In this document: one piece after another, positions 1-64,000 of the stretch
Position numbering within the stretch: the first letter of the stretch is position 1
Layout of the letters: each line of letters starts with the position of its first letter
Assembly (NCBI GenBank): GCA_964016885.1
Contig: OZ024742.1
Coordinates: 341,186,001 to 341,250,000, forward strand
Reading direction: 5' to 3'
Origin: Eledone cirrhosa
Taxonomy: Eukaryota
DNA length: 64,000 bases
Program-made: the position numbers and the translations under genes
Notes under the pieces: generated by a model
The model's database searches: none
What the model was told of the DNA's origin: nothing
The model's input: only the letters and a program-made list of their open reading frames with translations

Positions 1-142
1 GCATGCGTTTGCGTGTGTGTATAGTGTTGTGTGTGATGTGTGACTAGTGTGTATAGTGTTGTGTCTGCTGGGTGACTAGTGTGTGTTTATGTGTTTGTGT
101 ATGTATTTATTTATCTTATTTTATTTTATTTTATTTACTTAT

Positions 143-1941
143 TTATACTTCTCTTAGGTCAGTGTTGTTTGTTTGGGTGTTGTTGTTGTTCCACTCATTC
201 TTTCTGTTTAGCTTTGGTCTTCTAATTTCTATTTCACTGGCCTCTCTGATTTGCCTATCTGCTGGGTCATTCTTATGTTTAGATATTATTCTAATTTCTA
301 TGTTGTCTATGTTACCGTCATGTTGTTGTCTAGCATGTTCGTATAGTACTGACCCGTTTTTTCGTCCTTTTAGTTCCCCCCAGTGTTGGTCTATCCTTTC
401 ACCTATGCTACGAGCTGTCTCACCTATGTATGTTGTTGTCATGTTTCTGCAAGTACCCTCTGTACATCTTATGCTATAGACTACGTTTCTAGTTTTACAG
501 TTTATCCGGGGGTTCACCTTACATATGATACATTTCCTATTAGTACAGTGGGTTTTCTTAAAAGGGTAGGTTTTGCTGATCAGGGATTTTATGGTGGTTC
601 CTGGCTTTTCTACCACCTTTATTTTTAAGTGGGTCTTTCTCAGGGCCTTTCTACACTGGTTAGCTAATTTCCCTCCAGGGGTGGCGTCCACAAACATGAC
701 ACTCTGATATCTCTGGTTGTCGTACCATGATGTGGCCTTCCCTATCTTATGTCTAGCCCTATCTAAGCTATTCCATGATTTGCTCCTGTATAGTGGGCAA
801 ATTCCTTTCATGTCCAGTTCTATGAGGGTCTTATACTTTTCCATGGCTCCTTCGTATACTCTGACTCTGTCTCTTTGGTTGTAGCCAGAGAACTGCATGC
901 GGTTGATGAAGTGTTGGATGTGTCCTTCCATTTCTGTTGGGTCGCACATGCTGGACACATTCTTCATCACTCGTACCAAATCTGCGATCAGAATATTAAA
1001 CTTAGCACTACTGGACATTGCTGAGTTTTTGAGTATCAGGTATTTGGAGGCCATGGGTTTAGCATAGTGTGAGTGGAGAATTTGGGCTCTCTCGTCTATA
1101 GTGTTAATCCAGAGTTCTGTGTCTAATACAGGTAGTCTATTGTTAGGGTGTTTGGAAGGGAAGTCTATAGTTACAGTTATACTCTGGTGTATGGAATTAG
1201 CTATCTGCTGGATGCTTTCCATCGTGCTACGTTCTAAATCAAACTTGTTAGTGCTCTCTAGTGGGGGTGTTCTTATAACTATATTGATATCGTCTACATA
1301 ACGAGAGTACATGATGAGGTCTAAGGAGCTTTTATTAAGGAGATCTTTAAGTCTCCTTTCCCACCATACCATGAAAAGGTTGGCAACATCACCAGCTATG
1401 CTGACGCCGATGGCTGCTCCCTCATTTTGGGTGTAGATTTTCTCATTGAACTTAAATATGTGGCCCTTTAGGGTAGTTTTGATACTAGCCCCTATTGCAT
1501 GTGCGACCATTTTTCTTACCTGATCAGTGTGTTGGGGGGTCCGTATAGCTTTGGTCCACCCAATCCACCTTCCTATGGGAGTCTTTTTAGCCATTGAGGT
1601 TATGGTGGGGGGTCTACCTCTTATAGGTCTACTAGGGCAGAAACATCTAAGGTCATGGCTGTCTAGGTAGTCAGTGTCGTAGGTAAGTCTAAGTAGGAGG
1701 CCCAGTTCGTCTGTGTCGACGTCGCAGAACTCCACCTCACTCTTAATGATCATCTCCACACATCTTTTCACAGCAAAATCAATGTTAATGGATGGGTACA
1801 GTGACACCACATCCATGCTGCCTATTATGCAGTTGGATAGGCTCCTGTTTTTGTTGCACTCACTGATTCTGCTGAGGAGGTCCTCTGTACTTTCACATAC
1901 ATCTGGGGACATCTTGATTATGGGGCGTATAACCATTGAAC
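143..1941 (-). CDS. Penelope-like element RT + C-terminal GIY-YIG endonuclease, 5'-truncated (left arm of palindrome)
   Basis: The open frame carries PLE RT motifs (SMDVVSLYPSI, GAAIGVSIAG, YSRYVDD, LPVLD), a Cys-rich linker and GIY-YIG (NVVYSIRC...YIGETARS..ER..QH, REA..I...PKLN). The first ~20 aa of the 143..2002 ORF come from the antisense of the other arm. Confidence 0.93.
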
Positions 1942-4269
<2,328 letters not shown>

Positions 4270-4344
4270 GGAAAGACCAACGGAAACATTGTTCCCTCGG
4301 TCCGATTTGACGAAAGTCGATCGTAAAAAATATATATATATATA

Positions 4345-4619
4345 GTGGGGGCACGTGGCCTAGTGGTAAGGGTGTTGGGCTTACGATCATAATGTCGTGG
4401 GCTCGATTCCTGAGTTGCGTGTTGTGTTCTTGAGCAAACACTTCATTTCACGTTGCTCCAGTATACTCAGCTGAAAATGAGTACCAGCAATAGCTGGAGG
4501 TTTAACCCTTCGATGGACTGACGTCCTATCCAGGGGTGTGTCTTGTACTCTCAGTCGATCACGCCATGAAACCGGGATAAGCACCGGCCAAATGAGCCTT
4601 CTGGCTTAAGACAGACTTT

Positions 4620-4622
<3 letters not shown>
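4345..4622 (+). mobile_element. tRNA-derived SINE, family A (CORE-like central domain)
   Basis: A-box tggcctagtggt, B-box ggctcgattcc, then tgtgttcttgagcaa..acactt. Other copies lie at ~6355-6545 and 22120-22381. Confidence 0.85.
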
Positions 4623-4667
<45 letters not shown>

Positions 4668-4668
<1 letters not shown>

Positions 4669-5232
4669 GTAGGAGATGAGTTTTATTGTAGCACAATAAA
4701 GCAATTAAACCCTTCAATATATAAACCTTAAATAAATAGTATTCTTAATCCCTTTTTCTTTAATCATAAGCATCACAATTCATAAACCTCATTAACTTTT
4801 AATTTCTTAATTTTTTTAAATTATGTATTATCTTACAACGGTTTTTTTTTATTTTTCTCTGTGAGACAATGTTTCTCAGTATTAAAGGTTATCTCTCTCA
4901 CTCATTTTCACCTCCTCTCTCATCCTTCCTTCTTATACTCCTCCTCCGTCATCCTTTCCTTATTATTATATTTTTTTCTTCTATCTATTTTTTCTTCCTC
5001 TTCCTTACCTTTTCTTTCCCCCTTCCTTTCCTTTTTTCCAATCTCATATACCCCTCTTATTTTATTTTTCATATGTTGATTTAACACTTCACTGCTCGCA
5101 AGTGTTTTTTAAACTTCATATCATGTCTCCCTATTTTATATGATGAAAACGCAAATATCAACCCATGATGATATTTGTTTTTGAAATGCGCATAATAAAA
5201 TACATGGAACTCTTTTAACCATCTTTTGATCT

Positions 5233-5236
<4 letters not shown>
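4668..5236 (+). mobile_element. PLE 3'-end/pLTR remnant
   Basis: Possible GIY-YIG tail (IKQLNPSI), a pyrimidine-rich UTR and a terminal HHR motif, flanked by (TA)n. The last ~55 bp recur inverted at 61370-61424. Confidence 0.6.
5132..5202 (+). ncRNA. Type I hammerhead motif with C3A core change
   Basis: tattttat ATGATGA aaac-gcaaatatca...tgatatttg-ttttt GAAA tgcgca TA ataaaata. Stem I is 8 bp and stem III is palindromic. Confidence 0.75.
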
Positions 5237-5281
<45 letters not shown>

Positions 5282-5335
5282 TAGATATGATACATATGTA
5301 AAAATATATATACATATATATTTATATTCATATAC

Positions 5336-5399
<64 letters not shown>

Positions 5400-6354
5400 T
5401 ATATATATACATAACATATATATATATATACATATATGCGTACATACATAACATATATATATATACAAGTTGAAGGCAATTTATCATTCTCCTGTTGTTT
5501 GTTACAACAGAACGTTACAACAATATCGGATTGTACCAGTTTGTTGAGAACTCTTATCTAATTACAACTTCTAGAAACAATAAACAGCTCTAAAATTTCC
5601 AATTTCCCTTATTCAAAATTCTATGCTTGAAATACAGATTTCCTTCCAATATTTCTACATTGAATTCGTTTCGAAATGAATGCCGTTCTTCCAATTAAGT
5701 GGGCAGGTAACTAATTAACAAATTTTGCCTCAGTAATTTTAGCAAGTTGTTATAAATTAAACAGGTACGCGTATTTGTTCCAGGATGTAGCCGTATTGCT
5801 GTAAAATCAAAGCAGAACAGCATTGTTTTATTCATTTAAGTAACTTTTATCTGAAATATGTGCGGTCTTTTGTTTTCTCGTCGCTAGCTTCTCGGTTGAA
5901 TGCTTCTAAAATTGTGAATGTGTTATTGTATTTTTACATTACAGAATAGCCTAGCTTTGAAAGTAAAGGTGTGTACGTGTGTGTTGTCATCATGACTATA
6001 TATACTTGGCATAATATATTTTTTCTTACTATTATTATTTTCATTCATTCAAGTCAATTTTATTTCTATTCTGAATTACAAATAAAAATGTTATTAATTT
6101 ATTTTTTCATATTAATTTAAATATCAATATTGAATCAACAATGAAAATATGATGACTTTGCAAAAATGTCGTGGCTACATTTTCATCTGAAATCTGTCAT
6201 TTTAATTCTGTGTGTCTCGTATTGTAAATACTTCTAGCCTTCTTCAAGCAATGTGCCGCCAACATAAGCCATACATAAGTTATATTTCCATACTTATTTC
6301 AGAGCAAAGCTAGAAAAATTTATCAACTTAAATGCTCTACCATAGGGTCAGGGA

Positions 6355-6545
6355 AGAAATGTGACCTAGTGGTGAGGGTTATAGACATACGATCGTAAGT
6401 ACTGCCGTTCGATTATCTGACAGTGCAGCGAGTTGTGTTCTTCAGTAACACATTTAATTTTATTTTGCCTCAATTCACTTAGCTGGAAAAAATTAATACC
6501 AGCAGTAGCCGGGGAGGGGGGGAATTAATCCTGCGACAGACATTC
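6355..6545 (+). mobile_element. Degenerate SINE family A copy
   Basis: gtgacctagtggtgagggt...gttcga...tgtgttcttcag aligns with 4345-4520. Confidence 0.7.
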
Positions 6546-6613
6546 TGTGGTTTAACGTCCATAAAAGTGTAATAACCACCGGTTGGTGAATATCTAGACC
6601 TGGGACAGAAGAA

Positions 6614-6815
6614 TATGAGGGACGGCGGAAAAATTCATAGGCTAAACAAGATACTCTCATGGGGTGACCAAATGAGGTTTATTTTTCAACATAGTCCATA
6701 GAAAGAAACAATGCCGTTATTACTAAGAATAGATGAAATCAATGCATGCAAGATTTCACACCTCTAACATTACTCTTTCATAGTCAGCCTATGAACTTTT
6801 CAACTCACCCTTGTA
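6614..6815. mobile_element. Tc1/mariner-type MITE
   Basis: Imperfect TIRs TA-tgagggacggcggaaaaattcataggct and agcctatgaacttttcaactcacccttg-TA, with TA flanks. Confidence 0.75.
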
Positions 6816-7420
6816 GTGTTAGTGGACTGTTTTATTTAAAGTTAAGACAACGACTTGGGAAAGTTGTTAGGGTGTAGAAACAACTATTTTACAGTGTGTG
6901 TTTCACCAATCCAACGTCGTGAAATGACACTTTATTTTATCGACCTCGAAAAAATAAAAGACAAACATGACATCAGCTAGATTCGAACTCAGAGCTCAGA
7001 GAGCAAATAATGCAAGACATTGATTCCCATTTCGGCATTCAAGTTATATTAAAATAGCCATGGTATATTATCTTTCTCTAATTCATAAAAATACACACCA
7101 GTACTATACTAGGGTGAAATATACCGCGCATACATCGTTTTCTTTTTTCTTTTCCAAACAGAATCTTCTAACCGTAGCCAAATAAATCAATATGCAGAAG
7201 TGATTTCGCATGTTATTCAATCGATTATATTAGATAAACGCAATCTCTGGATTTTTTGAAAACAAAAATTAATTAAATGTAGGAACTAATTATGGGTTAT
7301 GAGTTAATGGAAAGACACAAAATTAATTCATGTTGGAGATGTTTAACATTGCATTCGCATTGAGATGAAAGGGAAATATGAAGATTACATTTTTCAATTG
7401 CGATATATTTCTATAATTAT

Positions 7421-7540
7421 AGGCGGAGGTGTAGGTGTGTATTTTTAAGTAGTTAACTTGACAACCTCGTCGTTTCGGATTCAGTCCCAATGTGCATCAC
7501 CTTCAACAAATCTCTTTCTACTATAAAACTCGGATTTACC
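7421..7540 (+). mobile_element. Degenerate tRNA-derived SINE, family C
   Basis: ggcggaggtgtaggtgtgt...ggattcagtccca.tg.gcatcacctt..caa.tct.ttctactata. A related copy lies at ~56755-56930. Confidence 0.6.
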
Positions 7541-7560
7541 AACACGCATACACACGTACA

Positions 7561-7594
<34 letters not shown>

Positions 7595-7664
7595 TACACA
7601 CACACATACATATATATCTGCATATATATATATATATATATTATTATCATCATTATTATTATTA

Positions 7665-7790
7665 AGTTCAAATCCCGTCGAGGTTAACTTTGCCTTTCAT
7701 CCTTACGGGGTCGATAAAATAAAGTACCAGTAATATACTTGATAATTGCTGGCCGTGTGCCAAATGCAGAAACAATTATTATAATTATTA
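7665..7790 (+). mobile_element. SINE family B, 5'-truncated, ATT tail
   Basis: gttcaaatcccg..gaggttaactttgcctttcatcc...gtcgataaaataaagtaccag matches the longer copy at 43726. Confidence 0.88.
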
Positions 7791-7934
7791 TTGGTCTAAT
7801 CGGACGTTTCTTGTTGTGTAAGGGATATAAGCCTTGTGAAGGGGAAAGTATAATATTTGGGCCTTTTGGCCCAAATATTTGAACAATATTTGAACGTTTT
7901 ACTTTTGAAAATTTAAAAAGAAAACAAAAGAAAC

Positions 7935-9571
7935 ATGGCTGAGCCAAGCCCCCTCCCCCAGCAATATGTTAGTGGAGGGTTAGTGAAATTCATACAACAA
8001 ACACCACCACAAACAACGTGAACAAAGACAACAACACTAAGAACACTAATTTTGAAAAAATTACTACACCAACTACAACAATAACAGCGTCAACCAAAAT
8101 ACTGACAACAGAAAAAAATGACGAATGCAACAACGATATTAACATCACTAACAAGAAAATAAACAACGACAACACCAACAGCAACAATACAAATTACACC
8201 AAAAACACAACCAAATACAACAGTAATAACAGCAATAACACCAACAACACCGTTTGTAGCAACAGCAACAGCACCAACAACAATACCAATAGCAGCAGTA
8301 ACGGCAGCAATAATGGTGCCGCTGAAAAAGGGGCCACTTCTTTCGCAGGTGTGGCCCGAAATATAGAGACAGTGCTAGTAACGGAGGAGGAGATGGTAGT
8401 CGAAAGAATGACAAGGAATGAAAATAGAGTTTCCCTGAAACCTCCACCCGATTTCTTCAAAGATCAGCAACTGCGCACGGTGACTTACCGCACCGTAAGG
8501 AAAATGTCACATCGGGTGGCGAGAGCCACAGAGGCTCAAATCCAAAAGTCCTTGGGGTGCGTCTGGGCGCGCAAAACCCACATCACCCGAGGTAAAAAGT
8601 ACGCCACAGTAGACGTACTTTTCGCCACTCCCCAAGAGGCGAAGTCTCATTCTTTGGAAACCCTAAAGAGTGAGGAGATAGTCTTGGTGCCCTCCTACTG
8701 CGGACAGAAAATTGTGAGTGTCAAGTGACCCAAGCCCCGTCCTATGTGTCCATACCTTGGCTGGCCGCGCATGTACTGGCTGGAGTCGAGGAGAAGACCA
8801 CCATATTGCAAATACAGAGAATGGGAAGTGAGAACTGGTCAGGAATAGGCATGCAAATGCTAGCACAGACTAACCAGGAGTGCATCAAGGCCATCCCATA
8901 TATCATAGACCTCGAAGAAGGATTCCAGCTCCCTGTAAGCGTGGAGAGAAGGCGCCCAAAGTGCTATCTCTGTGGGCAGAAGGGTCACCTCAGAAGACAG
9001 CCAAGAAGAGGCCCCCCCTCCTTCCGATGCCGTATTTGCTGCTACCAAAAGCGAAGGCAAACGAGGAGGGGTAAAGGCTTCAAGGAAGGGTAAAGGCTTC
9101 AAGGAGACATGCAGCAACACCACCACCATCACCATCACCACCACAAGCATCACCACCAACAACAACCACACCACCACCAGCATCACCAAAAACACCAACA
9201 TCGCAAACACAACAAAACACACATACCCAACAGCAACAAGAAATCAGCAACAAAATCACTCCTCCCCAAAAAGGTACACAGCCATAAACATGGCAAATAA
9301 AGAACTCTTACAACATATAAAGCAGCACACAGACATCACATAAAAAAACTACTACACCCCACCAACACCAAGAACTCTCCCGAAAAACATAAGCATCATT
9401 GAAATCTCAATAGAACATTACAAACTTTTAAAACAAAAATTCCCCAACGCAGTTAGAGACTTCAGAGGGTCGGTTACCAAGAGGATATACACCGACATCC
9501 TCTTGGAAACACCCATGACCAGACAAAGGGACGGTTCTACTGTCCCTTCACCACAAGATCAAGGTAAGTGA
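7935..9571 (+). pseudogene. Tx1-like ORF1 (gag-like), frameshifted
   Basis: ATG GCT start, Asn/Thr-rich N-terminus, conserved RATEAQIQK..G.VW.RKTHITRGKKY block and CYLCGQKGHL knuckle. Confidence 0.85.
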
Positions 9572-9603
9572 TCCTTTCAAACTTACCCCGTTTCTCATCC
9601 AAC

Positions 9604-12396
9604 ATGGCCGTACTTAGAATAGGCAGTATAAATGTACGTGGCCTGGGGTCATCTTGGAAGCAGGGTCACCTGCTCAACGACCTCAGGTCACTAAACATAG
9701 ATGTGGTGGCCATCAGCGAGACCAGAATCTCTGGAGCACGAGCCTTCGCACCGATCTTCGGCGGCTACGATGTATACGCATTTCCCAGCCGTCCAGATTC
9801 GGGGGGAGGAGTTGCCGTGCTTTTTCGGAGAGACTTGGATCTCGCCATACGGGCCATCTTCCTGGACCCAGAAGGTAAGTTGGTGGTGCTGGACGTGACC
9901 GGCAGTGAAGGCAATGCATTCAGGCCGTCTACGCCCCAACAGGGGCAGGAAGGCCAGATTTCTTCAGACGTCTAGAGACCTTTCTTGGAACGCCCCGCTC
10001 TTTAGTGTTAGGGGGCGACTGGAACGGTATCTTAGATGCACGCTGGGATTATGTGGGGCTTGTAGACAGGGCAGGAGGGTGTAAAAGCCTCAACAACCTG
10101 CTCAGACCTTTTAAACTGTCTGACAGGTATAGACTGGATTATCCGAATGTGCTGGATTATCCGAATGTGCCAATGGCAAACCGCATCTGGTCATCCAGAT
10201 CGTATTTAGATAGGGTATTCTGTAGGGAAACAGATAAGGCTTGTGTAGGTTGTCCACAAATGAAAGTAGTCAACTACACGGACCACAAATTTATGATCTG
10301 TGAAGTTGACTTAGATAGACTCCATAGGCAAGGTCTCGGCTACTGGAAGCTGAACGCTTAAGCGTGTGTTGACGGGTTCGATTGTCAACAATAGGTGGTG
10401 GTTTACCCTGAAAAGGGCTATTAGAGTAGAATCGATAAGGTTTAGCAAAGGAGTAGTGATAGAGGAAAATAGAGTAGAGGGAGAGTTAGTTAGAAAGCTA
10501 GAAGAGGCGTTTAGGACAGGCATCGCAACCGACGTGCTAGCGGCGAGATTGGCACTCGACCAATTCTTCAACGCAAAGCATGAAGGCTGCGTTGTCAGAG
10601 CTAGAGCGCTTTCTCTAAGACACGAGGGGACGAAAGCCGTTCAATGGGCCCGGGTGGTGGAGGCGCGACGTGGAAACAAGTCCACAATTCGGTCTTTGCC
10701 TGATCAAAACGGGCGCATGTTGCTCGAACCCGAACAGATGTGTGCGGCTTTTCAACAGCACTTTGCTCAATTGTTCGGGAGCGGTGGCGGGCCGGATCGG
10801 AGTATTGACTTCGGTGCATACCTCATTGGTCTACAGGGGCTCTCGACGACCGCAGCACAGTGCTGCGAAAAGCCGATAACAGCAGGTGAAATAAGGGGAA
10901 GCGATGTCTGACTGCACGAGGGGTAAATCGCCAGGTTTGGATGGTCTGCTCTACGAGCTTTATGCGTATATGCCAGATTTGTTCGGCGACCTCTTGGCAG
11001 ATGTCTACTGCAAATGGCAGCAGAACGGGAGCATTCCCAGTTTTGTCAGCCGGGTAGCTGTGGCGCTGCTGAGAAAAGACCCGAACAAGGGGGAGGTTAT
11101 AGAACACTGCAGGCCCATAACTCTACTAAACACAGAGTTTAAGATTTTGGCCAAGGTGTTAGCAAAGCGATTGGCACTTGTCGTCGGTAATCTGATGGGA
11201 GAGGCGCATAAGTGCGCCATTCTGGACAGATCCCTCCACGACAACCTCCATCTCATGTGATACATCATAGAGAGGGTGGTTAAGGAACCTGGCACGAGTG
11301 GGGCCCTGATCAACTTAGATCAATCGAAAGCATTTAATAGGGTCGACCATCGATAGCTGGCTGCGGTCCTCGAGGCGGCCGGCTTCGGGCCCCTTTTTAG
11401 GGGCTGGATCGCTGCAATGCACAGCGACATCTGCTCGATTGTGAGGGTGAATGGTCACCTGTCGCAGCCTTTCAACATCATGCGCTCGGTCCGTCAGGTT
11501 TGTCACCTCTCGTTGCGTGGAGGACTAGGCATTCCGTGGCTGATGATGCGCAAACATGCGATGAGGCTGCGACATCTGTGGTGCTTCCTTGGCGGTGAAC
11601 AGGTGTAGTCGCCGTTTGCCAGACGCGCTTTTCCCCAGCTCGTCTCCTTGACGGAGCTGCAGTCCTGGATCAGGAAAAGACCGAGGGATAGCGCTTGGAA
11701 GCTGGAATATCTCCAAGCGCTCACCGCCCTTACCAGCTGGGCACTAGTATCGGTGGAACATCAACCTCGGCGTTCTATAGAGGGTTAGTGGAGGGAAAGA
11801 GCGACGACGTACTCCGGGAGACCCTGGGCGTCGAAGACGATCAGCTGTTCGCTCTCTTCAAGAGAACCTTCAGACCGGGGCCTATAGACAACTTCCAGAA
11901 ATCCCTGGCCTGGCAGTGCTACCGGGGAGCGTTCCCAGTTCGGGATAAGCTCTACAGGCACGGAGGTGCTGTCAGCCGAGCCTGTTCGAGATGCGCGCTG
12001 GGCGACGAAACCGTCCTGCACGCACTCGTTCAGTGCCCGAGCATTGCTGACTTGTGGAGCTATGTCGAACAGCTGCTGTCACGTGAAGGATGGATCCGAT
12101 TATCGACTGAGTTCATTGTGCAGATATCCCCGCCATCCTCCTTTAAAAAGGAGGAAGGGCAGGCAGTTTTCATCTGCCTGGTGGCCATGGCAAAAGAGAT
12201 TGTGTGGTGCACAAGGTTGAAAGGGTTGAAGATTGACACTTTCCTCTTCGGCCAATCCCTGATTAACTTTTTCAAGTTTCACTTGAAGAGGAAAATCAGG
12301 GTGGAGAGGCTAGTGCCTAGTAAGTTTGTTGAAAGGTGGGTGAAAGTGGCGAGTCTGGTCCGAGTGAACGGGCCCGCTCTGAGTATGCGCCTGTAG
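9604..12396 (+). pseudogene. Tx1-like ORF2, with stops, frameshifts and an internal deletion removing YADD
   Basis: Contains GSINVRGL, ISET, GDWN, TDHK, KSPGLDGL, RPITLLN and CSRC..DETVLHAL..C. It jumps from SVRQ to LRGGLG near 11500. Confidence 0.92.
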
Positions 12397-12659
12397 ATTG
12401 AGGAGTGGGAAAACTGAGAGAGGGTGCTTGCCCTGGTGGTCAGGATGGCCGTCGTCTTTTTGTGAGGTTTTCGCCACGAGTGACCCTCGGAGGTTTTCCC
12501 CTTTTTGGGAAATTTTTGTTGTTTTAATTTTTTTTTTATTTCTAGCCCGATTTTGTTATAACCTGTTTACACGACCAAAACCCACTTTTTATCGTCCTGT
12601 ACTGTTCTGTGCCGTCTCTGTTTTTCTTCGTGTTAGCCCTTGTGGCCAATAAAGAATCG

Positions 12660-12704
<45 letters not shown>

Positions 12705-12770
12705 ATCATTAATAATGATTTCTTTATTAACCACAAGGGTTTACATAAAGTATTATTATCATTAATAATA
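12660..12770. repeat. (ATT)n/(AAT)n tract containing a ~35-bp minus-strand Tx1 3' stub (12717-12750)
   Basis: gatttctttattaaccacaagggtttacataaagta is identical to the 3' end of copy D at 33681. Confidence 0.85.
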
Positions 12771-12958
12771 ATAATTGTTTCTACTTTTGGCACAAGGCCA
12801 GCAATTATCCCAGTGTATTACTGGTACTTTATTTTATCGACGCTGTAAGGATGAAAGGCAAAGTTAACCTCGGCGGCATTTGAACTCAGATCATAAAGGG
12901 ACATAACTGTGCTGCAAAGCATGGCGTCCGACCCTCTACCGATACTGCCAATCCATCA
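12771..12958 (-). mobile_element. SINE family B, near full length
   Basis: Reverse complement of 43726-43915. Confidence 0.9.
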
Positions 12959-12975
12959 TTAATAGTAATATTAAA

Positions 12976-15900
12976 GATTTCATTTATTGGCCACAAGGGT
13001 CGACATATAGGAGACAATACAAAAGACTGGGACAGTGGAGTTTTACAGAAAAATCGAGTAAACAATATGAATAGCAATAACAAAGTAACAATAACAATAC
13101 AACAAGAAAAATTCCACAATAGGGGTGATGGCCACCCAGGGTTCGCTCAGGTGCCCCACCAATCCTGAACGACCCGACGTTTCGAGAGCACCCTGGAAAG
13201 GCACCCCTCTCCTCCTCAAATTTACACACCTTCAGGCGCATGACCAGCTATTCTCTCCACATTCACCCACCTTTCAGCAAATGTACTGGAGGGCAGCACT
13301 TCTCCCCCCCCCCCCCTCACCTTCCTTTCCAAGTGAAACTTGAAAAAGTTGATGAGGGATTGGCCGAAGAGAAAAGTGTCTGTCTTCAGTCCTTTCAACC
13401 TCGTCCACCATACAACCTCTTTCGCTACTGCCACCAGACAGAGGAAAATTGCCTGCCCTTCCTGGCAGGTCGATCTTCACTATGGACTCGGCCGATAGCC
13501 GGATCCGTTCTACACGCGACAACAGCTGTTCGACATAACTCCACAAGTCAGTAATGCACGGGCACTGGACGAGTGCGTGCAGAACGGTTTCGTCGCTCTG
13601 CACGCATCTCGGGCAGGTCCGTCTGACAGCACTTCCGTGCCTGTAGAGTTTATCTCGAACCGGCAGTGCCCCGCGGTAGCACTGCCAAGCGAGGGATTTT
13701 TGGAAAATATCCATCGTCCCCGGCTCGAAATTCCTCCGGAACAGACTGGTTAGTTCGACTTCGTCGACTCCCAGAGCCTCTCCGAGTGCTCGTCGCACTT
13801 GCCCACCACTAATCCTCTATAGAACTTGAGAGTGGAAGTTCAACTCACCGCATTTCCCGCTGTGAGTGCTTGGCAACATTCTAGATGCCAGTCACCCAGT
13901 CTCGATCTCTTCTTGACAGAGGACTGCAGTTCAGTCAAACAAACGAGCTGCGGAAAGACCCGTCTGACAAACGGCGACCACACCTGTTCACCGTTTAGGC
14001 AGAATATCTGGAGATGCCGCAGCCTCAGCGCGTGTCTGCGCATCATTAGCCACGGCATATCCATCCCTCCACATAGAGGGTGCTGGCAGCAGATGGACCG
14101 CCTCACCAGCGGAACCTGACCCCTCCACAAGAATTTGAAGAGGAGCCGCTCCAAGATGATGAGGCGCGAACGGGGGCAAGGGACGACAGTCAGACGGTAG
14201 TAGACGACGGGCGCGATGTACGCGTTCGCCACCTTCGCTCGATCTGTCAGTGATAGCATCCTCCCAGCCCATTTCTGGGTAAGACTGGCTACCCTGCCCG
14301 TCACCTCGTCCCAATTCTTATCCACCTGGAGGTCTGGCCCGAACCAAACCCCGAGCAACTAACGACGGTTGGATGGCATGGACTTTCCTCTCCAGGTGCC
14401 GAGTTGCTAGCCCACCGACTTTTCCGGGTTAAGTTTTGCTCCCGTCAACCTTTCATATTCCTCCAATAAGTTGCCAACCACCTCGATTTCTGAGGTGTCC
14501 GACACCATCACGGTGATATCATCCGCATAAGCCGACACAGCCTTTTCGCGTCCCGGTTCGAGCGGGATGCTCTGCAACAGCTCCAGCTTCCGCAATAAAG
14601 GCTCGAGAGTCAATACGTACAGAAGAGAGGAGAGAGGGCACCCTTGACGGACCGATCGGGAGACCTGAAACGGTTCCGCGAGGTGTCCATTAATTTTGAC
14701 CACCGAGAGGGTGCCGCTGTGCATTGCAGCGATCCAGGTACCCATGGTCGACCCTATCGAATGCTTTCGATTGATTTAAATTGATCAGAGCCCCACCGTA
14801 GAGGGCTTCGAGGAGATTGGAGAACAAGTCTGGCATATTTACGTAAAGCTCGTAGGGCACACCATCCAAACCGGGTGACTTGCGCCTCATGCAGCCGACA
14901 AGGGCATCCTGAATCTCGGCTGAAGTAATTGGCTTTTCACAGCGCCCAGCGTTAACCGTCGAGAGTTGCGGCAAGCCATCGAGGTAGGGACTGAAGTACG
15001 CCACCGTCTTTGACCCGCCACTTCCCCCGAACAACCGAGAAAAATGTTAGCGAAAGGCCTCACACATCCGCTTGGAATCGCTCAGCTCGTGTCCGTATTG
15101 GTCCGTCAAAGATCGAATCGTGGTTTTATTACCACGCTGCGCCTCTGCCACGCGGGCCCATCGAACAGCTTTGGTTCCCTCGTTTCTCAGAGCACGCGCC
15201 TTAGCTCTGACAATGCAACGTTCGTGTTTCGCATAGAAGAAATGGTCTAATGCCATTCTCGCCCCCCACCATCTATTGCTGACGACTCCCCTGTCAACTT
15301 TTTCGTAACTAAATTGTTGACCTGGTCCCTGTAAACCTTACGTGCCGGAAATTACATGTTTAGCTTCCAGTAATCAGGTCCTAACCTACGCGTCTTATCT
15401 AGGTCGACCATACAGATCACACATTGGTTATCTGAATAGGCGACCGTTTTAAAACGTGGACAGCTTACACTATTTCTGTCTATTTTCCTAATGAATATCC
15501 TGTCTATATACGATCTAGATGACCCTATGCGGTTAGCCGAGGTCCACACAGGCGCATTAGGGAAATCTAGTCGGTACCTGTCAGACAATTGGAACAGGCT
15601 GATTAAGTTCTTGAGGCTTTTGCACGCCCCGCTCTTATCGGATACTCCCACACAGTCCCATCGTGCGTCTAAGATGCCGTTCCAGTCCCCGCTAACAGTA
15701 AAGGGCGAAACGTACCCAGAAAGGCTTCCAGATGTCTAAAGAAGTAGGGCCATCCTGTCCCAGTAGGGGCATAGACGGCTACCAGTCTAAAGGCACCACC
15801 TTCGTTATTGTTCACGTCCAGAACCACCAAATTCCAGTCCGGTTCCCGGAAGATCGACCTTACCTCGAGATCCAGGCCTTTCCTAAACAGCACTGCCACC

Positions 15901-18275
15901 CCGCCTCCCATTCCCGGCCGGCTAACAGATGCAAAGATCTGATCGTCGTCGAAAATGGGGGCTAGTGCGCGCGTGTCGGAAATACTGGTCTCGCTGACGG
16001 CAATTACAACCATTTCTAGAGACCTGAGGTCGTTGAGCAGGTGACCCTGCTTCCAGGACGATCCCAGGCCTCGAACATTTAAACTTCCTACTCTTAATAC
16101 GGCCAAGTTGGCAGGTTAAAAAGAGAGAGGAAGGTTTACTTACCTTCCGGGTTCTTGTGAAGTTCGGGCGGTTCGACCTCCATTCTTTTGGGAACCCCTT
16201 TAAAATTCTTGAAGTGGGTTTTACGTTCGGGGTTCCCAAGTCCCGAGGAAAGGTGTCTCGTATATCTTTGTATAAATCGAGCGACATTCGCACCAGAAAC
16301 AAATCTTCCGGCACGCGAAATGTGCTCGATTTAAACATTTCCTCCTCTTTTTGTATATTTTCACTTGGTGCTACGAAGGCCATCAATTCCTTGTTGGCCC
16401 TCCTGACGAGCACGAAGTTTTGTATGTTTTGTTGGTGTGATTTTATTTGTTCGCGTGGCTGTGGTGGTGATGGTTTTGGTGGTGTTGTTTCGGTTGTGTC
16501 TGTGTTTGTTGTGAGTGCGGTGTCTGTGGTTTCAGATGTTTGTGTGTGTCTTTGTTCTTGCGTTTGTTTAGGTTGTTTGCGTTTGGGGGATTCTGGTGAT
16601 GGTGGTGTTGATGTTGGTGTTATTGGAGAGATATTTGCGTGGGTGGTGTCTGCATTTTTTATTGTGGGTGATTTTGTGCTTTATTGAGTTTTTCTTTCCT
16701 TTTTGTGTTTCCTTTTTTGTATATTGGGGGATTTTGGTTTTCCCTCATCTTCACTACTGGTAGATGAGGGTTCTGTGTCTGTAAGTATGTCTGTGTGTGT
16801 GTTTATGTTTTTATTGGTGTGTGTTTTGGGGGGGAGGGAGAATTTGACAACTTTCCTCGTTTCCCCCCTGGGTGGTCAATGTTGGTGGTGGTCTTTCTAT
16901 TGGTGTTGTTGTTGGTGGTTTTGCCGGTGCTGGTGTTGGTTGTGGTCCTCTCTCCGGCGTCGGCAGCAGTGGAGCCTTTCGACCCCTTGCTTCTTTTAAC
17001 AGTTGAGGGCAGAAGGCTCGCAAATGGGTTTTTTCCCCACAAACAAAACAATGCGGTCTTTTGCCCTCGGTCATATGAATGACCGTCCTATTCTGAAGGC
17101 GGATGTGGTCCGGGATTGTCTTCACATTCTCGGGCCTGATCTGGAGAAGGATCTCCAGGTCAACCCCGGACGAGTCCTCTCTGACCGTTCTGGTCACTTC
17201 TATCGGGACGGTATCCGTCTCCTCCACAATCACACATCCCAGAAGCCACCACATGTCAAGTCCTGGTGGGATTCTGTGAATGCGGAGAGGGGCCGTTCTT
17301 TTTCCCATGTGGGAGGGGTACATTATGACCTTGCTGGTTTTGCAAGGAGTCATAGCGTGTTTCATAGCGAGGGCTTCTGACTTGAACAGTACCGAAATGG
17401 TGCCTTACTGTCTGCCCGTCGCTATGTATTCGGAGTCTTCTCTGATGCACCTCAGCGTGACTTCGACATTTGATTGTGGGATTAAAGCTGCTCTTTTGGT
17501 TTGTGCTGAGATGCATCTATAATGCACCGTTCTGCGCTCCACTGCCTCAATAGCTTCTACCGGGACAGTTAAGTTGGCCCAGGTTTGCTCCTGCTTGATG
17601 AACTTCCAGGCCTGGGCCAACTTTTCATCTTTGTTTGAGAGGTCCATGTTGAAGCATGGCCTCATTTTTTGCTGCCGCCGCAGCGAAAGTGTTGTTGTTG
17701 TTGTCGTTGGGGGTGTTGTTGTTGTTGTTCTTGTTGGTATTGTTGTTATCACTGTCGCTGTTATCATTGTTGTCTTTGGTGCCGCCGTTGTTCTCGGTGC
17801 AGTTGGTATTGTTGCTGTTGGTGTTGTCGCTGTTTGTTTTCATGTTAGTGGTGTTGATATTGTTGTTGCATTTGTCATTATTTCTGTTATCTGTATTTTC
17901 GTTGTCGCTGTTACTGTCATTTTTGTCAAAATTAGAGTTCTCAGTGTTGTTATCATTGCTGTCTTTGTTCACATTGTTTGTAGTGGTGTTTGTTGTATCA
18001 ATTTCTGTTAATTTCGCCGTAGCGCTCCTCTCAACTTCAACGTCGTTGTCGCAAGACAGCAGACATATCGCTGGGGGCGTGGCTCAGCCATGTTTTTTTT
18101 GTTGTTTTTTTTTCTCGATAATATTTTAAAATGTAAAAAATTTCAAATATTTGGGCCAAAAGGCCCAAATATTATTCTTTCCCCTTCACAGGGCAAATTC
18201 CAAGGACTTGTATGCCTTATATAACAACAAAAAATAAGTTTTCACAGGTAAATAAATAAACTTACGGGAGCGAGT
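12976..18275 (-). mobile_element. L1/Tx1-clade LINE copy B, full span, decayed, divergent subfamily
   Basis: ORF1 starts at 18091 (CFVCGEKTHLRAFC). ORF2 starts at 16106 (GSLNVRGL, SVRQGCPLS, AYADD, CPRC..DETVLHAL..C). The 5' UTR matches copy A and the flanks are AAT-rich. Confidence 0.92.
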
Positions 18276-18289
18276 ATTATAATAATAAT

Positions 18290-18835
18290 AATAATTGTTT
18301 CTACTTTAGGCAGAAAGCCAGCAATTACCCAGTGCATTAATGGTACTTTATTTTATCGACCCCGGAAGGATGAAGGGCAAAGTTAACCTCGGCGGGATTT
18401 GAACTCTGAATGGAAAGGGCCGTATCTCTATGCTTCAAAGTATAGAGTTACGGCCCTTTCCATTCTGAGTTCAAATCCCACCGAGGTTAACTTTGCCTTT
18501 CATCCTTACGAGGTCGATAAACTAAAGTATCAGTAACATAATTGGGTCGATTTAATCGACTCTTCCCTCTTCCCTAGCCTTGTGTCTAAATGAACCAGTA
18601 TTATAATAAAGGGCGATGGATTGGCAATAATCGGTAGAGCGTCGGACAACATGCTTTGCAGTATAGAGTTGCAGCCCTTTACGGTTTGAGTTCAAATCCC
18701 ACCGAGGTTAGCTTTGCCTTTTATCCTTAAGGGGTCGATAAAATAAAGTACCAGTAATGCACTGAGGTCGATTTCATCGACTTCCCCCTACCCCCAAATT
18801 GTTATCCAAATTGTAAAGTTGAAACAATTATTATT
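18290..18835. mobile_element. Cluster of three SINE B copies: inverted pair (18290-18435 minus, 18437-18600 plus) and a plus copy 18612-18835
   Basis: Hairpin centred at ~18436 (gggccgtatctctatgctt / aagtatagagttacggccc). The third copy has the tRNA-like head. Confidence 0.88.
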
Positions 18836-19059
18836 CGACTTACGTTGAAGAGTTGATTTCGCTCAACAAAACGCGTGTTCTTGCGTTTCTCCTGGCTATG
18901 TCTTTGTTGAAATATCGAATTTAATATATTAAAAAATCGTCCAATGGACTGAATGCTCTTCATCTTGGATATATTCACCAAATCATTATTATATATATAT
19001 ATTGTATGTATTATATATATGTATTATATCTCTATATATATATTATATTAATATAGAAA

Positions 19060-19110
19060 GGCTTCTACAGGACTAGAACTGTTTCATTCAGGAGAAATCA
19101 TCAGGAAGCC
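19060..19110 (-). ncRNA. Type I hammerhead ribozyme, canonical core
   Basis: ggcttc CTGATGA t-ttc-tcct-gaa-t GAAA cag-ttctagtc-ctg TA gaagcc. Stem I is 6 bp and the site is GUA. A relative lies at 44861. Confidence 0.88.
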
Positions 19111-19687
19111 GTCTGTCCAAGTAAGATGGTGGTATTTATATCTTTTCTGGTGGTAGGAGAGGGTGGTGATTGGGATGGGTGGAGGTCATTGGTTGATGGG
19201 TTTAAAGAAAAGGGATTTCTTTAAAAACTATATTTAGAATATCAAAGGCAGAAAGAATTCTATAGACAGGTTCACTGTAGGGATGCCACTCCTGATTTTT
19301 AAGGTTCACTTAAGCTAACAATGCCTTTGGTCATTTATATATATGTATATATTAAAAGAATATATTGAGTTAACAACTTACAATAGTCCCTTATAACCCC
19401 TGGTCGTGAGTATCCATTGAAAAGCAAAAGTAAATCTTTTCACTGAATTGCGAAACACTTCTACCCGTAAGCTCTCTGGATACGTGATAGTTATCATAGT
19501 AGGTTTGTATATCTCAATTTAGCCTTTTAATTGAGTTCTTTGAACCATACTATTTTAGTCAGTATTTTTTTCACCCTGGCGGTTTCTGTCCCTTCCCCTA
19601 TGATTTGAGACAAACACGGATATATCATAGTTATATATCCGTCTTCGTCTCTCTTTGCCGTGTTATATATGTATATATGCATATATA

Positions 19688-20522
19688 TCTATATATATAA
19701 AATAGAGAATGTCTGTCTGTCTGTCTGTTTGTCTGTTTCCCTAAAACTCGAGAACCACCCAACCGATTTTTTTCAAACTTTACACATGTAATACTTCGTA
19801 TGAGTGTTATGAGCAAAAAATATTTCAAATTTTCTATGCCCTAGGGACCGCATTAGGATAAAACCGCATATTTTAGGCTTTAAGGGCTTTTTTGAGGCAT
19901 AACGGAACAATAATTTAGGCGATTTCTTCAGAATTTGCGTTACTTATGTCGTTTAAAGTGTTTTGAGCAAAACAGATTTTCTCATTTTTTGCCCCAGGGA
20001 CAGCATTAGGAGAAAAACCAATTTTTAAAAAGCATTTTAGTTGCTTTAGGGACTGTAACTCGAGAAGTACCCAACCGATTTTTTTTTTTAACTTTGCATA
20101 AGCATTACTTATGTTTCACAAATTTATTTGACTGAAAAATATTTCAAATTTTGGTAACCTTAAAAGTAACCTTAAAAGTATCCAACTAAATTCCTTCATG
20201 CTCTCCACTGCAGTCCCACATGCTTACTGCTCTGTAACTATTGCTTTCATTGTATCGTAGCACAACAAATACATGTTCGGTTTGTCGAATGCCTTTTTAC
20301 TTAACTCTATTGTCTTGGATTTCGTGGGTTGAACATTTTACTCTCAGGCACCCAATTAAGTCAAACCCCTGGTAATCTACGACGAATTTTTTTATAAGCA
20401 CAAAATGTAGACACCATCCCCAGGCCGAGGTATTCCGTACTTCTCTGTACTGTTTCATAAAGGAGCGATAAACATGCCAATCTATGTTTCACATCCCGAG
20501 CAGCACCGGGCCATTCAGCTAG
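19688..20522 (+). mobile_element. Non-autonomous Helitron
   Basis: A|TC start with TCTATATATATAAAA and (GTCT)n. Subterminal hairpin cccg-agcagcac-cggg, CTAG|T end, and internal ~150-bp direct repeats. Confidence 0.85.
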
Positions 20523-20530
20523 TATTTATA

Positions 20531-20585
<55 letters not shown>

Positions 20586-20597
20586 ACATATATATAT

Positions 20598-21460
20598 GGA
20601 AAAGAAATCAAAGAACGCCTACATACTCATACAATTTTTATTTGCTAACAATGTTTCATCCATACCATTGGGCAGGAATCATCAGAGCTTTACAAATAAA
20701 ATTACAATGCTGAGTATAGGCTCTACCGAGCTTCGTCACATGATTAGAAGTACAATAGAGGGCAACCAGAGGGAGATCGGAAATAGCGAGTATTGAGAGA
20801 GTGCATAGTGGGGTTGTTATTCAACACTACAGCTAAATGCAATGGTACAGGCAGATTTTTTCAAGATGCAAAAGCACGTGAAGGCACACAAAAGCAAACA
20901 ATATAAACAATAGTTAAAATATATAACAATAAATAAAAGGAAAGTAATAATATAAAGAGATTAAAAAATGTTAAAAAAGAAAAAAGAAAAAGTTTTTTAA
21001 GGCACACAAAACACAGAAGGAGATATGCGTTGCTCACTATATATAACAGGTGATTTAGTTCTCCATAACTTAGAGTTATAGAAATACTAAAAGGCTCCCA
21101 AGGTACCTTCAGAAATCCCAGTTGGGATTTTATTCCTCCCTATAGTATACATAATCAAGGTATACTAGTAGGTTACGGAATTATGTGGACCATGGGTGCT
21201 ATACCTGTATGTATACATGCACCACATAAATAAATACAGGCGAAACACAAGCAAAGCAGGGTTATTGCATGATCAAGCTAAAGCAAATGACATAACAAAA
21301 AAACACACATCTGGCGAGGAGTCACAACATATTCATATCTACCGAAGAGGTTATAAAGATAGTGGATTATCAGTAGATAGTTTTACGCTCCAGGGTTTAA
21401 ACATATGTAGATGGTCCTTAAAGTTCAAACCAATCGGAATTAAACGATCACCAAAACAAA
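20598..21460 (-). mobile_element. PLE 3'-end remnant
   Basis: RLIPIGLN resembles the L.P.GLN GIY-YIG tail. A long UTR ends in an HHR and then (TA)n. Confidence 0.55.
20644..20688 (-). ncRNA. Type I hammerhead motif
   Basis: gct CTGATGA t-tcc...gga-t GAAA cattg TT agc. Confidence 0.7.
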
Positions 21461-22119
21461 ACATCACATATAGTAACATGCAATACAGGTTGAATACATG
21501 CATTAAAAAAATCCCCACGTGTTCAAAATCCCAACCGTGAGGCACAATGTGTCCGAGTCGCAGCTCCGGATCCTGTACAACCAAATTCATCACACCCAAT
21601 CCAGCCGCAATACATCAAGATAATGCCAGGTTAAGCGTAGCAGTAATACACTGTTGGCCAATACAGCACGTGGAAAATAGAAAATAACACAAAGTGCTCA
21701 AATCAGTAAATCTACCAGGTACCCAATATGTATATTAGGTGGGGTCATACCCAAATAGGCATATACAAATTATCTAAGACAGCTTACATACCACGCGGAG
21801 ATTTAGGAATTCTGCTCCATCAACAATAAACACACGCTAATTCATTCTTCACCACCATGTGCAAAACACATCAATAAATGACGTAAAAGGCAGACCCACG
21901 TTACGTCTTCCTCACCGCTACGGGTATATACACATCATTTCATGACGTAGCATTTACATACGGCGTGTTACTCCCTCCAATCACCAAGTTACGACGTTAC
22001 AGTGGTAAAGAAGGGGGTGGGGACTAATCTAACGTGTTAACTATAAGGCTATTTAATTCGAACAGTCACCAGAAATTTAAATTTTAATCACCAAGTAAAT
22101 AATCGTACTAATTCAACAA

Positions 22120-22381
22120 TATTGCAATCGAAAGGTTGTGAGTTCAATTCTCGGACCGGGTGATGTGTTGTTTCCTTGAGCATGACACTTTATTTCACGT
22201 TGCTCCAGTTTACTCAGCTGAAAATGAGTACCAGCAATAGCTGGAGGTTTAACCCTGCGATGGACTGGCGTCCTGTCCAGGGGGGGGGGGGGGGGTCTTG
22301 TACTCTCAGTCGCTTCACACCATGAAACCGGGATAAGCACCGGCCATATGAGCCTTCTGGCTTGAGACAGACTTTAGACTT
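22120..22381 (+). mobile_element. SINE family A, 5'-truncated
   Basis: Closely matches 4385-4622. Confidence 0.88.
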
Positions 22382-22542
22382 ACCTGATCAATGAAACAAT
22401 TGTTAATACTATAAATATAACCCTTTTTGTACAGTCGACCATGTTATTCTTCACTCTTTCACTACTATTACTCCAAGAATGACCTGCATAGGAATTCTCA
22501 CGAACTCGCCACCTAACTATGGAAACCTCTTGTTGAGTCAAA

Positions 22543-22625
22543 TAATTATTTCTACTTTAAGCACAAGGCCAGCAATTATCCCAGTGCATTACTGGTACTT
22601 TATTTTATCGACCCCGTAAGGATGA
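22543..22625 (-). mobile_element. SINE family B 3' fragment
   Basis: gcacaaggccagcaattatcccagtgcattactggtactttattttatcgacccc. Confidence 0.85.
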
Positions 22626-22716
22626 ATCAAATAATGCCGTACGTTAAGGCTGTCCACAATACAGAGAGAGTACTCACAACCTCTAACTGGATTACCTAAA
22701 ACGATAACTTGGTGTC

Positions 22717-22766
<50 letters not shown>

Positions 22767-22773
<7 letters not shown>

Positions 22774-23265
22774 TTAGTTAAGCAAAACAAGACCACAAAC
22801 TTCACAAGGAAGACATTATTAAAAGATTGTCAACATATTTTAATTCGTGTGAGATCTGACCCATAAGCAGATCTCACACAATGCAGCCTCGACAGATGAA
22901 TACTGCTTGATTATGGCTGACAGCTGATGCAACCAAGACACCATAGTAAAAACCAATATATGGAACATTATGTTATGTAACATTATTTTAATTTATATTC
23001 CTTTGAGTTCCGATGAGCCACTCTGTTTTTTAAAATATGTTAATTATTTTCAACTGAACCAGATCAATTATGATATATAGCCATCTGATCCAGAAATATT
23101 ATATGGAGTAGCGAAAGAATTGTAAACGGACATTATTATTATTATTAATATTATTATTATTATTATTCTCTACATTCCTTACATCAAACTAAAATATGTT
23201 GACAATCTTTTAATAATGTCTTCCTTGTGAAGTTTGTGGTCTTGTTTTGCTTAACTAATGAATAT
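22767..23265. repeat. ~75-bp inverted repeat (22767-22842 / 23190-23265) enclosing an HHR
   Basis: ttcattagttaagcaaaacaagaccacaaacttcacaaggaagac... and its reverse complement. Confidence 0.92.
23007..23127 (+). ncRNA. Type I hammerhead motif, U4C core, long stem II
   Basis: gtt CCGATGA gccactc...~80 nt...gagtagc GAAA gaattg TA aac. Confidence 0.6.
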
Positions 23266-23462
23266 TTCCAGCTCTGCGTACTTAACTTCTGCATGAACCC
23301 AGCCACCTAGCTGCTTTTTACTGCATATTGCACATTGAGCACATGCCTTTACGCTTTGGCTTCTAACTAACTCACCAATCTTTCCTCTCATATCTCCTCT
23401 ACTATCTCCATCTCTCTATTTAAGATTGGTTACTCTTGAACTGTGTTATATATATATATATT

Positions 23463-23958
23463 GTCAGGTTGCTCTCCAGTGATACTGGTATCATGTAACC
23501 CAGTACAACCTGTCTCATGATCTGGTCGTCGGCGACTAAACAGGCAGCCCCACCAAGTTTGCTTGGTGAGGAGGGTGATATTTGGACACCCTGCGGCAAA
23601 GGGCGGAGGAACTCAGCAGAGTCAACGTCCATGTGTTTTTGTTTTTTTTAAAAGTTATACGGAGAGGTTAAACTCCGAGGCATGAAACGCTGGGGACTGT
23701 CATTGTATTTTCCGTGGCAAACGTTTGCATCGTGGATATGTGTCGTCAGTTCCAAAACGTGTCCTACACAACCTTTCACCACTTAAAACAAAACTTTGAG
23801 TGGATAGTTCAACATCAGTTCACTTTCTCACATTTCCGCCAGTGTTTTGCAGGCGGAGTCCGTAGGCGATGGCGGGATTGAAATGTCACATGAGACACCA
23901 CCATCGAGAGAGCTGAACTGTTGTTGGACGTTCATACGTCGGATATCGATGGGAGTGT

Positions 23959-23960
<2 letters not shown>
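23463..23960 (+). mobile_element. Probable LINE (RTE-like) 5' UTR with HDV-like ribozyme remnant
   Basis: GC-rich structured island between (TA)n runs, with a partial HDV-type topology at 23488-23544. Confidence 0.4.
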
Positions 23961-24012
<52 letters not shown>

Positions 24013-24059
24013 TGTGTATACGTACATACATATATGTATACAGGTATACAGACGTACAG

Positions 24060-25000
24060 TGGTACGTCAGCGCAAAGATAAAATGGGAAGAATTGGAATT
24101 TGGGTGTCTTATTACTTGCGCATATGTCTAGATGTGCACCGAGTGGTATCTGTATCTGTCTCGTGGTTGGATCTCGTAATTGTTGGCGATGAACTGTCAT
24201 TCTGTTTCTGAGTGTGAGTTTAGTTTGTCCTATATAATCTTCATTGCATCCTTTACATTTAATGGCATAAAGTAAATTTTTTGATGAGCAAGTGAACTGA
24301 TGTTTTACAACAAAATGTTGTCCTGATTGAAATGTACACATATTGCCTTCAATGAGGTGAGTGCAGGTTCCACAATTAGAGCGACCACATTTTTTAACAG
24401 TTGGTTGTGGGTTTGTGGTAGGTAATTTGGCATTGGTGAGTAATGTTTTTAGTGATTTCGGTTGTCTTCTGCTTTTGATTATTTTGTGTTTCAAGGGCTT
24501 TTTTCATTCTTGCGTCTTGTTTCAATAGTGGGCCATCCTTGTGAATAGTGTTGTAAGCTTCCGCATTTCTTGGGTTGTGTGTTGAGATATATGATAGAAT
24601 ATTGGATGTATCTTGAATTTGTTTCTGTTTTAGTAATTCATCAATGCCTATTGCTTTAGCCCTTTCTATTCCATTATTTATTAGTAATGGTGGGTACTGT
24701 CTTTCGAGTAGAATTTCCTTTAATTCTTGAAGTCTTTTATTTCGCGTTACATAATTGGATTTGATCTTGGCTGTATTCCATTTTGAATTGGATGTGGTTT
24801 TTAACCTAGCAAGAAGAATTTTCACAATTGTCTCCAATTATGAAACGCGAAATAAAAGATTTCAAGAATTAAAGGAAATTCTACTCGAAAGACCCACCAT
24901 TACTAATAAATAATGGAATAGAAAGGGCCAAAGCAATAGGCATTGATGAATTACGAAAACAGAAACAAATTCAAGGTACGTTCAATATTCTATCATATAT
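24060..25000 (-). mobile_element. PLE fragment (thumb, Cys linker, GIY-YIG) with inverted 5' duplication
   Basis: CGRSNCGTC, FTCSSKNLLYAIKCKGCNEDYIGQT..LRNRM..H. Bases 24845-24997 are the reverse complement of ~24585-24747. Confidence 0.88.
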
Positions 25001-25354
25001 TAATTATCTTATGTTGTTTATTACATAACTAAAAAGCTCTGTAGCTTACATAGAGCACTCTCTTTTCATTTACCTTTCCTACAGAAATACTTCATATATA
25101 TATATAAACCCGTAGAACAAATATTTATTATTAGTACAGATGATACAATAAACTACTACTTCCACTCCACTTCTGAAGATACTGCGGGTGACGTATGAAG
25201 CATTGTGATGATTTGAAATTTGAAATGTGTGCATCACAACACAAATCAACATAACAATAGTCGAACACGATAAATAATAGTTGAGAATAATTGAGTAAAT
25301 CACCCCTGACCACACAATAAATTCGATTGCAAATTAACTGTTTACAGAAAAACT

Positions 25355-25427
<73 letters not shown>

Positions 25428-27484
25428 TCAAGGGTAATGATGTTACCAACTATAGACCTATCACATGTCTGTCCGTAATGTGGAAACTGTTGACAAGCAT
25501 TATGTCTGAGGAAATCTGCCATCACCTCCACACAAACAACTTGTTACCGGACGAACAGAAAGGATGCCGAAAGAAGTCACGTGGTACAAAGGACCAGTTA
25601 CTTATTGATAAGATGGTAATGAGGAATTGCAAGAGGAGACACACTGGTCTTGCCATGGGATGGATAGACTACAGAAAGGCATTTGACATGGTGCCTCATT
25701 CTTGGATCAGCAAAAGCCTGGAGATCTTTAAGGTGGCAGATAACATCAGACAGTTGTTGGGCAAAAGTATGAAGTCCTGGGAAACAGAGTTAACATCAGC
25801 TGGAGAATCCTTGGGAAACGTGAAGATCAAGAGAGGTATCTTCCAGGGAGATACTCTGTCCCCTCTGTTGTTTGTCCTTGCCCTGATTCCCCTGACCAGT
25901 GTACTGCGAAAAGTGAGAGCAGGATACAGGTTGGGAAAGGGAGGGCTTACCATCAATCACCTCCTCTTCACGGACGATCTTAAGCTCTTCGGGAAGAGTG
26001 AGAAGGAGTTGGATGTGCTTGTTGACACTGTCCGTATTCTCAGCAATGATATATGTATGCAATTTGGTATTAGTAAGTGTGGAGTCATTGTGATGAGGAG
26101 GGGTAAGTTGAGCAGAAGTAACGGAATCCAGGTACCAACAGGTGAGATGATAAAGGAAATTGACTCTGAGGAAGGATACAAGTATTTGGGCGTTCTGGAG
26201 GCTGATGACATCGAGAACAAAAAAATGAAGGAATTGATAAGAATTGAATACATTCGGAGAGTAAGGAGCGTATTAAAGTCACATCTGAACAGTAGGAATG
26301 CCATAAGTGCAGTAAATTCCCAAGCTGTGTCTATTATTAGGTACAGTGCGGGAATTATGAGATGGAATGTTGCTGAACAAAAAGAAATGGATAGGAAGAC
26401 TAGGAAGCTATTGACTATCTACAACATGTTCCACAAAAGGAATGATGTCGATAGACTCTACTTAAGGAGATCTGAGGGTGGAAGAGGTCTTATCAGCATA
26501 GAGGACTGTGTTCAGATGGAGAAAAACAACCTACACAAATACGTGACTGATAGTAAGGAGCCAATGCTCAGAACTATACTGAAGGGGGGGAAAATAGGCC
26601 AGGGGATGTCCAAGGAGGAAATAATATCAAGGAGAAAGAGCAACCTTCAGGAAAAATCCCTTCATAGTACCTTCTTTGAGAAAACTGAATTTAGAGATCC
26701 ACAGACATGGAACTAGTTGAAAAGAGGAGACCTTAAAAAGGCTACAGAAGGAATGTTAATGGCTGCGCAGGAGCAGGCCCTCAAAACGAAGTGGTTGAAA
26801 CACCATATTTACAAGGAGGAGGCTAGCCCACTGTGCAGGATCTGTGGAGAGAGAGAGAGGAGACTGTGGCTCACGTTGTATCCGAGTGTAAACACCTAAC
26901 CCAGACTCACTATAAGGGCTGGAGACATGATGTGATGGGCAGGGTGATCCACTGGCACCTATGCAAAGTAAACAATTTACCACATTCTGAGAAGTGGTAT
27001 GAGCATAAGCCAGAGGCGGTGATAGAAAACGATCAGGTGAAGGTGCTGTGGGATTTTAGGATACAGACGGACAAGAAACTGGAACACAATAGACCTGACC
27101 TGATGGTTATGGACAAATAAAAAAGATCGTGCCTGATTGTGGATGTGGCCTGCCCATTTAACACGAGAGTGCAAGAGAAGGAGAGGGAGAAAATTAACCG
27201 ATACAAGGACTTAAAGTGGGAGGTAAAAAGGATTTGGAACTGCCATGAAGTCAAAGTGATCCCGATTGTCATAGGCGCACTAGGGACTATCTCAAAAAGT
27301 TTCCAGGGATGGTTAAAGAAAATTGGCCCCTTCACGCTTTTTGGAACGCCTCAAAAGGCATGCTTGCTGGGAACAGCAAGAACCCTCCGATACGTCCTGA
27401 ATATCTGAGGTTGCAGGTAGTGGCTTGATATTCATTTCAACAAACTTTCCAGTTAACTAACATCAATGACTGAGACTCAAAGAG
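25428..27484 (+). mobile_element. R4/Dong-like RLE non-LTR retrotransposon, 5'-truncated, decayed
   Basis: [66 protein letters not shown]. (AAT)n on both sides. Confidence 0.93.
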
Positions 27485-27494
27485 TAATAACAAC

Positions 27495-27550
<56 letters not shown>

Positions 27551-27552
<2 letters not shown>

Positions 27553-30500
27553 TTTTCTTTATTAACCACAAGGGTTTACATAAAGTAGACATTAAGGACA
27601 GTACAGGACAATACAGGACGGCACAAATGGGCATTTCTGCGTGTAAAAAAAAACAGCGGATGAAATAAAATAACAAAGAAAAATTCCCCAATAGGGGGGA
27701 GACTTCCGAGGGACATTTGTGGAGAAGGCCCATTCATTCGGGCCATACTTGCTTCTCTCACCCATCTTTCAACAAAATGCTGGGAACAGAGCACTTCCCT
27801 CTCTACCCTGATTTTCCTTTTCAAATGAAATTTGAAAAAGTTAATCAGGGCATCACCGAAGAGGTAAGTGCTCGTCTTCAGCCCTTTCAAACGTGTCCAC
27901 CATACTATCTCTTTCGCCATGGCCACCAGACAGATAAAAACTGCCTGCCCTTCCCGGCTAAAGGAAGAGGGCGGGGCAATCCTCACGATGGACTCAGCTG
28001 ATAGCTGGATCCGTCCTACACGTGACAGCAGGTGTTCGACATAAACCCACAAGTCAGCAATGCTCGGACACTGGACGAGTGCGTGCAGGACGGTTTCGTC
28101 GCCCTGTGCGCATCTCGGACTGCCCGGCTGACGGCACGTCCATGCCTGTAAAGTTTATCCCGAACTGGCAAAGCACCCCGGTAGCACTGCCAGGCCAGGG
28201 ATTTCTGGAAGTTGTCCATAGGCCCCGGCCCGAAAGTCCTTCCGAAGAGATTGGCTAGTTGATTTTCGTCGACGCCTAGAGTTTCTCCAAGTACGTCGTC
28301 GCTCTTCCCCTCCACTAATCCTCTATAGAACGCCAAGGTGGAGTTTCCACCGATCACATTGCCCGATTGGTCGAGGGCTGTGAGCGCCTGAAGACATTCC
28401 AGTCTCCAAGCGCTCCCTCTCGGTCTTCGCTTGACCCAGGACTGCAGCTCCGTCAAGGAGACGAGCTGGGGAAAAACGCGTCTAGCAAACGGCGACCACA
28501 CCTGATCACCGTCGAGGAAGAGGTGGAGATGTCGTAGCCTGAGCGCGTGTCTGCGCATCATCAGCCACGGCATGCCCAGCCCTCCACGTAACGGGTGTTG
28601 ACAGCAGATGGACCGCCTGACCATCGGGGCGCGTCCCTTCCACAAGAAGCGAAAGAGCAAACGCTCCAGCGCAGTCAGGCGGGGCTTATGACAAGGTACG
28701 ACAGTCAGGCGGTAGTAGATGACGGACGCGATGTACGCGTTAGCCACCTCCGCTCGACCTTTCAGGGATAGCTTCCTCTCGGCCCATTTCTGGGTGAGAG
28801 AAGCCACCCTGCTCGTCACCTCGTCCCAGTTTTTGTCCGCCTGGAGGTCTGGACCGAACCAGACCCCTAGCAATTTAACCGGTCCGTCTGTCCAGCGCCC
28901 GACGACGCTGTTGGACGACATGGACCAGCCTCGCCAGGTGCCGAGCTGCAGGCCCACTGACTTTTCCTGGTCGATCATTGCTCCTGTCACCGCTTCGTAT
29001 TCTCTTAGTGTAGTGCCGCTCGCCTCGATGTGTTTGGCGTTCGACACCACTACGGTGACATCGTCGGCATATGCTGACACGGATCTTCCGCATCCTAGTT
29101 CGCGCGGGATCCCCCTCAACGTCTCCAGTTTGTGCAGTAATGGCTCGAGAGTCAATACGTACAATAGGGACGAGAGGGGACATCCTTGGCGGACCGAGCG
29201 CATGATGTTGAACGGTTCCGAAAGGTGACCGTTCACTCTCACTACAGAGCAGATGTTGCTGTGCATGGCAGTGATCCAGCCTCTGAAGACGGGCCAAAAG
29301 CCAGCCGCCCTCAGGACTGCCTCTAGGTAGCGATGGTCGACTCTATCGAAGGCTTTCGACTGATCTAAATTGATCAAAGACCCACCCGTGCCAGGTTCCC
29401 TAGCTACCCTCTCTACGATGTATCGCATGAGGTGGAGGTTGTCGTGGATGGATATGTCGGGAATGGCGCATGTCTGTGCCTCTCCCACCAGACCACCAAC
29501 GACAAGCGCCAACCTCTTTGCTAGCACCTTGGCCAAAATCTTGAACTCTGTGTTTAGCAGAGTTATGGGCCTAAAATTATCTATGTTATCCCCCTTGTTC
29601 GGATCCTTTCTCAGCAGCGCCACCGCTCCTCGGCTCACAGAGCTGGGAATTCTCCCGTTCTGTTGCCAGTTGCAGTAGACGTCCGCCAAGAGGCCTCCGA
29701 ACAAGTTTGGCATTTGTACGTAAAGTTCATAGGGCAGACCATCCAAACCAGGCGATTTACCCCTTGTGCAACTAGTCATTGCATCCCGTACTTCAGCGGT
29801 TGTTATCGGCTTTTCGCAACACTCCGCCTCAGTGGCCGAAAGCCGCGGCAGTCCGTCGAGGTAGACACTAAAGTCCATCCCTCGATCCGGCCCGCCACTG
29901 CCCCCGAACAGTTGAGCGAAGTGTCGCTGAAAAGCTTCACACATTTGCCCGGGATCGAGTAGCATGCGCCCGTCGTGGTCCACCAAAGACCGGATCGTGG
30001 CTTTGTTGCCACGACGCGCCTCCGCCACTCGGGCCCATTGAACGGCTTTCGTCCCCTCGTGTCTGAGAGCACGCACCCTAGCTCTGACAACGCAGCCTTC
30101 GTGCTTTGCATTGAAGAATTGGTCAAGGGCCAATTTCGCCGCAAGTACGTCGGTCGCGATGCCTATTTTTCTCTATTGCTAAAGTCTTACTAAACCAAAT
30201 GGACTCTATTCTAATTGCTCTTTTCAGAGCAAACCACCACTTGTTGTTGACGATGGCCCCCGTCAACGCCCGCTTAACTAGTTCGCTAATCCGGTCTCTG
30301 TAGGCCTTGCGCGCTGGTAAGGACGCGTTTAGCTTCCAGTAGCCGGGTCCTCGTCTATGAAGCCTATCTAAGTCAAGCACACAGATCACGAATTTGTGGT
30401 CCGTGTAGCTGACTATCTTGAATTGTGGACAGCCTATGCTAGACCTATCTATTTCCCTACAAAATACTCTATCTAGATATGATCTGGATGACCCTATGCG

Positions 30501-32735
30501 ATTTGTCCAAGTCCACATTGGTACATTCGGGAAATCCATTCGGTACCTGTCAGACAGTTCAAAACGTCTGAGCAGGTTGGTGAGACTCTTGCACCCTCCT
30601 TCCCTATCCACTAATCCCACACAATCCCAGCGTGCATCTAAGATCCCGTTCCAGTCGCCCACTAACACTAAAGAGCGGGACGTTCCAAGAAAGGTCTCCA
30701 GACGGCGGAAGAAATCAGGCCGCCCTGCTCCTGTCGGGGCATAGACGGCCACTAACCTGAAAGCTTGCCCGTCTCCGCTGGTCACGTCCAGCACCACCAA
30801 CTTACCTTCTGGGTCCAGGAAGATGGCCCGTATGGCAAGATCCAAACCTCTCCGAAAAAGCACAGCAACTCCTCCCCCCCGATCCCGGACGGCTGGGAGA
30901 TGCGTACACATCGTAGCCGCCGAAGATCGGTGCGAAAGCCTGTGCTTCGGAGATTCTGGTCTCGCTGATGGCCACTACATCTATGTTTAGTGACCTGAGG
31001 TCGTTGAGCAGGTGGCCCTGCTTCCATGACGACCCCAAGCCACGCGCATTTATGCTGCCTATTCTGAGTGAGGTCATGTTGAAAAGGAGTGGAAAAGATG
31101 GGAAAGACCACTTACCTTACTTCTCGTAAGGGAAGGATGGTTTTTCCATCCTTTTCACTGCTTGTGGCCTCCTCAGGAAGGATGTCCTTATAAATCCTCC
31201 TGGAGAGTGCTTGTCGGAAGTTTCCGATGTCTTTGGGGAATTTTTGTTTTAGTGTCATGTACGTTTTCTGTGTGATGCGAGTGATTTGTATGTGTGGAGG
31301 TGGTGTGAATTTTGGGGTTGTTGTGTAGTCTTTTTCTGTGATGCTGGTGTTGTGTTGGATGTAGTGTAATAATTGCTTGTTGTTCAAATTTAATGCTGTG
31401 TAGTGTGTATCGTTTTGGTTGTTTTCTTTTGTTTGCGTTTGTTGTGGGTTTGTTTCTGTTTCGCATTTTGGTGACTTTTGTGGTGTAGGTGATGGTGGTG
31501 TTGGAGTTAATGATGGTGATGGTGTTGGTGTTTGGGTTGATGGGGTTGGTGATGCTGGTGTGGATGGTGGCATATCTGTCCTAACTTTTTTGTTTCTTAG
31601 TTTATTTGTTTCCCTCTGTATTTTGTTTCTGGAGGGGGAAGGAAGAGAATTTTTTCTTTTTTGGTTTCTTTTTTTTTTTCCGGATATCGTTTCCCACTCC
31701 TCGTCGTCACAATCTGTCTCCAGTTGTGATAGGCCGGGGAGTGGAAAATCCTCCACAGGCGTTAGTTTTGGTTGTGGCGTGGTGGATGGTGTAGGCGCTG
31801 GTGCTAGTTCTGAAGCGTTGGGTGGTGGTGGTGTTGGTTTTGCTGGTGGTGGTGGTGGTGTTGGTTTTGCTACTGTTGCTGGGGTTGTTGCTGTTATAGT
31901 TGCTTCTGTTGTTGCTGCTACAGTTGTTGCTGCCATCTCTGCTACTGGTGGTGTTGATGGTTGTGTCACTGGGGTGGGTAGGAGAGGTGGCCTCAACCTT
32001 TTAGCCTGATGGCAGAAAGCCCTTAGGTGGGTTCCTTCACCACAAACGACACACCTAGGTCTTTTGCCCTTGACAATTACCGTGAGGTGGCTGCCGTCAG
32101 TGAGGTCTATTACCTCTGGGATCTCCTCAATGCTATTTTTGGTCCGCTTGGATCAGGAGCTCCATCCCAGATCCGGACCAGTTCTCCTGCTTTTCTTTTG
32201 CTATTGCTATTATTTTCGTGTTGGCTTCGATGCCGGCGAGGACAGCCGCTATTAGCCAGGGAATTTTGATGGCCGGTGGAACGTGGGTCACCCTGATCTT
32301 TACGAGTCTCTGGCCACAATAGCTTGGGACGAGTGTGAAGTCGTCACTTCTTAATGGGGCCATGGAGTGTTCTCTAGCCTCCTCTGGTGTTTCAAAGAAC
32401 ACGTCCATGGTTCCATACTTTTGCCCACGTCTGATGTGGGTTTTTCTTGCCCACACATGTCCCAAAGCTATTTGGATTTGGGACTCGGATGCCCGTTCCA
32501 CTCGGCGCGATTTTACATTTATTGTTCTATACGACACGGTGCATAGGCGCCGATGCTCCATTTTATTAGGTGGGGGGTGAGGCTGACCCTGTACCCATCT
32601 TTCTTTACCATTTGTTTGGCATTTTCTAAATCCTCCTGAGTTACCGTAAATGCTTCGAACTGTTTTGCTACTCTGGCGAAACTGAGGGGGGGGGGGGGTT
32701 ATAATGTCATTGTTGTTGTTGTTGCTATCGTTAAT
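27551..32735 (-). mobile_element. L1/Tx1-clade LINE copy C, 5'-truncated in ORF1
   Basis: ORF2 31077-27730 is broken by frameshifts and a deletion near 30165, and is nearly identical to copy D. ORF1 remnants lie at 32700-31112. Confidence 0.94.
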
Positions 32736-32740
32736 ATTAA

Positions 32741-33627
32741 TTAAATACCCAGAACGAGCTAACAATCCTGATGTTGACAAAACTTTAACCCATCAGTGGT
32801 TGGCATCCTCTGGACTGAAATCGGAGACTGAAGGACTGATTATATCAGCACAAGATCAGTGTCTGCCAACAGAAAATTACCAAACCAACATAATAAAAAA
32901 TGGATGCAGCCCATTATGCCGTGTATGTAAAAAACAACCAGAGACCATTGACCATATAATTTCAATGTGCAGTCCTATAGCTCCAACCGAATACCTAAAC
33001 AGGCATGACAAAGCTGCACAATACATACATTGGATAATGTGTAAGCATTTTGGCCTGCCCCATCAAAAGAATTGGTGGGAGCATCAACCACCTCCCATAC
33101 TTGAAAAAGATCACATCTCAATCTTGTGGAACTTTAGCATCCAAACAGACCGACAAATAGATGCAAATAGACCTGATATAATACTGAAGGACTTTAAAAA
33201 GAGGGTATGCCTGCTAATTGATATGTCCGTTCCAATAGACAAGAATGTATCTATAAAAACATTTGAAAAATTGAGCAAGTATAAGGACCTGGAGATAGAA
33301 ATTGGAAAAATGTGGAAATTGAGAACTAAAACAATACCAGTGGTTGTAGGCGCTCTAGGAATGATACCTAAGGGGTCTAATGATTACTTATCGCAAATCC
33401 CAGGAAACCCGCGTATAGGAGAAGTACAAAAGATAGTACTAATGGGAACTGCCCATATACTAAGGAAGATTCTGTCAATATAAGTACATTACAAGTCTAA
33501 ACACCTAAAGATGCATGTGTGAGTATGTATGTTTTTTCTTGAACATGGCGGACCTTGTTGTCTCTTGAGGTCACTGGTTGTGACTTGGTGATAACTCGTA
33601 TGAACATAAAGCAAGATAAATGCAGCT

Positions 33628-33629
<2 letters not shown>
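32741..33629 (+). mobile_element. R4/Dong-like RLE element 3' fragment (second family)
   Basis: LKSETEGLIISAQDQCL, CRVC...ETIDHIISMC, RHD, ANRPDI..D..K..EKLSKYKDL. The ORF ends at 33483, followed by an (AAT)n tail. Confidence 0.92.
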
Positions 33630-33682
<53 letters not shown>

Positions 33683-33942
33683 TTTCTTTATTAACCACAA
33701 GGGTTTACATAAAGTAGACATTAAGGACAGTGCAGGACAATGCAGGACGGTACAAATAGGCATTTCTGCGTGTAAAAAAACAAAAACAGAGGATGTAACA
33801 AAAATAACAATGAAAATAACAATGAAAAATTCCCCAATAGGGGGGAGACTTCGGAGGGACATTTGTGGAGAAAGCCCAGTAAAAAGCCACAATGACCCTG
33901 ACCACCAAGGCAAGTGCCCTCTCCCAGTTTTCCACCTTTAGT

Positions 33943-36900
33943 TTACAGATATATACTCAGAGTCGGCCCATTCACTCGGGCCATTCTTGCTTCTCTCACC
34001 CATCTTTCAACAAAATGCTGGGAAGAGAGCACTTCCCTCTCTACTCTGATTTTCCTTTTCAAATGAAATTTGAAAAAGTCAATCAGAGCATCACCGAAGA
34101 GGTAAGTGCTCGTCTTCAGCCCTTTCAAACGTGTCCACCATACTATCTCTTTCGCCATGGCCACCAGACAGATAAAAACTGCCTGCCCTTCCCGGCTAAA
34201 GGAGGAGGGCGGGGCAATCCTCACGATAGACTCAGATGATAGCTGGATCCGTCCTAAACGCGACAGCAGGTGTTCGACATAAACCCACAAGTCAGCAATT
34301 TTCGGACACTGGACGAGTGCGTGCAGGACGGTTTCGTCGCCCTGCGCGCATCTCGGACATGCCCGGCTGACGGCACCTCCATGCCTGTAGAGTTTATCCC
34401 GAACTGGCAAGGCTCCTCGGTAGCACTGCCAGGCCAGAGATTTCTGGAAGTTGTCCATAGGCCCCGGCCCGAAAGTTCTTCCGAAGAGATTGGCTAGTTG
34501 ATTTTCGTCGACGCCTAGAGTTTCCCCAAGTACGTCGTCGCGCTTCCCCTCCACTAATCCTCTATAGAACGCCGAGGTGGAGTTTCCACCGATCACATTG
34601 CCCGATTGGTCGAGGGCTGTGAGCGCCTGAAGACATTCCAGTCTCCAGGCGCTCCCTCTCGGTCTTCGCTTGACCCAGGACTGCAGCTCCGTCAAGGAAA
34701 CGAGCTGGGGAAAAACGCGTCTAGCAAACGGCGACCACACCTGATCACCGTCGAGGAAGAGGTGGAGATGTCGTAGCCTGAGCGCGTGCCTGCGCATCAT
34801 CAGCCACGGCATGCCCAGCCCTCCACGTAGCGGGTGTTGACAACAGATGGACCGCCTGACCATCGGAGCACGTCCCTTCCACAAAAAGCGAAAGAGCAAA
34901 CGCTCCAGCGCAGTCAGGCGAGGCTTAGGACAAGGTACGACGGTTAGGCGGTAGCAGATGACAGACGCGATGTACGCGTTAGCCACCTCCGCTCGACCTT
35001 TCAGGGATAGCTTCCTCTCCGCCCATTTCTGGGTGAGAGAAGCCACCCTGCTCGTCACCTCGTCCCAGTTTTTGTCCGTCTGGAGGTCCGGACCGAACCA
35101 GACCCCTAGCAATTTAACCGGTCCGTCCGTCCAGCGTCCGACGACGCTGTTGGACGGCATGGACCTGCCTCTCCAGGTGCCGAGCTGCAGGCCCACTGAC
35201 TTTTCCTGGTTGATCATTGCTCCTGTCACCGCTTCGTATTCTCTTAGTGTAGTGCCGATCGCCTCGATGTGTTTGGCGTTCGACACCACTACGGTGACAT
35301 CGTCCGCATATGCTGATACGGATCTTCCGCATCCTAGTTCGCGCGGGACCCCCCTCAATGTCTCCAGTTTGTGCAGTAATGGCTCGAGAGTCAATACGTA
35401 CAAGAGGGACGAGAGGGGACATCCTTGGCGGACCGAGCGCATGATGTTGAACGGTTCCGACAGGTGACCGTTCACTCTCACCACAGAGCAGATGTCGCTG
35501 TGCATGGCAGCGATCCAGCCTCTGAAGACGGGCCCAAAGCCAGCCGCCCTCAGGACTGCCGCTAGGTAACGATGGTCGACCCTATCGAAAGCTTTCGACT
35601 GATCTAAATTGATCAAGGACCCACCCGTGCCAGGTTCCCTAGCTACCCTCTCTACGATGTATCGCATGAGGTGGAGGTTGTGGTGGATGGATCTGTCGGG
35701 AATGGCGCATGTCTGCGCCTCTCCCACCAGACCACCAACGACAAGCGCCAACCTCTTTGCTAGCACCTTGGCCAAAATCTTAAACTCTGTGTTTAGCAGA
35801 GTTATGGGCCGGAAATTGTCTATGTTATCCCCCTTGTTCGGATCCTTTCTCAGCAGTGCCACCGCTCCTCGGCTCACAGAACTCGGAATTCTCCCGTTCT
35901 GTTGCCAGTTGCAGTAGACGTCCGCCAAGAGGCCTCCGAACAAGTCTGGCATCTGTACGTAAAGTTCATAGGGCAGACCATCCAAACCAGGCGATTTACC
36001 CCTTGTGCAGCCAGTCATTGCCTCCCTTACTTCAGCGGCTGTTATCGGCTTTTCGCAACACTTCGCCTCAGTGGCCGAGAGCCGCGGCAGTCCGTCGAGG
36101 TAGACACTAAAGTCCATCCCTCTACCCGGCCCCCCGCTGCCCCCGAACAGCTGAGCGAAGTGTCGCTGAAAAGCTTCACACATTTGCCCGGGATCGAGTA
36201 GCATGCGCCCGTCGTGGTCCACCAAAGACCGGATCGTGGCTTTGTTGCCACGACGCGCCTCCGCCACTCGGGCCCATTGAACGGCTTTCGTCCCCTCGTG
36301 TCTGAGAGCACGCACCCTAGCTCTGACAACGCAGCCTTCGTGCTTTGCATTGAAGAATTGGTCAAGGGCCAATTTCGCCGCAAGCACGTCGGTCGCAATG
36401 CCTTTGCTAAGCGCCTCGTCTAATTTTCTAACTAGTTCTCCCTCTGCTCTATTTTTCTCTATTGCTAAAGCCTTACTAAACCTAATCGATTCTATTCTAA
36501 TCGCTCTTTTCAGAGCAAACCACCACTTGTTGTTGACGATGGCCCCCGTCAACGCCCGCTTAACTAGTTCGCTAATCCGGTCTCTGTAGGCCTTGCGCGC
36601 TGGTAAGGACGCGTTTAGCTTCCAGTAGCCGGGTCCTCGTCTATGAAGCCTATCTAAGTCAAGCACACAGATCACGAATTTGTGGTCCGTGTAGCTGACT
36701 ATCTTGAATTGTGGACAGCCTATGCTAGACCTATCTATTTCCCTACAAAATACTCTATCTAGATATGATCTGGATGACCCTATACGGTTTGTCCAAGTCC
36801 ACATTGGCACATTCGGGAAATCCAATCGGTACCTGTCAGACAGTTCAAAACGCCTGAGCAGGTTGGTGAGGCTCTTGCACCCTCCACCCCTATCCGCTAA

Positions 36901-37362
36901 TCCCACACAGTCCCAGCGTGCATCTAAGATCCCGTTCCAGTCGCCCACTAACACTAAAGAGCGGGACGTTCCAAGAAAGGTCTCCAGACGCCGGAAGAAA
37001 TCAGGCCGCCCTGCTCCTGTCGGGGCATAGACGGCCACTAGCCTGAAAGCTTGCCCGTCTCCGCTGGTCACGTCCAGCACCACCAGCTTACCCTCTGGGT
37101 CCAGGAAGATGGCCCGTATGGCGAGATCCAAACCTCTCCGAAAAAGCACAGCAACTCCTCCACCCGATCCAGGACGGCTGGGAGATGCGTACACATCGTA
37201 GCCGCCGAAGATCGGTACGAAGGCCCGTGCTTCGGAGATTCTGGTCTCGCTGATGGCCACTACATCTATGTTTAGTGACCTGAGGTCGTTGAGCAGGTGA
37301 CCCTGCTTCCATGACGACCCCAAGCCACGCGCATTTATGCTGCCTATTCTGAGTGAGGTCAT
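33943..37362 (-). CDS. Intact Tx1-like ORF2: APE endonuclease + reverse transcriptase + Zn finger (1139 aa)
   Basis: GSINARGL, ISET, VGDWN, YLDRVF, TDHK; DQSKAFDRVDH, SVRQGCPLS, AYADD, LLGV; CPRC..DETVLHALVQC. Confidence 0.97.
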   Translation of the reverse strand: MTSLRIGSINARGLGSSWKQGHLLNDLRSLNIDVVAISETRISEARAFVPIFGGYDVYASPSRPGSGGGVAVLFRRGLDLAIRAIFLDPEGKLVVLDVTSGDGQAFRLVAVYAPTGAGRPDFFRRLETFLGTSRSLVLVGDWNGILDARWDCVGLADRGGGCKSLTNLLRRFELSDRYRLDFPNVPMWTWTNRIGSSRSYLDRVFCREIDRSSIGCPQFKIVSYTDHKFVICVLDLDRLHRRGPGYWKLNASLPARKAYRDRISELVKRALTGAIVNNKWWFALKRAIRIESIRFSKALAIEKNRAEGELVRKLDEALSKGIATDVLAAKLALDQFFNAKHEGCVVRARVRALRHEGTKAVQWARVAEARRGNKATIRSLVDHDGRMLLDPGQMCEAFQRHFAQLFGGSGGPGRGMDFSVYLDGLPRLSATEAKCCEKPITAAEVREAMTGCTRGKSPGLDGLPYELYVQMPDLFGGLLADVYCNWQQNGRIPSSVSRGAVALLRKDPNKGDNIDNFRPITLLNTEFKILAKVLAKRLALVVGGLVGEAQTCAIPDRSIHHNLHLMRYIVERVAREPGTGGSLINLDQSKAFDRVDHRYLAAVLRAAGFGPVFRGWIAAMHSDICSVVRVNGHLSEPFNIMRSVRQGCPLSSLLYVLTLEPLLHKLETLRGVPRELGCGRSVSAYADDVTVVVSNAKHIEAIGTTLREYEAVTGAMINQEKSVGLQLGTWRGRSMPSNSVVGRWTDGPVKLLGVWFGPDLQTDKNWDEVTSRVASLTQKWAERKLSLKGRAEVANAYIASVICYRLTVVPCPKPRLTALERLLFRFLWKGRAPMVRRSICCQHPLRGGLGMPWLMMRRHALRLRHLHLFLDGDQVWSPFARRVFPQLVSLTELQSWVKRRPRGSAWRLECLQALTALDQSGNVIGGNSTSAFYRGLVEGKRDDVLGETLGVDENQLANLFGRTFGPGPMDNFQKSLAWQCYRGALPVRDKLYRHGGAVSRACPRCAQGDETVLHALVQCPKIADLWVYVEHLLSRLGRIQLSSESIVRIAPPSSFSREGQAVFICLVAMAKEIVWWTRLKGLKTSTYLFGDALIDFFKFHLKRKIRVEREVLSSQHFVERWVREARMARVNGPTLSIYL

Positions 37363-37397
37363 GTTTAAAATAGAGTGGAAAAGATGGGAAAGACCAC

Positions 37398-39472
37398 TTA
37401 CCGTACTTTTGGTAGAGGAGGGATGGTTTTTACATCCCTTTTCACTTGATCGTCTGGTGAAGGGACCGTTGAATCGTCCCTTCGGCTGGTCGTCGGCTCT
37501 TCTAAGAGAATGTCTGAGTATACTCTTCGATTGATGGTTCCTCCTAGGTCCCTGAAATCACCAACTGCGTTGGGGAATTTCGTTTTAATGTTTGTGTATT
37601 GTTTCTGTGCTATTTTTAGCAGTCTTATGTTAGTTGGCGTTTTGATTGGTGCTGGTATTATGTAGTCCTTTTGTGAAATGTCTGTGTGTTCAATTATGTA
37701 AGTCATTAGTTTCTTGTTGTGTGTATTTATTGCCGTGCATTTGTTTTTCTGGGGGTGGGGTGTGGTTCTGCTATTTTCTTGTCGTTGTTGCTGGGTGTGT
37801 GTGTTTTGTTGTTGTGTTTGCGATGTTGGTGCTTGTGGTGGTGGTGTTGAAGGTGTTGTTGGCGGTGGGGTTGTCGCCGGTGGTGATGGTGGTGCTAGTG
37901 TGGGTGGTGATGGTGTTGGTGTTGTTGCTGCTGTGGGTCTCTTTGCAGTAGACTTTACCCTTTTCTCATTTCTTTCCTCCCTTTTCAAAGGCGACGATGC
38001 GCTGCTTCTGCGTTTGTGCCTTCTTGCGACCTTTTGCCATCCCTCTCCCACCTCACACTCCATGTCTGATTCTGTGAGGTCGGGGAGGGGTACCAGCTCC
38101 ACTCTTTCACTTGTTGTTGGTGATGTTTGCACTGGAGTCTCTGTTGCAGCTGCATTTGGTATTGCTGTTGTTGTTGTTAATATTTCCACTGCTGCTGCTG
38201 TTTTTGATTTCCGTGGCGTGGGTATGGGTGCCACGGACCTATCGTTCCTGGTTGCCGCTTGTCCTGTTGCTGGTAGCCGTGGAGCCGGATTCGGAAGGAG
38301 GGGGGTTTTCTCCTTTCTCAGGGTCTTCTCGTTGCAGAAGGCCCTGAGGTGAGTCTTCGATCCACAGCGAAAGCATTTCGGGCGTTTGCCCTCAACACTT
38401 ATGGGCAGTTGAGTGCCGTTATCGAAGTCTATCACATCCGGGATAGCTTCGATGCACTCCTGGTTGGTTTGGATTAGCATCTCAATGGAGGAGCCGACCC
38501 AATCTTCTCTTACTTTTTTCTGTACTTGCAGTACAGTTGTTTTGTCCTCGATTCCGATTAGGACAGACGCGGCCAGCCAAGAAGGGGTCATTCCGGGGGG
38601 GGGGGGGCGTGGGACAGTTTGACCCTCACAATTTTTTGCCCGCAGTAGGAGGGCACCAACACCATTTCCTCGCTCCTTAGGGTCACTACTGATTGGGCCT
38701 TTGCCTCCTGGGGTGTGGCAAAAAGTACGTCTACGGTGGCATATTTTTTGCCTCGGGTGATGTGCGTTTTCCGCTGCCACACAGACCCCAAGGCTTTTTG
38801 TATTTGGGCCTCTGTGGCTCTTTCCACCCTACGGGATTTTGTACTTACTGTACGGTACGTGACCGTACAGTGCTCTTGGGTTTTGAAAAATTTTTCCGCT
38901 GCCTTGCAGATTGCTCGGTGTCCGTTCTTTGTCACCATCTTCTTCGCTTCCTCTAATTCCTCATTTGTTATGAGGATTGTTTCCAAGTTTTTCGCAATAC
39001 CTGCAAATGAGATTGGTTTTTCTCTGCTGTTGTTGTTGTCGTCAGAGCTGCTGGTACTTTTGTTGTTGCTGCAGGTACTACGACTACTGCCTCCGCCGCT
39101 GTTGCTGCTAATGCTGTTGTTGTTTATGCTGCTGGTGATGCTGTTGCGGCTGCTACTGTTGTTTTCATTGTCACTGTTGCAGTTGTTATTACGGCTGCTA
39201 CTGCTATTATTCCTGACGTCAGACGAATGAACTGGGTTTTCGTATTTCCCGCACACCTGTTTCGTCGCTGTCGTCGTCGTCGTGGAGAAACCTTGCACGC
39301 TTTGCACGAGACTTTTCTTTTCTTTCGTCACTTGCGAAAGAGAAGGGAGGGAGAGAGACACATTTAAAGAAGGGAGGGAGAGAGACAATCTTCTCTCTGC
39401 TGTAGTGATGATTGAGGAAGAAGAAGACGGAATGAGTGGGAGTGACGTATGAAATTTCTTTTTCGTAGCCAT
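37398..39472 (-). CDS. Tx1-like ORF1 (~690 aa), single frameshift in a G13 run at 38595-38607
   Basis: Two overlapping ORFs join at the homopolymer. Contains the CFRCGSKTHLRAFC knuckle and the aaacaacATGGCT start shared with copies A and B. Confidence 0.88.
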
Positions 39473-39864
39473 GTTGTTTTTTTGTTTAAAATGAAATTTT
39501 GGGTACAAAACCCCAATAACTGGTTATTTAACCCCGAAGGGCCAAATAACGGACAGAAAGACCCCTCTCACGAGGAGGAGGGTGTCTTTATCAACAATTT
39601 GGTTCAAGTTTTAAACAATTTACAATTGTTTTAACGGTTAAAAATTACTATACCTTACAGAGCCGAGCCTCCGTCAACCATGGCATTCAATAATAATAAT
39701 AATAATACAATGGGAAGACGTGTTATGGAACTTTTCCATGGTGTTCCAGGTAAGCGCTCCCTAAGGAAGTAGCTAGATATTCAGGGAGTGTATATATACA
39801 CTCCGTGTGTGTATATATATATATATATTGGAAAATGTGTGAAGTCCTTGGTACAGTTAGGTAT

Positions 39865-40405
39865 ATTTGAAAAAAAGGAAAAGAATGAATTTACTTGTTG
39901 TTCTAAATAATTTGATTTAATTTTATAATATTATAATATTTTGAGTTGGCAGATCTAGTAGGTTCTTTGTTAACTTCGGTGGGAAGAATTTTAAATATTC
40001 CTGGTTAACCTTCTTTGTGTCTGTGTGTTCGCGTGTGTGTGTATGCTTTAATTCCTTTAAATATTCATCAACATTCATTAACACCACACCTCAGACACAT
40101 CCGAATCTCTTTTATATATAGTCACACATCACAACGCAAGTTGATCTCAGTTAGACAATCGCCACCGACGAATGCGAGAAAGTTCTCCAAGAAAGTTAAC
40201 CAGGAATCTTTAAAATTCTTCCCACCGAAGTTAACAAAGAGCTTACTAGATCTACCAACTCGGGGTCGATAAAATAAAGTACCAGTAATACACTGCGATA
40301 ATTGCTGGCCTTGTGTCAAAAGTAGAAACAATTATTATATTATAAAATTAAATCAAATTATTTAGCACTACAAGTGAAGTCATTCTTTTCCTTTCTTTCA
40401 AATAT
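39865..40405. repeat. Inverted repeat (39865-40015 / 40188-40405) with a SINE B fragment in the right arm (40260-40335)
   Basis: gttggcagatctagtaggttctttgttaacttcggtgggaagaa is mirrored at 40215-40260. Confidence 0.88.
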
Positions 40406-40829
40406 ATATATATATAAAGTTTTTCTGTAAACAGTTAATTTGCAATCGAATTTATTGATTGGTATATTGGTATTTCATTTGATATATACACTATTCTACC
40501 AGTCGGGATTCCTCCACTGACCAACGTTTTCCCACCATTCCTCTCTTTAAAAAAATACCTGCTCAGAGACTCTGGGATTTACATTTTCTTACCTGGCAGC
40601 CAAGTGCCACCGTTTGAGAATCACTTGCTTACAAGATTCACCATTTATATTTCAAAAATTCTAATAAAATATTTGATTGCCAACAAGCTGTAAAATATGA
40701 GGTGTGTCTGTATTTATTCGGTAGTGGGACACAATATGATTTTCTCTATATTTTATTGCAGGGTAAAAAAAATAAATGTGATATTGAAATTGCATTTATA
40801 ATCGGTAAATTGAAAAAGAAATTGAGGAG

Positions 40830-41077
40830 TGTTTGCGTGTCAAAATGTGTGTGTCGTCTTGTGTGTGTGGTGTGTTGTGTGTGTTGTGTGTTGTGTGTGT
40901 TGTATGTTGTGTATGTGTTGTCTGTGTGTGTGAGTGTTGTATGTTGTGTGTTGTGTGTGTATGTTGTGTGTTGTGTGTGTGTGTGTGTGTTGTCTGTGTG
41001 TGTCTGTGTGTGTTGTGTGTTGTGTGTGTGTGTGTGTTGTCTGTGTGTGTCTGTGTGTGTTGTGTGTTGTGTGTGTG

Positions 41078-41116
<39 letters not shown>

Positions 41117-41240
41117 GTCTGTTGTGTGTGTGTGTGTGTGTGTGTGTTTGTGTGTGTGTGTTGTGTGTTGTGTGTTGTCTGTTGTGTATTGTATGTATGT
41201 GTGTGTGTGTGTTATGTGTTATGTGTTGTGTCTGTGAATG
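40830..41240. repeat. Degenerate (TG)n / (TGT) low-complexity tract
   Basis: Direct inspection. Confidence 0.97.
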
Positions 41241-41277
41241 TCTATGTCGGTGTTTATATCTATCTATGTATGTGCCG

Positions 41278-41870
41278 CTAGAATTGGTTGAGGACTTCCT
41301 GTATTTTGGAGCAAAGATTGGGAATACGGAAGATGATGTGGTTGAGAGGAATAGCAAATCCTGGGCGGCGTGCCACAGCTTGAGATCGGTGTGGAAGTCG
41401 GACCTTCGTAAAGACCTGAAAATCCGCCTCTTCATTGCCGTAATGGAGTCTGTGCTGCTGTACGGGTCTGAGACTTGGACACTGACCAAGAAACTCACTC
41501 AGATGGTGGATGGGTGCTACACGAGAATGCTGAGGATGACTCTGAATATTAATCAGTATACACTGAGGATGAAAAACTCAGAGCTGTATGGGAGCCTCCC
41601 AAAGGTCAGCTCAAATGTGACACAGAGGAGATTGAGGTTAGCTGGACATGCTCACTGACATCCAGAGTTGACATTGCACTCAGTGCTCCTGTGGGAGACC
41701 TTACATGGACACACTGGAAGAGGAAGACCAAGGTTAACGTATGTTGATGCCCTAAGGACAGACACTGGTCTGTTGGAGACGCAGGAAATGGCAGCGATAA
41801 TGAGGGACAGAGACCGCTGGAGAGAACTCGTCCATTGATCTCGGGAATTTTACCCGCCCTAGAATAGAAT
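41278..41870 (+). mobile_element. RTE-clade LINE 3' fragment
   Basis: VEDFLYFG, KIRLF.A..ESVLLYGSETWTL, RRLRLAGH, GRPRLTY, DRDRWR; short tagaa tail. Confidence 0.88.
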
Positions 41871-42237
41871 GTATGTGTCTATCTCTGTGTCTGTGTCATT
41901 TGTGTTATGTATATAAACGATAGTGTTGGTGTTTCGTGTTTTTCCTGTTTCATTAACTCATGTACGTTTGTAGTTTTACGTCTATATATTAATGTTCTGT
42001 CCGTCATCTCTCTCTCCATTGACAGCGTTCGGCTTGTCAGACACTGTCACCCCGGATGGATCAGCAGTACCGTTGGTAGGGGTCGAAACTGTCCACGTCC
42101 ATTTCAAAGGCCGATAGACATGCAGTGCTGTGTCCTTCGTATGTATATATATATATATATTTAAAAAACAATTTTTGAGGGTCTCCCCTTAAAATATTGT
42201 TTTTCGTTTTGTTTTGTTTCCGTAATTTCCTTAAGAT

Positions 42238-42322
<85 letters not shown>

Positions 42323-42323
42323 T

Positions 42324-42387
<64 letters not shown>

Positions 42388-42464
42388 CTTAAGGAAATTA
42401 ACAAAGAACGGACGAAACAACGAACGGAAAGAAAACAAAACGAAAAACAATATATATATATATA

Positions 42465-42718
42465 GTATTTCTTTTAGTAAAGGTAAAAGAAAGAAGTGTG
42501 CTCTATGTATAGTACAGAGCTAATTAATTATGTAATAAATAACACAATATAATTATTCCATTACCCCAGGCGATGGAATCATTTCTGTTAGAATCGTCTA
42601 ACTTCGCGAAAGCTGGGGTGATGCAATGATTATATTGTGTTGTTTATTACATAATTATATAGCTCTGTACCATACATAGAGCACTCTTCTTTCTTTTACC
42701 TTTTCTAAAAGAAATACC
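42465..42718. repeat. Fold-back palindrome (~105-bp arms); family also at 25000-25140
   Basis: gtgctctatgtatagtacagagcta...ttaccccag / ctggggtga...tagctctgtaccatacatagagcac. Confidence 0.88.
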
Positions 42719-42766
<48 letters not shown>

Positions 42767-43074
42767 ATAATAATAAATTTGAAGACTAAAATCCCAAGAG
42801 GGCTCAATAAGGATAAATATATATCAAATATATAAGAACCGTAGAGCAAATATTTATTAAAATAACAGATTAAAGTTTAAGCAAAGAATCACTGCTTTCA
42901 CCCTTAACGCACCCTATTGATTTAACCCAATTGGTCAGTAGCTTTTGCCACAGCCTATCACGCGCACGCGTATTCTTTCCCGCGTTTGAATTTTTCCCCA
43001 TAACGGCATTCCTATGTTTTAACGACAATACAACTTTCTCCGGCTTAGCCTGTTCCCCCCCCTTTTGGAACTTG

Positions 43075-43108
43075 CCCCCGTTGATTGGCGTGAGCCCGAA
43101 ATATTGGG
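43075..43108 (+). ncRNA. Minimal hammerhead-like motif, CCGUUGA core, within a PLE 3' UTR remnant (42890-43250)
   Basis: ccc CCGTTGA t tggc-gtga-gccc GAAA ta TT ggg. A homologue lies at 47842. Confidence 0.55.
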
Positions 43109-43249
43109 ATTAAATCTCCACTACGGTAACCCTTCTACCTTTGTTTTGTTTTCCTTTTTCGTTTCTCTCAATTTTCACTTTTCTCCTATTTCTCACTCAC
43201 TTCCTACCTCGAGATTTCCCATCTGCATTGTTGTGGCTTTCTAAACTAC

Positions 43250-43308
<59 letters not shown>

Positions 43309-43510
43309 TAGCAGGTCCAGTACCGTCAAAATTGAAAAAATTGTAATATCTATACATAATATAAAAAAGAAATGTGTGTTTGTTGGTTCCTTCGCGCTCA
43401 CTGACACAAGTGGTACAAATACACAGCTAACGTCTAAATTTTTATATTGTTTTCAAAATACAATAAAAATGGCGTGAACATTGCACTACAATAGGAGGGA
43501 ACATGCAATA

Positions 43511-43554
43511 GTACCACTGATGATGTTGCAGATGTGCAACGAAAGAACTTTGTA
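43511..43554 (+). ncRNA. Type I hammerhead motif
   Basis: tacca CTGATGA t gttgca-gatg-tgcaac GAAA gaac TT tgta. Confidence 0.75.
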
Positions 43555-43725
43555 AGACTATATATATATATATTTATATCTGTATTTTTAACAGTTGGTC
43601 AGTCTATGATAATCATTGATTGCCAAATAAATTAACTATGTATATATAAAAGATACAGAAGCGAAAACCAACCAAACAGTGAGTGTGTTCTGTTATTATT
43701 TCTGGCAATATTATTACACAAATAT

Positions 43726-43915
43726 GGTGGATTGGCAGTATCGGTAGAGGGTCGGATGCCATGCTTTGCAGCACTGTTACGTCCCTTTACGGACTGAGTT
43801 CAAATCCCGCCGAGGTTAACACTGCCTTTCATCCTTACGGGGTCGATAAAATAAAGTACCAGTAACACACTGGGATAATTGCTGGCCTTGTGCCAAAAGT
43901 AGAAACAATTATTAC
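43726..43915 (+). mobile_element. SINE family B, near full length, imperfect ~16-bp TSD
   Basis: A-box tggcagtatcggt and B-box gagttcaaatcc. Flanks are attattacacaaatat / attattacaacaatat. Confidence 0.9.
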
Positions 43916-43994
43916 AACAATATAACCCGCACCAAGTATAACAATATTTGTTTCGTCACAAGATTTCATATAAAAAATGTCGCAAAACAAACTC

Positions 43995-44030
<36 letters not shown>

Positions 44031-44035
44031 GTTTG

Positions 44036-44122
<87 letters not shown>

Positions 44123-44290
44123 TGGTGGAACACTGGAAGGTAATATCCGTAGTGGTAGAGCACTCAGTCCAAGGGACGAGTTAGATAGAAGTGGTTACAC
44201 AACAGTTAGTTATGGTGAACTAACTGTTGTGTAATATATATATATATATATACATATATATATGAATTTGTCTATATATATATATATATG

Positions 44291-44337
<47 letters not shown>

Positions 44338-44494
44338 TTGAAATATATATAATGAAATAAATATGGTTTTATAAATATAGTTTCCATTTATTAATATCGT
44401 ATATATGTATATATATATTTTTAAAAATGCAACACGTGGTTCGAATCATTCACAGATTTGCATTTGCTCTGTAAACACAGATACTTATTTTCTT

Positions 44495-44587
44495 CTCCTT
44501 TGGTGAACATCCAAGAATTTAACTGCTGTGATTTACGGATTAATAGGTGAAATATATTTCTTACTTAAAGAAATATATACAAAGGAG
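44495..44587 (+). ncRNA. Type I hammerhead motif with G3-C8 core (GUGAACA)
   Basis: ctcctttg GTGAACA tcc...gga ttaa...ttaa a GAAA tata TA caaaggag. Stem I is 8 bp. Same family as 57774 and 58323. Confidence 0.8.
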
Positions 44588-44849
44588 ATTAATCATTTAA
44601 AAGGTATCTATATTTGAAGTTCTAGTCAAACTTTAATTAGTTACCTACCTAGCTAAGTGTGCTTACATTCTTTACACATTATTCCCTGTGATTGTTTCAT
44701 GTATTTATTTTATATATATATATATCAATCTATTTCTAGCTGATATATATATATATATATATATATACAGGTGGAGGGTGGGGGTATCCCGGGTTCAATC
44801 TGGGGTAACCACAGTAAGGTACTCAATACATAGCAGAGTATAAATGTTT

Positions 44850-44948
44850 AATATAGAAATGGCTTCTACAGGACTAGAATCGTTTCATTCGAAGGAAATC
44901 ACCAGGAAATTCTTTCGAATGAAACAGTTGTAGTCCTGTGGAACCACT

Positions 44949-44957
<9 letters not shown>
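44850..44957. repeat. Fold-back palindrome made of two copies of the 19060-type HHR
   Basis: ggcttctacaggactagaatcgtttcattcgaaggaaat / attctttcgaatgaaacagttgtagtcctgtggaacc. Confidence 0.85.
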
Positions 44958-45010
<53 letters not shown>

Positions 45011-45049
45011 GATAATAATGAAATTATTGTGTAAAGTGCTATATATTTA

Positions 45050-48000
45050 TACACCCGTATATCACCACCACACTTTCTTCCCTATCTTACTTACCCCACC
45101 CCTATTAACCCCACCTCACCCTCCTACCTTGAGTCTACCTTTATATATAATGTGTTTGCTACTGAAAAGTTAGTTCTTGTCTGATGACCCAGTGATAAAC
45201 AGGCGAATGTCCAGAATAACAAGTCTTAAATATAGATTTAGCCAACGAGAACATCGACACTAACGAACAGACGGACCAGAACAACTTGGAAAACAACAAT
45301 GTAACAACTGCCACCGCCGCATCCACCAACACCGAGCCACACCTCAACGATGCGACGCACCTGGTCACCGACCTAACCGACACTCTCACGAGCGACGAGC
45401 TGAAACTCCTACACCTCGGACCCAAGTTCATCGTCTCACAACGACACGACGACAGACTCAAACTCGACATCGAGGCCAACTTTTGTCGAGCCGCTTACCA
45501 ACTTAAATGCGTGACCACCATCAACAGTGCCAAAGAAAATAACAGCGCCCACGCAACCCACCCCAAGTTCCTCAATTACCACCCCGACAAACCACTCCAC
45601 CCCCCATCCACCAACCACGAACTCGATACTAAACTCATCAGGCTTAAACACTCCATCTCGGATATACTTCACAAACACACACACACACGCACAACACACA
45701 ACTTCACCAAATCTTAACTCACCACTCTCTCCAACCTAAAATCGAAGAACCTCATCTACCTCCCCTCCGACAATGGAAAAGAATTCTGCGTCATCAGCAG
45801 AGAGGCCTACAAGACCCTGGCCCTCCAACACCTTGACGATGACAACCTCTACTCCAAGGTCATGTGAATCACTCCCGCGCAAATAGAAGAGCACATCAAC
45901 GCCGCCTGGACCAACATCTGCGACTGGCGGAAGCTCCCGAAGAAGCTGAGATACAACCTCCTCACGAGGCACAGCAGACTACCCGCCTTCTAACACCTCG
46001 TGAAAACACACAAACAGGGACCCGACCTGAAGATCAGGCCCATTGTATCGAGTGTGGAAGGACCACTCTACAAAATTTCATGGCTCCTAGCCAGAATACT
46101 CAAACCCATCTTAGACACCTTGCCGGGACACGTTTTCAGCTCCGAGGAGGTGTTGAAGCGCCTGCATCAAATGGATCCCGACACCAGAAAGAATATCAGA
46201 TATGCCTTCAGCCTTGATGTAATCGCTCTCTACACCTCGGTCTCGGCACTCCCGGCCATTAATATACTGATGGAACGCATCCAATCCACCGACCTACACT
46301 GCTTCGGGCTCACCACCACTGACATCTACCAACTCCTATCCATCGTCGTCGACAACATCTACTTCGGATTCCTTGACCAAACATACCAACAAACCTCGGG
46401 ACTGCCCATGGGATCAAGCCTGTCGGGTGTGCTAGCGATCTCTTACCTGGACAGCCTCGAGCGCAAGGCACTCAACGCCTGCCACCCCAACGCCGTCGCC
46501 TTTTTCTCAAGGTAACGTGGACGATATCCTCATCCTCACATCTTCCCAAGACATGGCGAACAGAATCTATGAGACGTTCAACAATACGGACGAGAACATT
46601 GACTTCAGTGTTGAACACTCCAACGACGACGGGTCACTTGCCCTCCTCTACTTCCGAATCAACATCGCGGAACAGGGAGGGATCCACTGCAACTTCTACC
46701 GAAAGGCAGCCTGCAGGGACCTGTTCGTCCACTACAATCCGCCCTCCCTAACAGTGCCAAAAGCGGATACATCACGAACGAGATCGCGCGAATCAAAAAC
46801 AGATGCAGCGATCCCGCGAGTGGTGTCACTCATACCAAGCGATTCCTCGAGGTGCTGGAGACGAACGGGTACCCTAACTCGCTCACAGACAGAGTAGGAG
46901 ACACCAGATACAAGAGACAGAAAAACACCCAAGGCAAGTGCTTCCTTAAAATGCCACACCAGGGCGAGAATACCACCAACGCTATCCGCAAGGCTATACG
47001 GAGGGAGGGCCTCGACATCCACCTGGCCCACTCGGGCCCCTCCCTGCGAAGATGCCTCTCCAGGAAACCCGGGAAATCAACTGACGCGTGCTCCCTCAGA
47101 GACTGCTGATGTGCCATGCAAACTGTTGCCTACGCACATACGTCGTGTATAAGATAGAATGTAACAAGTGCAACCAATACTATATAGGTAGCACAATCAG
47201 GCCGTTGCACATCCGGATCAAGGAGCACACTAACACCAGGACCTCGTCTTTCCGGAAACAAAGCCAAATGCGGAAAAAAAGACGGAAGCCCTATTGTCAC
47301 AATTCTAGCGACAGAAAGAAACGTCGGCACATTACGTATCAAGGAAGCACTTTGGATCAAACGCCTAGGGCCACAATTAAACAACCAATCCGAGAGAAGC
47401 GAAATGAGGTGGTTGGTTTAAGTTAACAAACGATGCAGCACACACACACACACACACATGCGAGACAGCAACACACGCACACACACACACACACACACAG
47501 TAGCATTCGACCATACGAACATACACTGCCAATAGAGAGGAACAAGGCAACAACACACGCACACACACACACACACACACACTCAAGCGAGACAACTACA
47601 CACGCACACACACACAGAGTAACATTCACCAAACAGGCAGAGAATACTATGGACTGACAGCTAGCGCCACCCTACTCCCACAATTGAAAGAACTACTTCG
47701 GCCGCTGACCTCTGCTTGACCGACCCCATTTCACGCGCACGCGCGCTCTGCTGGATACCTCAAATATTCAAAACAACTAACAGCGGAGGACACGTTTCGC
47801 ACCTTTCCGAGAGACAACCTCCCCCCCCCCCCGGAAAAAAACCCCAGTTGATGGATGTGAATCCGAAATATATAGGGACAATTAAATCTCTCCCAAGGTA
47901 ACTCTATCTCGTGTTATTTTTATTTTTATTTTTATCCTTTACGCTCTTTCTTTCATTTCTCTACACGCTACAGTCTTATACACGCCACGCATCTCAACAT

Positions 48001-48140
48001 ACACCTACTTACATCTCTCTCTCCACCACCGGATCTTATTACACGGAGATTTACCCATCTGCATTGTCGAGGCATCCAAACGACTTAAAGAAATTTACCT
48101 TATTATTCCACAATGCTTAAAAGCAAACTTCAATACTCTC
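45050..48140 (+). mobile_element. Penelope/Poseidon-like PLE, near full length, decayed
   Basis: LL.LGPKF, KTHK...IRPIVS, FSLDVIALYTSV, GLPMGSSLS, broken YVDD, VVYKIEC..C...YIGSTIRPL..RIKEH. A degenerate HHR lies at 45174-45215, upstream of the ORF. Confidence 0.92.
47842..47877 (+). ncRNA. Minimal hammerhead-like motif, CAGUUGA core, PLE 3' UTR
   Basis: ccc CAGTTGA t ggat-gtga-atcc GAAA tata TA ggg. Confidence 0.55.
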
Positions 48141-48161
48141 ATATATATATATATATATATA

Positions 48162-48360
48162 TATAACGAAGGAGTTGTGGTAAGGAACCAGATGGACCAT
48201 AATGCACCAGTATACTCAATACTTAGGGTAGTAGAGTGGGTAATAGGAAAATGTATGACCCCGACGGCAGAGCTCAAGCCGTTTTGACGGTTATTTCTGG
48301 ACTCAGAAATATCCGTCGAAACGGCTTGAGCTCTGCCGTCGGGGTCATACATTTTCCTAT
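48162..48360. mobile_element. 3'-end fragment of the 54107-55785 PLE family with a ~120-bp fold-back (48243-48360)
   Basis: Reverse complement of 55640-55785. The palindrome centre at ~48302 lies in HHR stem II. Confidence 0.9.
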
Positions 48361-48585
48361 ATATATATATATATATATATACACAAAGCTATCCACTGTA
48401 AGTTGTGGGGTCTATTCTGCATGAAGAACTCGATGTAATCCATATGTTGAAAATGTTGTAGGTTAATATAAATCTCAGAAAACAATAAAACATTAAAAGG
48501 AAGACAGAGTCATCATATAAGTTAAAACAATGAAATAAAGTGAAGTATATCTCTAATAACTTGATTTTTTATTTCATTGTTTTAA

Positions 48586-48628
<43 letters not shown>

Positions 48629-48657
48629 GTGGTTACACAACAATTAGTTCACCATAC

Positions 48658-48695
48658 CGAGAACAATTGTTTCACCTTAGCGGATTCTCAGCTCG
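48658..48695 (-). ncRNA. Hammerhead motif with damaged core, in a short repeat also present at 44120-44235
   Basis: cgag CTGAGA atcc-gctaa-ggt GAAA caattg TT ctcg, enclosed by tagaagtggttacac / gtgtaaccacttcta. Confidence 0.65.
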
Positions 48696-48776
48696 ATTAC
48701 GTGTAACCACTTCTACCTAACTCGTCCCATGGACTGAGTGCTCTACCACTACGGATATTACCTTCCAGTGTTCTAC

Positions 48777-48827
<51 letters not shown>

Positions 48828-48918
48828 TAAAAAAAAAATATATATATATATTAATTAAAAAAAATATATATATATATACGAGTATATATATTTGACGTAA
48901 CAAAGCGATATTTGTGGC

Positions 48919-48949
<31 letters not shown>

Positions 48950-48956
48950 TATATAC

Positions 48957-49043
<87 letters not shown>

Positions 49044-49496
49044 AGAACAATTGATTATGTACATCATATGTTACTATGATACATATTATTATGGCGCTTG
49101 AAGAGAATAATCACAAGCTACAAGTAGAGGTGATTGTATGTGGGCGTGACCATTTGGTAGAGAAGCGTTTTAGGCGTTGGGTTATATAAACAATTTTACC
49201 TTCGTCATCAGGTGATGGTGATGATGATATTCATATTTATATATTTATATATATATATATATATATATATGTATTTCGTTTCTGAATTTGTTTAGCAAGA
49301 TTCTTTATCTGAAATCGTGTGTTGAAACCGATATTGTTATACTTTGGGAGGGTCATGTTGCCAATAAGAAACACACGCACCAGTTGCTTTCACTTCAATT
49401 TATTATATATTTATAAATTTATAAAGTTACAAATTTACAAACTTATAAATTTCTGGTTGGTTGGTTGGTTCCACAACCAGATAGTTGTTTATATAT

Positions 49497-49541
49497 AGTC
49501 ATAGTCCTTTCGTCACACACTCTGTGACCTCTTCAGTGACT
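49497..49541 (-). ncRNA. Type I hammerhead ribozyme, canonical core, in a diverged pLTR remnant (49270-49740)
   Basis: agtca CTGAAGA g gtcaca-gagtg-tgtgac GAAA ggac TA tgact. Confidence 0.88.
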
Positions 49542-49812
49542 GGGGATTCCTTTCTTTGTTTCTGTGCCTTTCCTTTCTTCTATCCTACGCCATTTTGTTT
49601 CCGTGTGTGTGTTGTGTGCTCAGGTTGCGCATGCGCCACATCCGGGTGTCTGTGTGTGTTTGTGTTCATTTATCTATTTGTTTATTTATTTATTTATTTA
49701 TTGTTGGTTGGTTGTTTGTTCTATGTGTGTGTGTGTTTTCATATACGTATATCTATGTATATACATATATGTACACGTATATCTATATACACGTATATAT
49801 ATATATATATAC

Positions 49813-49905
<93 letters not shown>

Positions 49906-49911
<6 letters not shown>

Positions 49912-51910
49912 AGGATTAGCCAAGATGCAGTGATGGTTAATTACTACACTGGATATGGTTGACGTACGGTAAGAGTTTACTCTACGAGTTATGGAAGAAT
50001 TGTTCAAGAAACTTAGTTCCTGATCCTTCAGTATTCCGGAGTGTATATAAATAATGAATAATAACAGGTAGACATCATAAAAAGGTAGTTTATTCCGTGT
50101 GCTTACAAGTGTTTCCACGGTGGTACTGCAGCCTAGTTCCGCTACGTGCAAATTCACAAGTATTTGCAGAACTCGAATATCCAATGCTGTGACCACTGTT
50201 TCCTCAGAGCAGAATGGTAAATATACAATGTAAAAACCCTTAAGTGGGGTTGTTGGGGAAGATAGAGTGGAACAGGAAGAGAGAAAAGTAGGGAAGATGG
50301 AGAGAGAAGGAAGGATATGCAGGGGTTGGGGAAGTAGGAGAGAGTGGCTTGTAGATATCTTAATCAAAATGTTATGGTAGGGGTTTTATTAGTTACTTTT
50401 GGAGAGATGCGTAGATAGTTGAGGTCGGAATTATTTATTGCCCCAGAGGTCAAGTTCATAGATGTTGAGAGGGAGGTAGGTCAAAGGTGAGAGAGAGAGA
50501 GTGTAATGGATGTAGAGAGAGATATATAGGTAGAGAGGGGACAGATAAAGTATATGTGGTGAGTGAACTTTTGGTTTTGTAGTAGTAATCTAGGAATTGT
50601 ACTGAGTTACCATGTATAGTGATAAGCAGTGTATTGTCTTGTAGTGTGGGGGAGAAGAGAAGGTTGTTAGCTAGAAAGTGGTGTTGTAGTTACGGGTTCG
50701 AATGTTAAGTTATTTTATAGTGAGAGAATTTAGCTTTTAGTTTGTGGTTGCAGTATAATGATCGTTCAATTCTATCGTTAAGTAGTTTGTTTTGGGATTT
50801 TAGTATGTAAAATAGCTCAAGGTTACATAACCTGCAGTACTTCAAACCACTCCGATATGCATTTGCGCTGGAAAGTATATCCCATTTTAAGGTGAACTGT
50901 TGGTTGTGTTCACGGAGTTGCCAGGTCTTGTTGGCGAGCGTGGTCACAAAACGGTGATTCTGATGTTTGATTGAGAATCGATGACGGTACCAGCGAGATT
51001 TAAACGATGTGGTGGTAGATCCGATATAATACCATTTCTGGTCGTCCGATTCAACCGTGCATTGGTAAACAATGTTGGACTTTAGGCATTCATTCTGCAA
51101 TGGACATCTTTCAGGTAGATGGCAGTTACATGCTTTGTTGTGGGTAGCGGGTATACCATGGATAGGTTGTGATAGCGGTACAGGTGGGTTGTGCAATACT
51201 CGTCTCCCATTTAGTGGTTGGGAGGCAGATATTGCGTTCTGCCCATCTGTTACTAAAATGTTTTGTTTTGTAGAGTTGTTTAATTGCCTTAAGTTAAGTT
51301 TTTTTATGTATGCTTCAAGGTTTCGTGCCGTGGAGTATGATAGTCTAATAGTTTTGGAGTTCAGAATTTTGCTGTACTTATGGGAACTAGGGAAGTGTTT
51401 ATTGATTAATTTAAAGAATGAAAGAGATAGTTTTGTACTAATCGAGGCATTAAAAATAGGATTATACCAGATATACTTTCTACAACGTGATTTATTTGGT
51501 GGTGATCTTCTATTATTAGTATGTCTGGTAGTATAGTGTGTGTGTGCTTGTGTTTTAGTCACCCGGTTACGTATACCTTGATTACGTGTAGAGCTATGTG
51601 TGTTGTGGAAATTACTATCGATGTATTCTATTGTATCCCGGTGGTCAGCATTCCTTAATGCATTATTGTAGTATTCAGCATGTTCGCTAAAAATATCAGA
51701 GTTAGACGATAGGCGAGAGATTCTAAGAGAAATACTCCGGGGAACTGATTTGATCATGGAGAGTGGGTGGTTAGAGTTAAAGTCAATATACGTAAGGTTC
51801 TCATTTACCTTGTGGAAGGGTCGTATCTGTCCGGTATTTAAATTGTGGAAACACTTGTAAGCACACGGAATAAACTACCTTTTTATGATGTCTACCTGTT
51901 ATTATTCATT
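49906..51910 (-). mobile_element. PLE 3' portion (ORF 51845-50705) with long 3' UTR and short inverted pLTR (51845-51910)
   Basis: YIDFNSNHP, RISRLSS, IWYNP, KHFP..H.Y.KI.N..TIRLSYS, CNC....CPLQNECLKSNIVYQC, YIGST. Bases 51845-51910 mirror 50053-50118. Confidence 0.92.
50100..50211 (-). ncRNA. Type I hammerhead ribozyme with ~85-nt domain II
   Basis: tgct CTGAGGA a-acagtggt...accaccgt-g GAAA cacttg TA agca. Confidence 0.82.
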
Positions 51911-51913
51911 CTT

Positions 51914-51946
<33 letters not shown>

Positions 51947-52048
51947 ATATGTATGTATATTTATATATATATATATACGTTTATATATTTATACATTTAT
52001 TTATATATATATATACGTTTATATATATATACGTTGATATATATATAC

Positions 52049-52104
<56 letters not shown>

Positions 52105-52431
52105 GTGTATGTGCGTGTGTGTGTATGTATATATATATGTATGTAAAAGGTACACAGAAATATGAATAATTACTACCATTTGTTACAATTTGAATATATA
52201 TATATATACACACACATGTTTCTATGTATATATATGTATATATATACTTATACATAAACATATGTGTGAGTGTGTCTATCGTGCGTCTCTCTATTGAAAT
52301 TTCTGAGTTGCGAAACAAATCACGAAACATTAATTGCTATTCATCTGTATAAAATCCACAATATACATACATGTATGCGTATGTATATTTATATATATAT
52401 ATATATTCTTATATATATACATTTATACAAA

Positions 52432-52498
<67 letters not shown>

Positions 52499-52506
<8 letters not shown>

Positions 52507-52900
52507 AAATAAAGATGAAATCGAAAATGCAACTGGAGTCTTATTTAAAAAAAAATATATATATTTTTTTTAAATAAGACTCCAGCTGCATTTTCGATTT
52601 AATCTTTTTTTCTTTATACTTTCACTCGTGTAGGACACCTCGGTTATTTTTCATTTTGTAAAAGAAAACCTCACTTTCTTATATATATATATATATATAT
52701 ATGGATGTATATATAATGTATTTTGCAATACACTTTATGCTTAATTAAAAGCATTTTGAAGACCGTAAGCTATTGTTTTAAAGTAGTGACAAATTCACTC
52801 ACTTTGATCTCAGCAAACAATAGCTTACGGTCTTCAAAATGCTTTTAATTAAGCATAAAGTGTATTGCAAAATACATTATATATACATCCATATATATAT
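52499..52900. repeat. Two short fold-back palindromes (52499-52618; 52695-52900)
   Basis: tcgaaaatgcaactggagtcttattta / taaataagactccagctgcattttcga, and gcattttgaagaccgtaagctattgttt / aaacaatagcttacggtcttcaaaatgc. Confidence 0.9.
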
Positions 52901-52919
52901 TGCTATTTCAGAGCTCCAA

Positions 52920-52985
<66 letters not shown>

Positions 52986-52989
52986 CTAT

Positions 52990-53181
52990 TAATAATTGTT
53001 TCTACTTTAGGCACAAGGCCAGCAATTACCCAGTACATTACTGATACTTTATTTTATCGACCCCGTAAGGATGAAAGGCAGAGTCAACCTGGGCAGGATT
53101 TGAACTCAGATCGTAAAGGGACGTAACTAGGCTGGAAAGCATGGCGTTCGACCCTCCACCGATACTGCCAAGCCACCGCCC
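52990..53181 (-). mobile_element. SINE family B, full length, 17-bp TSD
   Basis: TSD tatatactattaataat at 52980-52996 and 53182-53198. Confidence 0.92.
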
Positions 53182-53292
53182 TATATACTATTAATAATGA
53201 GTTCAAATCTCAGGTAGTCCTTTACAATGAAATAGCTCAAAGAAAAAAGTATTTCTGAGCCGTGTAATACAAGTTAATTTATTTAACTTGTA

Positions 53293-53324
<32 letters not shown>

Positions 53325-53453
53325 GTATTTATATATATATGTATATATATTTTTTATATATATATATCCGCTCTGTCTATATATTTATATGCATACCTAT
53401 ACATATATATATAAGTGTGTATATATAAATGTATATATATAGGAAAAAGTATG

Positions 53454-53549
53454 ACCCCAACGGCAGAGCTCAAGCCGTTTCGACGGCTATTTCTGGACTA
53501 AATTAGAATTTTTAGCCTGGTGAATAAATACCCAAACTTGTCAAGAGGT
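53454..53549 (-). ncRNA. Type I hammerhead with U3-A8 core (UUGACAA), GUU site
   Basis: acctc TTGACAA g...c GAAA cggc-ttgagctct-gccg TT ggggt. Confidence 0.75.
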
Positions 53550-54904
53550 ACTTCCTTATATGGGAAGATTGTAGTTGTCAAGATGATTGGTTAAAATTTG
53601 TTGTAAACACAAAAAAGTCTATCATGGCATTTGGTGGGAGGTAGGGGTGGCTGAAGTTGCCTGTAGAACAATAGGGGAGTGAGTGGAGCGGTCAAGCGAT
53701 GAAAGTGATATGTATACAGCAGATTCTAAGCATAGTGTATGAAGTGGAGGAGTGAGGTTATAGAATAGATAAATCGAATGAGAGTAGGAGACAATAAAAG
53801 ATAATAGAAAGAAATACAAAAATATATAAAATTAGATTGTGAGAAATAAATAAAAAAAAATCACAATGCTATCTTACAATTACAGGTTAATAAGTTGAGA
53901 ATAGAAAAAACTTGTAGAAATTGAGTAGTACCAAAACTGATACAAAATTAAAGGGGTTTAACACGTCTGCTATAAGTAGCTAATTCTATCTTAAAATTAC
54001 AGGGGTGGAGGAACTGATGCTATAGAGACCCGATGGGCTGCATCGGGGTAGGCGAAAGGGGGAAAGCAGACGAGGAAGAAAATAGGGGCTTGAAGGAAGT
54101 GATAGGATGAGACAGGCCCTCAAGCGGAGTGACTTCCGTGGGGAGATATCCTTTTATCTAGCTTCCCTTAGCGGAACCAGCAGGCGACACCGCCGCTCAC
54201 GCAGCGTAACGTGGTTCAATCCTCTCCATAATGCCGAGGTGGGAACACCTATCGGGAAAATCTTCTTTAGACTCCTCGAAAAACACTTCCCATTACAACA
54301 CCGCTACCACAACATAATCAACAAAAACACCATCAAACTCTCCTACAGCACCACACCTAACTTCGCACAAAACATCGTCTCCTCAAACAACAAAAAACTC
54401 ACCCCTATGGAAGAAGTAACCTAGACATCAGTGGGGAGCCGTAACTGCCCTGTTAGATCTACGTGCCCCCCCCCCTCCAACAACAAATGCCGAGAACGTA
54501 ATGTGATCTACCAGTGCAACGTGAGGACGGACACCTCCAACAAAGCTTATATAGGATTAACCGCGTGTGACTTCAAGACCCGGCTCTACCAACACCGACA
54601 CACTTTCCGAAACCCGCTCCGGCCACATGCCATTACTCTTTCGGGCCACATCTGGGACCTCCAAAATAATAATATAACCAATCTCACTTGGAGCTTACTG
54701 TCCACAGCTAACTCTTACACGGGAGGACGCCGTCCGTGTAACTTATGCTCGGAGGAAACATTACAAATGGTGTTTTCGAAGGACCAACTCCTAAACAAGA
54801 AAGACGAACTGGTAACCGCATGCAAACACAGATTGCGTAGGACTTACCTCGCCCTCAAACCCCATAACGTCCCGGGTGGGTAGACAAGGGCTGATACCCC
54901 CCGC

Positions 54905-54936
<32 letters not shown>

Positions 54937-55591
54937 TGCCGAATAAGTTAGGGGAAACTCCAGCTTTCATAGGTAGATGTATCTATTTTCTTTTCTTTTC
55001 CTCATTGTCTTCTTCTTCCCCCTGTCTCATCCTATCACTTCCTTCCACCCCCTATTTTCTTCCTCGTCTGTTTTTCCCCTTTCGCCTACCCCAATGCAGC
55101 CCATCGGGCCTCTGTAGCATCAGTTGCCCCACCCCTGTAATTTTAAGATAGAATTAGCCGAATACGTTTTACTAACTACTTATAGCAGACGTGTTAAACC
55201 CCTTTAATTTTGTATCAGTTTTGGTACTACTCAATTTCTACAAGTTTTTTCTATTCTCAACTTATTAACCTGTAATTGTAAGATAGCATTGTGAATTTTT
55301 TTATTAATTTCTCACTATCTAATTTTATATATGTTTTTATTTCTTTCTATTATCTTTTATTGTCTCCTACTCTCATTCGATTTACCTATTCTATAACCTC
55401 CCTCCTCCACTTCATACACTATCCTTAGAATCTGCTGTATACATATCACTTTCAACGCTTGACCGTCCACTCACTCCCTTATTGTTCTACAGGCAACTTC
55501 AGCCACCCCAATGCCATGATAGACTTTTTTAAGTTTACAACAAATTTTAACCAATCCTCTTGACAACTACAATCTTCCCATATAAGGAAGT

Positions 55592-55688
55592 ACCCCCTTG
55601 ACAAGTTCGGCTATTTATTCACCAGGCTAAACATTCTAATTTAGTCCAGAAATAGCCGTCGAAACGGCTTGAGCTCTGCCGTCGGGGT
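55592..55688 (+). ncRNA. Type I hammerhead with U3-A8 core (UUGACAA), GUC site
   Basis: cccc TTGACAA g-tt-cggctattt...aaatagccg-t-c GAAA cggc-ttgagctct-gccg TC gggg. Confidence 0.82.
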
Positions 55689-56055
55689 CATACTTTTTCC
55701 TATTTCCCACTCTACTACCCTAAGTATTGAGTACTCTGGTGCGTTATGGCCCATCTGGTTCCTTACCACGATTCCTTTGTTATATATATATATATTATAA
55801 AATAACAGGGGGTTGGACTGGTGTAAATCCTTGAAAGGTTTATTATACTATGATCATTTCAATGACCGGGTTCAGTATGAATCCGGTGATATCATGAGGT
55901 ATTCGAAATATAACAAAGGAATATAACAGATAAAATCCATGGGGATGAAAATCAGAGACAAGAGGACGACTAACTATTTAGCAGCCTCTACCTCAGTCGG
56001 TCACCCTCCAGTGTTGATTATTAAGTCTACTTATGACCATCTGGTCATATACATT

Positions 56056-56144
<89 letters not shown>

Positions 56145-56933
56145 GTATAAATATATATATGTGTGTGTGTGTGTGTGTATGTATGACAGAGTGTGAGAGT
56201 GTGAGAGTGAGAGAGGTAGAGAGAGTAAAATTGATACCTTGGAAATCCACTTGAGAAATTAAAAAATAAAAATGATGAAAGGGTATATTTAAAAGATCAT
56301 CTGAAATAGCTTCAAAGGATAGAATGAGAAAGTAGCGGTTGTAATTGCTTACGTGATTAAGTGAAACTTCAAGAGCTTTTATCAGGTGCTTCAGTTTCCA
56401 TAAAGTTATATATTCTGTGATCCCATTATTTCATTTTTATTTTTTGTATATACATTGAAGATTAATTTTAAAATATTATAAATGGTCAGCCATTTTGAAT
56501 TTTTTTTCTTTCACTACTTTCACCGTTTCATACATGACCTCGCGATCACAGAAACACTTTCAAACTAAATTTCATACAAGTTACATATGCAGTACGTTAC
56601 ATAAAGTCAATGTTTCTTTTTCATTAAGCTTTTTAGATTTTCAGCTATCTTACAAGATGTTCGTTGCTTAATCTCAAACCACATGAGTGTTTATGGAGGA
56701 GATATTTCATTTATTTTGTGTTGTTTGATTTAAACTCAGTCATGTCATAACTATACGGGGACATTGCTGTCTTGTAAGGAGTTTGTTTTTGCAACACCGT
56801 GGTTCTGGTTTCAGTCACATGTCCTACTGCGCGGACACCTTTCGCCAAGCATCTTCTACTAAAGCCTCGAGATGACCAATGTCTTGAGTGTGGAATTTGA
56901 TAGACGGAAATAACAGAAGTCCATTGTAATTAC

Positions 56934-57023
<90 letters not shown>

Positions 57024-57055
57024 TATATGTTCATTCTGTCATTACAACAGTAGAT

Positions 57056-57139
57056 GTCCGACGAGCTTTTGATTCCAGAGATGGGGCAGATCGATACAGA
57101 TCGAACCTTGAGCTGATCAATAGCGAAACGCGCGTCACC
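57056..57139 (+). ncRNA. Type I hammerhead motif, U4C core
   Basis: gt CCGACGA gcttttgatt...gatcaatagc GAAA cgcgcg TC ac. Confidence 0.72.
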
Positions 57140-57241
57140 AATCAATAAATGTAATGAGGGCTTAACAAATCGTCCTTGTATTATTATATATATATATAAT
57201 AAAAAGGAGAATGTGTTATGTTTTCATTACGTTTATTGAGT

Positions 57242-57326
57242 AGTGACGCACGTTTCGCTATTGATCAGCTCAATGGTCGATCTATATCGATCTAGCCCGA
57301 ATCTGGAATCAAAATCTCGTCGGACC
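57242..57326 (-). ncRNA. Type I hammerhead motif, U4C core (inverted second copy)
   Basis: ggt CCGACGA gattttgatt...gatcaatagc GAAA cgtgcg TC act. A third partial copy starts at ~57354. Confidence 0.72.
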
Positions 57327-57610
57327 TGTTGTGGTAATGACATTACTACACTAACGAAACGTGCGTAACTACTCAATAAACGTAATGAAGACATAACATA
57401 TCGCACTTTTTATTATTATTACACTCTGCTTTGTTCTACGCATCTATACCAACTGGAAACTACACATCGAGTACTCATCTAGTGGACCTACAGTAACTTG
57501 ACGTCACATTCCCTAGATATATATTCCAAGCGTGATACTAATAAGAATTTCTGTTTTCCATCACTGTGTTTGTGTTGTCATTTCTTTAACTATATATATA
57601 TATATATATA

Positions 57611-58408
57611 TCAACTAGAAATTGATTGACATATATATATATATTTAAAATAAACATATGAAACAATCACAGGGGATAATTTGTAAAGTGTGTAATCACA
57701 CATAGCTAGGTACGTAACTAATTAAAGTTTAACTAGAGCTTCAAATATTACCTTTTAAAAAATGATTAATCTTCCTTGTGTATATTTCATTAAAGAAATA
57801 TATTTCAACATTAATCCTTAAAGTCACAGTAGTCAAGTCCCTGATCTTCAGCAAGGGAGAGGATTTAACTATTTGTGTTTACACATCAAATGCAAATCTG
57901 CGAGTGACCCATCGCACGTGTTGCAATTCTAAAACTAATAACAACATGCTAGCGTCATCCCAGTGGCGTGAATAGGGTGATCGACTGCTATAAATAGCAG
58001 CCGAGTCCTTTCAACTGAGTTAGTTCTACAATTAAGGAGCCGTGTATATATCCAAAATTAATTAAATTAAATTAGATTACGGGAGTCATGTCCGAGACAT
58101 GCGCCACACCCACTGTAGAATAAGCTCAAAGATTCCAATGAATAGATCCGAGCATTTTATATCAACTAGAAATTGATTGACATATATATATATTTAAAAT
58201 AAACACATGAAACAATCATAGGGGATAATTTGTAAAGTATGTAATTACACACAGCTAGGTAGGTAACTAATTAAAGTTTAACTAGAGCTTCAATTATTAC
58301 CTTTTAAAAAATTATTAATCTTCCTTGTATATATTTCATTAAAGAAATATATTTCACCATTAATCCGTAAAGTCACAGTAGTAAAGTCCTGGATCTTCAG
58401 CAAGGGAT
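57611..58408 (-). repeat. Tandem 1.45-mer of a 550-bp unit, each copy with an HHR (57774-57856; 58323-58405)
   Basis: tcaactagaaattgattgac occurs at 57612 and 58162. HHR: ccttg CTGAAGA tcc...gga ttaa...ttaat GAAA tata TA caagg (the first copy has CA instead of TA). Confidence 0.85.
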
Positions 58409-58716
58409 ATTTGGATATATAATTTTGGATATATATATATATATATAAAGGGAAAAAATGAAACAAAATTTAATTTCCCACTCTTAGTACGGCTGTTAAC
58501 TAAATATAAGTATGTACACATACATACATAAATGTATACAGACGTACAGTAGTATGTATATATATATACATACATGCACACACATATATATATATATGTA
58601 CGTATGGATTCACCGAACATTTATTATAATGCTCGGTGTGTTTGTAAACAAACATCCCGTATTAAGCCGTAGTGTCTAGCAAACATCGTTGCTCGTTTTT
58701 CAACACTGACAAAGGA

Positions 58717-58759
58717 ACGCTGTACTAGTTTCAAGCTTATTAGCTATCGTCAGCAACGT
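58717..58759 (-). ncRNA. Type I hammerhead ribozyme, canonical core
   Basis: acgttg CTGACGA t-agc-taataa-gct-t GAAA ctag TA cagcgt. Confidence 0.9.
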
Positions 58760-59443
58760 ATACGTTCCTGCCAGATTGTTGAACGTATATACTTACCTTA
58801 TGCATATTAACGGCTGAGTAGCCCAATTTGCAGATCGAGTGGGTTAATCGGCCGGGTGCACCGAAAACGATAAACGGAAAAAATGAAACGAAATTTCATT
58901 TCCCACTCTTAGTACGGCTGTTACTTAAATATAAGTATGTACACGTACATACATATATTTATACAGACGTACAGTAGTATGTATATATATATACATACAT
59001 GCACACATATATATATGTACGTATGGATTCACCGAACATTTATTATAATGCTCGGTGTGTTTGTAAACAAACATCCCGTATTAAGCCGTAGTCTCTAGGA
59101 ACCATCGTTGCTCGTTTGTTCAACACTGACAAAGGAACGAGCATTATAATAAATGTTAGGTGAATCCATACGTACATATATATATGGGTGCATGTCTATA
59201 TATATATATATATATATATACATACTACTGTACGTCTGTATAAATATATGTATGTACGTGTACATACTTATATTTAAGTAACAGCCGTACTAAGTGTGGG
59301 AAATAAAATTTCATTTCATTTTTTTCCGTTTATCGTTTTCGGTGCACCCGGCCGATTAACCCACTCGATATGCAAATTGGGCTACTCAGCCGTTAATATG
59401 CATAAGGTAAGTATATACGTTCAACAATCTGGCAGGAACGTAT

Positions 59444-59486
59444 ACGTTGCTGACGATAGCTAATAAGCTTGAAACTAGTACAGCGT
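59444..59486 (+). ncRNA. Type I hammerhead ribozyme, identical second copy
   Basis: acgttg CTGACGA t-agc-taataa-gct-t GAAA ctag TA cagcgt. Confidence 0.9.
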
Positions 59487-59663
59487 TCCTTTGTCAGTGT
59501 TGAACAAACGAGCAACGTTGTTTGCTAGAGCATTATAATAAATGTTCGGGCATTATAATAAATGTTCGGTGAATCCATACGTAGATGTATATATGTGTGC
59601 ATGTATGTATATATATACATACTACTGTACGTCTGTATACATATATGTATGTACGTGTACATA

Positions 59664-59772
<109 letters not shown>

Positions 59773-60062
59773 GAGGGTGGAGAGAATAAGAAAACTGCGA
59801 AGTTCGGTGTAGTTGTTATAGAGTCCTTTCTTAACAAAGTTGTGATACATATTTCAATGACGATCATGGCTACGTGATTGGTCAAGCCCGTGAAAGTGAC
59901 ATCGAACCTTTTCTTATTCTACATATACTCCGTCACTGACTTACAAATCATATTTGGAAGAAAAAACATGACGTTGAGTGCTTGACGCGAATTGCCTCAT
60001 CTTTGACTGTTTACTGATTGGTGCATTGCATACATGCATACGCTGCCCGTAAGTATATGTGA

Positions 60063-60143
<81 letters not shown>

Positions 60144-60617
60144 GTTGTCTCCCCTTCCCGCTTCGTGTCGCTATGATACTTCCTCAGTCAAAAACTGCTG
60201 GAATTTCAAATTTGGCGGTCATCCGAGGCGAGAGAGAGCTACTTTGCGGACATGATTTTTGACAACGGTAAGAAATTGTTTTCTTATATCAATGTTTAAT
60301 GGGCTTCCACTGATGATTTATAAGTGCCCACCTAAATATATTCTTACATGAATATATATTAGGCTTCTACATAAATTGGAAACATTCTCCCAAACTTGTA
60401 GAAAACTTATAATGAAACAATTGTTTGGAAAGAGAGATATACTTTAACTTTAACTTTAATTATATCTCATAAAATAATACAACTGGTTTTTCCACATTAT
60501 ACATATTGTTAGCACCCCAAACACTTGAATTGGGTTTATATTTTAATATAACCTAATGTTTGTTGAGTGAGATGGTTACCAGTCAGAGTTTAGCTTTAAA
60601 CTATCTCTGTTATTGTA

Positions 60618-60732
<115 letters not shown>

Positions 60733-61148
60733 CACGTTTATATGTGTGCCTATGTCTGTGTTTATATCCCGAAAGTTAGCGATTTGTCAAAAGCTAGATC
60801 GATCAAAGAAGTACCAGAGTCGAAACAAATCACCTCTAGGGAGGATATGGTAGATAGAAATGCCTCCAAGATGTTGAGCCAGCTTGTGTGAGCTTATGTG
60901 TGAGTGTGTATGTATATATATACATATATATATATTGTCAAGGCAGAATTCTAGGAGAAAGAAAACTCTGATATAACACCTGCAACCCTGATGGTATCCA
61001 ATGATGTTGACTTGTGCTTTTTGGTAAATATGTGTGTGTGTGTGTGTGTGTATGTGTGTGTGTGTGTATTTATAAACATCTATATAAATATATTCATATA
61101 TATTATAAACTATATATACGTGTGTATGCATAGATACACACAGAAACC

Positions 61149-61199
<51 letters not shown>

Positions 61200-61315
61200 G
61201 TATATGTAGGTGTGTGGGTGTGTGTGTGTGTATGTATACATGTATGTATGCATGTATGCATGTATGTATGTTTGCATACACACATATATAAAGTATATTA
61301 TATATATAGATATAC

Positions 61316-61369
<54 letters not shown>

Positions 61370-61373
<4 letters not shown>

Positions 61374-61572
61374 AGATCTAAAGATGGTTAAAAGAGTTCC
61401 AAGTATTTTATTATGCGCATTTCAATATATATATGGCAACATTGAGGACCGAGTAAGTTAGATTACAGATATAAAAGACAGCGATAAGCGAAAACCAACC
61501 AAACAGTGAGTGTGTTCTGTTATTAATTCTGGCTATATTACACAAATATGACCCTCCCCAAGTATAACAATA
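61370..61572. mobile_element. Two PLE 3'-end stubs, head to head (61370-61424 mirrors 5182-5236; 61432-61572 matches 3953-4100)
   Basis: Direct sequence matches within the window. Confidence 0.85.
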
Positions 61573-61633
61573 TATATATATATATATATATATATTTATG
61601 TATTTATATATATCTTTATATATATATATATAC

Positions 61634-61693
<60 letters not shown>

Positions 61694-62163
61694 GTTCTGA
61701 AACTTATTTCTATTGATAGTCACTGTTTTGTGGAATGTTGCTCATCATGTAACTACTACGACGTCATCAGTGGTATTCTGGAAACTTTGTATTGTTATAA
61801 AGGAAACCCAACACTGCAATAAACCTTGTTTGCTATTCACCTAGAAATCAGGTGTTTTACAGTGAAGCACTGCTGACAGGGGTGACAATTGTTACCCCTC
61901 TTTGTACTCTCGTTACATGAAGTCTGTCTTTCATATTTAAATATCCTGACCATACAGTGTTATACAGCTGAGCGGAGATGACATACCACTTTTACTTGAA
62001 GTTAATCCCTTCCTTACAATATTCGTAATAAAATATACTGCCTAATATATGAGAACTTGTAGAGATTTCGAAATATAACTAACTTTCTCTTTATTAAACT
62101 GGTATTTGGAAAATAACTTAACAATAACTCTTATATAAAATATGACGGAACGATTTTAGAGAA

Positions 62164-62755
62164 TTAACCCTTTTCCTGTCACATTTCTCATAGCATACTG
62201 CATTTATATTTCAAATATAAAGACTGTGAATTAGCAGAGTCGTTAGAAGGTCGGATAAAATACTTCGGTAGTCATCTCCTCTTTCTGTTCTTTGAGTTCA
62301 AATCTCGCCGAAGTCAACGTTGCCTTTCATCCTTTTGAGGTCGTTAAAAAACGTATCCGTCAAGTATTGACGTCCGTTCTTCCTCTATATTTATTCCTCA
62401 CTTCCATTTTCTCACTTTCTCTATCCTTCTCTGAGAGAAATCTTCTGGAGAGGGAAGGGATCCGCCAGGTTTAGAAATTGCCCTAGAAACGCCGTATGTC
62501 AATGCATTGCCCTTACGACTCCCTCAGGACTTACGGGACCATGCATGCATATTTCAAATAATTTTGAAAATAATCAAGTATTTTCAGGGATCTAGTAACT
62601 TTTCGCTTATTAATTGTCATTTCTAACATAACGTAACGATTCTTGCATTAAATTATGATGGCAGATTTTTAGATAAATATAAACATTTGAATACAAATAA
62701 CTTTGTATTGTAGAAAAGGAGAGGGTGCTAGACAGGTTGGCATCAGAGAGGTTAA
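62164..62755. mobile_element. piggyBac-type MITE containing an old SINE B-related copy (62225-62345)
   Basis: TTAA-cccttt ... agagagg-TTAA ends, degenerate. Confidence 0.5.
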
Positions 62756-62899
62756 TATAGCGTTAATAAAGCTAACTTGAAATAATTGCATTCTGAGGTA
62801 AAACCTATGTTATTTTATGGATTACGACATAAAACCGTTGATATTTTACACTCTATTGACCTACAAAGTAGAGTATAGACTTCAGTATGATTGAAATGT

Positions 62900-63264
62900 C
62901 ATGCTGTAGGCATGCACTCAGAATTAGCTTGACAACTCACAGAACATAAGAAGTTGTCCTGGGAGAGATTGGTGTCAATCAACAGTTGGTTGAAACAGCA
63001 AAGAAGAAGAATGCTTAGTATTTTGGTCAGATCATCAGGACCCCAAATTTGACTGCCCACTTCCTTGAAGAACGAAGAGAAGGGAAAAGGGCCAGGGAAT
63101 AACAGAAAAGGGGATGAGCATATAATATTAAGGAGTGGACGGGAAGGAGTTTGGGCAGAATGTATTGCAATGGCAAGAGACAGGAAAAGATGGAAAGTGT
63201 TGGTCCATAAGTCCATGACCCCAACCCTCAAATATGAGGATGGGATGAAGTAGTAGTAGTAGTA
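62900..63264 (+). mobile_element. RTE-like LINE 3' fragment with (TAG)n tail
   Basis: Degenerate YFGQIIR, KGKGPG and ARDRKRWK.LV motifs, then gtagtagtagtagta. Confidence 0.7.
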
Positions 63265-64000
63265 TTTGCTGAAGAAGTGATAGAAAAATAACTAATTACC
63301 TATACACGTTAGTATAAAGCTTCATTTAGGAATATATACGTCTGAGACACCATCTACAAGATAAGATAAGATGAAATGAGATGGTGTTAGTGTTAACACA
63401 TTTAACGGTGTGCACTTTTGTAGGTCATCATTTAATTTGCACTCTCACTTGATATTTCACAATCTAAACTATAATAAAGTAAGGAGTGCTGGACTGCCTC
63501 CAGAATATATTTTTTTTATCCCGTTTGTAAAATAAGTTGGATTACTTTGAATAAATAATGAATGAATATTACATAATTTATCTACTAAATTTCGTTATTC
63601 TTGATTAAATATAACTAATTGTGTTGCTTATTTTAAAATTCACTTCTTTAAAATTTTCAAATGTCAACACTTCCGGTTAGCGATCGCTTAAATAAACATT
63701 CATATATTTCCGTCACTAATTTTCTCCTAATGCACTTTATATATAATATCGTCTTTTTTTAATATATCATGGATTATTTTACTGATTACATAAGACTGTG
63801 TAACGCAGTCTTCGTTCAATTTCTGTGTATATTGTCAATTACGATTTTATTTGATGTATCATATCTACATGCATATATACTTGCGTATAATATCAAGTTA
63901 CACACTACACATGCTAGTACTCATAACGATGGAAATATTAGCGTCCAGGGTCCCCGAACAACCGCTCTATTTGCGATAGATATGGTTATCAATAAGAACG

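Follow-up and report, generated by a model that had tools for sequence, protein, structure and literature searches.

The window, a 64,000-nt stretch of the Eledone cirrhosa genome taken as a whole, contains four two-ORF LINE copies, designated A to D (Table 1). The ORF2 of copy D is open over 1139 aa (37362-33943) and contains APE, RT and zf-RVT domains. Pfam matches to the ORF2 sequence cover the N-terminal APE, the RT and the C-terminal zinc region (PF03372, PF00078 and PF13966), and the best PDB match is human LINE-1 ORF2p (E 1e-52, residues 5-854). A separate upstream ORF1, a short spacer, a poly(A) signal and a repeat tail complete the layout of the L1 clade in the wide sense (L1 + Tx1), to which the elements belong; the Tx1 label itself comes from the initial annotation. 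(ATT)n marks the 3′ end of A, C and D and recurs close to the 5′ end in A, B and D; in terms of the target preference of Tx1 elements, tail and target are indistinguishable. Copy A is a mosaic whose first ~500 nt are B-like and whose remaining ORF1 is D-like.

Table 1. Features of the four LINE copies and their positions in the window
Feature	Position	Strand	Remarks
Element A, decayed	7793..12700 (ends approximate)	+	ORF1 from 7935; AATAAA at 12648; (ATT)n tail
Donor AAG/GTAAGT of A, ORF1 end GGT AAG TGA	9561..9569	+	Stop 9569-9571; phase 1
Pyrimidine-rich spacer of A, no AG, then ORF2 ATG	9570..9606	+	ATG 9604-9606; CAAC context
Second donor-like AAG/GTAAGT of A, within ORF2	9872..9880	+	Codons E-G-K of DPEGKL
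Candidate 3′UTR acceptor of A, T tract + TAG	12524..12545	+	Rank 1/234; position not homologous to C/D site
Element B, decayed, most divergent	12970..18280 (ends approximate)	-	AATAAA at 12988
Donor AAG/GTAAGT of B	16138..16146	-	Likely ORF1 end GGT AAG TAA; ORF2 start TTG at 16106
Element C, 5′-truncated	27490..32690 (ends approximate)	-	AATAAA at 27563; (ATT)n tail
Candidate 3′UTR acceptor of C, same site as D	ends 27637	-	Rank 2/247 AGs
Donor AAG/GTAAGT of C	31110..31118	-	ORF1 end AGG TAA, phase 2; ORF2 ATG at 31077
Element D, full length	33630..39680 (ends approximate)	-	ORF1 from 39472, one frame break; AATAAA at 33692; (ATT)n tail
Candidate 3′UTR acceptor of D, T tract + CAG	33745..33766	-	73 nt before AATAAA; rank 1/261 AGs
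Donor ACG/GTAAGT of D	37396..37404	-	ORF1 end CGG TAA, phase 2; ORF2 ATG at 37362
Chimera junction in D	37444..37446	-	A-type ORF1 ending at A-type donor position, joined to 43-nt C-type ORF1 end

A CxxCx4Hx4C motif is readable in the ORF1 sequence, and the ORF1 pieces in the window gave no Pfam match. The intact relative P0007 has feature matches of 0.91-0.92 to CCHC clusters (Atlas), values below the recognition threshold of the tool. ORF1s of the RRM/zf-CCHC type have been tied to Tx1 (excerpt of PMC5203782). Relatives of the four copies are annotated in Octopus, and 13 recently active L1-Tx1 families are described for Octopus vulgaris (excerpt of PMC13282606), in a paper whose main text contains no match to ‘splic’ or ‘ORF1’. 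Among 86 matches in a protein library clustered at 50%, only two were informative: P0007, ending in DQGK, and P0089, whose KQG end would suit the C/D frame. The protein ends of P0006 and P0011 differ, and donor status is unreadable from protein alone. Protein searches with the ORF1 C-termini found no match, Rfam gave none, and DNA of the family was absent from the viral and prokaryote collections searched.

A donor sequence at the ORF1 stop

The initial annotation had described GGTAAGT shortly before ORF2 in four Tx1 copies, and both the motifs and their coordinates proved correct. The G of the donor GT lies at 9564(+) in A, 16143(-) in B, 31115(-) in C and 37401(-) in D, and the offset from GGTAAGT to the ORF2 start is 40, 37, 38 and 39 nt, respectively. 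The ORF2 start of B reads TTG, a correction to the earlier description. The CAAC-ATG context and the 37-40 nt spacing are preserved at the ORF2 start, and the spacer is pyrimidine-rich as had been described (71% in A, 74% in B and 81% in C, the copies for which it was computed). MAG/GTRAGT is the consensus of U1-type donors. The U2-type 5′ splice site consensus is matched at 9/9 positions in A, B and C and at 8/9 in D, and the predicted duplex with the U1 5′ end has an energy of -10.4 to -12.2 kcal/mol. A second donor-like site, within ORF2 of A, recurs at 30805 in C, is weaker at 37091 in D and is lost in B.

GGTAAGT by itself is common in the window (18 seen versus 9.2 expected), and its presence alone is uninformative; the evidence is its conservation at the ORF1 end. 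A pattern running from the motif to the ORF2 start has four matches in the window and none in 100 shuffles, and since it was derived from the copies themselves these matches prove homology of the copies only. The motif does occur in all four copies, as the initial annotation had it, but their independence was overstated: over the segment that starts 43 nt upstream of the donor and extends through ORF2, C and D share 95-97% identity and are therefore counted once, so that only three independent lineages underlie the conservation case. When A, B and C are compared over the end of ORF1 and the spacer, the 9-nt AAG/GTAAGT is the sole invariant run longer than 4 nt. Background invariance among these copies amounts to 79/256 for the ORF1 end and 7/28 for the spacer (25-31%), and 89/205 at fourfold ORF2 sites; runs of at least 9 nt are expected 0.005 times in 284 columns at a rate of 0.31 and 0.08 times at 0.43.

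The ORF1 stop indeed lies in different frames relative to the motif, GGT AAG TGA in A and xGG TAA in C and D, so that ORF1 ends in GK* in A and B and in R* in C and D, with AAG/GTAAGT intact despite the frame change. Read across a frameshift, the ORF1 of B most likely ends in GGT AAG TAA in the same frame as A, which is supported by the DQGK end of P0007. The earlier statement that coding constraint does not explain the motif holds insofar as the motif is kept in two frames, but G-K-stop is common to two of the three lineages and constraint is not wholly excluded. In the counted parts of the C and D ORF1s, GGT accounts for 2/19 Gly codons and AAG for 14/60 Lys codons, and G-K would thus be spelled GGT AAG ~2.5% of the time.

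With an ORF1 bearing one CCHC knuckle, an ORF2 with APE, RT and zf-RVT, and AATAAA plus a short-repeat tail, the copies resemble other L1/Tx1-type LINEs. They differ from their distant relatives at the donor: none of 34 distant L1/Tx1 loci (31 clusters) has GGTRAG or GTRAGT in the interval 30-150 nt upstream of the APE Asn codon.

Acceptor candidates and the junction in copy D

Acceptors were ranked by an ad hoc score over all AGs of the downstream element. The first- or second-ranked acceptor in A, C and D falls in the 3′UTR, where ranks are inflated because the GC-rich ORF2 offers few competitors, and the best acceptor of B is weak (rank 10/202). In an alignment, the 3′UTR candidates lie at three non-homologous places. 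Among intact distant loci, 6/19 reach a rank of 2 or better, and none equals the scores of A or D.

Four of 24 sequencing runs were compared with the window, giving 1983 joints, 4384 loose ends and 1087 differences in total. Run X22 (raw reads) yielded low-complexity matches only, and run X20, guessed to be RNA, has zero depth at the donor. None of the runs registered as RNA contained the element. For precise deletions starting at the GT, the check proposed in the initial annotation, no joint at 37401 occurs among the 15 listed of ~2,000; the D junction fits GT-AG between elements. The same listed joints contain no spliced retrocopy, and no ORF1-only copy was found. A joint at 38480-38735 in run X5, bounded by GT..AG when read on the strand of the element, was rejected for its weak sites; a second, non-GT-AG skip occurs at equal depth (67.4), which makes a single divergent contig the likely source of both. 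The supplementary files of PMC9115989 (O. vulgaris) that were searched, a set outside the transcriptome file, files 7 and 8 and two large files, contain no match to the motif. Partial pairing of the donor with neighboring bases is predicted for every copy, with a folding z of -2.6 in B and -0.5 to -0.9 in the others. We rejected the idea of a conserved hairpin spanning the donor, as the pairing registers differ and significance is reached only in B.

In copy D, an A-type ORF1 stops at the position of the A-type donor. The 43-nt C-type ORF1 end that follows is preceded in C by CAG (G at 31158), and the junction falls within the 2-nt AG common to the A-type exon end and this CAG, leaving the 43 nt out of register. 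The arrangement is as a splice would make it and fits GT-AG between two elements. A junction at the donor would have a chance of ~1-3% if the breakpoint were free to fall at any place within 100-350 nt, a figure that concerns one event noticed post hoc. The junction is bridged by a 1412-nt contig at depth 78 in run X5, which may be DNA or RNA, and the contig passes unspliced through the donor. Against a splice origin, the CAG in C has no pyrimidine tract, one extra base is required for the frame, and donor-free mosaicism also occurs, the 5′ junction of A lying in an AAC-rich tract.

Conservation above the flanks and across two frames, absence at the 34 distant loci and the chimera junction at the donor together argue that the sequence is probably a selected U1-binding site in one form or another. 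That part of the earlier splicing/U1 reading is supported; splicing itself is a proposed use of the site, and an ORF1-ORF2 fusion is unlikely.

Possible roles of the donor

The best explanation, which we hold tentatively as quite possible, is that the donor serves an ORF1-only mRNA. U1 would likely bind the donor overlapping the ORF1 stop; in part of the transcripts, spacer and ORF2 would then be removed and ORF1 joined to the 3′ end of the element. The acceptor would likely be the T tract plus YAG in the 3′UTR, with an intron of ~3.5 kb in C and D, and the spliced ORF1p would likely gain a short new C-terminal tail. The purpose would likely be to make ORF1p in excess of ORF2p, in the manner of copia gag, and unspliced RNA would stay the template for ORF2p and retrotransposition. 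Besides the conserved run, the distant loci, the D junction and the 3′UTR acceptors, the placement of the donor favors ORF1-only splicing, since it retains the complete ORF1 and drops all of ORF2. In Ty1/copia elements (Drosophila copia gag and Arabidopsis EVADE), a donor at the end of the structural gene likewise removes the polymerase gene and yields a spliced subgenomic mRNA for the abundant structural protein (excerpt of PMC7197481). Those are LTR elements with a single gag-pol ORF and proven splicing, unlike the two-ORF octopus LINE, which has its own ORF2 start and in which splicing is only inferred. Against ORF1-only splicing stand the non-homologous acceptors and the weak one in B, the lack of a donor joint among those listed, the unspliced X5 contig, and the finding that deletions inside A, B and C, once aligned, are not GT-AG. 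Human L1 likewise has conserved splice sites, and its spliced RNAs (SpIREs) can retrotranspose; there, however, the SpIRE donor lies in the 5′UTR inside a RUNX3 site for which its conservation has been proposed, and splicing is harmful (excerpt of PMC5860796), whereas the octopus donor overlaps the ORF1 stop. Compared with SpIREs, the lone candidate for a spliced retrocopy here, D, is a chimera, and was found at high depth in another run.

Much of this evidence would also fit U1 binding with rare splicing, in which bound U1 suppresses premature poly(A) addition within the A-rich 3′ half of ORF1 and so allows full-length, ORF2-bearing RNA. U1 suppression of poly(A) sites is the model for this main rival, and the HIV-1 donor suppresses an upstream poly(A) site. 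The conservation evidence is identical, the acceptor is not conserved, and partial pairing of the donor is predicted in every copy; A makes up 38-45% of the final 400 nt of ORF1, every copy carries a poly(A) hexamer 188-330 nt ahead of the donor, and ORF2 of A, C and D contains none. We nevertheless regard it as somewhat unlikely: the hexamers are as numerous as composition predicts (expected 0.7-1.3, seen 1-2) and differ in position, folding is significant in B only, a non-splicing U1 site would be free to lie anywhere in the spacer, and the chimera junction suggests true cleavage at the GT. Neutral descent is in our judgment unlikely. An ancestral ORF1 end G-K-stop, spelled GGT AAG T, would have kept most letters through the protein end and the stop, and the remainder by chance. 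A, B and P0007 all end in GK, a perfect donor also arises within ORF2 from E-G-K codons, and very many elements have been surveyed, so that one would expect some ORF1 stop to carry a donor by chance. Such descent requires ~0.30 (three free positions, A versus B) times 0.02-0.06 (eight positions, C branch after the frame change), that is 0.5-2%, and leaves the chimera junction as a coincidence.

Overlap of the motif with the ORF1 stop, the preserved ORF2 start context and spacing, and the precedent of a human L1 donor embedded in a transcription-factor site (excerpt of PMC5860796) might point to another cis signal (ORF2 termination-reinitiation, an internal promoter or a protein-binding site) resembling U1 by accident. 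This is quite improbable, as a 9-nt signal of different purpose would rarely equal MAG/GTRAGT and no positive evidence of another factor was found. Highly improbable is a mini-intron of 52-59 nt that begins at the donor and ends with an AG in codons 5-7 of ORF2, which would take out stop and spacer and fuse ORF1 to ORF2. The spacer is free of AG, the nearest ones beyond it end at 51-59 nt, and each phase has one in frame (CAG at 52/53 in C/D, TAG at 59/56 in A/B); yet both AGs come free with conserved R-I/V-G codons, the first TAG of A is out of frame and the ORF2 start context is conserved. A fusion RNA would encode RT and be copied in cis, so many intron-less copies would be expected, and none occurs among the joints listed. 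An intron-mimic role against HUSH was rejected, HUSH protection being independent of the 5′ splice site (excerpt of PMC8770142).

Besides providing an ORF1-only mRNA, the same donor might, although we think it rather unlikely, swap ORF1 between families. Read-through RNA of neighboring copies would be spliced from one ORF1 end into the next element, and retrotransposition of the cross-element RNA would give rise to chimeric families such as D.

LINEs need ORF1p far above ORF2p, a ratio thought to result from poor translation of ORF2 from a bicistronic RNA, and splicing is regarded as harmful to them. A donor at a LINE ORF1 stop has no earlier description in the literature searched, a scope outside which most subscription papers and Repbase notes fall. 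The trick is known from LTR elements; if the donor at the ORF1 stop is indeed under selection, a LINE would have adopted the copia solution, and the copies would be ready-made exon donors within octopus genes. HAL1 elements are ORF1-only L1 derivatives, and an ORF1-only RNA with the 3′ end of the element is the template from which a HAL1-like element would arise. If ORF1 exchange is also driven by the donor, this would offer a concrete, testable route to the ORF1 swapping known from LINE evolution and to ORF1-only elements.

Four copies of a two-ORF LINE

The window contains four copies (A–D) of a two-ORF LINE, for which a Tx1 label is plausible. Tx1 elements are characterized by target preference. 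The ORF2 of D is open (1139 aa), with APE, RT and zf-RVT domains and human LINE-1 ORF2p as its nearest PDB match. Named ORF1 relatives occur in Octopus sinensis, O. bimaculoides and O. vulgaris, which points to an octopus as the probable host, and the stretch is matched by at least 20 sequencing runs from 16 studies. Pairwise identity in the 5′ part of ORF2 is 0.71 (A–B), 0.86 (A–C) and 0.73 (B–C), and likeness over the final 330 nt of ORF1 is 0.54–0.69. From a point 43 nt 5′ of the donor, C and D remain 95–97% identical, and the copies therefore represent three lineages. Earlier work concerns O. vulgaris L1-Tx1 families (PMC13282606), its transcriptome (PMC9115989), and CCHC-type ORF1s and Tx1 (PMC5203782; see also PMC7140322).

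A and B are arranged tail to tail, separated by ~300 nt, and C and D follow one another in tandem, ~1 kb apart and on the same strand, the arrangement that read-through splicing would require. The 3′ ends of all four contain invariant blocks, CCCTTGTGG..AATAAA and CCC.T.TTG.G.AATTTTT, which are candidates for an RT recognition signal; the remaining 3′UTR sequence drifts. Elsewhere, an inverted duplication (99.5% identical) carries an RT-bearing ORF that has only a weak RT match in Pfam and that we take to be Penelope-like, with a GIY-YIG-type end. A 389-aa frame lacking a Pfam match resembles, in motif, the GIY-YIG-like C-terminus of a further Penelope-type element. An RT fragment and a zf-RVT-bearing fragment of restriction-like endonuclease appearance are possibly pieces of one R4/Dong-type element interrupted by C. 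Several of the many short interspersed repeats adjoin (ATT)n runs beside LINE ends.

Features of the window, with positions and strands
Feature	Position	Strand	Remark
Copy A	~7793–12700	+	two-ORF LINE
Copy B	~18280–12970	−	two-ORF LINE
Copy C	~32690–27490	−	two-ORF LINE, 5′-truncated
Copy D	~39680–33630	−	two-ORF LINE
Donor, G of GT	A 9564, B 16143, C 31115, D 37401		
Hairpin over donor	9563–9587	+	copy A
Second perfect donor	9872–9880; 30800–30808	+; −	in ORF2, from E-G-K codons
Chimera junction	37444–37446	−	copy D; A-type ORF1/C-type ORF2, at A-type donor
Mosaic region	7800–8450	+	copy A
A/B interval	12660–12990		
Inverted duplication	1–1773/1942–3713		
RT-bearing ORF	143–2032; 2102–3571	−; +	the duplicated ORF
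389-aa frame	50705–51874	−	
RT fragment	25310–26716	+	PF00078
zf-RVT-bearing fragment	32686–33483	+	
Short interspersed repeats	3789–4622, 7665–7790, 12754–12959, 18274–18764, 43462–44763, 52973–59673		

A conserved donor motif at the ORF1 stop

The splice-donor consensus is MAG|GTRAGT. A motif of this type (AAG|GTAAGT; ACG|GTAAGT in D) overlaps the ORF1 stop where the initial annotation had placed it, with the G of GT 40, 37, 38 and 39 nt before ORF2 in A, B, C and D, respectively. Its description as conserved in four copies holds for presence, but only three lineages are independent. The ORF1 stop does lie in different frames: A ends GGT AAG TGA, and C and D end xGG TAA. For the frame-broken B, homology to an intact ORF1 relative (P0007; 603 aa, C-terminus PPDQGK) points to GGT AAG TAA.

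Presence of the motif alone is within chance: the window contains 18 copies of GGTAAGT against 9.2 expected, and E-G-K codons in ORF2 create another perfect donor. Its conservation exceeds chance. In the alignment, AAGGTAAGT is the sole run of more than 4 nt that is invariant across A, B and C upstream of ORF2; invariant columns number 79/256 in the ORF1 end, 7/28 in the spacer and 89/205 at fourfold ORF2 sites, and the expected number of invariant runs of 9 is 0.005 to 0.08 (or 0.38 if the most lenient pairwise rate is used). Hand arithmetic from these invariance rates gives a neutral chance of ~0.5–2%, even granting A and B full protein constraint on E/Q-G-K-stop. Both GGT (2/19) and AAG (14/60) are rare codons in the counted ORF1s.

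Among 80 distant L1/Tx1-like loci used as an outgroup, 34 offered an APE Asn codon that could be located, together with enough upstream DNA; the other 46 lacked the anchor motif (10), lay too close to a contig end (2) or had no N-terminal match (34). GGTRAG or GTRAGT occurs 30–150 nt upstream of the Asn codon in none of the 34 (31 clusters), so the motif, at about −65 in A–D, is a feature of this family and not of L1/Tx1 elements in general. Closer in, 3′ of the ATG, GTAAGT occurs in L036, L038 and L040, three loci that are near-identical to one another; L031 and L033 carry GTAAGC at a greater distance upstream.

In the A spacer, 11 nt downstream of the motif, GGTAAGT recurs as its exact reverse complement, so that the donor can fold into a 7-bp hairpin; the 7-bp hairpin of B is a different one. 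The O. sinensis gene model XP_036360308.1 includes 61 residues of this ORF2 and leaves it at DPE, in phase with the second donor, which suggests that it reflects annotation of a family donor. In a tectonic-3-like O. sinensis model (P0001), a segment of ORF2 breaks off at that phase.

Chimeric copy D and the search for spliced forms

The ORF1 of D is A-like through GATCAAG, ending precisely where GT begins in A (38/45 nt identical to the final 45 nt of A before the donor), followed by a 43-nt C-type ORF1 end and C-type spacer and ORF2. In C, these 43 nt come directly after CAG. The junction duplicates the final 14 ORF1 codons and is thus not in-register recombination; the crossover is limited to the AG common to both parts. 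Splicing between neighbouring copies could have produced D, as could reverse transcriptase jumping onto a cut 5′ exon. A 1412-nt contig from sequencing run X5 (depth 78, which does not equal copy number) crosses the junction, showing 17 differences and 8 gap letters; the D form is therefore present outside this locus. As evidence of splicing, however, the chimera is a single event spotted post hoc, the CAG of C lacks a pyrimidine tract, one extra base in D restores the frame, and a truncated copy joined by microhomology would give an identical appearance. It also counts against splicing that A is mosaic, its junction falling in an AAC-rich tract that lacks an evident donor. The 5′UTR and ORF1 start of A (first ~500 nt) are 77–92% B-like and its ORF1 core 66–81% D-like, with the junction within or close to that tract.

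Four of 24 sequencing runs were compared with D; none of the runs listed is recorded as RNA. The initial annotation had proposed genomic copies deleted from the GT as a check: none of the 15 joints listed of ~2,000 falls at the donor, and none of the internal deletions aligned in A, B and C is GT-AG. The joints listed for run X1 have depths of 43–163, which makes a high-copy spliced retrocopy family unlikely and leaves room for rare forms.

Possible functions of the donor

The motif is probably a selected U1 site; this and the gradings that follow are judgments, not computed posteriors. Neutral survival, given the low chance calculated even under full protein constraint in A and B, is improbable, and some other signal is much more so. 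The donor might be used to splice the ORF1 end to a 3′UTR AG, giving an ORF1-only mRNA, a reading based on position, the chimera and the copia precedent to which we give somewhat less than an even chance. HAL1 elements are ORF1-only L1 derivatives. When AGs downstream of the donor were ranked by an ad hoc acceptor score, the best 3′UTR AG was 1/234 in A, 1/261 in D, 2/247 in C and 10/202 in B; among 19 intact distant loci it ranked first in 3 and within the top two in 6. The alignment places these candidates at non-homologous positions, which is the main weakness of the case for ORF1-only splicing. The splicing or U1 role proposed in the initial annotation is partly supported. The predicted C/D product would add 20 residues, with its stop preceding the poly(A) signal. 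A C-x-V segment common to the lineages falls in one frame from each lineage's best 3′UTR site, which has a chance of 1 in 9 and is given little weight.

U1 binding without splicing could instead shield the A-rich ORF1 against premature polyadenylation, much as the HIV-1 donor blocks an upstream poly(A) site. Poly(A) hexamers do lie 188–330 nt upstream of the donor, but their number is not above composition expectation, and we regard this as rather unlikely. Fusion of ORF1 to ORF2 through a mini-intron of 52–59 nt, possible in frame, would be expected to leave many intron-less copies; none is among the joints listed, and fusion is highly improbable.

For ORF1-only splicing, the precedent is the subgenomic splicing of copia gag, described in PMC7197481. 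Other sources treat spliced antisense TART RNA (PMC1636488), human L1 splice sites (PMC5860796) and HUSH (PMC8770142). In the literature searched, no description emerged of a LINE with a conserved donor at its ORF1 stop. If splicing were shown, such a donor would represent a novel form of a strategy already known.

Follow-up and report, generated by a model that had tools for sequence, protein, structure and literature searches.

A recombinant L1/Tx1-type LINE of Eledone cirrhosa with its junction at an ORF1-end splice-donor motif

The LINE copies of the window

Within the window, meaning the whole stretch of 64,000 nucleotides of Eledone cirrhosa DNA that was analysed, four LINE copies related to one another lie between 7.8 and 39.7 kb. 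Copy A is on the forward strand, and B, C and D are on the reverse strand (Table 1). Judged by the domains of ORF2, the affinity to L1, the knuckle in ORF1 and the 3′ end, these copies are L1/Tx1-type LINEs. ORF2 of D gives Pfam matches to PF03372, PF00078 and PF13966 (N-terminal APE endonuclease, RT and C-terminal zinc-binding region), and it matches human L1 ORF2p at E=1e-52 over residues 5-854, compared with E=2e-21 or weaker for R2 proteins. ORF1 of D is a separate upstream ORF that carries a C-x2-C-x4-H-x4-C knuckle. A Pfam scan of this ORF1 returned no match, and zf-CCHC was found in three of the six homologues scanned. Homologues of D ORF1 amount to 91 matches, and four of the ten proteins looked up are from Octopus sinensis, O. 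vulgaris and O. bimaculoides. At their 3′ ends A, C and D have AATAAA followed by an (ATT)n tail, features that the 3′ end of B lacks. As far as four copies can tell, ATT runs accompany these elements on both sides: they are seen at the 5′ ends of A, B and D as well as in the tails of A, C and D.

Word-index protein searches with parts of ORF1 found no match and also no longer fused form, which counts as weak evidence. A pattern scan of viral contigs produced 117 loci, none of which has a tblastn match to the D proteins, and when metagenomes were scanned with D ORF2, no relative came up.

The two frames of D ORF1 overlap around a C run near 38597-38607, which is the sole frame break in this ORF. 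The differences in this place are unique to D when compared with all four sequencing runs, and the break is likely a local error or a private mutation.

Other repeats surround these copies. Between C and D, at 32686-33630 on the forward strand, a different LINE is represented by its 3′ fragment, which has an (AAT)n tail and a weak zf-RVT match and which we take to resemble Dong/R4; D lies within the (AAT)n tail of this fragment, on the opposite strand. Directly after the tail of A, two short inverted 3′-end fragments of D's LINE group occupy 12715-12760 and 12960-13019, so this (ATT)n cluster was hit several times. At the beginning of the window, positions 1-3713 form a large inverted repeat, whose oppositely oriented arms, 1-1773 and 1942-3713, share 99.5% identity. 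It spans an ORF with a weak RT match and is either a fold-back element or an assembly artefact.

Table 1 Features of the four LINE copies, in positions of the window
Feature	Position	Strand	Remark
Copy A	7793..12660	+	Decayed LINE, proxy for the ORF1 parent; ends approximate
A terminal block	9523..9563	+	41 nt, CAG before it
A donor motif	9564..9569	+	GTAAGT, 9/9, phase 1; A-like part of D ends here
Copy B	13246..18270	-	Decayed, more distant LINE; 5′ module common with A; ends approximate
B donor motif	16138..16143	-	GTAAGT, 9/9; AAG 41 nt upstream
Copy C	27550..32700	-	LINE with incomplete 5′ end, proxy for the ORF2 parent; ends approximate
C donor motif	31110..31115	-	GTAAGT, 9/9, phase 2; overlaps ORF1 stop
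C terminal block	31116..31157	-	42 nt
C CAG	31158..31160	-	Putative cryptic acceptor; C-like part of D starts directly after
Copy D	33690..39690	-	Full-length L1/Tx1-type LINE in an (ATT)n run; ends approximate
D 3′ UTR candidate 3′ splice site	33766..33793	-	Top of 124 YAGs downstream of donor; weak
D ORF2	33943..37362	-	Intact, 1139 aa, C-like; APE endonuclease, RT, zf-RVT
D inter-ORF spacer	37363..37395	-	Pyrimidine-rich, 76% C+T
D donor motif	37396..37401	-	GTAAGT, 8/9, phase 2; overlaps ORF1 stop
D ORF1	37398..39472	-	A-like core, CCHC-type knuckle, C-terminal domain; two overlapping frames
D terminal block 2	37402..37444	-	43 nt, C-like; 31/40 ungapped, 35/42 with one-base insertion (hand count)
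D terminal block 1	37445..37485	-	41 nt, A-like (34/40), CAG before it

Copy D combines two lineages

How do the two halves of D relate to its neighbours? In the ORF1 core D is 69.4% identical to A and 59.4% to C (653 ungapped four-way columns). The order is reversed in the spacer and endonuclease, where the identities are 84.3% to A and 97.2% to C (779 ungapped four-way columns), and again in the 3′ part of ORF2, with 82.8% and 97.1% (797 such columns). This agrees with the first-pass annotation, which had described the ORF1 core of D as closer to A and its ORF2 as almost that of C. Sites with D=A and with D=C stand at 205:113 left of the junction and at 14:228 right of it (Fisher p=4e-51). 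Separate trees of the modules, which had been suggested in the same annotation, are incongruent: from four rows only, the ORF1 core groups (D,A) with support 90/95, while both ORF2 segments group (D,C) with 97/99 and 100/100. A local alignment of D with C starts at D 37446 / C 31159, which is the AG of the junction, and spans 3483 nt at 95% identity.

D is a recombinant LINE, composed of an A-type ORF1 and the C-type last 42 nt of ORF1, spacer and ORF2. A and C are to be read as proxies for its parents; A matches the ORF1 core of D at only 69% identity and is located on the opposite strand.

A second exchange concerns the 5′ ends of A and B, whose common 5′ UTR had already been noted. The 5′ module of these two copies is 69% identical over 530 nt (blastn), and in 109 four-way columns it reaches 79% vs 49% to D. 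A and B have the 5′ UTR and the low-complexity start of ORF1 in common, but the similarity of their ORF1 cores is only 46%. The region of the switch, at A 8250-8340 / B 17690-17760, is AAC-rich and contains no donor scoring at least 8/9. As this swap lacks a strong donor, recombination other than splicing also acts on these LINEs. The earlier suggestion that modules are shuffled between subfamilies, perhaps by splicing, can thus be kept for the shuffling, which the chimera and the incongruent trees bear out, but not for splicing as a general route.

An out-of-register join at the end of ORF1

In A (forward strand) the ORF1 block ends at 9563, and GTAAGT comes next at 9564-9569. In C (reverse strand) the CAG at 31160-31158 is followed by TGAAAAGG from 31157. 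In D (reverse strand) GATCAAG ends at 37445 and TGAAAAGGG starts at 37444. The strings that had been quoted for the three copies are all present where they were placed.

The join in D is out of register. It lies 41 nt off the homologous alignment and gives D two ORF1-end blocks. The ORF1 tails of A and C can be aligned end to end without a gap, leaving an extra block in D, and the terminal block of C is collinear with C's own ORF1. Since block 1 of D is A-like (34/40), block 2 is C-like, and the cross pairs share 18-22 of 40 positions (20/40 for block 1 vs block 2 of D, 21/40 for A vs C), one out-of-register join explains D.

The consequences for the protein appear to be small. The donor of A has reading phase 1 and the CAG of C phase 2; block 2 of D contains one extra base 8 nt past the junction, which leads back into C's frame, and D ORF1 is in frame across the junction. 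The A-type ending is likely ancestral, since the DQGK that closes A also closes P0008, a distant homologue of ORF1 (32% identity). In a model of the ORF1 end, no secondary structure is predicted after residue ~85 (mean pLDDT 69), and a fold search with the C-terminal model gave no match at E<=0.001. Block 2 of D differs from C at 7 of 42 positions, which is above the 4% of ORF2 (binomial p=0.0013); the true partner of D, or the age of the join, may therefore be different.

How D may have arisen

Can the mechanism behind this join be read from the copies that we see today? The explanation that we favour is splicing of an A-type RNA onto a C-type RNA, followed by retrotransposition. A cryptic CAG in a C-type RNA would have served as acceptor for the donor motif at the end of the A-type ORF1, and the spliced product would then have been retrotransposed. 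The splicing may have occurred in cis, by read-through into a same-strand neighbour within an (ATT)n cluster, or in trans. Later, a one-base insertion would have restored the C-type frame, and the hybrid would have multiplied as an autonomous family. A preference for (ATT)n targets would supply same-strand neighbours, such as B, C and D, although A lies on the opposite strand and has 69% identity to D in ORF1.

Because the partner's own stop, donor and spacer all come after the acceptor, D retains ORF1 and ORF2 in full, with a normal spacer between them. The predicted cost is small, D gaining only ~14 residues in a tail that is predicted to be unstructured. The putative acceptor of C is located within coding sequence and is weak, with 12 pyrimidines among 24 positions, which confirms an earlier remark on its pyrimidine tract; the C-side position of the junction also depends on one indel. 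The splice reading rests on one junction, noticed after the fact and with proxy parents, and we put its chances at about even. The first-pass annotation had proposed such an origin, and no other single reading accounts better for this one junction. Template switching stays in play through 7 nt of microhomology that A and C share beside the junction.

According to this second explanation, C-type RT or cDNA that was inserting in or beside an A-type (ATT)n tail switched or annealed off-register where short homology allowed it, and the cut would fall at the donor by chance. The shared 7-mer, CCACAAG, ends 6 nt (A) and 3 nt (C) before the junction, and it is the only off-register one of the 16 7-mers common to the compared tails of A and C. 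D, however, differs from it at two of seven positions and retains the last 7 nt of A, GATCAAG, and had the switch occurred at the 7-mer, D should be shorter by 3 nt. The junction itself offers a terminal AG as microhomology, but with the left flank of D the homology there is AG only (score 4, met by 56% of cells), and far better homology is available in register. Opportunity would have been given if, as the four copies suggest, the elements insert in (ATT)n runs; carrying (ATT)n tails themselves, their copies would then cluster. Template switching can further point to the other swap in the window, between A and B, which has no splice signal. In the parts of PMC3600994 drawn on here it is, together with RNA/DNA heteroduplex models, the standard account of recombinant mouse L1 families. 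The place of the cut also speaks against a coincidence. If all joins are counted that have 2 nt or more of microhomology, those that cut A at the donor make up 0.2-1.3% (9/695, 14/2675 and 20/10074 for tails of 60, 150 and 300 nt). On the other side, the last 98 nt of C (60 nt plus spacer) contain nine AGs and a single YAG, which is the site used, and AAG sites would give longer microhomology. We regard template switching as the main rival, quite possible if on balance doubtful.

A third explanation reverses the roles of C and D. A block of 41-43 nt would have been duplicated in the D lineage, and C would be the recombinant, in which a foreign ORF1 was joined in register to block 2 and ORF2 of D. 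D and A are indeed related over both ORFs (69% and 83-84%), ORF1 tails evolve fast, and the block has an AG at both ends that could guide slippage. Yet the two blocks of D share 20/40 positions, no more than the 21/40 of A and C, whereas block 1 shares 34/40 with A; for the same reason the simple duplication of ~42 bp, which had been listed as an alternative before, is unlikely. The collinearity of the C block with C's own ORF1 likewise speaks against this scenario, which in addition requires two events, the second with its breakpoint at the identical base. Overall we consider it improbable.

That misassembly or a single rearrangement of this locus produced the junction, as the long-read style homopolymer frameshifts in these copies and the C-D gap of less than 1 kb might suggest, is hardly credible given that D ORF1 is in frame across the junction and that single contigs of ~99% identity bridge it in three of four sequencing runs from three studies.

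D in other sequencing runs

Part of the stretch is contained in 20 of the 24 runs listed (15 studies), and eight runs contain at least half of its words. The junction was checked in four of them, X1, X4, X5 and X7. The single contigs that bridge it, under three organism labels and with at least 72 letters on each side, cover 35656-38025 in X4 (15 differences, 0 gaps), 37373-38890 in X5 (11 differences, 8 gap letters) and 37336-38749 in X7 (17 differences, 8 gap letters). X7 belongs to the same study, P1, as the best-matching run, which may be the source of the window, so that two other studies remain. In X1 no bridging contig was found among the contigs listed. With junction-spanning contigs in three of four runs, D represents a family and not an assembly artefact. 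This ORF1/ORF2 hybrid family is real, and it is likely young.

The summed contig depth in X1 decreases from ~690,000 in ORF2 to ~116,000 just inside ORF1, where depth is not to be equated with copy number. No loose end or joint was seen at the D junction or donor among those listed (24 of 6837 loose ends and 15 of 2296 joints). In the contig comparison the region of the 3′ UTR acceptor was flagged as a skipped repeat.

The runs also differ in how many contigs match D (33720-39650), namely 39 in X4 vs 60078 in X1 and 11380 in X5. In X4 most of D is covered by four long contigs at ~99% identity. X4 would thus hold the D family almost without older relatives, which reflects either horizontal transfer or a low-level carry-over of DNA through diet or contamination.

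A donor motif at the end of ORF1

The junction of D directs attention to the motif itself. G|GTAAGT stands at the end of ORF1 in all four copies, scoring 9/9 in A, B and C and 8/9 in D, where the score is the number of matches out of nine to a splice-donor consensus. Since C and D share the donor region, the four copies amount to three independent cases. In D the ORF1-end motif is the only site that scores at least 8 in 6001 nt. The motif is kept in different phases (1 in A, 2 in C and D), which suggests, as far as such copies can indicate, a constraint at the nucleotide level. It is followed by spacers with 71-81% pyrimidines across the copies. A second 9/9 motif lies within the endonuclease of A and C and is not kept in B or D, so motifs of this kind can also come from codons. 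A, B, C and block 1 of D each have an AG at a distance of 41-42 nt ahead of the donor; the CAG is thus probably inherited, and the repeat unit of D is bounded by AG and GT, like an exon.

Does the motif extend to L1/Tx1 elements in general? This was rejected, as there is no enrichment in 26 distant families: donors of at least 7/9 occur in 4 of 26 against a shuffle mean of 3.6 (p=0.50), and donors of at least 8/9 in 1 of 26 against 0.54 expected (p=0.43). The set was drawn from metagenome contigs with 76 loci, of which 37 have no ORF2 start and the other 39 form 28 families; two of these have too little upstream DNA, and one locus was scored per family. Donor-like motifs 41-61 nt before ORF2 were observed at L141/L154/L192 (8/9), L123/L142 (7/9) and L189 (7/9), not above chance. 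The donor feature, if functional, is therefore specific to a lineage.

What could such a donor normally do? Candidate uses, read from DNA, are an intron that skips ORF2, a mini-intron of 52-59 nt, or docking of U1 as in Copia. In plant Ty1/Copia elements, which are LTR retrotransposons, a short GAG RNA is made by demonstrated splicing; the donor used is conserved and stands where the structural gene ends, and U1 binding at this donor also blocks early termination (PMC5580714). The Copia short GAG RNA may serve as a model for the normal role of the putative donor in the D group.

An intron that skips ORF2 would need a 3′ splice site downstream of it. With an ad hoc score, an acceptor in the 3′ UTR ranks first among the downstream YAGs in A (n=113) and D (n=124) and is tied for first in C (n=119). 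Against shuffles of the copies' own UTRs it reaches p=0.002 in A, 0.13 in D and 0.30 in C. Its position differs between A and C/D, and it is missing from the top five of B. We also note textbook-looking 3′ splice sites at 33765 (D), 27636 (C) and 12546 (A), located 75-110 nt before the poly(A) signal. When each copy's donor is joined to its 3′ UTR site, the same frame of a common terminal sequence is entered despite the differing phases (chance 1/3). The mini-intron of 52-59 nt could be drawn in each of the four copies and would place ORF1 and ORF2 in one frame. It constitutes a weak lead: AGs occur there in every phase, A has its first YAG out of frame, and in both A and B conserved residues at the start of the endonuclease would be lost.

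Taken further, the ORF1-end donor might be a working signal that normally drops ORF2 as an intron, with an acceptor in the 3′ UTR and an ORF1-only mRNA as product, or docks U1, and that also grafts ORF1s onto other ORF2s and thereby founds families such as D. We offer this extended reading tentatively and hold it to be rather unlikely.

Relation to known systems

Splicing has been reported as the origin of a multiplied retroelement family in human SVA_F1. SVA_F1 and gibbon LAVA are non-autonomous composites, unlike D, which is a two-ORF LINE with LINEs as both of its partners. For LAVA, too, splicing was proposed as the origin of a multiplied retroelement family, namely trans-splicing in its model B (PMC5174737, in the parts used here), which provides a parallel to D.

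Mammals offer a precedent for chimeras of retroelements made by splicing. In their mRNA/LINE-1 chimeras the 5′ partner is joined to a cryptic acceptor within the LINE, and the proposal is that cis- or trans-splicing came first and retrotransposition of the resulting RNA second (PMC13174262). In D, judged via proxy A, the 5′ partner likewise ends exactly at a splice donor; while in those chimeras, as far as these parts of PMC13174262 describe them, a host exon replaces the promoter, the 5′ part of D consists of a LINE 5′ UTR and a whole ORF1 with the element's own donor. SpIREs (spliced integrated retrotransposed L1 elements) offer a second comparison (PMC5860796). In them the LINE's own splice sites leave a spliced junction in a retrotransposed copy, as they would have done in D if A and C are taken as stand-ins for the parents. 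SpIREs are, however, internal deletions within one element and mostly dead ends, whereas D gains 41-43 nt, joins two lineages, has both ORFs with an intact ORF2 and recurs in other runs.

Among recombinant LINE families, mouse L1 Tf and Gf resemble D in the differing ancestries of ORF1 and ORF2 and in a recombinant that founded a family. For these the portions of PMC3600994 considered here offer strand-switching and heteroduplex models and name no splice signal, in contrast to the out-of-register join on a donor motif in D. In its insertion sites the D group is reminiscent of the Tx1 families Kibi and Koshi, which are APE-type LINEs in microsatellites (PMC4494074), the apparent target here being (ATT)n.

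For cephalopods, 13 recently active L1-Tx1 families are described in Octopus vulgaris (PMC13282606). The main text of that paper does not mention ORF1, splicing or chimeras, and that of PMC8967140 does not mention ORF1 or splicing. A literature search that left subscription journals, Repbase and Dfam outside its scope found, among the papers listed, none on an ORF1-end donor or a splice-made ORF1 swap in cephalopod LINEs. Entries in Repbase or Dfam may already describe families of the D group.

Families of LINEs swap 5′ UTRs and ORF1, and template switching is usually credited with these exchanges since their breakpoints bear no signature. D presents a junction, defined to a single base, that fits splicing; unlike most spliced L1 copies, it retains both of its ORFs and is encountered again in other samples. 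If template switching is the true origin, D is an ordinary recombinant family. If splicing is, it would add a route by which autonomous LINEs can exchange their ORF1, and the donor at the end of ORF1 would be a new feature of LINE gene expression, comparable to the short GAG RNA of Copia.

Follow-up and report, generated by a model that had tools for sequence, protein, structure and literature searches.

Can a natural hammerhead exchange both bases of the pair between core positions 3 and 8, and is such an exchange kept because the RNA has to cut itself? The question is raised by a repeat found in a 64,000-nt stretch of the Eledone cirrhosa genome (contig OZ024742.1), referred to hereafter as the window. 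Three homologous copies (82–94% identity) carry the motif: a GTGAACA core lies at 44503–44509 on the plus strand, and CTGAAGA cores lie at 58400–58394 and 57851–57845, both on the minus strand. In the standard hammerhead numbering, as used in PMC3884650 and PMC3088659, the 7-nt cores differ at positions 3 and 8 only, and the 44503 copy has G3-C8 in place of the canonical C3-G8 letters. Stem I reads CCTTG/CAAGG in the CTGAAGA copies and (T)CTCCTTTG/CAAAGGAG(A) in the 44503 copy, a compensated C-G to U-A change together with a longer helix. Re-location of the cores and comparison of the three copies confirmed the original prediction as to positions, strands, homology, the restriction of core differences to 3 and 8, and the compensated change in stem I.

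The same prediction stated that 3 and 8 pair in the active conformation, in agreement with an article that also mentions a G3-C8 construct (PMC3884650). Rescue by a double swap in vitro, which it took as established, exists for engineered C3G/G8C ribozymes, although it is only partial: in the Anolis Poseidon element, single mutants are reported as dead and the double mutant as partly rescued (PMC11167929; reviewed in PMC8495972). The exchange at 44503 is the same pair swap, here natural and copied many times. Natural U3-A8 hammerheads have been published (Perreault et al., 2011, PMC3088659), with about 1300 matches described in Schistosoma (Cervera and de la Pena, 2014, PMC4209133). A natural G3-C8 form was not found in a literature search of incomplete coverage (including PMC6155905 and PMC6765202), and GUGA-type cores had no match in the 11 text supplements of PMC3088659, which apparently hold no searchable alignments. 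In the literature found, G3-C8 is described only as a laboratory mutant; a natural amplified form would be new, its priority being uncertain. The wider interest lies in a debate over the need for hammerheads in Penelope-like elements and animal retrozymes, fuelled by reports of poor cleavage in vitro and of mutants that insert (PMC4209133, PMC11167929, PMC8557442). In the one Penelope-like element reported as tested, hammerhead mutations were without effect on insertion in vitro (PMC11167929).

The 44494–44594 motif has the type I hammerhead topology, with three helices in type I order around the core. The 5′ strand of stem I (44494–44502) pairs with 44580–44588 over 9 bp. Core positions 3–9 (GUGAACA, 44503–44509) follow, with G3 at 44503 and C8 at 44508. 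Stem II and a large variable loop II occupy 44510–44548; here a U10.1-U11.1 mismatch opens the helix, and only two firm C-G pairs are left (44511–44512 with 44546–44547). G12-A13-A14-A15.1 and stem III extend over 44549–44578, 44552–44562 pairing with 44568–44578 over 11 bp, and the 3′ strand of stem I, together with the 3′ strand of a predicted pseudoknot, covers 44580–44594. Hammerheads cleave at an NUH triplet; by this rule and by its position in the fold, an AUA triplet places the predicted cleavage after A17, at 44579–44580. The motif is a likely self-cutting RNA.

A type I descriptor with positions 3 and 8 left free matched the 44503 copy (stem III of 11 bp) and the 58400 copy (stem III of 9 bp). 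It missed the copy at 57851–57845, in which stem II is damaged and C replaces U16.1. Rfam gave no hammerhead match over the window at E up to 1, nor over 44400–44700 at E up to 10, and the two CUGAAGA copies were likewise without a match. Four sequencing runs from one study (kind unstated, searched as contigs, and maybe from the assembly's own sample) cover the motif and have no other letter at 44503 or 44508.

In 29 natural copies chosen to represent the sub-lineages, pairing held in 96.8% of 633 cells, as compared with 38–60% in slid controls; the rows are related, so that the shuffle figure is not a probability. Four of the nine stem I pairs had changed on both sides, and changes in stem III preserved G-U pairs. 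Stem II is weak throughout the family, consisting of U10.1-U11.1, in place of a G10.1-C11.1 opening, plus 2–4 pairs, and it weakens further, to two firm pairs, in the sub-lineage of the 44503 copy. Active natural hammerheads with a one- or two-pair stem II, U-U at 10.1-11.1 and pseudoknots have been described, the U-U start being a tolerated natural exception (PMC3088659), and the present family resembles them in its U-U opening of a weak stem II and its predicted pseudoknot support.

That pseudoknot is predicted between loop II (44538–44544) and the strand 3′ of stem I (44588–44594), over 6–7 bp. Among the 257 of 297 copies that could be parsed, a pairing of at least 6 bp was present in 81% of G-C (n = 77), 69% of C-G (n = 45) and 94% of U-A copies (n = 63), as compared with 1–5% for a control stretch. 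Conservation extends over both strands, in contrast to the variable remainder of loop II; the changes seen are one-sided G-U changes, with no two-sided change. The four to five bases that follow UCC in loop II (window 44513–44520) are the most variable part of the unit among copies, as if many different source RNAs coexisted. In the minimum-energy fold of the 44503 copy, A9-U-C-C pairs with GGAU of loop II, an arrangement that departs from the catalytic fold, and the family-level z-scores of the three window copies were modest (−2.35, −1.75 and −0.67).

The behaviour of positions 3 and 8 was then counted over the genome. A pattern with fixed flanks and A7 gave 133 + 1519 = 1652 matches, a pattern with positions 3–9 free gave 2325, and one with GAAA free gave 2521; reversed controls gave 0, 0 and 4, respectively, and the matches are not chance. 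The A7-fixed patterns leave out a GUGACCA lineage, which is captured once positions 3–9 are freed. Among the 1652 A7 copies, U3-A8 is the majority state (∼1194, by subtraction), followed by G-C (214) and C-G (159), with no A-U. Mismatches with a purine at position 3 were G-A (6), G-U (8), G-G (2), A-A (5), A-G (2) and A-C (3); those with a pyrimidine were C-U (3), U-U (4), U-C (9), C-C (5), C-A (16) and U-G (22). Watson-Crick pairs were thus present in 1567 copies (94.9%), as compared with 58% expected if the two positions were independent. The 85 non-Watson-Crick copies compare with 89 (tight clustering) or 124 (loose clustering) predicted by decay after insertion, with substitution rates taken inside clusters of at least four copies (283 rows, from a sample deliberately enriched for G-C, C-G and mismatched copies), and the unpaired classes were in fair agreement with the prediction cell by cell.

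A pattern with R3, any N7 but A, and Y8 gave 282 further matches. The first 100 of these listed comprised 98 G-C copies (C7 in 90, U7 in 7, G7 in 1), one A-C, one G-U and no A-U. About 276 G3-C8 copies with another N7 are therefore added to the 214 with A7, making an amplified lineage of ∼490 copies, which is a lower bound as exact anchors were required. The 44503 core had been presented as a rare variant, and this part of the original prediction is not borne out. In the count it proposed of CUGAAGA, GUGAACA and single-mutant cores, GUGAACA was not unique to the one copy, and single mutants were not as common.

The remaining core positions were tallied by hand. Among the first 100 of the 2325 matches listed, all from one contig, 75 were U-A, 15 G-C, 5 C-G and 5 unpaired; N7 was A in 58, C in 24, U in 15 and G in 3, and G5 was altered in 4, A6 in 1 and A9 in 1, in scattered single copies. 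GAAA was intact in 96 of the first 100 of the 2521 matches listed, the four changes all being different; this tally overlaps the contig of the previous one, and the two are not independent. U4 G5 A6 N7, A9, G12 A13 A14, A15.1-U16.1 and H17 are all present in the family, and the pattern of conservation is the hammerhead's own: N7 is free, 3 and 8 are free only as a pair, and the rest is fixed. Przybilski and Hammann reportedly found in 2007 that any Watson-Crick 3-8 pair can cleave, the surrounding stems and loops setting the tolerance.

Two minor groups stand beside the three main states. U3-G8 is carried by five separate loci within a single U3-A8 subfamily (L178–L180, L184, L185, L189 and L190), twice in both partners of a pair; it makes up 7 of the 15 rows sampled from one cluster, in a sample enriched for mismatches, and may be a small amplified wobble lineage. 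A diverged sister subfamily, L270–L273 (G000:C1:51676618, 59726230, 63314206 and 86444268), has the core CCGAUGA, with U4 changed to C and a C3-G8 pair, and supplied 3 of the first 100 of the 2325 matches listed. In L270 (1–820), ∼30 nt of the repeat's upstream strand are reiterated in tandem directly 5′ of the CCGAUGA hammerhead, which suggests slippage during insertion.

Conservation of this kind might reflect a fold that is selected as a structure for a mobilizing protein, or one that cleaves only with the help of a protein, free self-cleavage not having been kept. The Anolis Penelope-type hammerhead is indeed reported to cleave only with the protein of its element, and its mutants insert in vitro (PMC11167929); the weak stem II and the competing fold of the 44503 copy point the same way. 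However, conservation agrees with the catalytic rules at each position (N7 is free, G5, A6, A9 and GAAA are fixed, and 3-8 varies only as a pair), the 3-8 pair belongs to the active conformation (PMC3884650), and a protein-binding site would rarely accept three different base pairs while fixing the catalytic bases. We therefore consider recognition by a protein an unlikely explanation, and selection on a self-cleaving fold the better one.

Trees built to follow the history of the pair drew on 297 unique near-full copies; each cluster contributed at most three paired copies per state. The more careful tree had 114 rows, including two duplicated outgroup rows, with columns 3 and 8 masked, and was rooted on the diverged C3-G8 sister family. 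The 25 G3-C8 rows group in a single clade (support 90/93; recovered in 181 of 200 bootstrap trees), and the 3-8 pair changes 4–7 times over the 200 bootstrap trees, the bootstrap being not fully settled. The clade arises from an unresolved base that holds U-A and C-G copies, both with a long stem I. The CUGAAGA copy of the window belongs to a C-G clade nested among U-A rows. Monophyly of the U-A copies was rejected on the careful tree (p = 0.008) and kept on a quick tree (p = 0.87), for which the unconstrained search had ended in a worse tree than the constrained one. The CUGAAGA copies of the window are probably a late return from U3-A8 and not the ancestor of GUGAACA, although template switching between copies could mimic such a return or inflate the number of pair changes. 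A direct swap from C3-G8 to G3-C8, as first proposed, is accordingly not established: G3-C8 arose from a background that contains C-G as well as U-A, and the clade to which the CUGAAGA copies belong is a later one.

Whether from C-G or from U-A, G3-C8 is reached by two transversions with an unpaired state in between. No amplified unpaired intermediate was seen among the sampled copies, the small U3-G8 group being the sole sign that a non-Watson-Crick form was amplified. The idea that G3-C8 requires the longer stem I as compensation was rejected; a long stem I is already present in U-A and C-G copies, and hence preceded the swap. A mutual-information ranking, in which 3-8 came first, was set aside because its rows had been chosen as paired copies.

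Tree rows had also been chosen as paired copies, and the same choice was built into a neutral simulation of two independent columns along the inner branches, under an equal-rate model and with the pair named beforehand. Of 2610 runs in which both columns took on three states, 5 kept a pairing of at least 95%, and such runs were fewer at higher rates. Selection on the 3-8 pair is thus well supported by the excess of paired copies, by mismatches at the level of decay, by three states on one tree and by the neutral simulation. It acted on source elements, while inserted copies decay neutrally. The selection for catalysis that the original prediction proposed therefore stands as far as the pair is concerned, and catalysis itself is inferred.

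G3-C8 arose once, so that the argument for this lineage in particular depends on a single double transversion and on persistence. Its persistence covers roughly 0.1 changes per column, too short for significance by itself. A single origin would also be expected if G3-C8 were a crippled or inactive passenger, that is, a lucky double change in a successful source whose RNA was cut in trans or needed no cutting. Rescue in the laboratory is only partial (PMC11167929, PMC8495972), stem II is weaker still in the sub-lineage of the 44503 copy, and palindromic ATTAAT strands could permit dimers. Such a passenger would nevertheless have had to acquire two complementary transversions on exactly the two partners along a stem branch of ∼0.01 changes per column. 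It would then have given rise to ∼490 copies in successive sub-lineages, which differ in loop II, stem III and N7 (A, C or U) while 3-8 stays paired. With a divergence of 2.4–3.6%, the lineage is as young as other subfamilies. For these reasons a passenger seems very improbable, more so than recognition by a protein. We consider it likely, with good though not full confidence, that the natural G3-C8 copies were kept because the source RNA must cleave itself to be copied and remains active only with a paired 3-8.

The host of the motif is a dispersed, non-coding repeat of ∼550 nt, present in at least 2500 copies in the 3.0-Gb genome. The 44503 motif sits in a 5′-truncated copy of the G3-C8 lineage (44416–44745, plus strand), which ends at the family's fixed 3′ end and is followed by (AT)n. 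The two C3-G8 motifs lie in a partial tandem of about 1.5 units (57607–58410, minus strand), with a unit length of 547–549 nt; the motif with its core at 58400–58394 is intact. Directly upstream of this tandem is a short inverted repeat (58696–58883 with 59320–59507) with 99% complementary arms. Neighbouring cores in the sampled loci formed 39 head-to-head inverted pairs and 15 same-strand pairs; same-strand spacing was 514–599 nt in 11 of the 15, with 652 nt and three others outside this range. There are two fixed 3′ ends, (AT)n following 76 of 244 first ends and (TA)n following 80 of 112 second ends. The 5′ ends are scattered, lengths being spread over 0–500 nt among 88 G3-C8 copies. Six natural monomers had 33–34% G+C and no ATG frame over 73 aa, and when folded as circles gave z-scores of −1.8 to −7.9 against 15 shuffles each.

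The repeat therefore combines the traits of a non-LTR retrozyme (a non-coding unit, one type I hammerhead, tandem copies) with those of mobilization in trans by a Penelope-like element (5′ truncation, an inverted 5′ partner, a fixed 3′ end, a (TA)n target); mobilization in trans is put forward from this insertion layout. It shares with metazoan non-LTR retrozymes a low G+C content, one type I hammerhead per unit, tandem copies and a proposed Penelope-like link, as these are described in Cervera and de la Pena (2020, PMC7229834) and Li et al. (2026, bioRxiv 10.64898/2026.07.22.740005). Unlike those retrozymes, which are ∼300 nt and form long arrays, its units are mostly dispersed, 5′-truncated or inverted, stem III has 9–11 bp, a pseudoknot is predicted, and the repeat is known from DNA alone. 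The minimal hammerheads described in Penelope-like flanks have the same type I topology and insertion layout, but almost no stem III, a long stem II and a dimeric form, in contrast to the long stem III and 2–4 bp stem II found here (PMC4209133).

The same traits would fit an autonomous Penelope-like element of which the flanking repeat (pLTR), and not the coding body, was sampled, in which case there would be no separate retrozyme. Penelope-like elements are known to have truncated 5′ ends, to insert at (TA)n targets and to be accompanied by inverted 5′ partners (PMC8557442), and their flanks carry hammerheads (PMC4209133). In 279 loci searched with eight window or locus protein queries, however, no reverse transcriptase or GIY-YIG frame was tied to the repeat, unlike in the elements of PMC4209133, and in no copy did the repeat lead straight and reproducibly into a reverse transcriptase frame; tandem units succeed one another at ∼550 nt with no frame between. 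Penelope-like fragments do lie near some copies, at varied distance and in varied orientation. Two loci, L001 and L026, have a flank repeat nearby in common, but the intervening DNA differs, and they are thus independent. No sequence likeness was found between the repeat unit and the Penelope-like elements of the window. We regard the pLTR reading as improbable, if somewhat less so than the two alternatives above; it would alter the label of the element and not the 3-8 result. A metagenome scan gave 14 pattern matches, which were taken as chance: by profile search none was homologous to the repeat, and the stems were missing from all of them.

The window holds several other elements. A decayed Penelope-type element, with pieces of frame at 45220–47420, has in its flanks (43070–43115 and 47840–47882, plus strand) a conserved motif resembling a minimal hammerhead, also found in L026, L063 and L199: UUGAUG, then a 4-bp hairpin capped by GUGA, then GAAA. 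Its 5′ core is outside CUGANGA, with no clear A9, and it occurs in two versions with compensated changes in the hairpin. A 1611-nt inverted repeat (1–1611 and 2103–3713, 100% complementary) carries a Penelope-type reverse transcriptase and GIY-YIG frame in each arm, and is either an inverted insertion of very recent date or a fold-back artefact of the assembly. At 50705–51874 (minus) and 54086–54883 (plus) lie the 3′ parts of Penelope-like elements; these have a GIY-YIG-like domain at the C terminus and show no likeness to the hammerhead repeat. Related LINE copies are found at 33943–38828, 28016–32152 (minus), 14000–16700 and 8450–12400, with endonuclease, reverse transcriptase and zinc-finger domains; the frame at 33943–37557 is open for 1204 aa.

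Taken together, the sequence data suggest that the repeat probably needs a working cutter to spread. In the most probable mechanism, a source RNA would be transcribed through a tandem copy, and self-cleavage after A17 at two AUA sites would release a unit-length RNA, possibly then circularized. Reverse transcription and insertion at (TA)n would be carried out in trans by a Penelope-like element. Source elements with an unpaired 3-8 would be left unprocessed and would have no descendants. The weak stem II would be stabilized by the predicted pseudoknot, which may be why the core tolerates three different base pairs.

Like the natural U3-A8 hammerheads of PMC3088659 and of Cercyon in Schistosoma mansoni (PMC4209133), the repeat shows a compensated natural change of the 3-8 pair. 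Unlike those systems, for which U3-A8 is the one such change described, it mixes U-A, C-G and G-C in one family, has an amplified G3-C8 lineage and has probably returned from U-A to C-G. The boldest reading is that this is the first natural amplified G3-C8 lineage, in a family whose pair has changed four times or more between three Watson-Crick states, one of these changes being a return to C-G, while no broken core was ever amplified. On that reading, evolution would prove self-cleavage to be required for the spread of RNA circles mobilized by Penelope-like elements, and whole families would be missed by CUGANGA and Rfam searches; we give it an even chance. About nine-tenths of the copies in this family lack CUGANGA, and as the window copies have no Rfam match, ribozyme censuses probably undercount. 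With U-A, C-G and G-C set in almost the same background, the family is an allelic series made by nature, in which natural G3-C8 would be the counterpart of the classic laboratory rescue experiment. That a pair of the active state has been kept through three identities argues for selection on the catalytic fold.

What the first reader, a model, noticed from the sequence alone, without database searches (positions are those of the whole stretch)
53441..55702. U3-A8 hammerhead (UUGACAA) in both inverted pLTRs of one PLE
Seen: TTGACAA lies between stem I and a G-C-closed long stem II in both arms. GAAA is followed by a 4-bp stem III with a palindromic gagctc loop, a GUC or GUU site, and stem I'. 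With the G3-C8 case, three of the four possible 3-8 pairs occur in this window. A second cctcTTGACAA lies 38 nt upstream. Established: U3-A8 is a viable compensatory pair.
Basis: partly seen in the sequence, partly recalled or inferred. Interest (0 to 1): 0.7.

Follow-up and report, generated by a model that had tools for sequence, protein, structure and literature searches.

The report
Penelope-element hammerhead, known U3-A8 core
A broken Penelope-like jumping gene carries, in its tail and in an inverted copy of that tail, a small self-cutting-RNA motif whose core pair is U-A instead of C-G; this swap is already published for such elements, so it is a new example of a known thing.

Summary
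The motif is real. Both arms read UUGACAA, G10.1-C11.1, a 56-nt stem II, GAAA, a 5-bp stem III with a GAGCUC loop, GUC (55683) or GUU (53459), and stem I'; 0 of 40 shuffles gave a comparably strong hit. It lies in the 3' UTR of a 5'-truncated, RT-less GIY-YIG Penelope-like element with Hydra-clade motifs, inserted in (TA)n. The arms are two copies of one UTR, not independent evidence; the left is damaged in stem II. Sequencing runs show a high-copy family in which N7 varies (35-42%) while no A8-to-G change reaches 4% in three of four runs, so U3-A8 looks family-wide. Natural U3-A8 is published (Perreault 2011; Cervera 2014, about 1,300 hits in Schistosoma), as is the inverted two-hammerhead layout; this scan noted U3-A8 hammerheads in other genomes before. 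The G3-C8 side claim rests on one imperfect candidate. Cleavage is untested. The one oddity: depth rises 5-46-fold at 55643-55650, so most family copies begin inside stem II and lack the UUGACAA box, like the mini-palindrome at 48166-48360.

The parts
53439..54116 (-). Inverted, 5'-truncated copy of the 3' UTR (left arm), flanked by (TA)n
   Evidence: blastn to right arm 55021-55703, 91.4% over 697 columns; flank
53454..53549 (-). Left hammerhead motif: core UUGACAA 53544-53538, GAAA 53481-53478, GUU site U17=53459; stem II damaged at 53534 and 53531
54117..54883 (+). ORF remnant: thumb/linker and GIY-YIG endonuclease of Hydra-clade type; no RT domain; in-frame stop at 54422-54424
   Evidence: translation; 33-43% identity to P0001-P0005, E to 7e-37; motifs against Craig 2021; 5' boundary approximate
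54884..55703 (+). 3' UTR / pseudo-LTR region (right arm is 55021-55703); first family 3' end at 55703
   Evidence: loose ends into (TA)n behind 55703 in X1, X5, X13
55554..55566 (+). Upstream duplicate of stem I 5' strand plus core box (cctcTTGACAA); no stem II closure, not a usable core
55594..55687 (+). Right hammerhead motif: U3=55598, A8=55603, stem II 55605-55660, GAAA 55661-55664, stem III 55664-55682, C17=55683; stem I extends with bulges to about 55585/55702
55643..55650 (+). Family-wide 5' break point inside stem II: depth step and fold-back joints
   Evidence: tables 2, 5, 7; ratios
55704..55780 (+). 77-nt tail present on one end only, followed by (TA)n; second family 3' end
   Evidence: (loose ends behind 55769)
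48166..48360 (.). Mini-palindromic insertion of the same family in (TA)n: two half-hammerheads joined at positions equivalent to 55643 and 55647; both lack the UUGACAA box

Best explanation
A dead, 5'-truncated insertion of an endonuclease-bearing Penelope-like element, most likely Hydra clade, with the usual inverted partial copy at its 5' side and a tail at one end, sitting in a (TA)n microsatellite. Its 3' UTR holds the family's type I hammerhead, in which the core Watson-Crick pair is U3-A8. SHOWN: sequence, layout, clade motifs, family-wide variation pattern. INFERRED: in the active parent the sense transcript folded the three-way junction (right-arm copy: hammerhead fold within 1.1 kcal/mol of the minimum in a 136-nt context) and cleaved 3' of C17 (55683), as a monomer through its 5-bp stem III or as a dimer through the GAGCUC palindrome, probably slowly or with protein help as for other animal PLE hammerheads. 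INFERRED: cleavage was not needed for insertion, since genomic copies run 20 or 97 nt past the site and no pile of 5' ends at 55684 is listed. The left copy faces outward, is damaged and is probably inert.
For: Descriptor hits and null. Right arm z -2.84 with stems I, II, III in the minimum-energy fold. Position downstream of a GIY-YIG ORF in the sense direction. Hydra-clade motifs: no cysteine pair inside the GIY-YIG core, CxxC and CxH flanking the conserved E and N, CxCx5C linker in relatives, DKT and RWR in P0002, (TA)n target. Loop III change 55677 T>A (30-74%) lengthens the palindrome to 8 nt. Dimer cofold 13.9 kcal/mol below two monomers. Published precedent.
Against: No cleavage assay. 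In longer contexts (241, 381 nt) the hammerhead fold costs 5.1-5.7 kcal/mol of ensemble energy and stem I pairing falls to <=0.01. G10.1-C11.1 is a lone pair with predicted probability 0.06 or less. The enrichment of listed variable sites in unpaired positions is weak (4 of 6, p about 0.11), 52 rows of the variant table were hidden, and T>C at U3 cannot be excluded from the tallies. No compensatory change in a stem was seen. Rfam found nothing in the window at gathering score. Clade assignment is by motif, without a tree and without the RT.
Confidence: 0.85

Rival explanations
1. The motif descends from a hammerhead but no longer cleaves; U3-A8, the lone closing pair and the long stem II reflect a vestigial or purely structural element (protein-binding or priming structure) carried along by the family.
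For: PAc hammerhead mutants do not affect insertion in vitro and no RNA reads ended at its site (Frangieh 2024); animal PLE hammerheads cleave poorly; most copies here lack the 5' core box; poor predicted folding in long contexts.
Against: All core positions fit and 3 and 8 changed together to keep a pair; N7 is the position that varies; the palindromic loop is kept or improved in variants.
Confidence: 0.12
2. Chance hammerhead-like match in a retroelement UTR.
For: Loose descriptor hits arise 0.7 times per shuffled 64 kb; the two arms are not independent; no Rfam match.
Against: 0 of 40 shuffles reach this strength; the position near the 3' end just before the tail is where Hydra-clade hammerheads lie; no C3-G8 hammerhead was found elsewhere in this UTR.
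Confidence: 0.03

Closest known systems
U3-A8 hammerheads of Schistosoma mansoni Cercyon PLEs (Cervera and De la Pena 2014, PMC4209133)
   Same: Type I hammerhead in the PLE terminal repeat with U3-A8; G10.1-C11.1; palindromic stem III region; opposite-strand second copy in truncated elements.
   Different: Those are minimal motifs without stem III and with a short stem II and an extra base after A9; this one has a 5-bp stem III with 9-nt loop, a 56-nt stem II and no extra base.
Hydra-clade PLEs and their hammerheads (Craig et al. 2021, PMC8557442)
   Same: Endonuclease motifs, (TA)n target, hammerhead near the 3' end with a real short stem III; Penelope-13_HM has an inverted 5'-truncated copy with a hammerhead on each strand.
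   Different: 26 of 26 Hydra-clade rows in File S2 have C3-G8, stem II up to about 25 nt and loop III of 1-3 nt; their descriptor would have missed U3-A8. The one cephalopod family listed has a different hammerhead, and a 14-letter motif of this one was not found in that supplement (line breaks could hide it).
Natural U3-A8 core variants (Perreault et al. 2011, PMC3088659)
   Same: C3-G8 covaries to U3-A8 in several natural hammerheads; stated there to be active in vitro from earlier work.
   Different: Not tied to this family or architecture in the passages read.
Selaginella PLE-X1 hammerheads (Craig 2021 File S2)
   Same: Long stem II of about 50 nt in a PLE hammerhead.
   Different: C3-G8 core, endonuclease-less plant elements.
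PAc (Poseidon, Anolis) tail and protein-assisted hammerhead (Frangieh et al. 2024, PMC11167929)
   Same: Two 3' ends with a tail between them downstream of the hammerhead; uncleaved RNA as template.
   Different: Tail is 77 nt here against 30-40 bp quoted there; different clade; C3-G8.

Membership tests
Type I hammerhead ribozyme | Core U4 G5 A6 N7, A9, G12 A13 A14, A15.1-U16.1, H17 | tested here: met
Type I hammerhead ribozyme | Watson-Crick pair between positions 3 and 8 (C-G in consensus) | tested here: met
   U3-A8; a published natural variant
Type I hammerhead ribozyme | Stems I, II, III paired next to the core | tested here: met
   Right arm stem I 4 bp, G10.1-C11.1 then 9 bp, stem III 5 bp; left arm stem II weakened
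Type I hammerhead ribozyme | Compensatory changes in stems across copies | tested here: inconclusive
   Per-position table only, 52 rows hidden, no phased copies; 4 of 6 variable sites unpaired, p about 0.11
Type I hammerhead ribozyme | Match to an Rfam hammerhead model at gathering score | tested here: not met
   0 matches in the window, also none for the C3-G8 motifs at 3844, 43517, 49536, so the test is insensitive here
Type I hammerhead ribozyme | Self-cleavage 3' of H17 | not testable with these tools
   needs an assay
Minimal PLE hammerhead (min-HHR, Cervera 2014) | Stem III absent or 1-2 bp; extra base between A9 and G10.1; stem II 4-8 bp | tested here: not met
   5-bp stem III, no extra base, 56-nt stem II; it works like these but is not minimal
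EN+ Penelope-like element | C-terminal GIY-YIG endonuclease | tested here: met
   VIY..YIG with conserved R, H, E, N in alignment A1; homologue P0004 weakly matches PF01541; the remnant itself has no Pfam hit
EN+ Penelope-like element | PLE-type RT in the same ORF | tested here: inconclusive
   Lost by 5' truncation; the longer homologue P0002 carries RT motifs
EN+ Penelope-like element | Inverted 5'-truncated copy, one-sided tail, hammerhead in terminal repeat | tested here: met
Hydra clade | No CCHH motif; CxxC and CxH flanking conserved E and N | tested here: met
Hydra clade | CxCx5C linker | tested here: inconclusive
   Present in P0001-P0003 and window 50708-51874; degenerate in this copy, second C shifted
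Hydra clade | RWK and DKT motifs; placement in RT tree | not tested
   Region missing here; RWR and DKT seen only in the 40%-identical P0002; no tree built
Hydra clade | (TA)n insertion | tested here: met
   both window insertions and read loose ends

The most novel reading that the evidence does not exclude
[quoted passage not shown] The fixed start marks a defined 5' end of the template RNA, such as a transcription start inside the ribozyme, so that priming at the tail gives short run-off cDNAs; transcripts of these many half copies could be cut in trans by the 5' half supplied by rare long copies, a natural two-piece hammerhead. The two halves cofold into the junction fold with about -11 kcal/mol binding, which is expected for two halves of one motif and is no evidence that it happens. 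A defined 5' end alone I put at about 0.3; trans cleavage in cells at 0.05.
Probability: 0.05. Interest if true: 0.65.

Novelty: new member of a known kind. Interest (0 to 1): 0.22.

Why it matters
Modest. It adds a Hydra-clade-like family to the lineages whose PLE hammerhead uses U3-A8, which C3-G8-only descriptors miss, and offers a construct with a real stem III for testing whether U3-A8 PLE motifs cleave as monomers. The sharp family-wide start inside stem II, if confirmed on an assembly, would bear on the open question of where PLE templates begin and why PLEs keep a ribozyme that insertion does not seem to need.

Tried and rejected
Rfam scan at gathering score: 0 matches in 64 kb. No genome is held for this window, so no phased family alignment or covariance model could be built. 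Metagenome scans by protein and by a 22-base pattern found nothing. Run search: no RNA holder listed, which says nothing on expression; 4 of 15 listed runs were laid (X1, X5, X8, X13), the other 11 were not. Pfam gave no hit for the remnant. The upstream box at 55560 as an alternative core: rejected, C faces C at 10.1/11.1 and no scan accepted it. Register with C3 plus an inserted U: not needed, since it would leave position 8 as A opposite C. A second ribozyme cutting at 55643 to explain the break: checked by eye only, no fitting core found. G3-C8 search: three scans found no complete motif; the scan without a stem II requirement listed 4 loci (3291, 44503, 7500, 423), of which only 44503 has more than 4 bp of stem I. 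Lunse 2017 (PMC5785218) and Przybilski and Hammann 2007 (PMC1986816) are not held, so kinetic data on U3-A8 and any U3-A8 PLE dimers there were not seen. Earlier notes by place and by sequence were empty. An entry in my notes counting a Saccoglossus row as U3-A8 was wrong (it is U3.G8) and was corrected.

Full report
Observation. The right arm on the plus strand reads stem I (cccc, 55594-55597), UUGACAA (55598-55604), a 56-nt stem II region closed by G55605-C55660, GAAA (55661-55664), four G-C pairs around a 9-nt loop holding GAGCUC, U55682, C55683 and gggg. The left arm on the minus strand has the same parts with a GUU site at 53459. A descriptor open to all four Watson-Crick 3-8 pairs gave 3 hits in the window: these two and a C3-G8 motif at 49536. 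On 40 block-wise dinucleotide shuffles it gave 0.7 hits per 64 kb, 0.25 of them U3-A8, and none with stem III of 4 bp or more and stem II at -6 kcal/mol or lower; those strength cut-offs were set after seeing the real motif. Rfam found nothing at gathering score in the window, including the ordinary C3-G8 motifs.

The two arms are not independent. 53439-54116 is an inverted copy of 55021-55703 (91.4% over 697 columns; 27 mismatches in 664 aligned bases). Within the ribozyme region they differ at six positions and one gap. Two left-arm changes (53534, 53531) fall in stem II. For the right arm in a 136-nt context the hammerhead-constrained fold is -32.2 against a minimum of -33.3 kcal/mol (ensemble cost 2.3); for the left arm the cost is 6.2 and a competing hairpin that buries GAAA has probability 0.89. 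Against my reading: in 241- and 381-nt contexts the right arm also loses stem I (cost 5.1-5.7), and the G10.1-C11.1 pair has predicted probability 0.06 or less throughout.

The element. Between the arms lies a reading frame with one stop (54422-54424) that ends at 54883. Among 422 candidates of 393-2000 residues, 5 proteins matched, E to 7e-37, 33-43% identity. The alignment shows a GIY-YIG core without the internal cysteine pair, CxxC and CxH around the conserved E and N, and a CxCx5C linker in relatives that is degenerate here; the 759-residue P0002 carries DKT and RWR. These are the Hydra-clade marks listed by Craig et al. 2021 (PMC8557442 section 11), as is insertion in (TA)n, seen at both ends. 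The RT is missing, so the clade rests on motifs and on relatives, not on a tree. The layout (inverted 5'-truncated copy, tail on one side) is the described PLE arrangement. The host is not established here.

The family. Four of 15 listed runs, from four studies and three organism labels, were laid on 55440-55775 at 80% likeness; X1 may be the window's own sample, X13 is reduced-representation DNA. N7 (55602) is A in 42% of depth in X1 and 35% of reads in X13. Of 92 variant rows 40 were shown; none of those lies at 55598 or 55603. One row shows A9>T in 106 of 558 X13 reads, from about 5 start points, and 0.2% in X1. No shown row substitutes a stem I base; one C of the 5' run is missing in about 7% in X1. 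55677 T>A (30, 66, 74, 53% in X1, X5, X8, X13) extends the loop palindrome to 8 nt, which fits dimer pairing; the right-arm dimer cofolds 13.9 kcal/mol below two monomers. Four of six shown variable sites in 55594-55687 are in predicted free positions, which is not significant (p about 0.11).

An oddity. Depth at 55677 over depth at 55602 is 46, 22, 4.7 and 24 in the four runs, with the step at 55643-55650; fold-back joints cluster at 55642-55649 with varied partners, and loose ends there in X1, X5 and X8 read as the inverted strand. The window holds such a copy: 48166-48360, two half-hammerheads joined at the equivalents of 55643 and 55647 in (TA)n. So most copies seem to lack the UUGACAA box. 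Caveats: the tool warns that summed depth is not copy number, X13 has a pile of read ends at 55638, and diverged subfamilies could drop out upstream. No pile of 5' ends at the predicted cleavage point 55684 is among the rows shown (one joint, one contig; 476 loose-end rows hidden). Explanations, all inferred: an RT stop at the distal hairpin (55625-55646), a transcription start inside stem II with run-off of 5'-proximal cDNA, or one short non-autonomous lineage. One listing search showed no paper on this; that is not a thorough test.

Mechanism. Shown: a complete type I hammerhead pattern with positions 3 and 8 changed together, in the usual place. Inferred from published relatives: cleavage after C17, slow or protein-assisted; in the Anolis element the hammerhead cleaved only with protein and its mutants did not affect insertion (PMC11167929 section 3). 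Copies here end 20 or 97 nt past the site (55703, 55780), consistent with an uncleaved template and two priming sites. This copy lacks RT and is dead as an autonomous element.

Comparison. Perreault 2011 reports natural U3-A8 and says it was already active in vitro (PMC3088659, passages). Cervera and De la Pena 2014 report U3-A8 in Cercyon PLEs with about 1,300 hits in S. mansoni (PMC4209133, parts 1-2 of 4 of the text); 2 of 56 rows of their Fig. S3 are U3-A8, and Fig. S4A shows an opposite-strand second hammerhead on a truncated element (supplement parts 1-2 of 3). In Craig's File S2, 26 of 26 Hydra rows are C3-G8, one family has hammerheads on both strands through an inverted copy, and two Selaginella rows have stem II of about 50 nt (supplement parts 1-2 of 59 and two searches). 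Also seen: passages of PMC6765202, PMC3884650, PMC13282606 and part 1 of 5 of bioRxiv 10.64898/2026.07.22.740005; none changed the reading. Two relevant papers were not held. Literature searches. Earlier scan notes list seven findings in other genomes of U3-A8 or similar cores beside PLEs; I checked the papers, not their DNA.

The G3-C8 remark. C3-G8 cores lie at 3844, 43517 and 49536. The only G3-C8 candidate with a long stem I is 44503-44579: z -3.41, 9-bp stem I, long stem III, but U faces U at 10.1/11.1 and eight unpaired bases precede GAAA in the predicted fold. Three pairs in one window is therefore possible, not shown.

Verdict. Real motif, correct reading, published variant: new member of a known kind, interest 0.22. 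The long stem II, true stem III, probable Hydra-clade host and the fixed break inside stem II are the only additions.

Noticed in passing
window 48166-48360: Mini-palindromic insertion of the same family made of two 3' half-hammerheads broken at the equivalents of 55643 and 55647; this form appears to dominate the family in four runs.
   Followed up: partly
window 44494-44589 (+): Hammerhead-like three-stem fold with G3-C8 box (GUGAACA at 44503), 9-bp stem I and long stem III, z -3.41, but no 10.1-11.1 pair; no PLE ORF recognised next to it.
   Followed up: partly
window 50705-51874 (-) and 50207-50144 (-): A second Hydra-type endonuclease remnant (35% identical to this one) with a possible decayed C3-G8 hammerhead in its 3' UTR: 7-bp stem I, about 45-nt stem II region, imperfect 3' core; its minimum-energy fold is not a hammerhead.
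   Followed up: partly
window 143-3571, 3844 (+), 43517 (+): Back-to-back inverted PLE ORFs (99% identical, weak RVT_1 match, C-terminal GIY-YIG-like motif) of another clade, with a C3-G8 minimal hammerhead at 3844 and a related one at 43517; both have poor stem I.
   Followed up: partly
window 49536-49502 (-): C3-G8 minimal hammerhead next to (TA)n, belonging to another short 3' UTR remnant.
   Followed up: no
window 23886-24503 (-): GIY-YIG fragment (PF01541, E 2.5e-4) with a CxxxxCxxC linker, a third PLE type in the window.
   Followed up: no
window 55689-55695, runs X1 and X13: Loose-end consensus points to a subfamily with a 2-nt longer segment after stem I' that keeps the GAGCUC loop and the GUC-gggg site.
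   Followed up: no
window 55711-55735: By eye, the start of the tail resembles the 3' end of Hydra-2_Amil in Craig 2021 File S7, a possible conserved priming signal; not aligned or scored.
   Followed up: no
window 57633-59621: Another complex of direct and inverted repeats (150-226 nt units, 84-99% alike) flanked by (TA)n; not identified.
   Followed up: no
window 25310-38828: Several APE-type non-LTR ORFs (RVT_1, Exo_endo_phos, zf-RVT), the longest 1204 aa at 33943-37557 (-).
   Followed up: no
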